Positions 1 to 64,000 of a stretch of 64,000 bases of DNA are shown here, piece after piece. How positions within the stretch are numbered: position 1 is the stretch's first letter; each line of letters begins with the position of its first letter. The notes beneath the pieces are model-generated. The model was not told where the DNA came from, searched no databases, and saw nothing but the letters and a program-made list of their open reading frames with translations. Source of the stretch: Eledone cirrhosa (Eukaryota); NCBI GenBank assembly GCA_964016885.1, contig OZ024743.1:13826001-13890000 (forward strand), read 5' to 3'. A program made the translations under genes and the position numbers.

Positions 1-469
1 AATATAATGAAAATATATATTAAACATACGAACACAAACTCATAGATACTATATCAGTAACCACAACACCACCACATCCATCATCGCCGCCACCACTCAT
101 TCAATGCTACTGACACTATTCCCCTGTTAACTTGAGAGAGAAAAGGGAAGGTGGTGGTAGCACTAGACAAGAGAGAGGCTAGCAAAAGATATAAATAGAT
201 TGACTTGGTAACCTTGCCACGGACAAATGTCTACATCAACAATTATGGGACTGCTAGCTCACCCCTTCCTCACCAACAATATAAAAAGCCCCGGCACCAC
301 CACCGACATAGCCAGCAGCAATAACAGCCAACTACAACAAAAAGTATATTATATTATTGTAATGCACTGGGTGATTGCTGGCCTGGAGTGGAGACAATTA
401 TTAATAATTTCATTCTTAAGCCACGCAATGCTCACATTAAGGAACCACTCATGATAATAACAATTTAAA

Positions 470-3400
470 AAAAACAACAAAAAGAAAACCCCGTGACCAA
501 GAAATACCGGGATGGCGGCCGGCGGGGAATAGCCATGTCTCTAGGGGAGAACGACCCCTCTAGTCTTGGTTGACACTCGTTCTAGAAGTGGTAACACGAA
601 AAGATTACCCCTTGGCGGATAAGGATAAAACGCGACAAAATAAAGTAGATGTCTAATGATGAAATCTCATACCGGATCGGCCGTCACCCGGGTAAAAAAG
701 GGCCGCGTCCCTCAGAGAGGAACCAGACTGGGGTCGAAAAATCAGCTAATGGTTCAAACCTTCCCATCACTTCGGAGCTGGAGACCTCCCATAACCGGAA
801 TACTCCTACTGTTGGCCCTCCATGCTCACCACCAAGAAATCCAAAGAAAAAGAGAGAAAAATGGTCAAGGGAAGATAATAAAGAAGTCCTTGAGGCTTTC
901 TACACTGCCATGTACTACCCATCAAATACATCGAATACAGAGCAAACATATATCAACTGGAAAAAGAAACATCCCGAAAACAGAGGCTATATTGACAGTA
1001 ACAAACTAGCCAATATACGAAGAAATATTGTAAGAAAAAAGTTACTAACTGATATAGAAATTGATCAGATCAAGCTAGTAGCACAAAGTCAGCGAAGGGA
1101 AAATGAAGCATGTGTCAGTGAAAACGAGGTAAACTGTAACACTTCGAATCCCAGAGTTGGGGCGGAATCACTGGCAACAGAACAAATTAAAGAAAGGAGC
1201 GAAAAAGTGGAGGGAGTGCATGCTCAGGATGAAACTCCAAATGAAAATAATGAGATCGTAAATGATAAAGAAATGAATGAGAATGAACTTGCCAACTTGA
1301 AGGATGAAATTATGATCGAATGGATGAAAATGAAAGAATCTGACATGGGGGAACGAGACACCCTCCCTAAGATCCAGAACTCCAAACAGAACCAAAAGAT
1401 AATACACAAGACAAACATAATTCTCAAAAACATTATCATCACAAACAAACATTACTGACTTAAATCATCTCTATTATGCATCGGCTAAAGTCGCCACTCA
1501 CTTATGTGGAGTGAAGATGAAAAAACAAAGGAATTCCCACAAGAAATCTACTTGGCAAGATAACATCAATCGCCAAATAAACCTTCTCCGATCTGACATA
1601 GAAATTTTAACAAACTATAAAGTAGGTGAACATGTTAAACAAACTAAACTTAGAAAATTGAAAAAAAAGTACAGTATAAGATCAACATGTGACATAGACA
1701 TGCTGATAGAAACAATCAAGCAAAAAGTGTCGGCCAAAGCTGCTCGTATAAGGCGCTTTGAAAAACGATCTAGATTCTATAAGGACAATAATATGTTCAA
1801 AAACAACCAAAGAAACTTCTACATAAAAATTGGTAAGTCAACAATAACTGCTAAATCAATACCACCCAAGGAGGAAGTGCAAGAATTCTGGGAAAAGATC
1901 TGGGCCGAAGAAAAAGTTCATAACATACATGCCCCATGGATAGACAGACAAATGAAAGAAACAGCTCACCTTGAAGAACAAACATGGGAAAATATAACAG
2001 TTGAACAGCTGCGCTTGGCTCTAAGAAAAACCAGCAAATGGAAATCCCCAGGAAAAGACAAAATACAAAACTTTTGGATAAATGCCTTCACAGAGTCTCA
2101 TGAGCTGTTAGCCCAACTTTACAATGAAATAGTTAAGGAGCCAGAAAAGATACCATCATGGCTAATTAACGGCATTAGATTCCTGCTACCGAAGAATGAT
2201 GAGACAAACAATCCCAAAAATTACAGACCGATAACCTGCTTGACCACAATGTATAAAATTTTAACATCAGTCCTAACTGAATACACATATGACCACCTGA
2301 TAACAAATGACCTATTTCCCATTGAGCAGAAAGGGTGTAAACGAGGCTCATATGGCTGTAAGGATCAGCTTCTGGTTAACAAAATGATACTGGAAGATTG
2401 TCATAATAGACACAAAAATCTATCGATTGCTTGGATAGATTATAAAAAAGCATTTGATAGTTTGCCACACAGTTGGATTGAAAAATGTTTAGAGATTTTC
2501 AAAATATCCCCCGTTATCAGGAGGTTTTTGTCATTCAGTATGAGGACATGGAGAACGACACTCCTTTTGAATAGTGAAACAAAATCACTGGAAGCTGGAG
2601 AAGTTAACATTAATTGTGGAATTTTTCAGGGTGACTCTTTATCACCGCTTTTATTCTGCATCGCACTTATACCATTAAGTAAAATGCTCAATGAAACAAA
2701 ACATGGATATAGAGTCTATGACAAAACCATTAATCACCTGTTCTACATGGATGACCTGAAACTATTTGCAAAAAATGATGAACAATTGCAAGGGCTATTA
2801 TCCACTGTGAAGCAGTTCAGTGATGACATTAAAATGGAGTTTGGACTGGATAAATGCGCCAAAGCAACGTTCACCAGAGGAAAGCTGCTGAAGAGTTCAG
2901 ACATTAATCTTGATCGGGGGAACGTGATAAGAGAGCTTGATCAAGAACAAACTTACAAATATCTAGGTGTTTGTGAAGGAGACGGAATCAAGCACTCGAC
3001 AATGAGGGAAAGGATAAGGAAGGAATGTTACCGCAGAGTCAGAGCAATCTTAAGAACGGAATTGAATGCAAGGAATAGGATCGATGCCATAAACACGCTT
3101 GCCATACCAGTAGTAACCTACAGTTACAATGTCATCAACTGGTCAAGCACAGAGATCCGTAGGCTCGATACAAAAATCCGAAAATTCTTAACCATGCACA
3201 GAATGCATCACCCTAAGGCAGACATAGATAGAATATATCTCCCTAGGAAAGAAGGAGGACGTGGGTTAATCCAGTTAGACATTGTGTTGAAAACTGCAAC
3301 AATTGGATTATCCACATATCTAAGGGAATCACATGATTGGATGATCAAACTCGTTTTGAAACACGAAAGCACCAAAAGATCATATTCCATTACAAAAGAT

Positions 3401-4434
3401 GCACAAAGATACAGTAATGGACTACAAATTTCAGAAGTCCCATTTACTGCTGAAATGGAAAACACAGAAAAAGCAAAGCAGGTAAAAGTAACTGCAAAGA
3501 AAGAACTGCTACAGAAACTGGTTAAGAAATGGCAAGAAAAGCCTCTGTATGGAAAATACCCAGAGCGAGCTAACAATCCTGATGTTGACAAAACTTTAAC
3601 CTATCAGTGGTTGGCATCCTCTGGACTGAAATCGGAGACTGAAGGACTGATTATATCCGCACAAGATCAGTGTCTGCCAACAAAAAATTACCAAGCCAAC
3701 ATAATACAAAATGGGTGCAGCCCATTATGCCGTGTATGCAAAAAACAACCAGAGACCATTGACCATATAATTTCAATGTGCAGTCCTATAGCTCCAACCG
3801 AATACCTAAACAGGCATGACAGAGCTGCACAATACATACATTGGATAATGTGCAAGCATTTTCACCTGCCCCATCAAAAGAATTGGTGGGAGCATCAACC
3901 ACCTCCCATACTTGAAAAAGATCACATCTCAATCTTGTGGAACTTTAGCATCCAAACAGACCGAAAAATAGATGCAAATAGACCTGATATAATATTGAAG
4001 GACTTTCAAAGGAGGGTATGCCTGCTAATTGATATGTCTGTTCCAATAGACAAGAATGTATCTATAAAAACATTTGAAAAATTGAGCAAGTATAAGGACC
4101 TGGAGATAGAAATTAGAAAAATGTGGAAATTGAGAACTAAAACAATACCAGTGGTTGTAGGCGCTCTGGGAATGATACCTAAGGGGTCTAACGACTACTT
4201 ATCGCAAATCCCAGGAAACCCGCGTATAGGAGAAATACAAAAGATAGTACTAATGGGAACTGCCCATATACTAAGGAAGATCCTGTCAATATAAGTACAT
4301 CACAAGTCTAAACACTAAGGATGCATGTGTGAATATGTGTGTTCTTTCTTGAACATGGCGGACCTTGTTGTCTCTTGAGGTCACTGGTTGTGACTTGGTG
4401 ATAACTCGTATAAACATAAAGCAAGATAAATGCA

Positions 4435-4482
<48 letters not shown>
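470..4482 (+). mobile_element. R4/Dong-like RLE non-LTR retrotransposon, family 1 copy 1 (near full length)
   Basis: Single long ORF region 649-4294. 3' UTR hairpin AGGTCAC-tggtt-GTGACTT (~4378-4397), then an (AAT)n tail 4435-4482. 5' boundary approximate. Confidence 0.9.
649..4294 (+). pseudogene. RT-RLE polyprotein (~1216 aa if repaired), one frameshift at ~1450
   Basis: ORFs 649-1458 and 1511-4294 join if the 5 nt TAAAC present in copy 2 (6611-6615) are restored. Motifs: [51 protein letters not shown] knuckle CRVC...HIISMC, RHD, RPDI..D and K..KY of a restriction-like endonuclease. Confidence 0.92.
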
Positions 4483-4664
4483 TGTTTCTACTTTAGGCAC
4501 AAGGCCAGCAATTACCCAGTGAATTACTGGTACTTTATTTTATCGACCCTGTAAGGATGAAAGGCAAAGTCAACCTCGGCGGGATTTGAACTCAGATCAT
4601 AAAGGGACGTAACTATGCTGGAAAGCATGGCGTCCGACCCTCTACCGATACTGCCAATCCACCG
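4483..4664 (-). mobile_element. tRNA-derived CORE-type SINE (octopod-like)
   Basis: Minus strand reads A-box-like TGGCAGTATCGG, B-box-like GAGTTCAAATCC, then GCCTTTCATCCT..GGGTCGATAAA. Repeated elsewhere in the window. Confidence 0.85.
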
Positions 4665-5624
4665 TAATAAGTGGTAGAAGGTCATGAAATCGCTCCCGTA
4701 AGTTTTTGATTTTTAACATATTTAAATCAATTGTGAAATAACATTTCTTAGTACAAATGTTGCATAAACCACCGAGTCAAACCCCATCAAATTTCGGATC
4801 CATATTATATTGTTATATCGCTCAAATATTCAATTTTGTATTATATATTTTGCATTCAAAAACAGAAAATGGTATAAATGGAAGAAAACACCCTCTGTCT
4901 ACACTATATAGAACAGCCAAATAACAGCAATTTCACCAACACCAGAAACTTGATACACCACCTACCCCATCACACTAAACATCACAGCCAGATAACGGCA
5001 ATTTCACCACCACCACCACCAATCCCAGCATCATAATAATAATTACTATTATTATTGTCTCAAGTTTTTTTTTAAAATGTTTGATCCCAATTTTACGGGA
5101 ATATGTCAACACAATATATATTAACCATACGCGACACACACTCATATATACTACATATCACAAAACTCAGTAACGTCAAAGCCACCGCCGCCACCACCCC
5201 ACCCCATCCATCATTGCTACCACTATCCCATCACCGCCGCCACCACTCCTTCATTGCTACCACCACTATTCCCCTGTTAACTTGAGAGAGAAAGGGGAAG
5301 GTGGCGGTATCACTAGACAAGGGAGAAGCTAGCAAAAGATATAAATAGATTGACTTAGTGACCTGGCCACCGGCCAAACGTCAACATCAACAACTATGGC
5401 ACTGCTAGCTCACCCCTTCCTCACCAACAATATAAAAATCCCCAGCACCACCACCGACATACCCAACAACAATAACAGGCAACTTCAGCAAAAAGTATAT
5501 TATATTATTGTAATGCACTGGGAGATTGCTGGCCTTGTGCCTGGAGTGGAGACAATTATTAATAATTTCATTCTTAAGCCACGCAATGCTCACATTAAGG
5601 AACCACTCATGATAATAAACATTT

Positions 5625-8600
5625 AAAAAAAAAACAACAAAAAGAAAACCCCGTGACCAAGAAATACCGGGATGGCGGCCGGCGGGGAATAGCCGTGTCT
5701 CCTGGGGAGAACGACCCCTCTAGTCTTGGTTGACACTCGTTCTAGAAGTGGTAACACGAAATGATTACCCCTTGGCGGATAAGGATAAAACGCGACAAAA
5801 TAAAGTAAATGTCTAATGATAAAATCTCATACCGGATCGGCCGTCACCCGGGTAAAAAAGGGCCGCGTCCCTCAGAGAGGAAACAGACTGGGGTCGAAAA
5901 ATCAGCTAATGGTTCAAACCTTCCCATCACTTCGGGGCTGGAGACCTCCCATAACCGGAATACTCCTACTGTTGGCCCTCCATGCTCACCACCAAGAAAT
6001 CCAAAGAAAAAGAGAGAAAAATGGTCTAGGGAAGATAATAAAGAAGTCCTTGAGGCTTTCTACACTGCCATGTACTACCCATCAAATACATCGAATACAG
6101 AACAGACATATATCAACTGGAAAAAGAAACATCCCGAAAACAGAGGCTATATTGACAGCAACAAACTAGCCAATATATGACGAAATATTGTAAGAAAAAA
6201 GTTACTAACTGATATAGAAATTGATCAGATCAAGCTATTAGCACAAAGTCAGCGAAAGGAAAATGAAACATGTGTCAGTGAAAACGAGGTAAATTGTAAC
6301 ACTTCGAATCCCAGGAATGGGGCGGAATCACTAGCAACAGAACAAATTAAAGAAAGGATCGAAAAAGTGGAGGGAGTGCATGCTCAAGATGAAACTCCAA
6401 ATGAAAATAATGAGATCGTAAATGATAAAGAAGTGAATGAGAATGAACTTGCCAACTTGAAGGATGAAATTATGATCGAATGGATGTAAATGAAAGAATC
6501 TGACATGGGGCAACGAGACACACTCCCTAAGATCCAGAACTCCAAACAGAACCAAAAGATAATACACAAGACTAACATAATTCTCAAAAACATTATCATC
6601 ACAAACAAACTAAACATTACTGATTTAAATCATCTCTATTATGCATCGGCTAAAGTCACCACTCACTTATGTGGAGTGAAGATGAAAAAACAAAGGAATT
6701 CCCACAAGAAATCTACTTGGCAAGAGAACATCAACCGCCAAATAAACCTTCTCTGATCTGACATAGACATTTTAACAAACTATAAAGTAGGTGAACATGT
6801 TAAACAAACTAAACTTAGAAAATTGAAAAAAAAGTACAGTATAAAATCAACAAGTGACATAGACATGCTGATAGAAATAATCAAACAAAAAGTGTCGGCC
6901 AAAGCTGCTCGTATAAGGCGCTTTGAAAAACGATCTAGATTCTATAAGGATAATAATATGTTCAAAAACAACCAAAGAAACTTCTACAGAAAAATTCCTA
7001 AGTCAACAATAACTGCTAAATCAATACCACCCAAGGAGGAAGTGCAAGAATTCTGGGAAAAGATCTGGGCCGAAGAAAAAGTTCATAACATACATGCCCC
7101 ATGGATAGACAGACAAATGAAAGATACAGCTCACCTTGAGGAACAAATATGGGAAAATATAACAGTTGAACAGTTGCGCTTGGCTCTAAGAAAAACCAGC
7201 ACATGGAAATCCCCAGGAAAAGACAAAATACAAAACTTTTGGATAAATGCCTTCACAGAGTCTCATGAGCTGTTAGCCCAACTTTACAATGTAATAGTTA
7301 AGGAGCCAGAAAAGATACCATCATGGCTAGTTAACGGCATTACATTCCTGCTTCCGATGAATGATGAGACAAACAATCCCAAAAATTACAGACCGATAAC
7401 TTGCTTGACCACAATGTATAAAATTTTAACATCAGTCCTAACTGAATACACATATGACCACCTGATAACAAATGACCTATTCCCCATTGAGTAGAAAGGG
7501 TGTAAACGAGGCTCATATGGCTGTAAGGATCAGCTTCTGGTTAACAAAATGATACTGGAAGATTGTCATAATAGACACACAAATCTATCGATTGCTTGGA
7601 TAGATTATAAAAAAGCATTCGATAGTTTGCCACACAGTTGGATTGAAAAATGTTTAGAGATTTTAAAAATATCCCCCGTTGTCAGGAGGTTTTTGCCATT
7701 CAGTATGAAGACATGGAAAACGACACTCCTTTTGAATAGTGAAACAAAATCACTGGAAGCTGGAGAAGTTAATATTAATTGTGGAATTTTTCAGGGTGAC
7801 TCTTTATCACCGCTTTTATTCTGCATCGCACTTATACCATTAAGTAAAATGCTCAATGAAACAAAACATGGATATAAAGTCTATGACAAAACCATTAATC
7901 ACTTGTTCTACATGGATGACCTGAAACTATTTGCAAAAAATGATGAACAATTGCAAGGGCTATTATCCACTGTGGAGCAGTTCAGTGATGACATTAAAAT
8001 GGAGTTTGGACTAGACAAATGCGCCAAAGCAACGTTCACCAGAGGAAAGCTGCTGAAGAGTTCAGACATTAATCTTGATCGGGGGAACGTGATTAGAGAA
8101 CTTGATCAAGAAAAAGCTTACAAATATCTAGGTGTTTGTGAAGGAGACGGAATCAAGCACTCGACAATGAGGGAAAGGATAAGGAAGGAATGTTACCGCA
8201 GAGTAAGAGCAATCTTAAGAACGGAATTGAATGCAAGGAATAGGATCGATGCCATAAACACGCTTGCCATACCAGTAGTAACCTAGTTACAATGTCATCA
8301 ACTGGTCAAGCACAGAGATCCGTAGGCTCGATACAAAAATTCGAAAATTCTTAACCATGCACAGAATGCTTCACCCTAAGGCAGATACAGATAGAATATA
8401 TCTCCCTAGGAAAGAAGGAGGACGTGGGTTAATCCAGTTAGACATTGCGTTGAAAACTGCAACAATTGGATTATCTACATATCTAAGGGAATCACATGAT
8501 TGGATGATCAAACTCGTTTTGAAACACGAAAGCATCAAAAGATCATATTCCATTACAAAAGATGCACAAAGATACAGTAATGGACTACAAATTTCAGACG

Positions 8601-9620
8601 TCCCATTTACTGCTGAAATGGAAAACACAGAAAAAGCAAACCAGATAAAAGTAACTGCAAAGAAAGAACCGCTACAGAAACTGGCTAAGAAATGGCAAGA
8701 AAAGCCTCTGTATGGAAAATACCCAGAGCGAGCCAACAATCCTGATGTTGACAAAACTTTAACCCACCAGTGGTTGGCATCCTCTGGACTGAAATCGGAG
8801 ACTGAAGGACTGATTATATCAGCACAAGATCAGTGTCTGCCAACAAAAAATTACCATGCCAACATAATAAAAAATGGATGCAGCCCATTATGCCGTGTAT
8901 GCAAAAAACAACCAGAGACCATTGGCCATATAATTTCAATGTGCAGTCCTATAGCTCCAACCGAATACCTAAACAGGCATGACAGAGCTGCACAATACAT
9001 ACATTGGATAATGTGTAAGCATTTTGACCTGCCCCATCAAAAGAATTGGTGGGAGCATCAACCACCTCCCATACTTGAAAAAGATCACATCTCAATCTTG
9101 TTGAACTTTAGCATCCAAACAGACCGAAAAATAGATGCAAATAGACCTGATATAATATTGAAGGACTTCAAAAAGAGGGTATGCCTGCTAATTGATATGT
9201 CTGTTCCAATAGACAAGAATGTATCTATAAAAATATTTGAAAAATTGAGCAAGTATAAGGACCTGGAGATAGAAATTGGAAAAATGTGGAAATTGAGAAC
9301 TAAAACAATACCAGTGGTTGTAGGCGCTCTGGGAATGATACCTAAGGGGTCTAATGATTACTTATCGCAAATATCAGGAAACCCGCGTATAGGAGAAATA
9401 CAAAAGATAGTACTAATGGGAACTGCCCATATACTAAGGAAGATTCTGTCAATATAAGTACATCACAAGTCTAAACACTAAAGATGCATGTGTGAGTATG
9501 TATGTTCTTTCTTGAACATGGCGGACCTTGTTGTCTCTTGAGGTCACTGGTTGTGACTTGGTGATAACTCGTATGAACATAAAGCAACATAAATGCAACT
9601 GTAATAATAATAATAATTAT
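5625..9620 (+). mobile_element. R4/Dong-like retrotransposon, family 1 copy 2 (tandem, decayed)
   Basis: Colinear with copy 1 at ~5160 bp offset, a few percent diverged. Same 3' UTR and a short (TAA)n tail at ~9602. Confidence 0.9.
5809..9457 (+). pseudogene. RT-RLE polyprotein pseudogene
   Basis: Stops at ~6178, ~6487, ~6754 and ~7492 plus a 2-nt deletion at ~8284 relative to copy 1. Same motifs as copy 1. Confidence 0.92.
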
Positions 9621-9927
9621 TATTATTATTATCATCATTATTTTTTATCATTATTATTATTGTTGTTGTGGTTGCTGTTGTTGTTGGTGTTGCTGTTGTT
9701 GTTATTATTTGTGTATAACGTCCATCTATTTTGCATAGCAATCACATTAACTTGTGGAAAAATTACCCTTTTGTACTCGCCAGACATCATTGCAATTGAT
9801 GAGAGGTAAGTGTGACGGCGAAGATGATTTTAAAATTCAGTCTTGTTTTACTACTGGTGTTCCTTTAAACAAGAACATCAACAACAACAACAACAACAAA
9901 AGCATCAGCAATAATGGTCTCTTATAT

Positions 9928-10126
9928 AGGCACAAGGCAAGCAATTTTTGGGGAAGGGAAAGCCGATTAAATCGACCCCATGCATGACTGGTAATTTATT
10001 GTATCGACCTCGTAAGGATGAAAGGCAAAGTTAACCTCGGTGGGATTTGTACTCAGACCATAAAGGGCCGTAACATTTTGCTGCAAAGCTTGGCGCCAGA
10101 GCCCCTACCGATACTGCCAATCAACC
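9928..10126 (-). mobile_element. SINE, related subfamily
   Basis: GGCACAAGGC...TCGACC...AAGGATGAAAGGCAAAG...CCTACCGATACTGCCAATC on the + strand, same family as 4483-4664. Confidence 0.8.
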
Positions 10127-11199
10127 AATAACAATGATAATAATCTCTATTATAAAAGCAGAGTGGTTTCTATGTCTGTCCGTCCGTCACACTAACTTCT
10201 ATATACATGTATATAAAATACATATATTTTATGTATGTGTGCATGTATAGTTCTATGTGTGTGTGTGTGTGTGGAGGTGGGGGGGGGGCTATGTGTGTGT
10301 GTGTATGTATCTTTCATGCAACATATAGTCACTGCAATACAGACTTTACAAACATACTTTCACTACAATGACAGGGTATTGTTGTTGGTTGTGTTATTAT
10401 TGATAAAAACATACAATGAGAGAGAGAGAGGGGGAGAGAGAGAGAGAGAGTGCGCGTGTGTGTGTAAATGATAGACAGATAAGTGAAGAGTCTTATTACC
10501 ATAGTGACTAAATTGTTTTGTTTTTAAACGAGGATTTTGTAAGTACAGGCCTGTCAATAAGTGTGTAACAAATGTGTGTGTGTGTGTGTGTTTCTGTATG
10601 TTCTTCATCATTGAGACAACGCAACATAGACTTTTTAAAGATGACAATAATATATGACTGTTACACCCATATGAATATATATATATATAATAGACATAGT
10701 TAATGTTTTGGTTGTTTATGTGCGTAAGTATTTTACAGGCAGCGTAACATAACGATTTTTGCTGAGCTAACATAAGGTGGAAGACACAGACGCCACGGGT
10801 AAGGTTGTTCTCTTCCAGTACCACGATGCAGTTTTCATTATAACACATTATAACACATGGCACTGAGTTTCCAAACCTGTGTAAAAGTGAGAACAATGTC
10901 ACTCCCAACATCGTCAGCACAACTACCACCAACTCCACCACAACAACACCATCTACAACAGTAAGAGTGCCGTGAGAATAAGAACCACAGCAATTACAAA
11001 AATCAAAATTGAAAAGAAATCACCATCGCCACCAATTGATCCACCACAGATTCAGACACTGAGCCTAACAGCATGTCAGTAACCGACTATGGCATTAATA
11101 CAGCCGCAATAACCGTCATTGGGAATAGCAGTGGAAACAAAAATAAAGTCTTGTTTTAGCATTGAGTGCATAATGTGCCTGGCCATGCTGCAAGTGGAA

Positions 11200-12560
11200 A
11201 ATACCAGCCGAAACATGATCTTGTTTGTTCTCTGATCTGTTCATTGTAGGGAATCGGAGCTTGTGGCTGTTCCCACTTTGATGGCCTACCCCGTCGAGTT
11301 TAGTAAGAGGGGTCGCAAAGCTGCGCAATCCCGAAGAGGTCCGTACACAACTACCACCTCTTGCGAGACATCATAGAGATGGAAGGAAGTACATGTGGCT
11401 TCGGTGGAGCTATGTTCAATTTAGATCAATTGACAGATTTCGATAGGTTCGACGATCGATTTATGGAGGCTATCCTTATTGCATCTGGCTTCAGGTATTT
11501 CTTCAGAAACGGGTCCACTGCAACGCATAACGGCATCAGTTCGGTGGTGAAAGTGATTGGCCACCTTTAGGAACCGTTTCAGATCACGCCATTGGTCCGT
11601 GAAGTGTGTCCTCTATCTTCCATACCATACGCATTGATTCTCGATCTTTTACTACCGATGGGGAAGGGATGTGTCGGCATATGCTGATGATATGACCGTG
11701 ATTGTGTGGAACACCTCAGAAAGGGCGAGGTTTCATTGACGAGGCGGTCCATCTGCTGTCAACACCCTCTAGGCGAAGACGCGGTTATGCCTTTGCTGAT
11801 GATGCCCTGAGACGCTGGCATTTTCAATTATTCTTAAACGATGAACAGGTGTGGTCGTCGATTTTGTGATAGGCCTTTACGCAACTTGTCTCTTTGACTG
11901 AGCTGAAGCTCTGTGTGAAGAAATGACCAGGACTGGCGCCTGGCATGTGGGATATTAGCAGGCGTTCACTTCCCCCTATCAATCGAGCAATGCGGTCATT
12001 TGAATTTTCACTCTAGAGTTCTATAGAGGATATGTGGTGCGCAAGTGCGACGACCCTATCAGAGAAGTCCTAGGGGTCAAGCGATCGAACTGACCAGTTT
12101 GTTCCGAAGTATTTTCCTGCCGAGGACGATGGATAAATTCTACACCCCCGAATATTCAGTCTGACAGACCTGTCCGAGATACGCGCAGGCCAACGAAATT
12201 GTTCTGTACGCTCTCAAGTGTCACTGTATTACCGAGTCGTGGAGTTATGTGAAACTGCAGTTATCACGTGTGGGATCGCTCTGGCTACCAACCGAGTCCA
12301 GGGTGATGATCGCCCATCCACCTTCTTTTGGCCGAGAAGGGTAGGCAGTTTTCCTCGGCCTACTAGTTGTAACAAAAGAGATTGTGTGCTGGACGAGGCT
12401 TAAAGGTCTGAAAACAGACACTTTTCTCTTCGATCCATCACTCATAATCTCTTTCACTTAGAAAGGAAGGTGAGGGTGGAGAAGAACGTTCTGTTTTCCC
12501 AGTTCATTTGCAAAAAGGTGAGTTTAAGTCATCTCAGTTTCAGTGTACGGGTAAAAGCAG
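11200..12560 (+). pseudogene. Degraded L1/Tx1-like reverse transcriptase relic
   Basis: NLDQLTDFDRFDDRFMEAILIASGF resembles LDQxKAFDRV; a CPLS-like stretch at ~11605; VSAYADDMTVIV at ~11670. Many stops and frameshifts. Confidence 0.7.
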
Positions 12561-12618
12561 AATCTGTTTGTTCAAAATTTAACACGTGTTGATAATGTAA
12601 ATATATATATATATATAT

Positions 12619-13887
12619 ACTATTAATAATGAGTTCAAAACTCAGGCAGTCCTTTACAATGAAATAGCTCAAAGAAAGAAGTATTTCTGAGCCGTGTAAT
12701 ACAAGTTAATATAAATTAATATATTTGATAAACACAAATACCAACATATCCGTGTTTGTATTGTAAATGACTAAGTTAGCTAGATTGAAAAATACTAATT
12801 ATAATAATACAGTTTGCCTGTCTCGATTTAAAATGATAAATCAATAAAAAAAAAAGCATATTGACAAATGATTAATAGTATCACTGCTCCTTATGTAGAG
12901 CTAAGTTTAGCCCCATATAAACGGCTGTTATTTCTAGCAGCACGAGTATGCGGCAGCTAGATACTGGATGTGTGAAAAACCATGTGCGTTAAACAGTCTT
13001 TTTAAATATTTTGAAGTGAAACATACCAATGTTTTCTGGTGCTTGCTAAGGAGATCTAAATGCGGTATTTTTTCACTTTTTCATTTTTCGGACTTATTTG
13101 GATTTAAAGGTTTAAACCTGTCTACGGAACAGGTTTGATTTTGAAATTTAAATTTGTCCAAGCACCATGGCCATTTGCCAATATGCTTTGTTTTTATTGA
13201 TTTATTATTTTAAATTGAGACAGGCAAACTGTACTATTATAATTTGTATTTTTCAATCTAGCTAACTTAGTCATTTACAATACAAACAAGGATATGTTGG
13301 TATTTGTGTTTATCAAATATATTAATTTATATTAACTTGTATTACACGGCTCAGAAATACTTCTTTCTTTGAGCTATTTCATTGTAAAGGACTGCCTGAG
13401 TTTTGAACTCATTATTAATAGTATCACTGCTCCTTATGTAGAGCTAACTTTAGCCCCATATAAACGGCTGTTATTTCTAGCAGCACGAGTATGCGGCAGC
13501 TAGACACTGGATAACCATGTGCGAAAAACCATGTGCGTTAAACAGTCTTTTAAAATATTTTGAAGTGAAACATACCAATGTTTTCAGGTGCTTGCTAAGG
13601 AGATCTAAATGCGGTATTTTTTCACTTTTTCATTTTTCGAAACTTATTTGGATTTTAAGGTTTAAACCTGTCTACGGAACAGGTTTGATTTTGAAATTTA
13701 AATTTGTCCAAGCACCACGGACATTTGCCAATATGCTTTGTTTTTATTGATTTATTATTTTAAATCGAGACAGGCAAACTGTATTATTATAATTAGTATT
13801 TTTCAATCTAGCTAACTTAGTCATTTACAATACAAACACGGATATGTTGGTATTTGTGTTGATCAATTATATTAATTTATATTAACT

Positions 13888-13891
<4 letters not shown>
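12619..13891. mobile_element. PLE-terminus-derived element, family D: ~250-bp arm with tail plus ~1.9 tandem ~545-bp units in the opposite orientation
   Basis: 12619-12870 is the reverse complement of ~13170-13420. 12871-13413 recurs from 13414 to 13891. Flanked by (TA)n. Unit encodes a WILRFKPVYGTGL stretch like a GIY-YIG C-terminus (W-I-x-K...GLN in the 22.6 kb copy). Confidence 0.7.
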
Positions 13892-13950
<59 letters not shown>

Positions 13951-13954
<4 letters not shown>

Positions 13955-14229
13955 AGAAGTTACATTTAATTTATTGGGATACAACAAGCAAATATTTTTA
14001 TAACTGATATAAAGCACTCAACAAAGTATTGGAGTGAAAATACGATATATTAACACATCTTCCAACAGATATGGTCGCATTCTTTAAGGGTATGTCAATA
14101 TTTATTTATAAAACTGATCTATATTATATTTTATCTGATGAAAGCGCAATATAATTTGACTTGGTATCCTTGAAATATGTATAATGACATAAATATGGTT
14201 TAATAAATATAGTTTCCATTTGATAATAT

Positions 14230-14234
<5 letters not shown>
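13951..14234. mobile_element. PLE pLTR fragment, family C (tail on minus strand, inverted HHR-bearing arm)
   Basis: Homologous to 18074-18498 and 49632-49895. Lies between (TA)n tracts. Confidence 0.75.
14127..14191 (+). ncRNA. Type I hammerhead ribozyme (family C)
   Basis: tattttat CTGATGA aag..ctt GAAA t atgt ATA atgacata. Stem I has one mismatch. Confidence 0.7.
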
Positions 14235-14285
<51 letters not shown>

Positions 14286-14309
14286 TATATAGTTATATAT
14301 ATATATAGT

Positions 14310-14409
<100 letters not shown>

Positions 14410-14430
14410 TATATATATATATATATATAG

Positions 14431-14469
<39 letters not shown>

Positions 14470-14495
14470 TATAAATATATATATATATAGTTATA

Positions 14496-14593
14496 GGAAC
14501 CAGTAAGACCCCCATTACCCACTCTACTACCTCAAGTATTGAGTACTTTGGTGCGTTATGGTCCACCTGGTTCCTTACCACATTTCCTTCGTT
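14496..14593 (+). mobile_element. Family A mini-element (tail plus short inverted arm)
   Basis: ATTACCCACTCTACTACCTCAAGTATTGAGTACTTTGGTGCG...CCTTCGTT, shared with five other copies. In (TA)n. Confidence 0.8.
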
Positions 14594-14641
14594 ATATATA
14601 GTTATATATATATATATAGTTATATATATATATATATATAG

Positions 14642-15563
<922 letters not shown>

Positions 15564-15564
15564 T

Positions 15565-16300
15565 AGTTATCGTTATAGGTAATCCAGTTGGAGGTAATCC
15601 GGTTAGTGTACTCTACGTCGTGGATAGTTTTTACGTACGGCTTTGTTTGACTCAACAAGATGTTTTCCCAGTTATGCAGCGAGTTTGCAGTAATTTCTAT
15701 GCAGGTTATACTTGGAGTAATAAAAGTTAAAGAAAGAAGAGTAACATGATTGGCTGTATAATAAGGGCTTTATTTAAAGTACTGACAATTGTTTCGTCGA
15801 TCAGGTGTGTCTAGAGTTCGCTAATCGCCTGAGGTTGCATCAATCGATCTCCAATACATTGTTTACAACTTGTCAACACACCAGAGCACGTAGATATGAA
15901 CATAATTCACTCGAGGCAAGACTTATATAGAGGAGTAGCGTAAAACAAAACAATAAACTCAATAATAGAACAGCGTATAATTAAAACAATAACATCAATA
16001 GTAAAACATGTATGGTAAATAGAGAGAGAAGTTACAGATGTAAAAAGTGACAAGTAAGATGTAATGTAGGGTACATTAAAGAATAATAATAATAATAGGA
16101 AAATACAAAGAAATAAACGAAATGAAAGAGTGATATATTGTACTTAGAGTTAGACTTTAGTAGTTCTTAATATAGTGTTCCTTGGTGCTAACATGAGCGG
16201 CAATATTTTAGAAGTAGATAACTTTGTGTGGAGGGTCCGGTAAAATAGAAGACAGTAAAATATAGATTAATTGATGTATACTATTTATAGGTTGACAGGT
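15565..16300 (-). mobile_element. Family J PLE-like terminus (copy 1)
   Basis: Homologous to 16860-17180. Minus strand has GAAACAATTGTC (HHR 3' half) and TACTCC...TTGTTGAGT. Confidence 0.5.
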
Positions 16301-16306
16301 CATTTG

Positions 16307-16414
<108 letters not shown>

Positions 16415-16429
16415 ATATATATATATACA

Positions 16430-16838
16430 ATGATATTAGATAAATGGAAACTATATTATAAAACCATATTTATTCTATTATATATATTTCAAGGGTACCA
16501 CATTTTAGATAAAATACACAATTTGTTTAATAAATATTGACATATTCAGATCTTAACCTATCAAGTTTTTCCTGGGTAAACTTAAACCGTTAAGATCTTC
16601 CTGGATATATCAATATTTATAAAATAAATTTTCTCTTTTATCTGATGAGAGCGTACCAAAGTTTTGGTAACCTTGAAATATATGTAATAGAATAAATAAG
16701 GTTTGATAAATATAGTTTCCATGTATTTAATATCATTGAATATTATACCCCAGAAACATATCGAATGCTTCGAATCGGTTATAAACATTTATATTTGTTG
16801 AATTACCAACAAAATAATTAAATAAATATCCCTTTCGC
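16430..16838. mobile_element. Family C fold-back insertion (diverged)
   Basis: 16430-16550 is an imperfect inverted copy of ~16605-16735, followed by a unique tail. In (TA)n. Confidence 0.65.
16634..16694 (+). ncRNA. Type I hammerhead ribozyme (family C)
   Basis: tcttttat CTGATGA ...tacca..tggta.. GAAA t atat GTA atagaata. Confidence 0.65.
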
Positions 16839-16859
16839 TTATATATATATATACGGGGT

Positions 16860-17185
16860 AACAAATAATAGTTATATGCAGTCCACTTAGGTGTAGTCCA
16901 GTTATGGTATTCCGGGTAGTGGATGATATCAACGCTTGGCTTGGTTTGACTCAACAAGGCGTTTTCATAGTGATGTTGCGAGTATGCTGTAATTCCTATG
17001 TTGTAAACACTTGGAGTAATAATAAATCAGGAAAGAAGATTGACATGGTTTGCTATACAAAAAAGGTTTTTAATCTCATTGCTGACAATTGTTTCTCTGA
17101 ACTGGTAGGTCTAGAGATCGCTATTCGCTTGTTTTCACGTTACTCGATCGCCAATACAAAATTATAACCAGTCAGTTCTTCGGAG
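16860..17185 (-). mobile_element. Family J PLE-like terminus (copy 2)
   Basis: Diverged homologue of 15565-15870. Confidence 0.5.
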
Positions 17186-17210
17186 TATGCTCTCTCTCTC
17201 TCTCTATCTA

Positions 17211-17256
<46 letters not shown>

Positions 17257-17296
17257 CGATATTAATAAATGGAAACTATATTTATAAAACCATATT

Positions 17297-17361
17297 TATT
17301 TCATTATACATATTTCAGGGATACCACATTAAATTATGGTATGCCTTCATCAGATAAAATA
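17297..17361 (-). ncRNA. Type I hammerhead ribozyme (family C)
   Basis: Minus strand: tattttat CTGATGA aggcataccataatttaatgtggtatccct GAAA t atgt ATA atgaaata. Stems I and II pair. Confidence 0.85.
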
Positions 17362-17572
17362 CAATATATAACAGTTTTACAAATAGGTTTGACGTATGGA
17401 AACATGGCATATATATACATATGAAATGTTATATGCATGTATGCGTATGCTCACCTAAATAGAAGTTCTTCCGTATGTGCATATTATATTTATATGCGTA
17501 TTTATTATTTTTATGTACGGATGTGAATTTAAGGCAGAAGTTGCAACATATATATATATATATATATATAGA

Positions 17573-17748
<176 letters not shown>

Positions 17749-17789
17749 ACATATATATATATAATATAATATATATATATATATATATT

Positions 17790-18041
17790 TCAGTTTAGTA
17801 GTCAGTTACAAATATTAAGCTCTAAGAAAATACTTCTGAGCATTACATAATAATTTAAAAAATAATTAAAAAAAATATATGATCAACACTACTGTGTTTT
17901 TTTTGCAAAATGACAATAATTTTTTAGCCAGATAGAAATACCTTAATTAAGGTATTTCTATCTGGCTAAAAAATTATTGTCATTTTGCAAAAAAAACACA
18001 GTAGTGTTGATCATATATTTTTTTTAATTATTTTTTAAATC

Positions 18042-18043
<2 letters not shown>
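17790..18043 (-). repeat. Near-perfect ~190-bp palindrome plus tail (fold-back mini-element)
   Basis: Arms centred on CCTTAATTAAGG (~17946). Tail 17790-17853 has GCTC...GAGC on the minus strand. Confidence 0.8.
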
Positions 18044-18073
<30 letters not shown>

Positions 18074-18114
18074 CGATATTAAATAAATGGAAATTATATT
18101 TATAAAACCATATT

Positions 18115-18180
18115 TATTTCATTATATATATTTCAGGGATTTCATATTAAAAATATGTTATGCCTTCTTCAGACAAAATA
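18115..18180 (-). ncRNA. Type I hammerhead ribozyme (family C, inverted arm)
   Basis: Reverse complement of 18303-18368 with one change in stem II. Confidence 0.8.
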
Positions 18181-18302
18181 CAATATAAACAGTCTTATAA
18201 ATAGATAGATTCGACATACCTTTCAACATCGACTTGTATTTGAAAAGTTGTCGATGTTGAAAGGTATGTCGAATCTATCTATTTATAAGACTGTTTATAT
18301 TG

Positions 18303-18368
18303 TATTTTGTCTGAAGAAGGCATAACATATTTTTAATATGATATCCCTGAAATATATATAATGAAATA
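18303..18368 (+). ncRNA. Type I hammerhead ribozyme (family C)
   Basis: tattttgt CTGAAGA agg..cct GAAA t atat ATA atgaaata. Palindromic minimal stem III. Confidence 0.8.
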
Positions 18369-20796
18369 AATATGGTTTTATAAATATAATTTCCATTTAT
18401 TTAATATCGTAAATATACTCCAAATACTTGTTGAGTGCTTTTATATCAGTTATAAATATTTACTCGTTGTAACCCAACAATTTAAATATAACTTTCCATA
18501 TATATATATATATATATTTATATAACATATATATGTATAATATAATATATATACATATATATATATATATAATATATATATATATAATATTCTATATAAT
18601 ATGTGTATATATATACAAAACACACACACACGAAACAACCTCCCATATATATATATACACCCATACATGAAAACTTTCAAATGATCGGATATTTACAATA
18701 TTACATGTGCAGACATATGCATCAAATTCAGGAAATTTGTGCAGAGGCCATGCATACAATTATTAACATACGTTATACGTATATACACAAATACATAAAT
18801 ACAGGAATTGAGGAAAACAGTAAAAACATGCTTGGTTAAATAAATGTGGAATATATGTGGTAGCATTCTTTGAATTTTCAACGTTTGAAGTTTTGGAAAC
18901 AGAGAAATATAGGAATATGTAAATATAATCACGACATGCAAGTAACGTAATACAAGACATGAAATAGAAAACTTTCAATGTACGCAGACTATTAAATTAC
19001 AAAGGGCTTGAAAATTGAAATATATAACAATAGAAACATGCGAATATAAATCAGGAGGCGCCGAAGAATGAAATGCTAAAATTTAAAATTGATAGTTTTT
19101 AAAGGGGTAAATCTTGAGCTGCAAAACACAGCATGCAAAATTCACAAATCTTGAAATTAGTAGTAGAATTATGATAGAAGAAAAAGACAGAACGGTAGGA
19201 GTACAAATGATCACACACATCATGACTTCCAAATAATGAATTAGAAATTATAGCGTTAGAGAGGAACAAGGTTGCAAAATTTGAAAGTCCAGAGTTCACG
19301 CTTGTGACAGTATCACACCGATAAAAATGTGTTACAAATACCAACATCTTGCACCGTATGCGTATGGATGCATGGATGGAACTCAGTTCTGGATGTCGAC
19401 AAAGAATGTGTGTGGGAAATGTGTATGGGAACATGATGTATGCTTATAATCTTAGATTTGAAATGGTAATTCTATTGGCTTTAACAAGATACAATTGCTT
19501 TATTGTTTAATAGTTTGTTGGACTGATATGGTGCACTTTGGTCATATTCTCAGTGCTGCAAGTGTTTTAAGTTCTAATTTGCTTAAAAGCTTTCGCACAG
19601 CCGTGTCTCTGCTCTTTCTTTAATGAGCATAAGCGTACCGAGAACTGCTCTACTTCTTGTTCGTGAATGAGAAGACATGTTTGTATGAAATCATTTCAAA
19701 ATCTGCTCCGTTAAGCCCATGTAAGGTATACTTCTGGTACAATGATATAGCGTGCAATATGATGGTGATATAATGTAGTTCTGTAGGGACAGGGTTTTAG
19801 TTTAGTTGAGGTAAACCAAATGGTCTTATCTGTTTTTGACTATTTTTAATTTAATAAGATTCGGTGTTTTGCATGCAGAATTGTGACGGACGTTTGATAT
19901 CTTTTTTTACGTTTAATCGCAATGCAGGGTGTTCTAATTGCAAATATTATGGAGCTAAATATTAAAGTGCAGAGTGGAAATACGCATATGAAAGTCCCAA
20001 TTCTGATATGGAAGTGAGGCAAAACCTATATATTAGTATCTTAGTTTCGCAGAGTTGACATTCTTAAGAGTAAGTTATACATAGATATTATCGTATATCA
20101 TGTACAAATGCAATGTATCGATTAGCAATGCCTTTTTTTGTACTTTTAGGGCGACTCCGGCAAAGATGTTAGGGCGTATATCAATTCATGAGTGGATTCC
20201 TTAGAACTAAAAATCGTAAAGTAGCCTACACATCCGATTGCTTTGAATGTGTCTATATTGTTTTTTCATTGAGTGTTTTGTTGTCCTTTCCACTGATACG
20301 TGATTATTGAATATAATTTGTATTATACTGCCATTAGATGCCATATATTTAATGAAGCAGATGTAGTTTCAATGCTTCAAGTTCCTGCTCCTAGCGAAGT
20401 CATTATTCTAATAACATCCGGCTTTCTACACAAGAGAGTGATATTGTACGTGGATTATTGATGTAGGAAATGTGTAACCAGAGCATAATTAGCTGAGGGA
20501 TTATTGTAACCATCATTCATTCAAGCACTTTATTAGTGTCACTCTTCATAGTTTATACTGAACATATGCTACTATATATGTATATATATATATATATACA
20601 TATATAAATCAGATTTAAATTAAATCTGCCTTCCTAAAAACAACTAATCTCCGACCGATCCTTTAAGACCTTCACAGGAATACTCCCGTGAAAATATAAA
20701 CCCCAAAATATTTGGGATAATTAAATTTGCTAAGGTCGTTATCTTGACACCTTTAATGCATTGTATGGCTTTTCAAATTATTTAGATTTAGATTTC

Positions 20797-20875
<79 letters not shown>

Positions 20876-21214
20876 AACGGAGAAAGCTAATAGCGATACT
20901 CCGGCCAAATTCTAACAAACATTCAACAAACCTTAGGAAATATCTGAGTATATTCCTAATTAAACGTTCGGACTACTAACTATATTGTATTGTGTGGAGA
21001 ATTGGCTGTATCATTTCATATGAGATATATCAAATATATCACTTCCCAGACGACTCGAGTGATTATAAGATTTCTACAAGTTGGGTGAAATTATACCAAA
21101 TTATGTAGAAGCTTGTATCAGATCAACAGATACTTACACAAGTGGGCTCTTATAATTTTTCAGTTGGTGCCCAATAATATTAATATTGATTACCAAATCA
21201 ACATCAATAGTTAT

Positions 21215-21287
<73 letters not shown>

Positions 21288-21543
21288 ATAACAAAATATT
21301 GTTATAGATAATCCAATTAGAGGTTGTGAATACTTCTTATTATGGATAGTAACTTTGCCGGATACATATATATATTTTTTAACAGTTTCCGAAGATCTAA
21401 TAAAGTTAACATCGTATTAAAAATTGAGTGGCACTGCTTTTAGTGTTCAGCAATTTTTAGACAACTCTATCAGTGAAACAATTGTTAGTCTGCAAATAAA
21501 TCCCCTTTTTTGTACTGTTGATCATTTTATTTTCCACTTTTTC

Positions 21544-21614
<71 letters not shown>

Positions 21615-21616
<2 letters not shown>

Positions 21617-21804
21617 AGTAAGTAAGACCCCGACGGCTGAGCTCAAGCCGTTTCGACGGCTAATTCAGTACAGAATTAGCCGTCGAAACGGCTTGAGCTC
21701 AGCCGTCGGGGTCTTACTTAGTCCTATTACCCACTCTACTACCCTAAGTATTGAGTACTTTGGTGCGTTTTGGTCCACCTGGTTCCTTACCACTTTTCCC
21801 TCGC
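21615..21804 (+). mobile_element. Family A fold-back mini-element
   Basis: ~110-bp palindrome centred at ~21669 containing GAAACGGCTTGAGCTCAGCCGTC (HHR stem III + GUC), plus ~80-bp tail. In (TA)n. Confidence 0.85.
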
Positions 21805-21823
21805 TATATATATATATATATAT

Positions 21824-21915
<92 letters not shown>

Positions 21916-22437
21916 GTGTGTGTGTGTTCGTGTGTGTGCGTATGTGTGTGCGAATTAAAAACGTAAGCAAATTTATATTTAAACAGGAAAACAATAACAA
22001 TTGTCGAGGAGTAAACATACAGATTATAATACAAATACTATATAGTATTTAATTTGGCTCTTAAAACTTGACATAAATAAACATTATAGGAATCAAGTTA
22101 GAACTTACAAATCTAATGATACTAATTAAGTTAAAATAATATTAAAATTGGTAATAATTTAACAATCATTAGAACGACTTCAATATTAAGAAATATTGCT
22201 GTAAAATTTACTGCCACTTTTTAATACTGTGAATAGACACACACACACGCGCGCGCGCGCGCGCACACACACATACACACACACACACAGAAACACACAC
22301 ACAGAAACACACACACACATACACACATACATGTGAGTGTGTGTGTCTATACACACATACACACATGTGTATGTGTGTGTCCACATAAATGCGTGTACAT
22401 GTGTATGTAGATGCATGCATATATATATATATATATA

Positions 22438-23188
22438 TACAAGTTAATATAAATTAATATATGATAAACACCTAAGTGTTTGTATTGTAAAAGACGAAGT
22501 TAGCTAGAATGAAATAAACTAATTCAAATAATTCAAATAAATATAGCTTGCCTGTATCGATGTAAAATAATAAATCAATATACACAAACTCATACTGGTA
22601 AATAGCCGTGGTACCTGGACAAATTTAAATTTCAAAATTCAAACCTTTTCCGCAGATCAATCTGAACTTCAAAATCCAAACAAGTTTCGCAAACGATGGT
22701 ATAAAAAGTGAAATAATCGATCTTCTGTGCTTATCAACAGGTACCCAGAAAAATTAGGTTACTTCACCTCGAAAAAATTTTGAAGGTCTGGTTTACGAGC
22801 ACAAAACCGAGTGCACAAAACGGAGTGCAAAACCTCGTGCGTTTTGTGCTCGTAAACCAGACCTTCAAAATTTTTTCGAGGCAAAATTTTTTCGAGGTGA
22901 AGTAACCACAACATTTTTTCGAGGTGAAGTAACCACTTCGAGATGAAGTACCACGGCTATTTGCCAATATGAGTTTGTGTATATTGATTTATTATTTTAA
23001 ATCGATACAGGCAAGCTATATTTATTTGAATTATTTGAATTAGTTTATTTCATTCTAGCTAACTTCGTGTTTTACAATACAAACACTTAGGTGTTTATCA
23101 TATATTAATTTATATTAACTTATATTTCACGGCTTAGAAATGCTTCTTTCTTTGAGCTAATTAATTGTAAATGACTCTAAATATATTA

Positions 23189-23190
<2 letters not shown>
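22438..23190 (+). mobile_element. Family D fold-back element
   Basis: 22438-22615 is inverted relative to ~22947-23122. Internal palindrome ~22767-22880. Tail CACGGCTTAG...TTTGAGCT. Minus strand 22625-22700 encodes LVWILKFRLICGKGLNFEI*. Confidence 0.75.
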
Positions 23191-23274
<84 letters not shown>

Positions 23275-23591
23275 CTAAAGCATTTTAAATTGTGCGATTC
23301 GGATCGTAAATCCACCTATAAATATATACATATTCTATGATGATGATGATGTGTGTATATATGAAAATTACAAAGAAATAGTAAAACAAACAAACACACC
23401 AAACTGAAGTAACGTATTCGTTTAACGCTTGATACTTTAAGAAATGTGTCGTTACATTTCGGACTCATATGACAAAGTAGAATGAGAAAGAAAAGTGTAA
23501 GTAGGAATATAGAAGCTGAGCAAAGGAGGGAAAGGAATAGCAATTTGAGAAAGCACGCGCACATACAGTCATATATATGTAGCCCCCACCC

Positions 23592-23651
<60 letters not shown>

Positions 23652-24207
23652 ATGTGTTAGGTAATTCCGAAGGAAAAGCAAAGGAAAAAAGAGTGCTATG
23701 TGGAGAACAGAGCTATTTAATTAGAAAGTGAACAATACAAAATATAACTAATCCATTACCAAAGATTTCTGCATACCAGACAATAATAATATACCTCTGA
23801 ATCTGTCGTCAGAAAGAGATGTTATGGATGAAAGATTTGAAATGTGATTTAAAATCAGTTAAAAATTGGAAGTGAGGCTGGAAAAATAACGGGAAATATA
23901 CATAGGAAAAGAAGGGCAAGAAAAATAATATATAGATATATATATAGCAATACAGAAAAGGATATGTATACATACATATACACACGCATACACACATTCA
24001 GATAAAAGTAAAATATATATATGTATATATATGTATGTATAGTATATTTGGCAATATACCGTATGTTTAAATAAACACATTTTGAAGACCATACGCTATC
24101 CGTTTTAAAGTGGTGACTATTTCACGTCTTTTCGGCGAAAGAAGGGAGAGAAGCTAACAGTCTGTTCACGCCGTTTCACCTTTATTAACATTGAATTAAA
24201 AATCGAT

Positions 24208-24266
<59 letters not shown>

Positions 24267-24276
24267 ATATAGAAAT

Positions 24277-24327
24277 GGCTTCTACAGGACTAGAACTGTT
24301 TCATTCGGAGGAAATCATCAGAAAGCC
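24277..24327 (-). ncRNA. Type I hammerhead ribozyme (family B), complete
   Basis: Minus strand: ggcttt CTGATGA tttcctccgaat GAAA cag ttctagtc ct GTA gaagcc. Stems I and III pair; stem II short. Confidence 0.85.
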
Positions 24328-24406
24328 GACTGTCAATTAAAATTTCTGGTATTTATACATTTTGCCATGGTAAGGGAAGGGTAGTAGTTGTATATATATG
24401 TGTATT

Positions 24407-24476
<70 letters not shown>

Positions 24477-24495
24477 TATACTGTGTGTATGTATG

Positions 24496-24527
<32 letters not shown>

Positions 24528-24546
24528 CTAATATATGTATATACAA

Positions 24547-24656
<110 letters not shown>

Positions 24657-24763
24657 AACATGGGGAGAAGAGTACTGCATGGTTGCACAGGGATTACATA
24701 TTATAAAATTAGTCCCTCATCAGTATTTGTGTAAGTGTATGTGTATGTATATATGTGTGTATA

Positions 24764-24801
<38 letters not shown>

Positions 24802-24817
24802 TGTATATGTGTGTACG

Positions 24818-24862
<45 letters not shown>

Positions 24863-24920
24863 GTGTGTGTTTGTATATGTAGACATATATGTATGTGTAT
24901 ATATATATATATATATATAT

Positions 24921-25121
24921 CACGGAGGAAGTGTGGTAAGGAACCAGATGGACCTTAACGCACCAAAGTACTCAATACTTAGGTTAGTAGAGTGGGTAAT
25001 AGGAACGAGTGGGACCCCGACGGCTGAGCTCAAGCCGTTTCAACGGCTAATTCTGGACTAGAATTAGTCCAGAATTAGCCGTCAAAACGGCTTGAGCTCA
25101 GCCATCGGGGTCCCACTCGTT

Positions 25122-25123
<2 letters not shown>
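24921..25123 (-). mobile_element. Family A fold-back mini-element
   Basis: Reverse-oriented copy, palindrome 25002-25123, tail 24921-25000. Confidence 0.85.
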
Positions 25124-25156
<33 letters not shown>

Positions 25157-26191
25157 CTGAATGTGTGTGTATGTATGTGTGTATATGTACACACACATAT
25201 ATATATATACACACACACATGTGTGTATGTGTGTCTGTAAATAGATTATGTAAGTGTATATATGTAATTATGTGCGTGTGTGTGTGTGTGTGTGTAACCC
25301 ATAAATAAGTAACAATCTAGAAATTAGTTATAACATCATATGATAGGCACTTATTTGAAACACCATTAATGTAATTTAGGATAATAAATTTAACTAAGAA
25401 AACCAGCTAGTTACCTCCCATTACGCATTAATTCCCCTTGGTCATACAGACACTTCCGGAATATAATATCATCACACAAAACTAAACAACATGATCTATT
25501 AATTAAGAATCGACAAGATACGGTTTATAACTTGGTTATATGCTGAACCATCATGAATTATATGATAGACCCGTGTTCTATATATTGCGTCTCATGGATT
25601 ATGCGAGTGGTGGTGTGAGCGAAGACAGTGGTACTGTTTTGCCTACGATATAATATGGTTTATAATATGTTTGAAATTTTTGATATTTTTTGATATTTTG
25701 GTGTTTCTCTACATTCGGGACTGTATATCATACAGGTGTATGCGAATAAATGATTTAATAATTCAGCCCACATAATAATATCGATTGCCTGCTTCAACTG
25801 CCTGACCCTGCTAATAAAATTCTGACGCACTCTAATCCTGTATAAATAAGACACGCCTGCATGCTACACGTGAGATTGTTTCATACACTGACTACTCTAA
25901 ACTTTCCTCTTGCTTTATCTTCATCGACTGCCAATGCTTCATTTTTATTTTCATTTTTATTTTTATTTTTATCCTTTAACCTTTATATGTAAATTCCCAT
26001 GCTATATCATTTTGATGGATGTCATTCCACTGTGGATCAATATGTGCATATATTTTATATGTCTCTTGTGTTGAAAAGGAGGTCAAGTATGTTATGGATC
26101 ACTAAATAGTTGCCCGAAGAATCCAAACCTCGGCCTGGAGGAAACAATTGTAAGCAAATAAATGATTTAAACTGAACTTTGATTATTGTAA

Positions 26192-26223
<32 letters not shown>

Positions 26224-26283
26224 ATAAAATAACAGATTAAAGTTTCAGAAGATCCCGTTAAAGGAGAAAGCAGCGATTCTTTG

Positions 26284-26321
<38 letters not shown>

Positions 26322-26348
26322 TTGATGTGTTTATTTTATATGTATATA

Positions 26349-26388
<40 letters not shown>

Positions 26389-26646
26389 GTGATGTGTCTA
26401 TTTTATATGTATATTTGTACATATATATATATATATATATATATGTGTGGATAAATCTACCAAAATATACGGTTGTGTCCAATCCGTATGAAGAACGCAA
26501 TGTAGTCCAAATATGAAAAAAGATGCATTCAAAAATTTTCGATGAAAATCAAAGGAAAACAGAGTCAATAAAAACAGTCAATAAAAACAGAGTTAATAAA
26601 AAACAATAAATAAAAACAAAGAACAAGTTCCTTATACTAAAAAATT

Positions 26647-26782
26647 CATCATTTTACGATCGTTTCTAGGATATATATGTGTGTTGGTATGTATATCATA
26701 TAGATCTATGTAAAAATATTACAAACTATCAGAGGAAATATACATACCTTCACATATATATATGCTGTCTTCAGAAATAATG
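26647..26782 (-). ncRNA. Type I hammerhead ribozyme, long stem II (Naiad pLTR, inverted arm)
   Basis: Near-exact reverse complement of 28616-28749. Confidence 0.75.
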
Positions 26783-27094
26783 AGATTTGTTTATTGAAAA
26801 AAACAAACAAAGATTTAATATAATAGTCTGTTTGGGAACAGGTTTTGGATTGACTAATAGAAAAGTAGTAAGATGTCAAGTTGATAGAATAGTAGTAGTA
26901 GAAATTTAATTAAGGGTAGAGGAATGCAGACTTATGTTTTGAATGGAAAGAATACTTTGAATGAAAATAATACTTTGGGGATGAAAAGAGGTCAAGCCGG
27001 TGAAGGATACACGAAAATTTGATGTTATTAAATAATAATGTTAATGTTAAAACCGAAGAAGAGTAAAATTTAATACTAACTCTCTTAGTAAACA

Positions 27095-27907
27095 TCCTGA
27101 TACATCGTAGAAATATAACATCGAAAACGTAATAGACGAGTTACTTGGTATAATGCTCCATATAATCTACAAATTAAAGATAATATCCCTAAAACATTTT
27201 TACTATCCTTGAGAAAAAATTCCCGCCAAACCATAAATACCATCAAATTTTAAATAGATCAATAGTCAAATTTTTCTACTCCACTACCAAAAATATACAA
27301 CATATAAGTGCGTACAATGCATATAAATGTAAAAAAAAACATGAATATACCACCAACACATCAAACCAACCATAATACTAAAATAAACTGCAACAAACTA
27401 CCATGTCCTTCACATATAACAAGTCGAGTAAATTCCACACCAAATTTGACTAACTCCCCTGATATAATATTCACGAATGGTTGCAACTGTAGAAACAAAA
27501 GAAATTGCCCATTAAAGGGAAATTGTCTTATTAATAACGTAGTATATACATGTAAAATTAGCACTAAGGACTCAGCTTATTCATATATAGGAGCTACGTC
27601 TAACCAATTTAAAGTAAGATTTAATACCCACAAACATAGTTTTAAACATGCCGCATTAACTAATACAATATCCTTGGCTGAAACAATTAATAATTATTGA
27701 AAAAAGAATATCGATTACAACCTGACCTGGAGTGTGCTCAAAAGGGACACCCCTTATCAAAATAACAGATATGAGTGTAGATTATGCTCCCAGGAACTCT
27801 TTGAAATAAAGAAATCTAAGGATATGCTATTAAATAAGCGACAAGAATTAATTATATGTTGCAATCATAGAATTAGAAGAACTTTCAAATATTATAAACC
27901 TAATTAA
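27095..27907 (+). pseudogene. Naiad PLE GIY-YIG endonuclease remnant
   Basis: RNRRVTWYN, CNCRNKRNCPLKGNCL, YSYIGATSNQFKVRFNTH, CRLC, LLNKRQEL..C.H. Contains frameshifts. Confidence 0.88.
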
Positions 27908-28615
27908 TATACACCTTACACTTATATTTTACATATTATTATAAATAGTTTTTTTAAATTTAGTTAACCTATAATTAGTACTTTACTACAGAGAACTTCA
28001 TAATTTTATTTCCCTCTTACAGCTCTCTTTTACTAAAATTAATACCTAAAAGTATACATATAAATTAATTTAATTTCCTGTTATGAATCTAGATTCCTTG
28101 TAGTCTATATTAGATTGGTATATCTCACTACTACACTTATCGCCAAATGTTATTTTCCTTCGTTTTTAACAACAATCTTTAATAACATCTAATTCTTATT
28201 TATCACATCCATATGAATTAATATAAATTTATCCCTATAAGTATACATATCAATTAATTTAATTTCTTGTTATAGATCTAAATTCGCTGTGTTTTAAATA
28301 AGATTGGTATTTCTCACTAATACCTTTACCCTAAAATTTTACTCTCCTTCGGTTTTAACATTAACATTATCCTTTAATAACATCAAATTTTCGTGTACCC
28401 TTGACCTCTTTTCATCCCCAAAGTATTCTTTTCATTCAAAGTATTCTTTCCATTCAAAACATAAGTCTGCATTCCTCTACCCCTTAATTAAATTTCTACT
28501 ACTACTATTCTATCAACTTGACCTCTTACTACTTTTCTATTGGTCAATTCAAAACCTGTTCCCAAACAGACCTATTATATTAAATCTTTGTTGTTTTTTT
28601 TCAATAAACAAATCT

Positions 28616-28749
28616 CATTATTTCTGAAGACAGCATATATATGTGAAGGTATGTATATTTCCTCTGATAGTTTGTAATATTTTTACATAGATCTACATGA
28701 TATACATACCAACACACATATATATCCTAGAAACGATCGTAAAATGATG
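28616..28749 (+). ncRNA. Type I hammerhead ribozyme, long stem II (Naiad pLTR)
   Basis: cattattt CTGAAGA [~100-nt hairpin] GAAA c gatc GTA aaatgatg. Palindromic stem III ACGATCGT. Confidence 0.75.
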
Positions 28750-28801
28750 AATTTTTTAATATAAGGAACTTGTTCTTTGTTTTTATTCATTGTTTTTATT
28801 A

Positions 28802-28868
<67 letters not shown>

Positions 28869-28869
<1 letters not shown>

Positions 28870-29085
28870 AATATGTTCGCTCTACGTGGCTGAATACAAT
28901 AAATGTAAGCTGAGTTTTTCGAATATTAATAATTTTTTCTACCTTTGGCTCGAGGCCAGAAATTACCCAGTGCATTACTGGTACTTTACTGGGTAATTGC
29001 TGGCCTTGTGCCAAAAGAAGAAAGATTTATTAATATTCGAAAAACTCACCTTACATTTATTTTATTCAGCCACGTAGAGCTAACT
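28869..29085. repeat. Imperfect ~210-bp palindrome whose centre is a SINE 3' fragment
   Basis: GCTCTACGTGGCTGAATA.../...TATTCAGCCACGTAGAGC arms. Centre contains GGCCAG.AATTACCCAGTGCATTACTGG. Confidence 0.7.
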
Positions 29086-29187
29086 ATTAATAATAACATT
29101 CGATTCGTTTGCAATTATGCAAACAAGTCCCAAAACATGTCAGTAGAATGAACCTTTCATTCGTGCTCTTGTGTTGGCATGTGCATA

Positions 29188-29237
29188 GAACTGCAGACAC
29201 CAATGTTTCTGGGTATCATCCTTCATCAGTACAGCTC
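29188..29237 (-). ncRNA. Type I hammerhead ribozyme (family F)
   Basis: Minus strand: gagctgta CTGATGA aggatgataccca GAAA ca ttgg t GTC tgcagttc. 8-bp stem I. Confidence 0.8.
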
Positions 29238-29619
29238 ACTGTTCACCTGCCAAACTGTCAGAGCTAGTGAAAATATATGCTATTTTCAAAAATACACAGT
29301 GACTGATCGGCCTGATTTGCATATTAGCAGACTGGCTGATCAGTCAGATCTGCATATTACCTGATCAGCCAGATTTGCATATCAGCAAGCTGGCCAGTCA
29401 GTTTCCTGTATACGAGCGATAAATGGCCGGCTTTGCCAAATTCAAATAAAAAAGAAAATGTTCGCTCTACATGGCTGAATACAATACATGTAAAACTGAG
29501 TTTTTCGAATATTTAATAATAACATTCTATTCGTTTGCAAAGATGCAAACAAGGCTCAAATGTATAGCCATTCAGTAGAATAAACCCTTCGTTCTTGCTC
29601 TTGGGTTGGCATCTGAACA

Positions 29620-29669
29620 GAACTGCACACACTAATATTTCTGGACATTACCCTTCATCAGTACAGCTC
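29620..29669 (-). ncRNA. Hammerhead ribozyme (family F), cleavage triplet changed to GUG
   Basis: Direct repeat of 29188-29237: gagctgta CTGATGA ... GAAA ... GTG tgcagttc. Confidence 0.6.
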
Positions 29670-29779
29670 ACTCTTCACCTGCCATACCTTAAGGGCGGCA
29701 GCAAGGTCTTTGGCTTCTGTATTGATGTCGTGGTAGGCCATAGGGTTAGCCTTCTTATATTTAGACCTACCACTTACTC

Positions 29780-30455
29780 TCCCACTAACAACAACAGCAA
29801 TAAGAAAAGAAATCGTAACAATAGACAAACTATCTGGTTCTCTCCTCCATTCTCACTCAACGTTAAAACTAATGTAGGAAACATATTTTTAGCCCTCTTA
29901 GATAAAACACTTTCCCATAGGTCACAACTACCGCTCCATCTTTAACAGACGCAGAGTAAAACTATGGTACTCCTGCGCTAAGAATATGAAGGTGCACATC
30001 ACCAACAGCCCTAAAAGCAGCACCTCACCAGGATACTCTTGCCGAAAGCCTGCAGCTTGTCCTTTTCAACAGCAATGCAACACACCCGCTGTATTTATGA
30101 AGCTGTGGTCACTTCCAACCCACCAAATCAACCACAGGAGGTTAAATCCTATGTGGATATGGCGGAGGGCCGATTTAAGGAACGCTTCCTTAACCCTCAG
30201 TCGACCTTTAGGTACCCAGACAAACCATCATCCACGAACCTCGCGAGCCACGCATGGTCCCTTAAGGACTGAAGTATAAACTACTCCATTCAATGGAAAG
30301 TCCAAGCCATACGTAAGGGGCAATCCGTCTTGTGGACTATGTATTGATGAACGGATAAATATTCTAGGAGATTACGCAATAGCGATTGTCTAGCCTCACG
30401 AAATGAAATCTTCACACGTTGTACACATGTTTGGAAACACCTCTTACATAACTAG
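29780..30455 (+). pseudogene. Decayed Naiad-type PLE C-terminal region (second family)
   Basis: RNRNNRQTIWFSPPFSLNVKTNVG, SCRKPAACPFQQQC, YVDMAEGRFKERF, STNLASHAWSLK, RNEIFTRCTH. Confidence 0.8.
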
Positions 30456-30704
30456 AAAACTCCGGATTGAATAACAACAACATCCTAATTTTCTAATCAA
30501 CTAGAACTACCTTTCAGACTTTCGCAGTTATCTCCCTTACACCCGTCGTTTTGCATTGCTTGGGTGAAGTGATCGTTTCTGCGCATGCACGTTCATACGG
30601 TTGTCCTTCCTATTAAGTATAACCACGACCATTGCGAGCTGCGGATCCGCTAAGGTGAAATAATTGTTCTCGGTATGGTGAACTAACTGTTGTGTTACCA
30701 TTTC

Positions 30705-30767
<63 letters not shown>

Positions 30768-31330
30768 TGGTGTTTCATTTAAATTTGGATATTTTGGAGA
30801 AACTAACAGTTGAAAACATATAGTAAAATATAATTATTTATCACGATGTGATGTCAAGAAGCACAATATATGCTATGGACTTTCATTCCCTGTTCGTTAT
30901 TTTAGAACGATTATTTGTAAATGCTGGTTATAAAACTAATTAAAGCCAATCAAATGTGAGTGTATGCAAAGAAACTTCTCTTTATAACACGAAGAATCTA
31001 AATAATTCATAGTTCTACTAATAGAATCCAACAATTTGTAATAATCACTTTCTATGTAATTTATAATTGTTTTTCCTCATACAAGATAAATTAATATGCT
31101 GTGACAATATAAATTCAACTTTTCATTAAAATATTTAAAATACAATATATTTATTCATGCATTTCATATAGGCAAATATTTCGAAAATAATTTTATTATT
31201 TTACATATAATAAAATTACCTACCTAAATATACACACATGCTCAATCTCACATACTTAAGCACACGCCCAGACGCATGTGCAGGCACAAACACATAGATA
31301 TTCTAACAGACACGTTTATATATATACATA

Positions 31331-31420
<90 letters not shown>

Positions 31421-31609
31421 GGAACAAGTAAGACCCCGACGGCTGAGCTCAAGCCGTTTCGACGGCTAATTCTGTACAGAATTAGCTGTCGAAACGGCTT
31501 GAGCTCAGCCGTCGGGGTCTTACTTGTTCCTATTACCCACTCTACTACCCTAAGTATTGAGTACTTTGGTGCGTTATGGTCCACCTGGTTCCTTACCACA
31601 TTTCCTTCG

Positions 31610-31611
<2 letters not shown>
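31421..31611 (+). mobile_element. Family A fold-back mini-element
   Basis: Palindrome 31421-31530 centred on TCTGTACAGA, plus tail. In (TA)n. Confidence 0.85.
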
Positions 31612-31645
<34 letters not shown>

Positions 31646-32029
31646 ATACTTGGGGAGGGTCATATTTGTGTAATATTGCCAGAATTAATAACAGAACACA
31701 CTTATATATATATGTATATATATATAATATATATATATAATATATATATATAATATATATATGTGTGTGTGTGTGTATGTATGTGTGTGTGTTTGTATGT
31801 GTGTGTGTTTGTGTTTGTGTGTGTGTGTGTGCGTGCATGCGTTTGTGTTTGTTTCTATGTCTCTTCATTTTTCTCTCTAAAATTTGCTCTGTTCAAATTA
31901 TTCTATCACGCATTCCAAATGGCCCTGTCACGACATTTAGATTATAATATTATACATACTTACACTTCTACGCAAACACACACACACACACAGCCACACA
32001 GGCACACACATATATACAGGTACATAGAC

Positions 32030-32139
<110 letters not shown>

Positions 32140-32369
32140 AAACTCGCTCAGAAACACATGCATTCCTATGCATATTTAAAATACCGGAACATTTAAAACA
32201 TTGGATCATTTAGTAACTGAGTACAGAGTACAGGTTGTTAGTGTGTAAACTTTTTCTTGTATAAGTGAAACATTGGTAGTGACTTCGATGTTTCCGCTCG
32301 GTTAATTCATATAGTTATACATATATATGTCTGTTTGTGCATATTTGTATATATGTATTAGAATTTTCT

Positions 32370-32464
32370 AGTAGCAATAATAGTATTATCATTAGAATTA
32401 ATAGCAGCAGCAATAGCAGTTGTAGTAGCACTAGTGGTTGTGGTAGTAGTAGTAGTAGTAGTAA

Positions 32465-32516
<52 letters not shown>

Positions 32517-32532
32517 TGTGGTGGTGGTGGCT

Positions 32533-32567
<35 letters not shown>

Positions 32568-32608
32568 TGTGGTGGTGGTGGCTGTAGTAGTAGTAGTAGT
32601 ATTAGTAT

Positions 32609-32671
<63 letters not shown>

Positions 32672-32680
32672 CAGTAGTCG
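32370..32680. repeat. (AGT)n/(GGT)n microsatellite
   Basis: Direct reading of the sequence. Confidence 0.95.
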
Positions 32681-32806
32681 TTTCATTTACAAGTTTAGCG
32701 TGATCTTGTCAATGTAATGCAATAGCATATATTCAGATAACATGTTATGTCATCTTACTTTTCAATAAACTAGAAGAAATAATATATATATATATATGTG
32801 TGTGTA

Positions 32807-32927
<121 letters not shown>

Positions 32928-33612
32928 ACGTGTGTGTGTTTGTGTGTGTGTATGCGCGCGTGTGTGTGTATGAGCGTGCCTGTGTTTCTGTATAGATTAG
33001 TTGATACGAGAACCGTTAACTCAAACGAAGTTTTCTCTTCGCAAACCACCGCATGGTTTTTACAACCGCTTTTAATTCTCACGATACCTTGTTAGTATGT
33101 TTTCATATTATCTTTAATGTTAACATCTTCCAAGTAGTTTATCATTTATTTAAATAAAATTATTTCAGTGAACCGTATGATGTTTTATTTTCGATTTCAA
33201 AATAATACATTTTTTCGTGAAATTCGGATATATTTGGTTTTCATTTATACAATAACGGATGGAGTTTATCGAAACATGTCTAACTCAACAGCAGCACCAT
33301 CATAGTTTGTCTTGTACCATATTAGAATCAATAGTTTCGTGACGAAATCCTTTTTAAAAGCGTCAGAAGCGACGCAAACCATTATTTTTGCGAACCATTT
33401 CATGAAGTGTTAATTATATTCAATTACAAAGATTCCATTTTTTGTATATAGTATATATATATATGTAACAGTAACAGATGCATACATAAATACATATATA
33501 CATGCAGGTGAATATATATATATATATGTGTGTGCGTGCGTGTGTGTGCGTGTGCGTATGTCCGTGTGTGCATGTGTGCGTGTGTTTGCGCGCGTGTCTG
33601 TGTGTGTGTGTT

Positions 33613-33670
<58 letters not shown>

Positions 33671-33858
33671 TAATACATTTGAAGACTAAAATCCAAAGAG
33701 GGCTCGATAAGGATAAACATATATCAAATATATAAGCACCGTAGAGCAAATATTTAAACAAGTGACCGGGCAACGATGATATGTTCTTGACGCCTTCGCC
33801 CGTTCACTACAACGTGACTATTATGTAAGAAGCTGTCTTATTATGTAAGAATCTGTTA

Positions 33859-33917
<59 letters not shown>

Positions 33918-33919
<2 letters not shown>

Positions 33920-34200
33920 TGGTACGATAAACACTGATGCAATTCAATTCAAGCACTCAAAGTACTTCTTCCACATAGGAATGACGGAGTATATTTAGAA
34001 TAAGGAAATACGAAGTAGCTTCAAATAATAAGGAGGTGATACATATTTCGATGACGACAGTGGCCATGACATTCTGGGTACCCAGTGCCATGATCTCATC
34101 AGGCACCTTCTTACATAATAATGTTACGTTGTAGTGAACGCGTTGTAGTGAAGGTGTCAATACTATCATCGTTGTCCGGTCTCTTGTTTCAATTTGGATT
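33918..34200 (-). mobile_element. HHR-bearing PLE-like terminus; partial inverted copy at ~33757-33830
   Basis: Minus strand has an HHR followed by ATATACTCC...TTTGAGTGC tail. Confidence 0.6.
34032..34110 (-). ncRNA. Probable type I hammerhead ribozyme
   Basis: Minus strand: gaaggtgc CTGATGA gatcatggca..tgtcatg..atc GAAA tatgtatcacctcc. Register of stems I and III is ambiguous. Confidence 0.55.
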
Positions 34201-34272
34201 GCCTCTGGAACGTAACCTTAACATCTGAAACTACTTCGCATTTTCTTATTTTATATATATATATATATATAT

Positions 34273-34375
34273 AACGAAGGAAGTGTGGTAATGAACCAGG
34301 TGGACCATAAGGCACTAGTGGGTTAGTTCATATCTAATGGCCGGAGCTCAGCCGTCGTGGTCCTGGCTCTTTTCC
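34273..34375 (-). mobile_element. Family A mini-element, internally deleted or diverged
   Basis: AACGAAGGAAGTGTGGTAA.GAACCAGGTGGACCATAA and GAGCTCAGCCGTCG. Confidence 0.7.
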
Positions 34376-34395
34376 TATATATATATATATATATA

Positions 34396-34572
34396 TTAGA
34401 AAGTGAGTTTTTTTTTACAAAATGAAATATAACCGAGGTGTCCTACACGAGTGAAAGTATAAAGAAAAAGAGATGAAATCGAAAATGCAACTGGGGTCTT
34501 ATTTAAAAAATATATATATTCAAAAAAAAAATAAGTCTCCAGTTGCATTTTCGATTTCATCTCTTTTTCTAT
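34396..34572 (-). repeat. Palindrome (~34459-34572) plus left tail
   Basis: AGAAAAAGAGATGAAATCGAAAATGCAACTGG / CCAGTTGCATTTTCGATTTCATCTCTTTTTCT. Confidence 0.7.
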
Positions 34573-34591
34573 ATATATATATATATATATA

Positions 34592-34772
34592 CATAATTAC
34601 AACAGTGACATAAGTAGGTACTCAAGTTTCATTGGGTTCTGAAGAAATTGGCGCCCAGACCCAACGAAACTTGAGTACGTGTTTACGTCACTGTTGTACT
34701 TATTTATACTAAACTCGTCCTATGGACTGAGTGTTCTTACTCTTGGATATTTCCACTTAACTTTTACTTCAG
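34592..34772 (+). mobile_element. Fold-back mini-element with HHR 3' half and hairpin tail
   Basis: Imperfect palindrome 34592-34708 containing GAAACTTGAGTA. Tail AAACTCGTCCTATGGACTGAGTG. Confidence 0.65.
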
Positions 34773-34815
34773 TATATATATATATGTGTGTATCGGTGTG
34801 GGTGCGTGTGTGTGT

Positions 34816-34874
<59 letters not shown>

Positions 34875-35694
34875 GCTGTGATTGATTATGTATGTGTGTG
34901 TATATATATATACACACACATACATAATATATACAGAGAGAAAGAAAAAACGAGCCGTTAGAGGAAAACATATAATATGCTGTACTTATATATAAAGCAT
35001 ATTATATTTAGGAAAGTGTACATAATTTATGGTGGAAAATTCTTATTTTCCTTACGTTACCCTTTCATAATTCTTAAACCGAATCAAAAATTGATCTAAG
35101 CAATTACCAATTACCAATCATGTTTCTCTCTCTATATATATACATACGTCTTTTAATTTGAAGTATTCATGCTCTGGAAAAATGCCCATTGAGATGTTCT
35201 ACTGAGAAACATAACCACCATACATATATATCTTATGATACAATGATTTAGTATATATCTGCTCAATTTTTTTTAATTTGGCGAGCTACGTATACTGTGA
35301 CTATTTCTTCGCAAGTCTTTCTAGCAGATAAGACATCCAATGCTAATTGTATCTACTGCCACAGTTAAAACGTTCTTCACACCACGAGTTATAGTTTTAA
35401 CTATTTCTCCGAAGACAACAGATATAAAGGTAGTTTTGTACTTTATCGGAACTTATACGAATACGATTTTCTCTTTTAGTTAGATTCGCGTCTTCCGTAG
35501 ATCCTCAAAAATCGATAGTTAGTAATTGATTACTTAGATACATATTTGCTTCCGTTTACGAATTATGAAACGGTAACCGTTAGGGAAATAAAAAGGAAAC
35601 GTCCTACCTTAAATTATGTACTACTTTCTAAATATTATATGATTTCTATTCATGTACAAAATAATACGTTCCTCTAAAGATATATGACACTTTC

Positions 35695-36850
35695 TCTATC
35701 TGTGTAGTAGATATAGGAAGGGGACAGTTTAGTGTAAATTAATATAGAGAGGGCTATTCTAAGGGAATTCCGTGTAGTAGATATACATAGGGGAGAGTTT
35801 GGTGTAAATTGATATATAATGTTTGGTGTTAATGAATGGAGTGGGAGGATTGATACAGATTGGTATTAATTGATATAGAGAGGCGGAGAGTTTGGTGTAA
35901 ATTGATATAGAGAGGGGGAGAGTTTGGAGGTAAATGCTCTACAGAGGGGCGTTGGAAGAGAGCACCGCGCTGTAAAGGTAGAGAGGGCGGGAGTTTGCTG
36001 TACATTAATGTAGAGAGGGAATTGAAAGAGAGTTCCATGTAGTAGGTATAGAGAGGGGGCAAGTTTGGTGTTAATTGATATAGAAAGGGTTATTGAGAGA
36101 GAGTGTTGTATGGTTGATTTAGAGAAGGGGAGAGTTTGGTCGTAATGAATTGCGTGGAACTTTTGATATAGGTATTGATAGATGTAGTGGGGGTGGGAGA
36201 TTTTGGTAGTGATGGATAGAGTGAAAAGGAATGAGAAAGAGTGTTGTATGGTAGATAAGGAGAAGGGGATAGTTTGGTGGTAACTGATATAGTGAGGGGT
36301 TTGTGTGATTGCGTTGTATCTTAGATATAGAGAGGAGAGAGATTGATGTTTATTGATATAAAGAGTGGGATAGGAAGAGAGTACCGTGTTGTAAATTTAG
36401 AGAGCGGGAGAGTTTAGTACTAATTGATATATAGAGAGGTGTATTAGAAGAGAGTACTATGTAGTGGATATAGAGAGGGGGAGAGTTTGAGGTTAATTGA
36501 TATAGAGAGGGGGATTCCAAGAAGTGGTGTTTCGTTGATGTAGGGAGGGAGAGTGTAAGGTGGTAATACATAAAGTGAGATAATTGATAGAGATAAGTAT
36601 TGTTAGATATAGAGAGGGGGAATTTGGTTGTTGTAGAGTGTTAATGGGGAAGTGCCACGTAGTAGATATAGAGAGGTAGAAAGTTTAAAGGTGATTGATA
36701 TAGAGTGGGGGATTGGGAGAGATAAGTGTAGATATTCACAGAGAAGAAGGAGTTTATTAGTCTTAGATAGAGAGAAAGGGGGAAATTTTTGTTTTAGTAG
36801 ATACAGAGAGGGGATTAAAAGAGTACTTTTGTGATATACATAGAGAGGAT
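35695..36850. repeat. Degenerate purine-rich tandem array (minisatellite)
   Basis: Recurrent GTAG-ATATAGAGAGGGGGAGAGTTTGGTGT.AATTGATATAGAGAG motif, unit very roughly 80 bp. Confidence 0.75.
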
Positions 36851-37163
36851 GTGGCACTCTCGGGTTCCGAAAGTTTGTAACGAAGTATTTTAAATATTCA
36901 TTAATTATTGCTAAGTGATGAACCTCGGCGCTCTGGATTCTCACCTGGGTACTCACAGGATCATGAGACAAGAGTGGTGTTCCTGTGATTGCGCAGGTGG
37001 AATGACAGAGTAACACATATCACCAGTAGTCATAATAAATTAATATATATCTATATGTATATATATATACTAGGTGAATAATTTAGGTATACCAGTTTCT
37101 TAACAAATGCGAAGAAGCTCAATATATTAACCCCCCATGTTCAAGTACAGAGCCAAGTACTTT

Positions 37164-37215
<52 letters not shown>

Positions 37216-37220
37216 ATGTG

Positions 37221-37306
<86 letters not shown>

Positions 37307-38665
37307 GAGATTTGTTACTGTAAAGTTTTATCTTTTTTTCCTATTCCCACGTTCGCTCTCCCCTTCTTTTTGAGAGCGAGGAAAAAGGTTTTATTTCTCC
37401 ATTTTTGTTCTTTACAATCTGTATCCATCTGTGTCTCTTCCAAGGGTGCTTGTACTGCTGCTGTTGGTGATGGTAGTGCTTTTGCTGTTGCTGTTTCTGC
37501 TGTAATCTTCTCACCTACTATCTTTCCTTTCATTGGCGCTTCAGGTCTTGTTCGGTTTTCAGTCGCTGGCGCATTAGTTGTTGTATTTGCTGCATTTGTT
37601 GCATACTTTTGTTGTTGATGCTACTGTATATGTTGGGGTGTTAGTAGTATTGGTACCTCTGGTTTTCTGATTTTACGCGCAGGAGGCTTTCTATATTTAT
37701 TCGTATGTCTACTCCATTGGACAATATTGTATTAATAATAACTATAGAAGAAACGATGATATTAATGATGAAGTTAAGGATGAATATGTAGAAAATGATA
37801 ATGATGATGAAGATGATGAAGTTGATGACGATGAGGAAAATTAAATGAATATTGATTATAATGATGAGGATGGTATTGAAAATATTGTGTGTTAAGGGAG
37901 CTTGTTATGTTACAGAAGCAATGCCTAACAAATATCTTAATAAATACGTTCAAATAATCTGTATGTGTATACATTACGCGATAAGCAAATTGTAAACACA
38001 CACAAAACGGATTAAGATAAAAAAATAAAAATCAATTGATATAAGAGATAAGGCTATGTTTTGTTTAGCCGTTATTGCTATAGAAATTCTGATAGTAATC
38101 AGTAATCACAAAAATATTATAACTTCTCTCGCCTAAAATCATACAATCCACACCTAATTACCGCTGGCTATCGTTCCTAGATTATACCAGCGAAGTTAGA
38201 TTTAATGTAAAATGATATCGATTAGCTGGTCAATATATTACTAACATTCCCAGGGGTACCAAATGTACAATTATCTATATTTGATGAATTAAGTCAACTG
38301 TATTAATTAAGATAAAATAAAAACAACCCACACATTTACCAACTTAAAATGGGCAACGTGATTAAGGAATACACTGTTGGAATGGCTACGTTAATAGCCG
38401 ATGTCTAATGATTTGTAAGGATACGCTCTTGAGTGTTCACAAAAAAAAATCAGATAAACGAAATTGAATATCTTCGTAAAGTTATGCAGCCGCAAACAAC
38501 GCTTATAACCAAAGGCACAATTACTTACATACACATACGCCAGGAAATTATCTCTCTCATTCTCTCTCACTCACTCTCTCTGTATATATATATATATATA
38601 TGTGTGTGTGTGGGTGTGTGTGTGTGTATATATATATACACACACACACATATATGTATATATAT

Positions 38666-38700
<35 letters not shown>

Positions 38701-38711
38701 CACACACACAC

Positions 38712-39096
<385 letters not shown>

Positions 39097-39928
39097 GTAT
39101 ATGTATATATATATATACAATTTAGAAGTTTACATACACATAAACTAGACAGAGCCATATATATATACACACGCACATATATATATATGAACTGCTATTT
39201 CTAATAGCCATCTTTTCACCCCTTGATAATTTGTGTGTGAGACACGTTGGCCAGAGCTTCTGACAGGAACTAATATATTGATTCTTTTTAGCTTCCCGTC
39301 CCCACGTAAAATTTGTAAATCAGGGCTAGTTGAGAGATAGAGTCCTATCGGTTGCCAGTTAATCGCTTTACCGTGTCGGTTGTCACAAACAGTCATGACC
39401 GGCACGGGCCGATGGTTGGATTATGTCGATCGATTGGTTATTGATTAGGCGATACCCGCTGATGGAGCCGCATAAGCCGATTGTGTATTGTTGCATAATA
39501 AATGCAGACAGATGGTGCAGTGCACCTTACTGCTGCATTAGTGCTGCAGAAACTCGAGTCCGGGAACCTTATAGGCACCCGTTTTACGTGTGTTGTGTTG
39601 AGGCAAATAACCATGTGTATACTCTGGTAATGTATCTTACATTGCCCATTGAATTCGCTGAGATACAACCGGTACTGGCATTGATAAATATGGTAGGTCC
39701 GTCATCACTTAATATTATTATTATATATATATATATACGGATTGGACACTACCGTAAACTCTTGGTAGATTTATCTACATAATTTGCTCCTATTTTCACG
39801 GAAATATTCGTATTTTTGTACTGTGTGTGTGTTAATTTTATATTTATGTATATACATATATATGTATGATTTTATAACCCCATATACATTTAGTTGAGCT
39901 CTTTCTATTGTCCATTATCCATATCACA

Positions 39929-42364
39929 ATGGAAAAACAATACTTGGGAACCTCTTTAAAGAATATACCAGTACATTCTAAGGATGACTTCTTACTCCTT
40001 ATGATACAGAAAACTAACCAATTTATCAGAAGAGTTAGATGGAGGGCCTACCACTTCGATAAAAAATCTAAATATGCAGATAGGAAATATATGTATGATT
40101 TCAATACTTACAAGAATCCACCACACAACTCTCTACTTGAAGACTTTGAGAAAGACCTTTTTAATTTAATTAAACACCTCAAATTTAAGAAGTATAAATC
40201 TGTCTTTCAAAAGGACCTTGATTCTACCCTATTGGACCTAAAAAAGTCTAAAAAAATCCATGTCCACTCGGACAAAACTGGAAACTTGTATCACATGAAT
40301 ATTGAAGATTATAATGAGTTCATATATAAAGAACTCAGGAAAAATTATAAAAAGTCTAATAATGCGTCACTCACCAACATCAACAACAAAACACACAACA
40401 TAGTAAAAAAACTAAACATTGAAGATAGAACTGAACCTTTGGCATTGAAAAGACCACACTTCAACCCGAAGGATCATAAATCAAACTTTAACTCAAATCC
40501 TTCTATAAGACTTATTTGTCCCTCCAAATCTGATATTGGAATAATTAGCAAAAAAATTTTTGATAGAGTCATCCCACAAATAAGAAAACATGTTAATTTA
40601 CTACTCTGGGAAAACACTTCCCAGGTAATTAACTGGTTTAAAAATATTAGATGTAAATCTTCTGCTTCATTTCTACAATTTGATATAGATAATTACTACT
40701 CTTCTATATCACCTATACTCCTGAACAAAGCTTTGATATTTGCTAAAAATAGATCTAACTTAACTTTGGATGACATTAATATTATTACACATGCTAGACT
40801 AACACTTATTGAATTTCAGAATGAATACTGGACCAGAAACACATATAGTAATCTATTTGATATTACTATGGGTTCAAGCGATTCTGCCCAAATTACTGAT
40901 CTTGTGGGCCTCTTTCTTCTTTTCAACATAAATGCTTCCTTTCCCCACCTTAAAGGTGGTTTATATCGTGATGACTGTCTTCTTCTTTCCAGCAACCTTA
41001 GCCTCTCAGAAATAGAAAAAAACGAAAAGCTTATTAGACCTTTCCTTAAAGACTATTATAGTCTTCATATTACTTTTGAAAACACAAGTAAAGTAGTTAA
41101 TTTCCTAGATATAACTTTAGACTTAGCTACGGATATCTACCAACCTTACCATAAACCCAACCAAAACTTACACTACATACACTCACAATCTAATCACCCT
41201 AAATCTATCCTTAAAAACCTTGCATATAATATATCACTTAGAATTTCTAACCTTTCGTCTAACCAAGATGTATTTGATAAAAATGCGACCTTCTATAACG
41301 AAGCTCTAGATAGAAGTGGCCACAAAAATAGATTAGAATATATACCTTCTACTAAGAATACTATAAACATACAACCTAATATTACCAACAAACACCACAT
41401 GAAAAGTACACACCTAAATGCCACCCACACTATACCCCAAAATACCAACAACTCCTCTAATATAAAGTACAGTAACTCTCAAAAAACTACTCATCATACA
41501 ACTCTAATAAATGTTAATAATAAAACTCCTAATAAACAACATAAAACACCTAAATCAATAAATCTAACTAAAAATGTGAGTGGTGAGGTCATTAACATTA
41601 ATCCTCCTAGTAAACATCACGATACAACCTATAAAAATAATAAACAACATAGAAACCGTAATAGACGAGTTACTTGGTATAATGTTCCATTTAATTTACA
41701 AATTAAGGATAATATTGCTAAAAAAATTTTTTATATCCTAGAGAAAAACTTCCCGTCAAACCACAAATACCATCAAATCTTAAATAGGTCAACAGTTAAA
41801 TTCTCATACTCAACAACCAAAAACATAAAACAAAATATAAGTACCTATAATGCATATAAATGTAAAAATACCATAAGTATACCACCAATACATCAAACTA
41901 ACCATAATATCTCCTCAAATACAGAATTAACGAAAGGTTGTAACTGTAGAAACAAAGCAAACTGCCCATTAAAAGGAAATTGTCTTGTTAACAACATAGT
42001 TTATAAATGTAAAGTTAAAACTAAAGATTCTATTTGCTCATATATAGGAGCTACTTCTAACAATTTTAAGGTAAGGTTTAATACCCACAAACATAGTTTT
42101 AAAAATGCCGCACTGGCTAATACAACATCTCTAGCAGAAAAAATTAATAGTTATAGAAATAAGAATATAGAATATGATATGACCTGGAGTGTGCTCAAAA
42201 GAGCCACCCCTTATCAAAATAATAGAAATGAATGTAGATTATGTTCCCAAGAACTATTTAAAATAATGAAATCTAAGGATATCCTATTAAATAAGCGACA
42301 GGAATTAATTATATCGTGTAATCATAAACTGAGAAAAACATTTAAATATTATAAACCTAATTAA
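39929..42364 (+). CDS. PLE (Naiad-type) reverse transcriptase with C-terminal GIY-YIG endonuclease, ~811 aa
   Basis: Uninterrupted ORF from ATG 39929. SLKNIP, DKT, KDHK, FDIDNYY, TMG, YRDD, VNFLDI, SNHP, CNCRNKANCPLKGNC, IVY..YIG..FKVRF..H, CRLC..E, LLNKRQEL..C.H. Confidence 0.93.
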   Translation: MEKQYLGTSLKNIPVHSKDDFLLLMIQKTNQFIRRVRWRAYHFDKKSKYADRKYMYDFNTYKNPPHNSLLEDFEKDLFNLIKHLKFKKYKSVFQKDLDSTLLDLKKSKKIHVHSDKTGNLYHMNIEDYNEFIYKELRKNYKKSNNASLTNINNKTHNIVKKLNIEDRTEPLALKRPHFNPKDHKSNFNSNPSIRLICPSKSDIGIISKKIFDRVIPQIRKHVNLLLWENTSQVINWFKNIRCKSSASFLQFDIDNYYSSISPILLNKALIFAKNRSNLTLDDINIITHARLTLIEFQNEYWTRNTYSNLFDITMGSSDSAQITDLVGLFLLFNINASFPHLKGGLYRDDCLLLSSNLSLSEIEKNEKLIRPFLKDYYSLHITFENTSKVVNFLDITLDLATDIYQPYHKPNQNLHYIHSQSNHPKSILKNLAYNISLRISNLSSNQDVFDKNATFYNEALDRSGHKNRLEYIPSTKNTINIQPNITNKHHMKSTHLNATHTIPQNTNNSSNIKYSNSQKTTHHTTLINVNNKTPNKQHKTPKSINLTKNVSGEVININPPSKHHDTTYKNNKQHRNRNRRVTWYNVPFNLQIKDNIAKKIFYILEKNFPSNHKYHQILNRSTVKFSYSTTKNIKQNISTYNAYKCKNTISIPPIHQTNHNISSNTELTKGCNCRNKANCPLKGNCLVNNIVYKCKVKTKDSICSYIGATSNNFKVRFNTHKHSFKNAALANTTSLAEKINSYRNKNIEYDMTWSVLKRATPYQNNRNECRLCSQELFKIMKSKDILLNKRQELIISCNHKLRKTFKYYKPN

Positions 42365-43225
42365 TAATATATATTTTAGAAATTAATATATAATTTAATT
42401 TAAATGTAGTTAACCTATAAATTTAATTTAATTAAAATTCTACTACAGATGAGATTAAAAAATATTGTGTAATCATAAATTGTGAAAAACTTTTAAATAT
42501 TATTAACATAATTAATATATACTTTGTAAATTAATTTATAGATTAATTTTAGTTTATTTAACCTTTATTAAAATTCCTTTACAGATGAAATATAACAAAA
42601 TATTGTGTAATCAATAACAGAGAAATATTTTTTAATATTATAAACCTAATTAATGTACAATTTAGAAATTTATTTATAAATTAATTTTAATTTAGTTAAC
42701 ATATAATTTTAATTTAATTAGCTTAAAATTAAAATTAAAATTAAAATTCTAATACAGATGTATTGCAGAATATCATGTAATCATAAACTGAGATAAATTT
42801 TTAAATATATACCTAATTAATATATTCTTTACAATTAAAAAAAAAATATATATATATATTAATTTTAATTTTTGTTAACCTATAATTATATTCTACTATA
42901 GATAAAATACAAGATCTGCTTTAATTATTATAAACCTAATTAACATATACTATAGAAATTAATATATAATTTTTAATTTAGTTAACCTATAATTTATATT
43001 CTACTACCGATGAAATACTTGATTTGGTTTTCCCTATTACTAAATTCATTTCCTAATATTGATACCATAATGTTAATATTTTTAATTTAGTTATGCTATA
43101 ATTAATACTCTACTACTGTTTAACTTCAAAATTCCGCTTCAAATATTATAAACCTAAGTAGTATATACCTTAGAAATCAATATATTAACTATTTTTAATT
43201 TAGTTAACCTATAATTAATAGTCTA
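42310..43225 (+). repeat. Decaying tandem reiterations of the ORF 3' end in the PLE 3' UTR
   Basis: AATATTATAAACCTAATTAA...TTAGTTAACCTATAA...CTACTACAGATGA recurs at ~42345, 42495, 42633, 42803, 42924 and 43141. Confidence 0.75.
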
Positions 43226-43504
43226 CTTATATTAAAATGCATAATTTTGCCTTCTTTCTTACATTTCCTAATACTGAAACTACTATGTAAACACATATTA
43301 TGATCTAAATGCAGCTTAATATTCTATGTTCCTTGAAACCTATATTTACTATTTCCCACTAATAATTTTAATCCCCTCCCCCCCTATAATTATTTGTATT
43401 TGTAAGGGTGGATGTATGTATGTGTATGTAAGTAGGTATGTATGTTTGGGTGTTTGTATGTGAGTATAAAAATACATATGTGCGCATGTAAATAAGTGTG
43501 TATG

Positions 43505-43543
<39 letters not shown>

Positions 43544-43710
43544 ATATATGTATATATATGTATATATATGTGTATGTGTATGTCTATATATATATATGTG
43601 TGTATGTATATATGTATGTGTGCGTGTGTATGTGTATATATATTTGTAGAGATGTGTGTAAGTATATATATATATATGTGTGCATAATTGTCTGACTGTG
43701 TATTTATTTA

Positions 43711-43771
<61 letters not shown>

Positions 43772-44220
43772 ATGTATATGTGTGTGTGTGTGTGTGTATA
43801 TATATTTATGTGTATGTATATATCTATATATATATATATATATATGTATATGTGTGTATGTATATCTCTTTATTTATGTATGTCTGAGTTGTGTGAGCGT
43901 GTGGTTGTATGTGTATATACATACATGGATATGAGTATGTGTGTGTATATATACGTATATGTATGTGTGTGTGTGTATATATTTGTGTGTGTATGTATAT
44001 ATATATATATGTGAGTATATATGTGTGTGTATATATATGTGTGTGTATGTATATATATATATGTATGTATGTGTGTATGTGTATGTACATATATGTGTGT
44101 ATATATATATGTGTGTTGTGAATATATGTATATATATATGTGTGTATATATATGTGTCTATGTATTTATATATGTATATGTATGTGTCTCTATATATATG
44201 TGTACGTATGTATATGTATA

Positions 44221-44301
<81 letters not shown>

Positions 44302-44521
44302 ATATCGTTGTGTATTTTATATTTTACTTGTTTATTTTTTAAATATATTTCTTTTTATTTCTAAATTTATAGATACATTTTTAAATAGGCAGTTGTCTGA
44401 CACCCTTAGTAATTACTGACCCCCTTCACCTACTTCTGCATCTAGTTGTAAATATATGTGGCAGTGTTTATGTGTGCGCCTTAATATCCATATAGTTATA
44501 ATAATAGTATATACATATGTG

Positions 44522-44552
<31 letters not shown>

Positions 44553-44907
44553 ATGTTCGTGGGTATGTGTATGTTTATGTGTATATGCGCGTGTGTGTGT
44601 GAATGTATGTATGTGTGTGTATATATGAATGTATATATGTTTATATACGTATGTGTATTTTATCTGTAGATTATAAACATACAGAGACATTAGCCCTGAA
44701 TTTTTGTATTTGCATACATTTTTTCGACATGCGTATGCATGTGAACATATATTTTTATGCATATCTGTGAACGAAGTTACTTACATATATACACACACCT
44801 AACTGTATTTTCTTGATATATTTTTGTTTATTTCATTGGTCAATTTGAACTCTGTTCCCAAACAGACCTGTAATTTTGAATTGTTGTTATTATCAATAAA
44901 TATATTT

Positions 44908-45056
44908 CATTATTTCTGAAGACGGCATATGTATGTGTTGGTATGTATATTAGATTTGATAGTTTGTATAATTTTGTATAATTTTGTACATAGATCTGTT
45001 GAATATGCATGCCAATTCTAACACATATATGTCCTAGAAACGATCGTTAAATAATG
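44908..45056 (+). ncRNA. Type I hammerhead ribozyme, long stem II (Naiad pLTR)
   Basis: cattattt CTGAAGA [~114-nt hairpin] GAAA c gatc GTT aaataatg. Perfect 8-bp stem I. Confidence 0.78.
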
Positions 45057-45275
45057 AACTTTTTTTGTTTAATATAAGGAACTGTTTCATTGTTTTATTC
45101 ATTATTTTTTTAATATTTTATCTTGACTCTGTATTCCGTTTATCTTTCACCGAAAGTGATTTTTGAATGCATCTCTTCTTTCCATGATATCCGGATTACA
45201 TTGAGTTCTTCATACGGATTGGACACTAGCGTAAACTCTTGGTAGATTTATCTACATATATATATATATATATAT

Positions 45276-46796
<1,521 letters not shown>

Positions 46797-48780
46797 TCGT
46801 GTTGATTCTTATCAGTGTAGTATTATCTGTGATATACGTATCAAAATACACTTGTGTTGTGATGGCAGTATCTGGAACCAAAAAGATAACAGATTAAACG
46901 CGGAGTAAAGAGAATTAGATATATATGTGAAGTATTAAAATAAATTGAAGTGTTTTATTTTTAATTCCCAATATATGTACGTTTTAAATGTCTTTACTAA
47001 ATTAAATAATTATACGGGTGGATATTAAAGTGCAATACCTGCCAGACGTAAGCTTTTCGCAGCTGGCTTATTAGAAATAAAAGTAAATATAGTAGCGATT
47101 CCATGAATGTTTGAAAACAGAATAATCTCTGAACTAAAATAACACAGAAAACACTAAATGAACATAAACAACTACTGTCTTTTATTAGAAATGTCTAATA
47201 AAAAAAATCCATCACTCAAATAATTTCAATATAATAATATATGTACTCTGTTGAAATATAATTTCTGAAAACAACAATAAATATTACATGGGTAGAGAAT
47301 TTATAATAAACAATGGACAAAGCGAAAATATTATCTATATATAAATGAAATGTCTTCTATGCGTACACGACTCTAATCAGCAAACTAATCGTATAGTTTA
47401 TTAATGTATATTAGCATACAGAAGATTGTACATTTACACAAACAGAAAAAGGAAGAAACGAAGATTAATATATAGCTGTTGAATATGTTATTTTTAAGTT
47501 TGTAAGTTTGTAATTGTTTGCCCGATCGAAAGTAGACCACATACTAAAAAGAAAACAACAACAGCATAGTATTTGAAGACGAGGATTAACAAAAATAAAC
47601 ATATGCTGTAAACACAACAAATATCCTTTATTATTTTGAGTATAAATTTGCAGAACACATAAAATATTTGAAGAAGGCAGGAAATTAGTGAAATAAAATT
47701 AGTTTCATAGTTTAAACTCTTCCAATAACAATAAAGAGAAAAAAGGAAACATTAAATTAGAGCAAAACATAAACAGGTTAATCCTTCTGAATTGGAAAAT
47801 TAGCATTTTGAACGTTGAAAGCTTTCGTTATATGCATAGCTAATCAACCAGAAAGATACTAATGTATCTGTGTATAACTATATGCTGATATAATTAAACA
47901 CCTACACATATATTTATAAGATGTTTAAAACCGTGAATCCATAAACATGCAGGTATAAAGCCATGTGCATTAGCAATTATTCGCCTCCAACAATATATAT
48001 CATACCCACACACATCAACATAATCCCATTAGATAAATCAAGTTAACGCCCTAAAAGTAACATATATCCATTCAGGTATGTAAATGACATTGATTTACAC
48101 GTAATTTGTTTTAGTGGCGACATCTTTAAATTGTTCACCTCTTTGATTTAGTAAATCAAATATCTGTATTGAAATATATATTTCAAATCCACATATATAT
48201 GGAAATGGTCTTTCAATAATTAACGTATCTAATATGATATCTACAATGTTTCTATTTGAAGAGCGTGTTTTCATTGAGTCTTTATGTATGTTTGAGTTGA
48301 GGTTAATTTATAATTTGTTTTCTGTTACGTAGTTTGAATTGTGCTAATATCCATCATCTGGCCAAGAAGCTCCTGAAAAATATTTCAATGTTCTGATATG
48401 ATACACAAACCAGTGGGAAAATGCATCCCGTTTTTGATAATTTTAATGCAGTGTGTATCTTTACAATCGTTTATAATACGGTTATATAAAATTGACATAT
48501 GGGTAGCCTCTCGGCTGAAGCAAACTATTTTTTCGAAAGTAACTGAAACGAAAAAAACATTTTTTCGAAAGTAACCGAAACAAAAAAAACATATTTTTCT
48601 GTTTTCCTTGCTCAATATATCAACCGGTGGGTTCAGAGAAGGTCAGTGCTTTTTTACAATTTGTTAATGTTTCATCAGGGACACTCATTTAAAATGTACT
48701 ATAGTCTATAAAGTATTTTGAGTGATTAGCATAAGCAATATCGGCTGGAAATGGTCATTTGCAAACGATGCGCGCTTTGG

Positions 48781-49181
48781 TGATTATATTTAATTGGCGG
48801 TAGGAATAAGACAACGGTTTAAGCATAATAGTGTTGCATATGAAAATATATATGATACGCCTTTATACAATACAATAAATATATAGGTAACCTAGCAAGA
48901 AAAGAAAAAAAAATTTTTTCTCAACGAAACGAATATTATGCTTGAACGCTGACTTACAGCTACAACAAATTATATATATATATATATATATAGTTATGTA
49001 ATAAACAACATAAGGCATTATTTCATTTACCAGTGGTTTCTTTGAGAAAAAAAGGTTTTTCTTCTCTTGCTAGGTTACCTATATATTTCTTGTATAAAAA
49101 GCGTTTCATATATATTTTCATATGCAACGCTATTATGCTTAAACCGTTGTCTTAGTCCTACAGCCAATTAAATATAATCAT
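48781..49181. repeat. Inverted repeat pair (48781-48925 / 49040-49181) with an internal (TA)n and family I fragment
   Basis: TGATTATATTTAATTGGC... / ...GCCAATTAAATATAATCA. Confidence 0.75.
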
Positions 49182-49202
49182 ATATATATATATATATATA
49201 TA

Positions 49203-49599
49203 TAGTTATGTAATAAACAACATAAGGCATTATTTCATTTACCAGTGGTTTCTTAAAAGCAAACAAATTTTGCTTTCAATCATCAGAATGAAAAAATCCA
49301 GGTGTTTTATTGACATTGGATTTTAAAAACAAAAATATAATCTATATGAAAGTGAGGCTGGAAAAGGAAGAAGAAAAGGAAAAATAAACACACATGCACA
49401 CACGCACACACACATACACACAATTACATACACACACATATATACATACACACATATATATACGCACACATACACACACAAACACATATATATATATATA
49501 CATACACATGCATATACACATACATGCACACATATATATCAACATATCCATACATACACATACACACAAATACACAAACACGCACACACACACACATGC

Positions 49600-49600
<1 letters not shown>
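49203..49600 (-). mobile_element. Family I element, inverted arm (partner of ~53860-54305)
   Basis: Reverse complement of ~53860-54240. Ends exactly at CATAACTA. Confidence 0.75.
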
Positions 49601-49631
<31 letters not shown>

Positions 49632-49634
<3 letters not shown>

Positions 49635-49895
49635 GAAGTTCTATTTAAATTGTTGGGATACAACAGTAAATATTTTTATAACTGATATAAAGCACTCAAC
49701 AAATCATTGGAGTAAAAATACGATATATTAACAAATGGAAACTATATTTATAAAACCATATTTATTTCATTATACATATTTCAATGACACCAAGTTAAAT
49801 TATGGTGGGCTTTCATCAGATAAAATATAATATAGAGCAGTTTTATAAATAAATATTGACATACCCTTAAAGAATGCGACCATTTCTGTTGGAAG
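49632..49895 (-). mobile_element. Family C pLTR plus tail
   Basis: Homologous to 13951-14234 and 18250-18498. Confidence 0.8.
49763..49827 (-). ncRNA. Type I hammerhead ribozyme (family C)
   Basis: Minus strand: tattttat CTGATGA aagcccacca..tggtgtcatt GAAA t atgt ATA atgaaata. Confidence 0.75.
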
Positions 49896-50799
49896 CTCCC
49901 GGATAGTGGGGTTATAACTTTATTTATACTATTATGTAAATTAGTTTCGGATATTTTTAAATCAGAGTAGATTTAAATAAACCGTTGGGTTATGGAGAAA
50001 GAGAGAGAGGGAAAAAAGAGAGATAGAAAAAAGAGAAAAAAGAAAAAAAAGAATAAAAGAGAAAAAAGAAAAAAGAGCAAACTCTAAGAGGTGAATAAGA
50101 AAAATAAGAAAAGAGAAGAGAAAGCGAAAGCTCTGAGTGATATGTTGTTGTATTAACCTTAACTTTTGAGATGGAGTGAAGGAATAAATATTTAATGGAT
50201 GAATAGAGACGTGTAAATAAGCGTGAAAGGAAAATACATAAATAATAGGAGAATTTTAACCATTGTTTATGATTAAATGTTTAGTTTATAAATTAAATTA
50301 TTGAGATCTATATATTAAAAATTGAGATCTATATATTATTAAGAAATCTATATATTATTAAGACTATATATTATAAAAAAATCCATATATTATTAAAAGA
50401 ATATATTCATATATATACATATGCACACACAGATATATATATACATATATACATATACATATATATACACATACCTATATATAGATACATATACATCCAA
50501 ACAATAAAGGATTTTTTAATTTAAGATATAGGAATTTTCATAAACTTATAGATTTTTCAGAGAAAAACTTAGAAAAAACAGAGAAAATCATTTCTATGTA
50601 ATATCGAAACAGCGTGAAGGAAATTAAGTTATTTAATTATATTAAATGTTACAAATGTTAAGATAGTAAAGAAAACTTTAGGTTATACAAACCTTATGTT
50701 ATTAAGTTTTATATCTAATAAATCCACCTGTTATGTAGTTGTGACTGTTATTATATAAGTTTGTTTATCCTTATAAACGAGTGCACCCGAATTGTATGC

Positions 50800-50832
<33 letters not shown>

Positions 50833-51494
50833 ATCCTCACATAGATAACATAGACGTACTTACACACATATATATATATATAGATACATATACACAGATA
50901 TATATATATATATATATATATACATACATACGTATATACACACGTATATATATAGATAGATATATATAAATACAGTACATACTATAATTGAAGTATATAA
51001 TATCTATAATATAAAATAAAATAAAATAAAAATGAATTATATTACGATTTGGAAATATAATTATAAGCAATATAACTTTAAATCAATATAATTTAAAAAA
51101 ATATAATTTAAAAAAATATTATAGAATATTTTAAGTTTTAATTTTAAAATAAGAATATGTTTAATATATTCAGTATAAAAATTTAAATTTTCTATATAAT
51201 ATTTAGTTCTCAGTATGTTTAACTTAATTTTATAGCCATAAGAAAAAGAAAGAGAAACTTTCAAAAGAGAAATTTTCAAAAATAGGAGAAACTTTCAAAT
51301 AAAATATTTTCCCCTTTTAAGAGCTTTCAGTATGTTTCGCAAGAAGAATTTTTTATTTTTTATTTTATTTATATTTTTTATTTATATTTAGAAAAAAATT
51401 TTTTTTAACTTGAGAGTTTAAGCAGTCAAATGAAGGAATCTAATGATTTATCGATAGGTTCCATGTATTAATAGAATTAATTAATTATATATTA

Positions 51495-53030
51495 CATTTT
51501 AAATTTATATTTAAACGTTGAGTTCAATCTATGTCTGCAGCAGCTGAATAAATTGTTCCTTAGGTTCAGGGAATTTTTGGGCTTTAATATTAAGAATATT
51601 TCCTCTATACAAAGATCACAATTTTCTGAAGAGGAGTTAAACGGAGTAGCTTATGAAATAATATTCCAAAGCAACGAATATTTAACGTTCTTTAATTTGA
51701 GGTCCCATAATAAGCTAGATAGAGAAGTTGAAGATTTTTTGTTTAGATGTGTAAAAGAAATTTTATGATTATTGAAACGGGATTTAAAATCTGTGGATTT
51801 TATCCTACATAATTAAATGAATTTAAATTAGTTTTTACATTACAATTATATACTATATTTTTAGCTAAACAATTGTTATTTAACGGACAGTTAGATTTAT
51901 TTCTACAGTTAAATTTATCAAATTGGATATTACTTGGGTTATTAGTGGTATTTTGGTTATGTTTTAAATATTTATTATTAATTCTATTAATATTTTGCGC
52001 TAAATCTTTGGTGGATGGATAAGTTAATTTTATAGTATGTCTATTAAAAATTGAGTAATATCTATGTGTTCTAGGTAAGCATTTGTCAAGAGCTTTAAAG
52101 AATAGTTTAGCAATAGGGGTTTTAATATTTAATGAGAAAGGAGGAGTAAACCATAATATATTCCTAGTTCTATTTCTTTTTTTCGTTTTCCGAAATATTG
52201 TAAGGTTTTCTATTATAGTTGTTAACATTTTTAAAATTGTTAAAATTGTTAAGATTATGGTTAGTTATTATATTATTATTATCAATGTATTTAATTTTAT
52301 TTCTATATCCAGCTCTAGCTAACGCTTCGTTGTAATAATGTGCTTTATCATCAAATATATTCTTATTAGCTGCAATTCTAGAAATGCGTTGCTGTTCAGA
52401 ATTCACTATAGTATTTTTAACGGATCTGGGGTGATTAGAGTTAAAATTAACGTAGTTTAAGTTCTCGTTTAGTTTGTGAAATGGATAATGAAGACATGTG
52501 TTAAGGTTTAATGTTACATCTAGAAAGTTAACTATTTTATGGTTATTCTCTATTTCTACTTTTAGATTAAGGTAATTAAAGAATTGTATAATTTCTTTTC
52601 TTTTCCTATTTAATTCACAGTTATTATTTTCGATATGTAAAAGCATGTCGTCACGATATAAACCTCCGGTCACCTCAGGTATTTTCCTATGTAGAGAATT
52701 ATTTATAAAGAGGCCCACAAGATCCGTTACCTTTGCGGAATCGGGTGATCCCATAGTTATATTAAAGTTATTGTTTCTATCTGCTCTAGTCCAGAGTTGG
52801 TTATTAAATTCTATTAATGTTTTCCGTGACGATAATATAATGTGCATTTCATTACTAGTTAAGTCTGTATGTTTAAGTGCCTAAGTTAGTGCTTTATTAA
52901 GTAGATTGGGAGTGATGGATAAGTAATAATTAGCAATATCCAATTGAATAAACTTATTATTATAGTTATATTTAATTTCCTTAGACCAATCGATAACTTC
53001 ACTAATAAGTTATCTACAGTGATTTAATGC
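51495..53030 (-). pseudogene. 5'-truncated, frameshifted Naiad-type PLE RT + GIY-YIG
   Basis: ITMGSPDSA, GGLYRDD, VNFLDVTL, SNHP, WFTPPFS, NCRNKSNCPLNNNC, YVG, C-terminal CCRH. Confidence 0.88.
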
Positions 53031-53348
53031 TTATTTTCATTGATCATTTGCTCCAGGAACTTGTTGAGTGCTCTAAATCAGCTATAAACATTTATACCCT
53101 TTTCTAATTATTTATTTATTATTTGTCGTATTCCCAACTTTTTATTTTCATATATATATATAACATTTATGTATTTTCTTATATATATATGTGTGTGTGT
53201 ATGTATGTTTATGTATGTGATTATATATATATATATTGTTTTTAAAGTTAAACAAGGTTCATATGAATACATCTAAGAATGAGTTTTACACACATACATA
53301 TGTGTGTGTATGTATTTGTATGTATGTGTTTGTGTATATGTATGTATA

Positions 53349-53423
<75 letters not shown>

Positions 53424-53800
53424 ATATGTATATATGTGTGTGTGTATGTATATGTGTATGTGTATGTATGTCTATATGTATATGTATATGTATGTGTATG
53501 TGTGTATGTATTTATTTTTACGTATGTATGTGTATGTGCAATTGTGTGTATTGCTTACCACGTGTGTTAGTTCATTTATTTGTTGCCTGTATCACTGTCA
53601 ACTTTATAATCATTTTTATATTCATTTTTATTCTTATGTGACGGTATTTATTTTTTTTTTCTTATAATTATTTGTGTGTGCGTATGTACGTGTGTGTACA
53701 TATATCTATATTTGTGATTGCATATGTATGCGTGTATATATGTGTGTATGTATGTGTGTGTATGTACGTGTGTATATATGTATGATTGTGTGTGTGTATG

Positions 53801-54503
<703 letters not shown>

Positions 54504-55489
54504 ATGTATATGGCGCAGCAGTGGTTATGTGGTTAATTGATTCAGAACTCGAATGTAGTAAAAGAATTCCATTTCTTTAGGAATGAGCACGCATAGTGAT
54601 TATTATTAGTATAGTTAAAACTGCGCAAATTAAAAATCGCAAAATATGCTGCTACTACATGCCTTTCAAGTTAACAGAAAATAGACGTCGAGAGACATGC
54701 GACATAAAGTGACTCACGAATCATTTGTAATTAGGCCAATGTATTTAGTTATAATTTTTTTCTCTAACCTACTTAATCAAATGAATATTTCATACAGTTT
54801 AATGGACTGCATTGAAATTTAAAATTCAAAATAAGCAAATACCATGCACATGTATGATATGCTGCCTTTTTCATTGAATTTATTTAACACTATCGATTCT
54901 GTGTATTTGGAAACCACACAAAACATATCTCTTTTCTATAAAAAAACATAACCAATTGTACAAAAATATAATAATATTTTGAAATGTTCGCAATTTTAGC
55001 AATTATAGTTACTCTATGGAAAACTTTATTCTTTCTTTTTACTTTAATGTTCATTCTCTAAATCGCTTATACATATACTACTAAAACTGCTAACAAAATA
55101 CTGCCGTAATCATACAGAACTATGTAATAGAAGTTTTTCTTCAGTTGTATTTATAGTTAAACCACAACGTGGTGTAATAGAATTTTGCTTTTCATATATT
55201 TTCGCATGTGATCCCTGATTATGCGGAAATATGCCCAAATACGTTCAAGGATTCACCATAAAAACTTATCAAGTGCAATTCAGATTTCATCTTATGTAGG
55301 GTTAAGTAACACTATGTCCTCGGCAAATTCCAGCCGACTGATTTCACACCGGCCAATGAAGATACCACTTTGAAACCGATTGCAGATTATCTAATTTCTT
55401 AAAGTGTATTTTCGTTATTTAAATGTGTAATTTTGGAAATTTAGTCTACTATGTTTTTGGATTTCAAATTCCGACACAAGATCAACATA

Positions 55490-55523
<34 letters not shown>

Positions 55524-57580
55524 GTTGTTATTCCTTGAATCTCAGTCATTGATGTTGGTTAACTGGAAAGTCCGTTGGAATGAATATGAAGCCACTACCT
55601 GCAGCCTCAGATATTCAGGACGTATCGGAGGGTTCTTGCTGTTCCAAGCAAGCATGCCTTTTGAAGCGTTCCATAAAGCGTGAAAGGGCCGATTTTCTTT
55701 AACCATCCCTGGCAACTTTTGGAGATAGTCCCCAGTGCGCCTATGACAATCGGGATCACTTTGACTTCATGGCAGTTCCAAATCCTTTTCACCTCCCACT
55801 TTAGGTCCTGGTATCGGTTAATTTTCTCCCTCTCCTTCTCTTGCACTCTCGTGTCGAAAGGGCAGGCCACATCCACAATCAGACACGATCTTTTTTCTTT
55901 GTCCACAACCACCAGGTCAGGTCTATTGTGTTCCAGTTTTTTGTCCGTCTGTATCCTAAAATCCCACAACACCTTCACCTGATTGTTCTCCATCACCGCC
56001 TCTGGCCTATGCTCATACCATTTCTCAGAATGTGGTAAATTGTTTACTTTGCACAGGTGCCAGTGGATCACCCTGCCCATCACATCGTGTCTCCAGCCCT
56101 TATAGTGGGTCTGGGCTAGGTGTTTACACTCGGACACAATGTGAGCCACAGTCTCCTCTCTCTCTCCACAGATCCTGCACAGTGGGCTAGCCTCCTCCTT
56201 GTAAATATGGTGCTTCAACCACTTCCTTTTGAGGGCCTGCTCCTGCGCAGCCATTAGCATTCCTTCTGTAGCCTTTTTGAGGTCTCCTCTTCTCAACCAG
56301 TTCCATATCTGTGGATCTCTAAATTCAGTTTTCTCAAAGAAGGTACTATGAAGGGATTTTCCCTTAAGGCTGCTCTTCCTCCTTGATGTTATTTCCTCCT
56401 TGGACATCCCCTGGCCTGCTGTCCCCTCCTTCAGTACAGTTCTGAGCATTAGCTCCTTACTATAGGTCACGTATTTGTATAGGTTGTTTTTCTCCATGTG
56501 AACACAGTCCTCTATGCTGATAAGACCTCTTCCAGCCTCAGATCTCCTTAGGTAGAGTCTATCGACATCACTCCTCTTGTGGAACATGTTGTAGATAGTC
56601 AATAGCTTCCTAGTCTTCCTATCCATTTCTTTTTGTTCAGCAACATTCCATCTCAGAATTCCCGCACTGTACCTAATAATAGACACAGCTCGGCAATTTA
56701 CTGCGCTTATGGCATTTCTGCTGTTCAGATGTGACTTCAATACGCTCCTTACTCTCCGAATGTATTCAGTTCTTATCAATTCCTTCATTTTTTTGTTCTT
56801 TATGCCATCAGCCTCCAGAACGCCCAAATACATGTATCCTTCCTCAGAGTCAATTTCCTTTATCATCTCACCTGTTGGTATCTGGATCCCGTTACTTCTG
56901 CTCAACCTACCCCTCCTCATCACAATGACTCCACATTTACTAATACCAAACTGCATACATATATCACTGCTGAAAATACGGACAGTGTCAACAAGCACAT
57001 CCAACTCCTTCTCACTTTTCCCGAAGAGCTTAAGATCGTCCATGAAGAGGAGGTGATTGATGGTAAGCTCTCCCTTTCCCAACTTGTATCCTGCTCTCAC
57101 TTTTCGCAGCATAATGGTCAAGGGCATCAGGGCAAGGACAAACAACAGAGGGGACAGGCTATCTCCCTGGAGGATACCTCTATTGATCTTCACGCTTCCC
57201 AAGGATACTCCAGTTGATGTCAACTCTGTCTCCCAGGACCCCATACTCCTGCCCAGCAACTGTCTGATGTTATCTGCCACCCTGAAGATCTCCAGGCTTT
57301 TGGTGATCCAAGAATGAGGCACCATGTCAAATGCCTTTCTGTAATCTATCCATCCCATGGCAAGATCAGTGTGTCTCCTCCTGCAATTCCCCATTACCAT
57401 CTTATCAATAAGTAACTGGTCCTTTGTACCACGTGACTTCTTTCGGCATCCTTTCTGTTCGTCCGGCAACAAGTTGTTTGTGTGGAGGTGATGGTAGATT
57501 TCCTCAGACACAATGCTCGTAAACAGTTTCCACATTACGGAACATGGCCGTCAGCTTCGGGTGGAGGGATGTTAAATTTT
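55490..57580 (-). mobile_element. R4/Dong-like RLE retrotransposon, family 2 copy a (5'-truncated)
   Basis: ORF 55607-57535, ~75-nt 3' UTR, (TAA)n tail at ~55490-55530. Confidence 0.92.
55607..57535 (-). CDS. Truncated RT-RLE ORF (642 aa, lacks the N-terminus and the start of RT)
   Basis: [26 protein letters not shown]...HIVSEC, RHD, RPDL..D, K..RY. Confidence 0.85.
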
Positions 57581-57581
57581 T

Positions 57582-58819
57582 AATTATTATTATTATGATT
57601 ATTATTATTATTATTATTATTATTATTGTTATTGTTATTCCTTGAATCTCAGTCATTGATGTTGGTTAACTGGAAAGTCCGTTGGATTGAATATCAAGCC
57701 ACTACCTGCAGCCTCAGATATTCAGGACGTATCGGAGGGTTCTTGCCGTTCCAAGCAAGCATGCCTTTTGAAGCGTTCCAAAAAGCGTGAAGGGGCCGAT
57801 TTTCTTTAACCATCCCTGGAAACCTTTGGAGATAGTCCCCAGTGCGCCTATGACAATCGGGATCACTTTGACTTCATGGCAGTTCCAAATCCTTTTCACC
57901 TCCCACTTTAGGTCCTGGTATCGGTTAATTTTCTCCCTCTCCTTCTCTTGCACTCTCGTGTCGAACGGGCAGGCCACATCCACAATCAGGCACGATCTTT
58001 TTTCTTTGTCCACAACCACCAGGTCAGGTCTATTGTGTTCCAGTTTTTTGTCCGTCTGTATCCTAAAATCCCACAGCACCTTCACCTGATTGTTCTCCAT
58101 CACCGCCTCTGGCCTATGCTCATACCATTTCTCAGAATGTGGTAGATTGTTTACTTTGCACAGGTGCCAGTGGATCACCCTGCCCATCACATCGTGTCTC
58201 CAGCCCTTATAGTGGGTCTGGGCTAGGTGTTTACACTCGGACACAATGTGAGCCACAGTCTCCTCTCTCTCTCCACAGATCCTGCACAGTGGGCTAGCCT
58301 CCTCCTTGTAGATATGGTGCTTCAACCACTTCGTTTTGAGGGCCTGCTCCTGCGCAGCCATTAGCATTCCTTCTGTAGCCTTTTTGAGGTCTCCTCTTCT
58401 CAACCAGTTCCATGTCTGTGGATCTCTAAATTCAGTTTTCTCAAAGAAGGTACTATGAAGGGATTTTCCCTTAAGGCTGCTCTTCCTCCTTGATGTTATT
58501 TCCTCCTTGGATATCCCCTGGCCTACTGTCCCCTCCTTCAGTACAGCTCTGAGCATTGGCTCCTTACTATAGGTCACGTATTTGTATACGTTGTTTTTCT
58601 CCATCTGAACACAGTCCTCTATGCTGATAAGACCTCTTCCACCCTCAGATCTCCTTAGGTAGAGTCTATCGACATCACTCCTCTTGTGGAACAGATTGTA
58701 GATAGTCAATAGCTTCCTAGTCTTCCTATCCATTTCTTTTTGTTCAGCAACATTCCATCTCAGAATTCCCGCACTGTACCTAATAATAGACACAGCTCGG
58801 CAATTTACTGCGCTTATGG

Positions 58820-58822
<3 letters not shown>
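57582..58822 (-). mobile_element. R4/Dong-like family 2 copy b (5'-truncated, ~1.2 kb)
   Basis: Near-identical to the 3' part of copy a. Bounded by (TAA)n on both sides. Confidence 0.92.
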
Positions 58823-58883
<61 letters not shown>

Positions 58884-59742
58884 GTTATTACTCTTTGAGT
58901 CTCAGTCATTGATGTTAGTTAAATGGAAAGTTTGTTGAGATGAATATCAAGCTACTACCTGCAGCCTCAGATATTCAGGACGTATCGGAGGGTTCTTGCT
59001 GTTCCCAGCAAGCATGCCTTTTGAAGCGTTCCAAAAAGCGTGAAGGGGCCAATTTTCTTTAACCATCACTGGAAACTTTTTGAGATAGTCCCTAGTGCAC
59101 CTATGACAATCGGGATAACTTTGACTTCATGGCAGTTCCAAATCCTTTTTACCTCCCACTTTAAGTCCTGGTATCGGTTAATTATCTCCCTCTTCTTCTC
59201 CTGCACTCTCGTGTCGAATGGGCAGGCCACATCCACAATCAGGCACGATCTTTTTTCTTTGTCCAAAACCACCAGGTCAGGTCTATTGTGTTCCAGTTTC
59301 TTGTCCGTCTGTATCCTAAAATCCAACAGCACCTTCATCTGATCGTTTTCTATCACCGACCCTGGCTTATGCTCATACCACTTCTCAGAATGTGGTAAAT
59401 TGTTTACTTTGCATAGGTGCCAGTGGATCACCCTGCCCATCACATCATGTCTCCAGCCCTTATAGTGAGTCTGGGCTAGGTGTTTACACTCGGATACAAT
59501 GTGAGCCACAGTCTCCTCTCTCTCTCCACAGATCCTGCACAGTGGGTTAGCCTCCTCCTTGTAAATGTGGTGTTTCAACCACTTCGTTTTGAGGGCCTGC
59601 TCCTGCGCAGCCATTAACATTCGTTCTGTAGCCTTTTTAAGGTCTCCTCTTTTCAACCAGTTCCATGTCTGTGGATTTCTAAATTCAGTTTTCTCAAAGA
59701 AGGGATTTTTCTATGAAGGGATTTTTCCTGACGGCTGCTCTT
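58823..59742 (-). mobile_element. R4/Dong-like family 2 copy c (older, premature stop at ~59066)
   Basis: More diverged 3' fragment with (TAA)n tail at 58823-58890. Confidence 0.9.
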
Positions 59743-60170
59743 TCTTCTTCTTCTTCTTCTTCTTCTTCTTCTTCTTCTTCTTCTTCTTCTTCTTCTTCTT
59801 CTTCTTCTTCTTCTTCTTCTTCTTCTTCTTCTTCTTGTGAAGACCGCAGGAGAAGAGTCCAATACGTTCCTTCCGGCGCGTCCTTTCAGAGACTAGCTGA
59901 GCTCATAGATGTTATCAAAGCATCTTGTTCGGAGTCTATACCTGGATCTATAACGGTCGGTTTTGCCCGTAAAATGTGTCCAGCAATTCCTTTCTGAGGC
60001 AATCTAATGACATGCCCCTTATATCGGAGCTGTGATCTCTCAATTCTGTGAAATAGCCATATTTAGAAGGGCAAACCCTCTTAACTACGAGCTAAGCACT
60101 CAGTCGAGTAACGTTACTCCAAGGGCGTCTCAGAGGAATGTCATTTCGACCTCTTGTATTCACAATCGAA
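59743..60170 (-). mobile_element. RTE-clade LINE 3' relic with (GAA)n tail
   Basis: Minus strand encodes QLRYKGHVIR and GKTDRYRSRYRLRTRCFDNI-like C-terminal motifs. (CTT)n at 59743-59835 on the + strand. Confidence 0.6.
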
Positions 60171-60250
60171 GAAGAAGCGCAGCCGTGTCACACACTGCAT
60201 CAAATCTATAAATTGCATGCCGCACATCACCCTCTGACGAGTAAAATAGT

Positions 60251-60395
60251 TGTTTCTACTTTTGGCACAAGGCCAGCAATAACCCAGTACATTACTGGTA
60301 CGTTATTTTATCGACCCCGTAAAGAAGAACAGGCAAAGTTAACCTCGGCGAGATTTGAACTGAGAATGGAAAGGGCCGTAACTCTATGCGTCAAA
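60251..60395 (-). mobile_element. SINE (partial)
   Basis: Same family as 63091-63275. Confidence 0.8.
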
Positions 60396-61032
60396 GTATA
60401 CAGGTCACCTCTCCATTTTTCCTATTTTCACGAACATGGTATTATTAACTCGTTTGGATATTCCAGCCGACTGATTCTACACTTGCCAATCGTGACACCA
60501 CTTCCCTCCCGGATGAGTTTGACCATCCTGTTGGAGAAAAAATATACAGGATTGGTGACTGTATGCTCCCTTGTTGGACTTCGACTCCCACATTAAATTC
60601 GATTTAGTATCATTTATCCGAACACAAATACCATATATACATCTTGTATCGATCATTTGCGTCATTTTTTTTCTTTATTAGAATGAAACTTTGCATACTT
60701 GCACATAAGATATTCACATATTATGAGTGCAAACGTGTATAAATTATGGATAATGGTGTACAAACGTCATCAAACCTCACGACATTTTGAGAATATCTCA
60801 TTTAACATTCTTTCAGACACCATGTAAATCAATATTATATGTTGCTAAGTTATAAAGCAACATTGTATAAAGTAATGTTAAAGCACTCATTATTTTTTCG
60901 CAACCATTTCCATATGAGGGTTTGTGTAACCGTAAATATATAACTCTCTAATACTCTATAGACATATATCTATATATTTTAATTTTTACGATAAATACAA
61001 AGTGTATGCGAATAGTAGAAAGGTATAATATG

Positions 61033-61215
61033 CGGCGAATTGGCAGTATCGGTAGAGCGTCAGACACCATGCTTTACAGCATAGAGTTATGGCCCTTCAC
61101 GTCCTGAGTTAAAATCCCGCCGAGGTTAACTTTGCCTTTCATCATTACGGGGTCGATAAAGTAAAGTACCAGTAATAATCTCGGATAATTGCTGGCCTTG
61201 TTCCAAAAGTAGAAA
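61033..61215 (+). mobile_element. SINE (full length)
   Basis: GGCGAATTGGCAGTATCGGTAGAG...GAGTTAAAATCCCGCCGAGG...GGGGTCGATAAA...GCTGGCCTTGT. Confidence 0.85.
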
Positions 61216-63077
61216 AAATTAATTTCAATACGAACCAAGCAATATATCAATTTAAATGCTGCTGAGATATAATATATCATTTTAGATATAAGAACTGTAA
61301 TATATCAATCAGGCGTATGAAAGTCATATACGGGTAAATATCTATTCTTTACATTATGTTTTGTATTTTAATTACTGTGACACTATAATATGTAGGTATT
61401 CAACACCAACTTGCTAATAGTAGTCGGATGGAGAATATATATAATAGCAACCAAGTCCTTCCTCATAGGCCAATGTTGATGCAAATAACACATCTACAAA
61501 TACAAATTAAGTCGTGTTCTTGATGTTAACGTGATATCTTATATAATAAGAAAAAATATTATAATCCATTATATGCAGCTAATGATAAACATGCAATAAA
61601 TCACATTATGTAATAGACACCAATGTCCCCTTGAAGGGTCAGCCAGTGCCGTTAACTATAAGATGATGACAAAACAAATACTGATGCGTCGCAACAGAAT
61701 ACAACTGCAAAAGAAATATATTGAGTTATCCTCGAAACAGGGACAGGTTAACAATACTGGCAAAACAGTGAATGTCGCTAATACCACTGAAAGCTAAGAA
61801 TGAAGTCTAACACTGAAAAAACGGGATTAAATTAACTACTTGAGTTATTAAACGCTAGAAATGTAATAGCGTTATATTAAAAACTAAAATGGAAGAAATC
61901 ACGTTACAGACAAGAAATACAATGGAAAACGATAAATAAATAATAATAATACATTGACTATCCATGAAAGCAATAAAACACCTTAAATGCAAGAAATGTC
62001 TTCAATGACTATAATTTCAGTTCAACAGATTACGAACTGGTAAGAAGAAATACAATAAATGTTAATACCACAGAATATTACAAATGAAATATAGCTCATT
62101 AAATGCGAGGCATAAAAAGGGAAATGTATTAAAATGGAAGAAATTACGTTGAATAAGCAATAGATCACGCTATTAGAACTACAAATATAATGTTAAATAA
62201 CCTCAAGGTGCAATAGCGCTTATGGAATTATAGAAATGCAATATACAATATTAAATACTAGAATAGTTTATTGAATATTAGAAACAGAAGAATTTAAGGA
62301 AGTCTTGTTGAATTGTAGAAAGAAAGGCTAGCTCTGTAATTAGCAGGTATGTTAATAATTGAGATTAAACTGAGACCGTGAATCAATACAATAATGTCAT
62401 TGAATAAAACATTAAATTATAGGAATGCATTGAACCACGTTAAATACTGAAATTATACTAAGGCAACATGAAATATTAAAATGGGTGAATTAACAAAAGC
62501 ACTAACAAGTTCATAATAGAAGTGTATGAGAAAGTATTTAGGCGCTGTTTATGTTATATAAAGTCTCGTTAAGAATATTTAAAACTGTGATCATATCACA
62601 GCTATCTCCGTTGCCTATAAGAATACTAGGCAGCTGTTCTGGATATTTATAATTTATCTGTGACAGACATTTACCCGCTACTGAGAGAAGTGTTGTTTGC
62701 AAATGAACCGCTTAGTGGGGAGGCTCATTTGCATATTGAATTAAACACCATCGGTTGGGTATGCATATAGTGCACCTTGAATGGATACGTTTAATTAGCT
62801 GTAACACTAACATAGCAAGGTTCATAACAGAGGTGGATATGAAAGCATACAGGATATATTTATGTATAATATATATAGTTATGAACGTTTTAAGCTGTGA
62901 ACAGATATGTCAGTAGCCGGAGAAAATGGTACAATATAGTTTATAGATTGTTATCCTTCATCTGTGACATTCACACCTCACAGGTAATTAGGCGAGAATT
63001 GATACGGCTAAATTTACTACGTTAATAGAAATTAACAATGAATAATATGTATAATATTTTAATGACTGAAATTATGT

Positions 63078-63292
63078 TTCCCACATAATTGTTTCTACTT
63101 TTGGCACAAGGCCAGCAATTACCCAGTGCATTACTGGTACTTTATTTTATCGACCCCGTAAGGATGAAAGGCAAAGTAAACCTCGGCGGGATTTGAACTC
63201 AGAATAGCAAGGTCCGTAACTCTATGCGTCAAAGCATGGCGTCCGACCCTCTACCGATACTGCCAATCCACCGCCCTATGTTTCCCACATAA
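63078..63292 (-). mobile_element. SINE (full length) with apparent target-site duplication
   Basis: Element 63091-63275 is flanked by TATGTTTCCCACATAAT at ~63073-63089 and ~63277-63293. Confidence 0.88.
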
Positions 63293-63673
63293 TATGCTTA
63301 GAACGGAATTAGTGTGTTTGAATTGTGGATATATTAAACGTTAGATGATATGTAATAATAATGAAATATAAATGTTTTTTATTTATAAGGAACACAATCG
63401 TTGGCGATATAGCGTAACATTTCAAATATTACAAGTTAGTTTTGTGTTTGAAATATATACTCCGTTATGAGACTACTGACGGCTATGCTGATACTGGTTA
63501 TGTAATAAAACTTAGATATCAGTGAGTTTTGTGCCTTGGTGCATATGTTTCTGACACTCATTTCTCAATAAGTGGGTGCAACAAATACTTGAGAGGTATC
63601 AAGTTGTGTTATAAACCCTCATCGTGTACCTGTGCCATAATTGCAGGATTTGAATTCCAGGAATATAATAATT

Positions 63674-63790
63674 GTTTCTACCTTTGGCACAAGGCCAGCA
63701 AATACCCAGTACATTAGTGGTACTTTATTTTATCAACCCTGTAAGGATGAAGTACAAAGTTAACCTCGGTGGGATTTGAACTCAGATCAT
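63674..63790 (-). mobile_element. SINE (5'-truncated)
   Basis: Same family as 63091-63275. Confidence 0.8.
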
Positions 63791-63825
63791 AAATTCATTA
63801 TTATATTCTAGGAATATAATAATAG

Positions 63826-63927
63826 TTTCTACTTTTGGCACAAGGCCATCAATTACCGCAGTGCATCACTGGTACTTTATTTTATCGACCCCGTTAAGGA
63901 TGAAAGGCAAAGTTAAACTCGGCGGGA
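63826..63927 (-). mobile_element. SINE (5'-truncated, tandem with the previous copy)
   Basis: Same family. Preceded by the same AGGAATATAATAAT leader as the previous copy. Confidence 0.8.
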
Positions 63928-64000
63928 TGAATGTATGCGAAATCCTAGATGTAAAATTGATTACATTTTAATAATCGACATGTGTTGTTAAAGAAAACCT

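What the first reader, a model, noticed from the sequence alone, without database searches (positions are those of the whole stretch)
21615..21804. Family A: 100-200 bp palindromic mini-elements that fold back inside a hammerhead ribozyme
Seen: six copies (14496, 21615, 24921, 31421, 34273, 38884), all in (TA)n. The longer copies keep only the 3' half of an HHR (stem II, GAAACGGCT-loop-AGCCGTC, then the stem I 3' strand). The CUGANGA strand is replaced by an inverted copy. The symmetry axis is the stem II loop at 21669, ~25062 and 31475, and the stem III palindrome at ~38910. Arms of one copy share copy-specific substitutions, so each palindrome formed at its own insertion. Inference: nascent cDNA snaps back on the ribozyme hairpin and self-primes, so ribozyme structure determines PLE 5' inversion.
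Basis: partly seen in the sequence, partly recalled or inferred. Interest (0 to 1): 0.75.

Follow-up and report, generated by a model that had tools for sequence, protein, structure and literature searches.

The report
Miniature Penelope retroelement with mirrored end
These short mirror-image repeats are miniature copies of a known kind of jumping gene, and their shapes suggest the mirror half is made by copying the RNA from both sides of the landing site rather than by folding back on a ribozyme.

Summary
The six copies, their (TA)n targets and the four axes are real, but only four copies are palindromes. Family A is a high-copy, non-coding derivative of Hydra-clade Penelope-like elements (PLEs): an inverted 5' arm, a direct arm and an 80-nt tail at one end only. 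That layout, and self-priming as its cause, are in print. A hammerhead 3' half is likely (54 of 20,000 shuffles), but no CUGANGA parent appeared in the reads, and 'stem II' is largely made by the palindrome itself. Snap-back on the ribozyme fits poorly. Two copies, 13 of 15 listed read joints and a coding PLE copy have inverted arms with no template in the direct arm. Six of 8 inverted arms in neighbouring families cross a whole hammerhead. All inverted arms start at one fixed site just before a tail hairpin shared by at least eight families here and by 2 of 6 published Hydra consensuses. Best reading: twin priming from the two PLE RT start sites, with the two cDNAs joined at self-complementary spots or at the template's 5' end. 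This scan noted similar mini-elements in a shark.

The parts
21545..21614 (.). (TA)n target, left of the focal copy
   Evidence: 70-nt run
21615..21669 (-). inverted 5' arm, 55 nt; starts at the fixed proximal site (mirror of 21724)
21666..21673 (.). symmetry axis 21669/21670; the centre differs from the natural upstream sequence seen in reads
21670..21724 (+). direct arm, 55 nt
21685..21707 (+). probable hammerhead 3' half: GAAA, 5-bp stem III with palindromic loop, GUC; predicted cut before 21708; no CUGANGA, no stem I partner
   Evidence: position matches Hydra-clade HHRs
21724..21727 (+). proximal end (inferred second RT start site), followed by TAT microhomology to the target
   Evidence: 3,643 and 3,349 reads turn into (TA)n here
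21725..21804 (+). 80-nt tail present at one end only
21733..21756 (+). conserved tail hairpin RCUC-3 bp-loop-3 bp-2 nt bulge-GAGY
21805..21823 (.). (TA)n target, right of the focal copy; distal end
14496..14592 (+). family A copy, not palindromic: 17-nt inverted arm ending at the predicted GUC cut plus one extra C, joined straight to the tail
24921..25123 (-). family A palindromic copy, axis 25062.5, asymmetric 4-nt centre; keeps the natural upstream TAGTC
31421..31610 (+). family A palindromic copy, axis 31475.5; reference for the reads
34274..34375 (-). family A copy of the second subfamily, not palindromic: inverted arm into stem III, filler, then an internally deleted tail
38884..39017 (+). 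family A palindromic copy, axis 38910.5 at the centre of the self-complementary stem III loop
39929..42364 (+). Hydra-clade PLE ORF (RT with C-terminal GIY-YIG; RWR, DKT, CxCx5C, CxxC, CxH); the kind of helper that could mobilise family A, not shown to be its helper
26445..28804 (+). truncated copy of a coding PLE: tail on the short inverted arm (26445-27071), long direct arm ending at the proximal site
45126..45209 (+). tail hairpin of the coding PLE family, with a 65-nt insert in the loop

Best explanation
Family A is a non-coding, very high-copy derivative of the 3' end of a Hydra-clade Penelope-like retroelement, mobilised in trans. Its RNA of about 135 nt holds the relic 3' half of a type I hammerhead and a tail with a conserved hairpin. 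The PLE enzyme cuts both strands of a (TA)n run, and each target end primes reverse transcription: one at the distal end of the tail, the other at a fixed site 6-12 nt before the hairpin (twin priming). The two same-sense cDNAs run toward the RNA 5' end. If both pass a self-complementary spot, or both reach the 5' end, they anneal or are joined and filled in, giving a palindrome with a tail on one side. If the distal cDNA stops at the occupied proximal site, the result is an inverted arm joined straight to the tail. Shown: the anatomy, the fixed ends, the non-overlapping inversions and the shared hairpin. Inferred: trans-mobilisation, two priming events, cDNA annealing and the hairpin's role.
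For: All 6 copies start their inverted arm at the same nucleotide, and 3,643 and 3,349 reads plus 99 contigs turn into (TA)n there. In families B-F and the coding PLE the inverted arms also stop just before the same hairpin. The hairpin descriptor gives 15 hits against 0.38 +/- 0.61 in 60 resampled windows. With pairing not required, 14 of 17 hits within 100 nt of a TA run pair 3/3, against 1 of 12 elsewhere and 5.7% background. It recurs in published Hydra consensuses from a coral and a sea cucumber. Two of 6 copies and 13 of 15 listed read joints have an inverted arm joined to the tail with no direct template. A coding PLE copy carries the tail on its short arm. At 38884 a two-cDNA duplex scores -9.8 kcal/mol and the hairpin needed for that centre +1.7. 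In vitro a PLE protein cuts and extends both target strands and starts RT at two sites that bracket the tail (PMC11167929).
Against: No experiment. Only 15 of 67 joint rows were visible, and most RAD reads stop at an AATT site at 31480, so the joint sample is biased. Non-overlapping copies could be palindromes that later lost an arm. Family A shares only the hairpin motif with the coding PLE in the window; no other similarity was found, and that PLE shows no hammerhead. The tail is 80 nt, against 30-40 bp in print. The shared centre of 21615 and 31421 is not templated by the natural upstream sequence and needs a palindromic master or untemplated bases. What fixes the template's 5' end is unexplained.
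Confidence: 0.65

Rival explanations
1. One reading: one cDNA snaps back on hammerhead stem II or III and self-primes; the endonuclease or target microhomology then trims the second arm at the proximal site.
For: Junctions cluster at 31465-31483, where stem II would lie. One axis lies in the stem III loop. The X11/X12 loose-end consensus before 31483 could pair with the strand before GAAA, with one mismatch and one bulge (read by eye). A cDNA through stem III folds at -4.8 to -5.9 kcal/mol. Self-priming was proposed for PLE palindromes (PMC3846280).
Against: That stem III fold would keep an extra A in the loop; copy 38884 lacks it. No CUGANGA in 7 of 7 upstream consensus rows. It cannot make 14496, 34273, the 13 read joints, or the PLE copy with the tail on its short arm. 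In families B-D, 6 of 8 inverted arms cross a whole hammerhead, one stops in the CUGAUGA core and one 2 nt into stem II; the two B axes lie 59 and 69.5 nt upstream of the core.
Confidence: 0.12
2. The palindrome formed a few times in master copies and is copied as a unit: RT reads through tail, direct arm and inverted arm into the master's (TA)n flank. Non-palindromic copies arise when RT jumps over the RNA hairpin, or by later deletion.
For: 21615 and 31421 share an axis and a centre not found in the natural upstream sequence. Five of 7 arm-shared alleles are common subfamily alleles. A fixed left end follows by inheritance.
Against: Listed read joints carry the natural upstream letters (G, GA, GAC, GACT) past the axis, so they do not descend from that centre. 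Their right breakpoints lie at 31521-31572; none of the 13 lies further into the direct arm. It does not explain why seven unrelated families end at the same distance from the hairpin.
Confidence: 0.18
3. A miniature inverted-repeat or foldback DNA transposon, or two independent insertions head to head in one TA run.
For: Long inverted repeats and TA targets are typical of such elements (own knowledge).
Against: The repeat covers only one part and the tail lies outside it. Axes vary. Arms abut with no TA spacer and match each other better than other copies: 94% against 75-77% for the coding PLE. The same anatomy occurs on an RT-coding element.
Confidence: 0.05

Closest known systems
Hydra clade of Penelope-like elements (Craig et al. 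2021, PMC8557442)
   Same: (TA)n target; 5'-truncated inverted copy next to the direct copy; tail at one end; hammerhead shortly before the 3' end; an ORF with the clade's motifs lies in the window; the tail hairpin is visible in Hydra-2_Amil and Hydra-2_Ajap.
   Different: Family A is non-coding, 97-203 bp, keeps only a hammerhead 3' half and has an 80-nt tail. The paper does not mention a tail hairpin (0 hits in main text and supplement).
Adineta vaga Penelope insertions with inverted pLTR, junction palindromes and tail (Arkhipova et al. 2013, PMC3846280)
   Same: Head-to-head inverted repeats with palindromes at the junction; tail on one arm; self-priming proposed; pLTRs act in trans.
   Different: Those are long, low-copy and TSD-flanked. 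The passages seen give no link to ribozyme stems and no twin-priming model ('twin' 0 hits).
PAc (Poseidon of Anolis) in vitro (Frangieh et al. 2024, PMC11167929)
   Same: Both target strands are cut and extended; two RT start sites bracket the tail; the hammerhead is dispensable and uncleaved RNA is the main template.
   Different: A different clade, with an AC-rich stem-loop. The paper does not use the two starts to explain inverted insertions (its only 'inverted' hit is a reagent).
Non-LTR retrozymes (PMC7229834; bioRxiv 10.64898/2026.07.22.740005)
   Same: Short non-coding PLE-related repeats with type I hammerheads.
   Different: Retrozymes are head-to-tail tandems with a complete hammerhead per unit; family A is dispersed, inverted and lacks the CUGANGA strand.
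LINE-1 twin priming (Ostertag and Kazazian; recalled, not read here)
   Same: Inverted 5' segment joined to a direct 3' segment with little overlap.
   Different: In L1 the second primer anneals at variable internal sites; here the second start is fixed next to an RNA hairpin, and full palindromes are common.

Membership tests
Hydra-clade PLE derivative | insertion into (TA)n | tested here: met
   6 of 6 copies (the run at 14496 is interrupted)
Hydra-clade PLE derivative | inverted 5'-truncated copy adjacent to the direct copy | tested here: met
   6 of 6 have an inverted arm, 4 of 6 overlap the direct arm
Hydra-clade PLE derivative | tail at one end only | tested here: met
   80 nt, longer than the 30-40 bp in print
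Hydra-clade PLE derivative | hammerhead near the 3' end | tested here: inconclusive
   3' half present 25 nt before the tail hairpin (42-57 nt in families B and D); 5' half not recovered
Hydra-clade PLE derivative | shared 3' cis element with a coding Hydra element | tested here: met
   hairpin at 45126 in the tail of the coding family and in 2 of 6 published consensuses; motif only, no longer homology
Hydra-clade PLE derivative | mobilisation in trans by a PLE RT/GIY-YIG protein | not testable with these tools
   needs a biochemical or cell assay
Autonomous Hydra PLE | ORF with RT and C-terminal GIY-YIG, RWK, DKT, CxCx5C | tested here: not met
   family A has no ORF; the ORF at 39929-42364 has these marks
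Type I hammerhead ribozyme | CUGANGA core strand | tested here: not met
   absent from all six copies and from 7 of 7 upstream loose-end consensus rows (19 of 570 rows shown, 30 letters each at most)
Type I hammerhead ribozyme | GAAA-stem III-UH | tested here: met
   5-bp stem; 54 of 20,000 shuffles
Type I hammerhead ribozyme | stem II independent of the inversion | tested here: inconclusive
   5' strand supplied by the inverted arm; the natural upstream gives a 4-bp hairpin, and one consensus could extend it
Type I hammerhead ribozyme | stem I partner upstream of the core | tested here: not met
   no such strand in the loose-end consensuses
Type I hammerhead ribozyme | Rfam hammerhead model match | tested here: inconclusive
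   no match for A, but none either for the complete motifs of families C and D, so the test is insensitive
Type I hammerhead ribozyme | self-cleavage | not testable with these tools
   14496's arm ends at the predicted cut plus one C; a single case, weak
Non-LTR retrozyme | head-to-tail tandem units, each with a complete hammerhead | tested here: not met
   no tandem in the window; no tail-to-head joint among the 15 listed
MITE / foldback DNA transposon | terminal inverted repeats at both ends | tested here: not met
   the repeat ends 80 nt before the distal end
MITE / foldback DNA transposon | target-site duplication | tested here: inconclusive
   cannot be read inside (TA)n

The most novel reading that the evidence does not exclude
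Hydra-clade PLEs carry a clade-wide RNA hairpin in the tail (RCUC, 3 bp, 2-nt bulge, GAGY) that positions two RT start sites. A dimeric enzyme primes from both cut target strands, and the long-known inverted 5' copies are the joined product of two same-sense cDNAs. Any short RNA with this tail becomes a mobile mini-element, and the hammerhead can be lost. Once a master has a palindromic centre, each round rebuilds the left arm from the right.
Probability: 0.45. Interest if true: 0.65.

Novelty: new member of a known kind. Interest (0 to 1): 0.45.

Why it matters
How PLEs form tandem and inverted insertions is named as an open problem in PMC8557442. Family A and its neighbours are natural minimal templates of 100-200 nt. 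They point to a defined cis element (the tail hairpin) and make a sharp prediction (two fixed RT starts, one per target strand) that the existing in vitro assay can test. For annotation, such repeats look like MITEs or microRNA hairpins (Rfam sub-threshold miRNA hits) but are retroelement products.

Tried and rejected
No whole genome is held for this window, so the genome-wide BLAST and histogram could not be run; the read overlay was the substitute.

A 21-base motif scan of metagenome contigs gave one hit, L001, whose flanks are unrelated GC-rich sequence: a chance match. The same scan of viral contigs gave none, and a search of viral contigs with the PLE protein found no confirmed relative.

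Rfam found no hammerhead anywhere: none among the 150 of 163 window matches shown, none for family A, none for the control families C and D. Its miRNA matches are below gathering score and reflect hairpins or microsatellites.

No RNA holder was listed, so expression is untested. The pile of read ends at 31480 is taken as a library enzyme site (AATT), not biology. Two joints (31440 and 31445 to 31527) are taken as mapping artefacts of the partly palindromic reference. The one long loose end from organism B (depth 2) shows no hammerhead core and was not used.

A type II hammerhead reading (core after stem I) was checked by eye and rejected: no CUGANGA follows the downstream hairpin. The second half was flooded by TA hits; rows for copies 21615, 31421 and 38884 were cut, and I used the nine rows that remained (14496 partly).

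Full report
**Observation.** BLAST with four copies as queries finds six family A copies in the window and no more. They measure 97, 190, 203, 190, 102 and 134 bp and all lie in TA-rich runs. The other two are not. In 14496 a 17-nt inverted arm plus one C joins the tail directly; in 34273 the inverted arm runs into stem III and is followed by filler and a deleted tail. In all six the inverted arm begins at the same nucleotide, the mirror of an internal site 80 nt before the distal end.

**Copy number and ends in reads.** No genome is held, so I laid four public runs on window:31440-31610 at 85% likeness. 18,947 contigs of X1 and 24,329 and 24,989 reads of X11 and X12 (same species label) were laid; X5 (another organism) gave 2. 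The family is therefore very abundant, though these are not copy numbers. 3,643 and 3,349 reads and 99 contigs turn into (TA)n just after 31533, which confirms the fixed proximal end beyond the window. A second subfamily does the same after 31519. About 72% of RAD molecules end at an AATT at 31480 (6,910 of 9,655; 7,021 of 9,622). I read this as the library enzyme, and it means the view upstream is biased to variants without that site.

**Is there a hammerhead?** GAAA followed by a 5-bp stem and UC arises in 54 of 20,000 shuffles of the arm. The predicted cut lies 25 nt before the tail hairpin, against 42-57 nt in neighbouring families with complete motifs, and Hydra-clade hammerheads also lie near the 3' end. 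A hammerhead 3' half is thus likely. The 5' half was not found. No CUGANGA occurs in the six copies or in any of the 7 loose-end consensus rows upstream of 31477 and 31483 (19 of 570 rows shown, at most 30 letters each). Those rows end in TTTAGTC or TTAGTTCGGATC. They have agreement 0.47-0.71 in the host runs and differ from run to run further out, so family-conserved sequence seems to stop there. One consensus (X11, X12) could pair with the strand before GAAA with a mismatch and a bulge; I count that as inconclusive. Rfam finds no hammerhead in A, but none in the complete motifs of families C and D either.

**Arm-shared alleles.** Seven alleles are shared by both arms of a copy (1 in 21615, 0 in 31421, 2 in 38884, 4 in 24921). 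Five are among the 40 variant rows shown from reads. They are subfamily alleles. They show that arms were rebuilt or homogenised at least three times, not that each palindrome formed at its own insertion.

**Context.** The window is full of elements with the same build. [quoted passage not shown] Pfam did not match it; 89 unnamed relatives were found; no tree was built. A descriptor search lists 12 complete hammerhead-like motifs, 9 of them in families B, C and D.

**A shared tail hairpin.** The tails of unrelated families share RCUC, three base pairs, a loop, a 2-nt bulge and GAGY. The descriptor gives 15 hits against 0.38 +/- 0.61 (maximum 2) in 60 resampled windows. I drew it up by eye from families A-F, so only the hits at 14847 and 53050 were new. 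A less circular test asked for the sequence alone: 14 of 17 hits within 100 nt of a TA run pair at all three inner positions, against 1 of 12 elsewhere and 5.7% background. The 14 fall in eight families, with inner pairs TAC/GTA, CAA/TTG, TGC/GTA, TGT/ATA, AGA/TCT, TAA/TTA and CAG/TTG. Homology of the inverted arms stops 2-11 nt before the hairpin including TA microhomology, or 6-12 nt without it (read). The coding family has the motif at 45126 with a 65-nt insert. As an outside check I read the 3' ends of the six Hydra consensuses in the supplement of PMC8557442 by eye. Hydra-2_Amil and Hydra-2_Ajap match fully; Hydra-1_Crog matches with changes in the bulge and outer strand; Hydra-1_Amil keeps only the 3' word; Hydra-1_Obim and Hydra-1_Ajap end before a tail.

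**Mechanism.** Snap-back needs the template of the inverted arm to lie in the first cDNA. That fails for 14496 and 34273. It fails for 13 of the 15 joints listed from reads (67 in all), where an arm ending at 31465-31483 joins positions 31521-31572, often with the natural upstream letters G, GA, GAC or GACT between; the other 2 I take as mapping artefacts. It fails for the coding copy 26445-28804, whose tail sits on the 0.6-kb inverted arm while the 1.7-kb direct arm ends at the proximal site. At 38884, snap-back in the stem III register is stable (-4.8 to -5.9 kcal/mol) but would keep an extra A that the copy lacks. The hairpin needed for the observed centre scores +1.7, while two cDNAs annealing there score -9.8. 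In families B-D, 6 of 8 inverted arms cross a whole hammerhead (13951, 16428 with an internal deletion, 17257, 18074, 24264, 49205). One folds in the CUGAUGA core (45277, axis 45331) and one stops 2 nt into stem II (48993). The two B axes lie 59 and 69.5 nt upstream of the core. So ribozyme stems are not the general fold-back point. A purified PLE protein cuts and extends both target strands, starts RT at two sites bracketing the tail, is predicted to be a dimer and does not need hammerhead cleavage (PMC11167929). Twin priming at those two sites explains the fixed outer end, the one-sided tail, both palindromic and non-overlapping copies, and arm-shared alleles. The clustering of family A junctions is then the 5' limit of its template. 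Against this: the joint list is partial and biased, later deletion can mimic non-overlap, the shared centre of 21615 and 31421 needs a palindromic master or untemplated bases, and nothing was tested at the bench.

**Known and new.** Inverted 5'-truncated copies, junction palindromes, a one-sided tail and self-priming as a proposal are in PMC3846280 (passages) and PMC8557442 (passages, section 11, supplement parts 1, 2, 52, 53). PMC11167929: parts 1-2 of 4 and passages. bioRxiv 10.64898/2026.07.22.740005: part 1 of 5 and passages; its supplements could not be seen. PMC7229834 and PMC3681739: passages. L1 twin priming is recalled, not read. I found no paper applying twin priming to PLEs or describing the tail hairpin in eight full-text searches; these cover open-licence papers only, so Repbase entries and subscription papers may hold it.

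**Verdict.** A real feature and a new non-coding member of a known class. The value lies in the conserved tail hairpin and the testable twin-priming model. Interest 0.45.

Noticed in passing
window:13951-14232, 16428-16839, 17257-17386, 18074-18497, 49632-49895: Family B: same arm-and-tail build with complete type I hammerheads (2-bp stem III, TA-rich loop); 18074 carries one in each arm.
   Followed up: partly
window:45277-45453 and 24264-24340: Family C: palindrome whose axis falls in the CUGAUGA core; the sibling at 24321 (-) has the complete hammerhead.
   Followed up: partly
window:54055-54303, 49205-49388, 48993-49042: Family D: complete hammerhead with an 11-bp stem II; its tail resembles the published Hydra-2_Ajap tail (by eye).
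   Followed up: partly
window:17789-18044: Family E: 194-bp palindrome centred on TTAATTAA with the tail hairpin but no hammerhead found.
   Followed up: partly
window:12620-13889 and 22440-23190: Family F: inverted tandem of two 480-bp units plus a short direct arm with tail; no hammerhead found; the second copy has a nested palindrome at 22757-22907.
   Followed up: partly
window:33918-34251 (-), core at 34102: Complete hammerhead-like motif with an unusually long (46-nt) stem II region, directly beside family A copy 34273.
   Followed up: no
window:28867-29720: Another palindrome-plus-repeat element with hammerhead-like motifs at 29229 and 29661 (-).
   Followed up: no
window:45572-46760: 1-kb palindrome with a large asymmetric centre and extra repeats, in GA/TA microsatellite; no short-loop tail hairpin.
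   Followed up: no
window:78-4479 and 5228-9641: 4.4-kb direct duplication (96%) of a non-LTR retrotransposon with RVT_1; the C-terminus looks like a restriction-like endonuclease (recalled motif).
   Followed up: no
window:55490-59749 (-): Partial tandem of three copies of the 3' part of a related non-LTR retrotransposon (RVT_1, weak zf-RVT).
   Followed up: no
window:42311-43346: The coding PLE ends in degenerate ~150-bp tandem repeats of its ORF end and shows no hammerhead, unlike published Hydra families.
   Followed up: partly
window:52173-52880 (-): Fragment of a second Hydra-like RT.
   Followed up: no
window:21678-21707: The word AGCCGTC occurs both before GAAA and at the end of stem III, so the middle strand can pair with either: two exclusive folds.
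   Followed up: no
window:38921-38945 and 38983-39006: The sequence around the proximal end resembles a stretch late in the tail (GGTC...TGGTTCC...TACC), an internal direct repeat.
   Followed up: no
window:14751-14938, 15374-15561, 15569-15858, 16854-17158, 37070-37168, 52960-53149: Further solo tails or tail-bearing fragments with the hairpin motif, some with long loops.
   Followed up: partly
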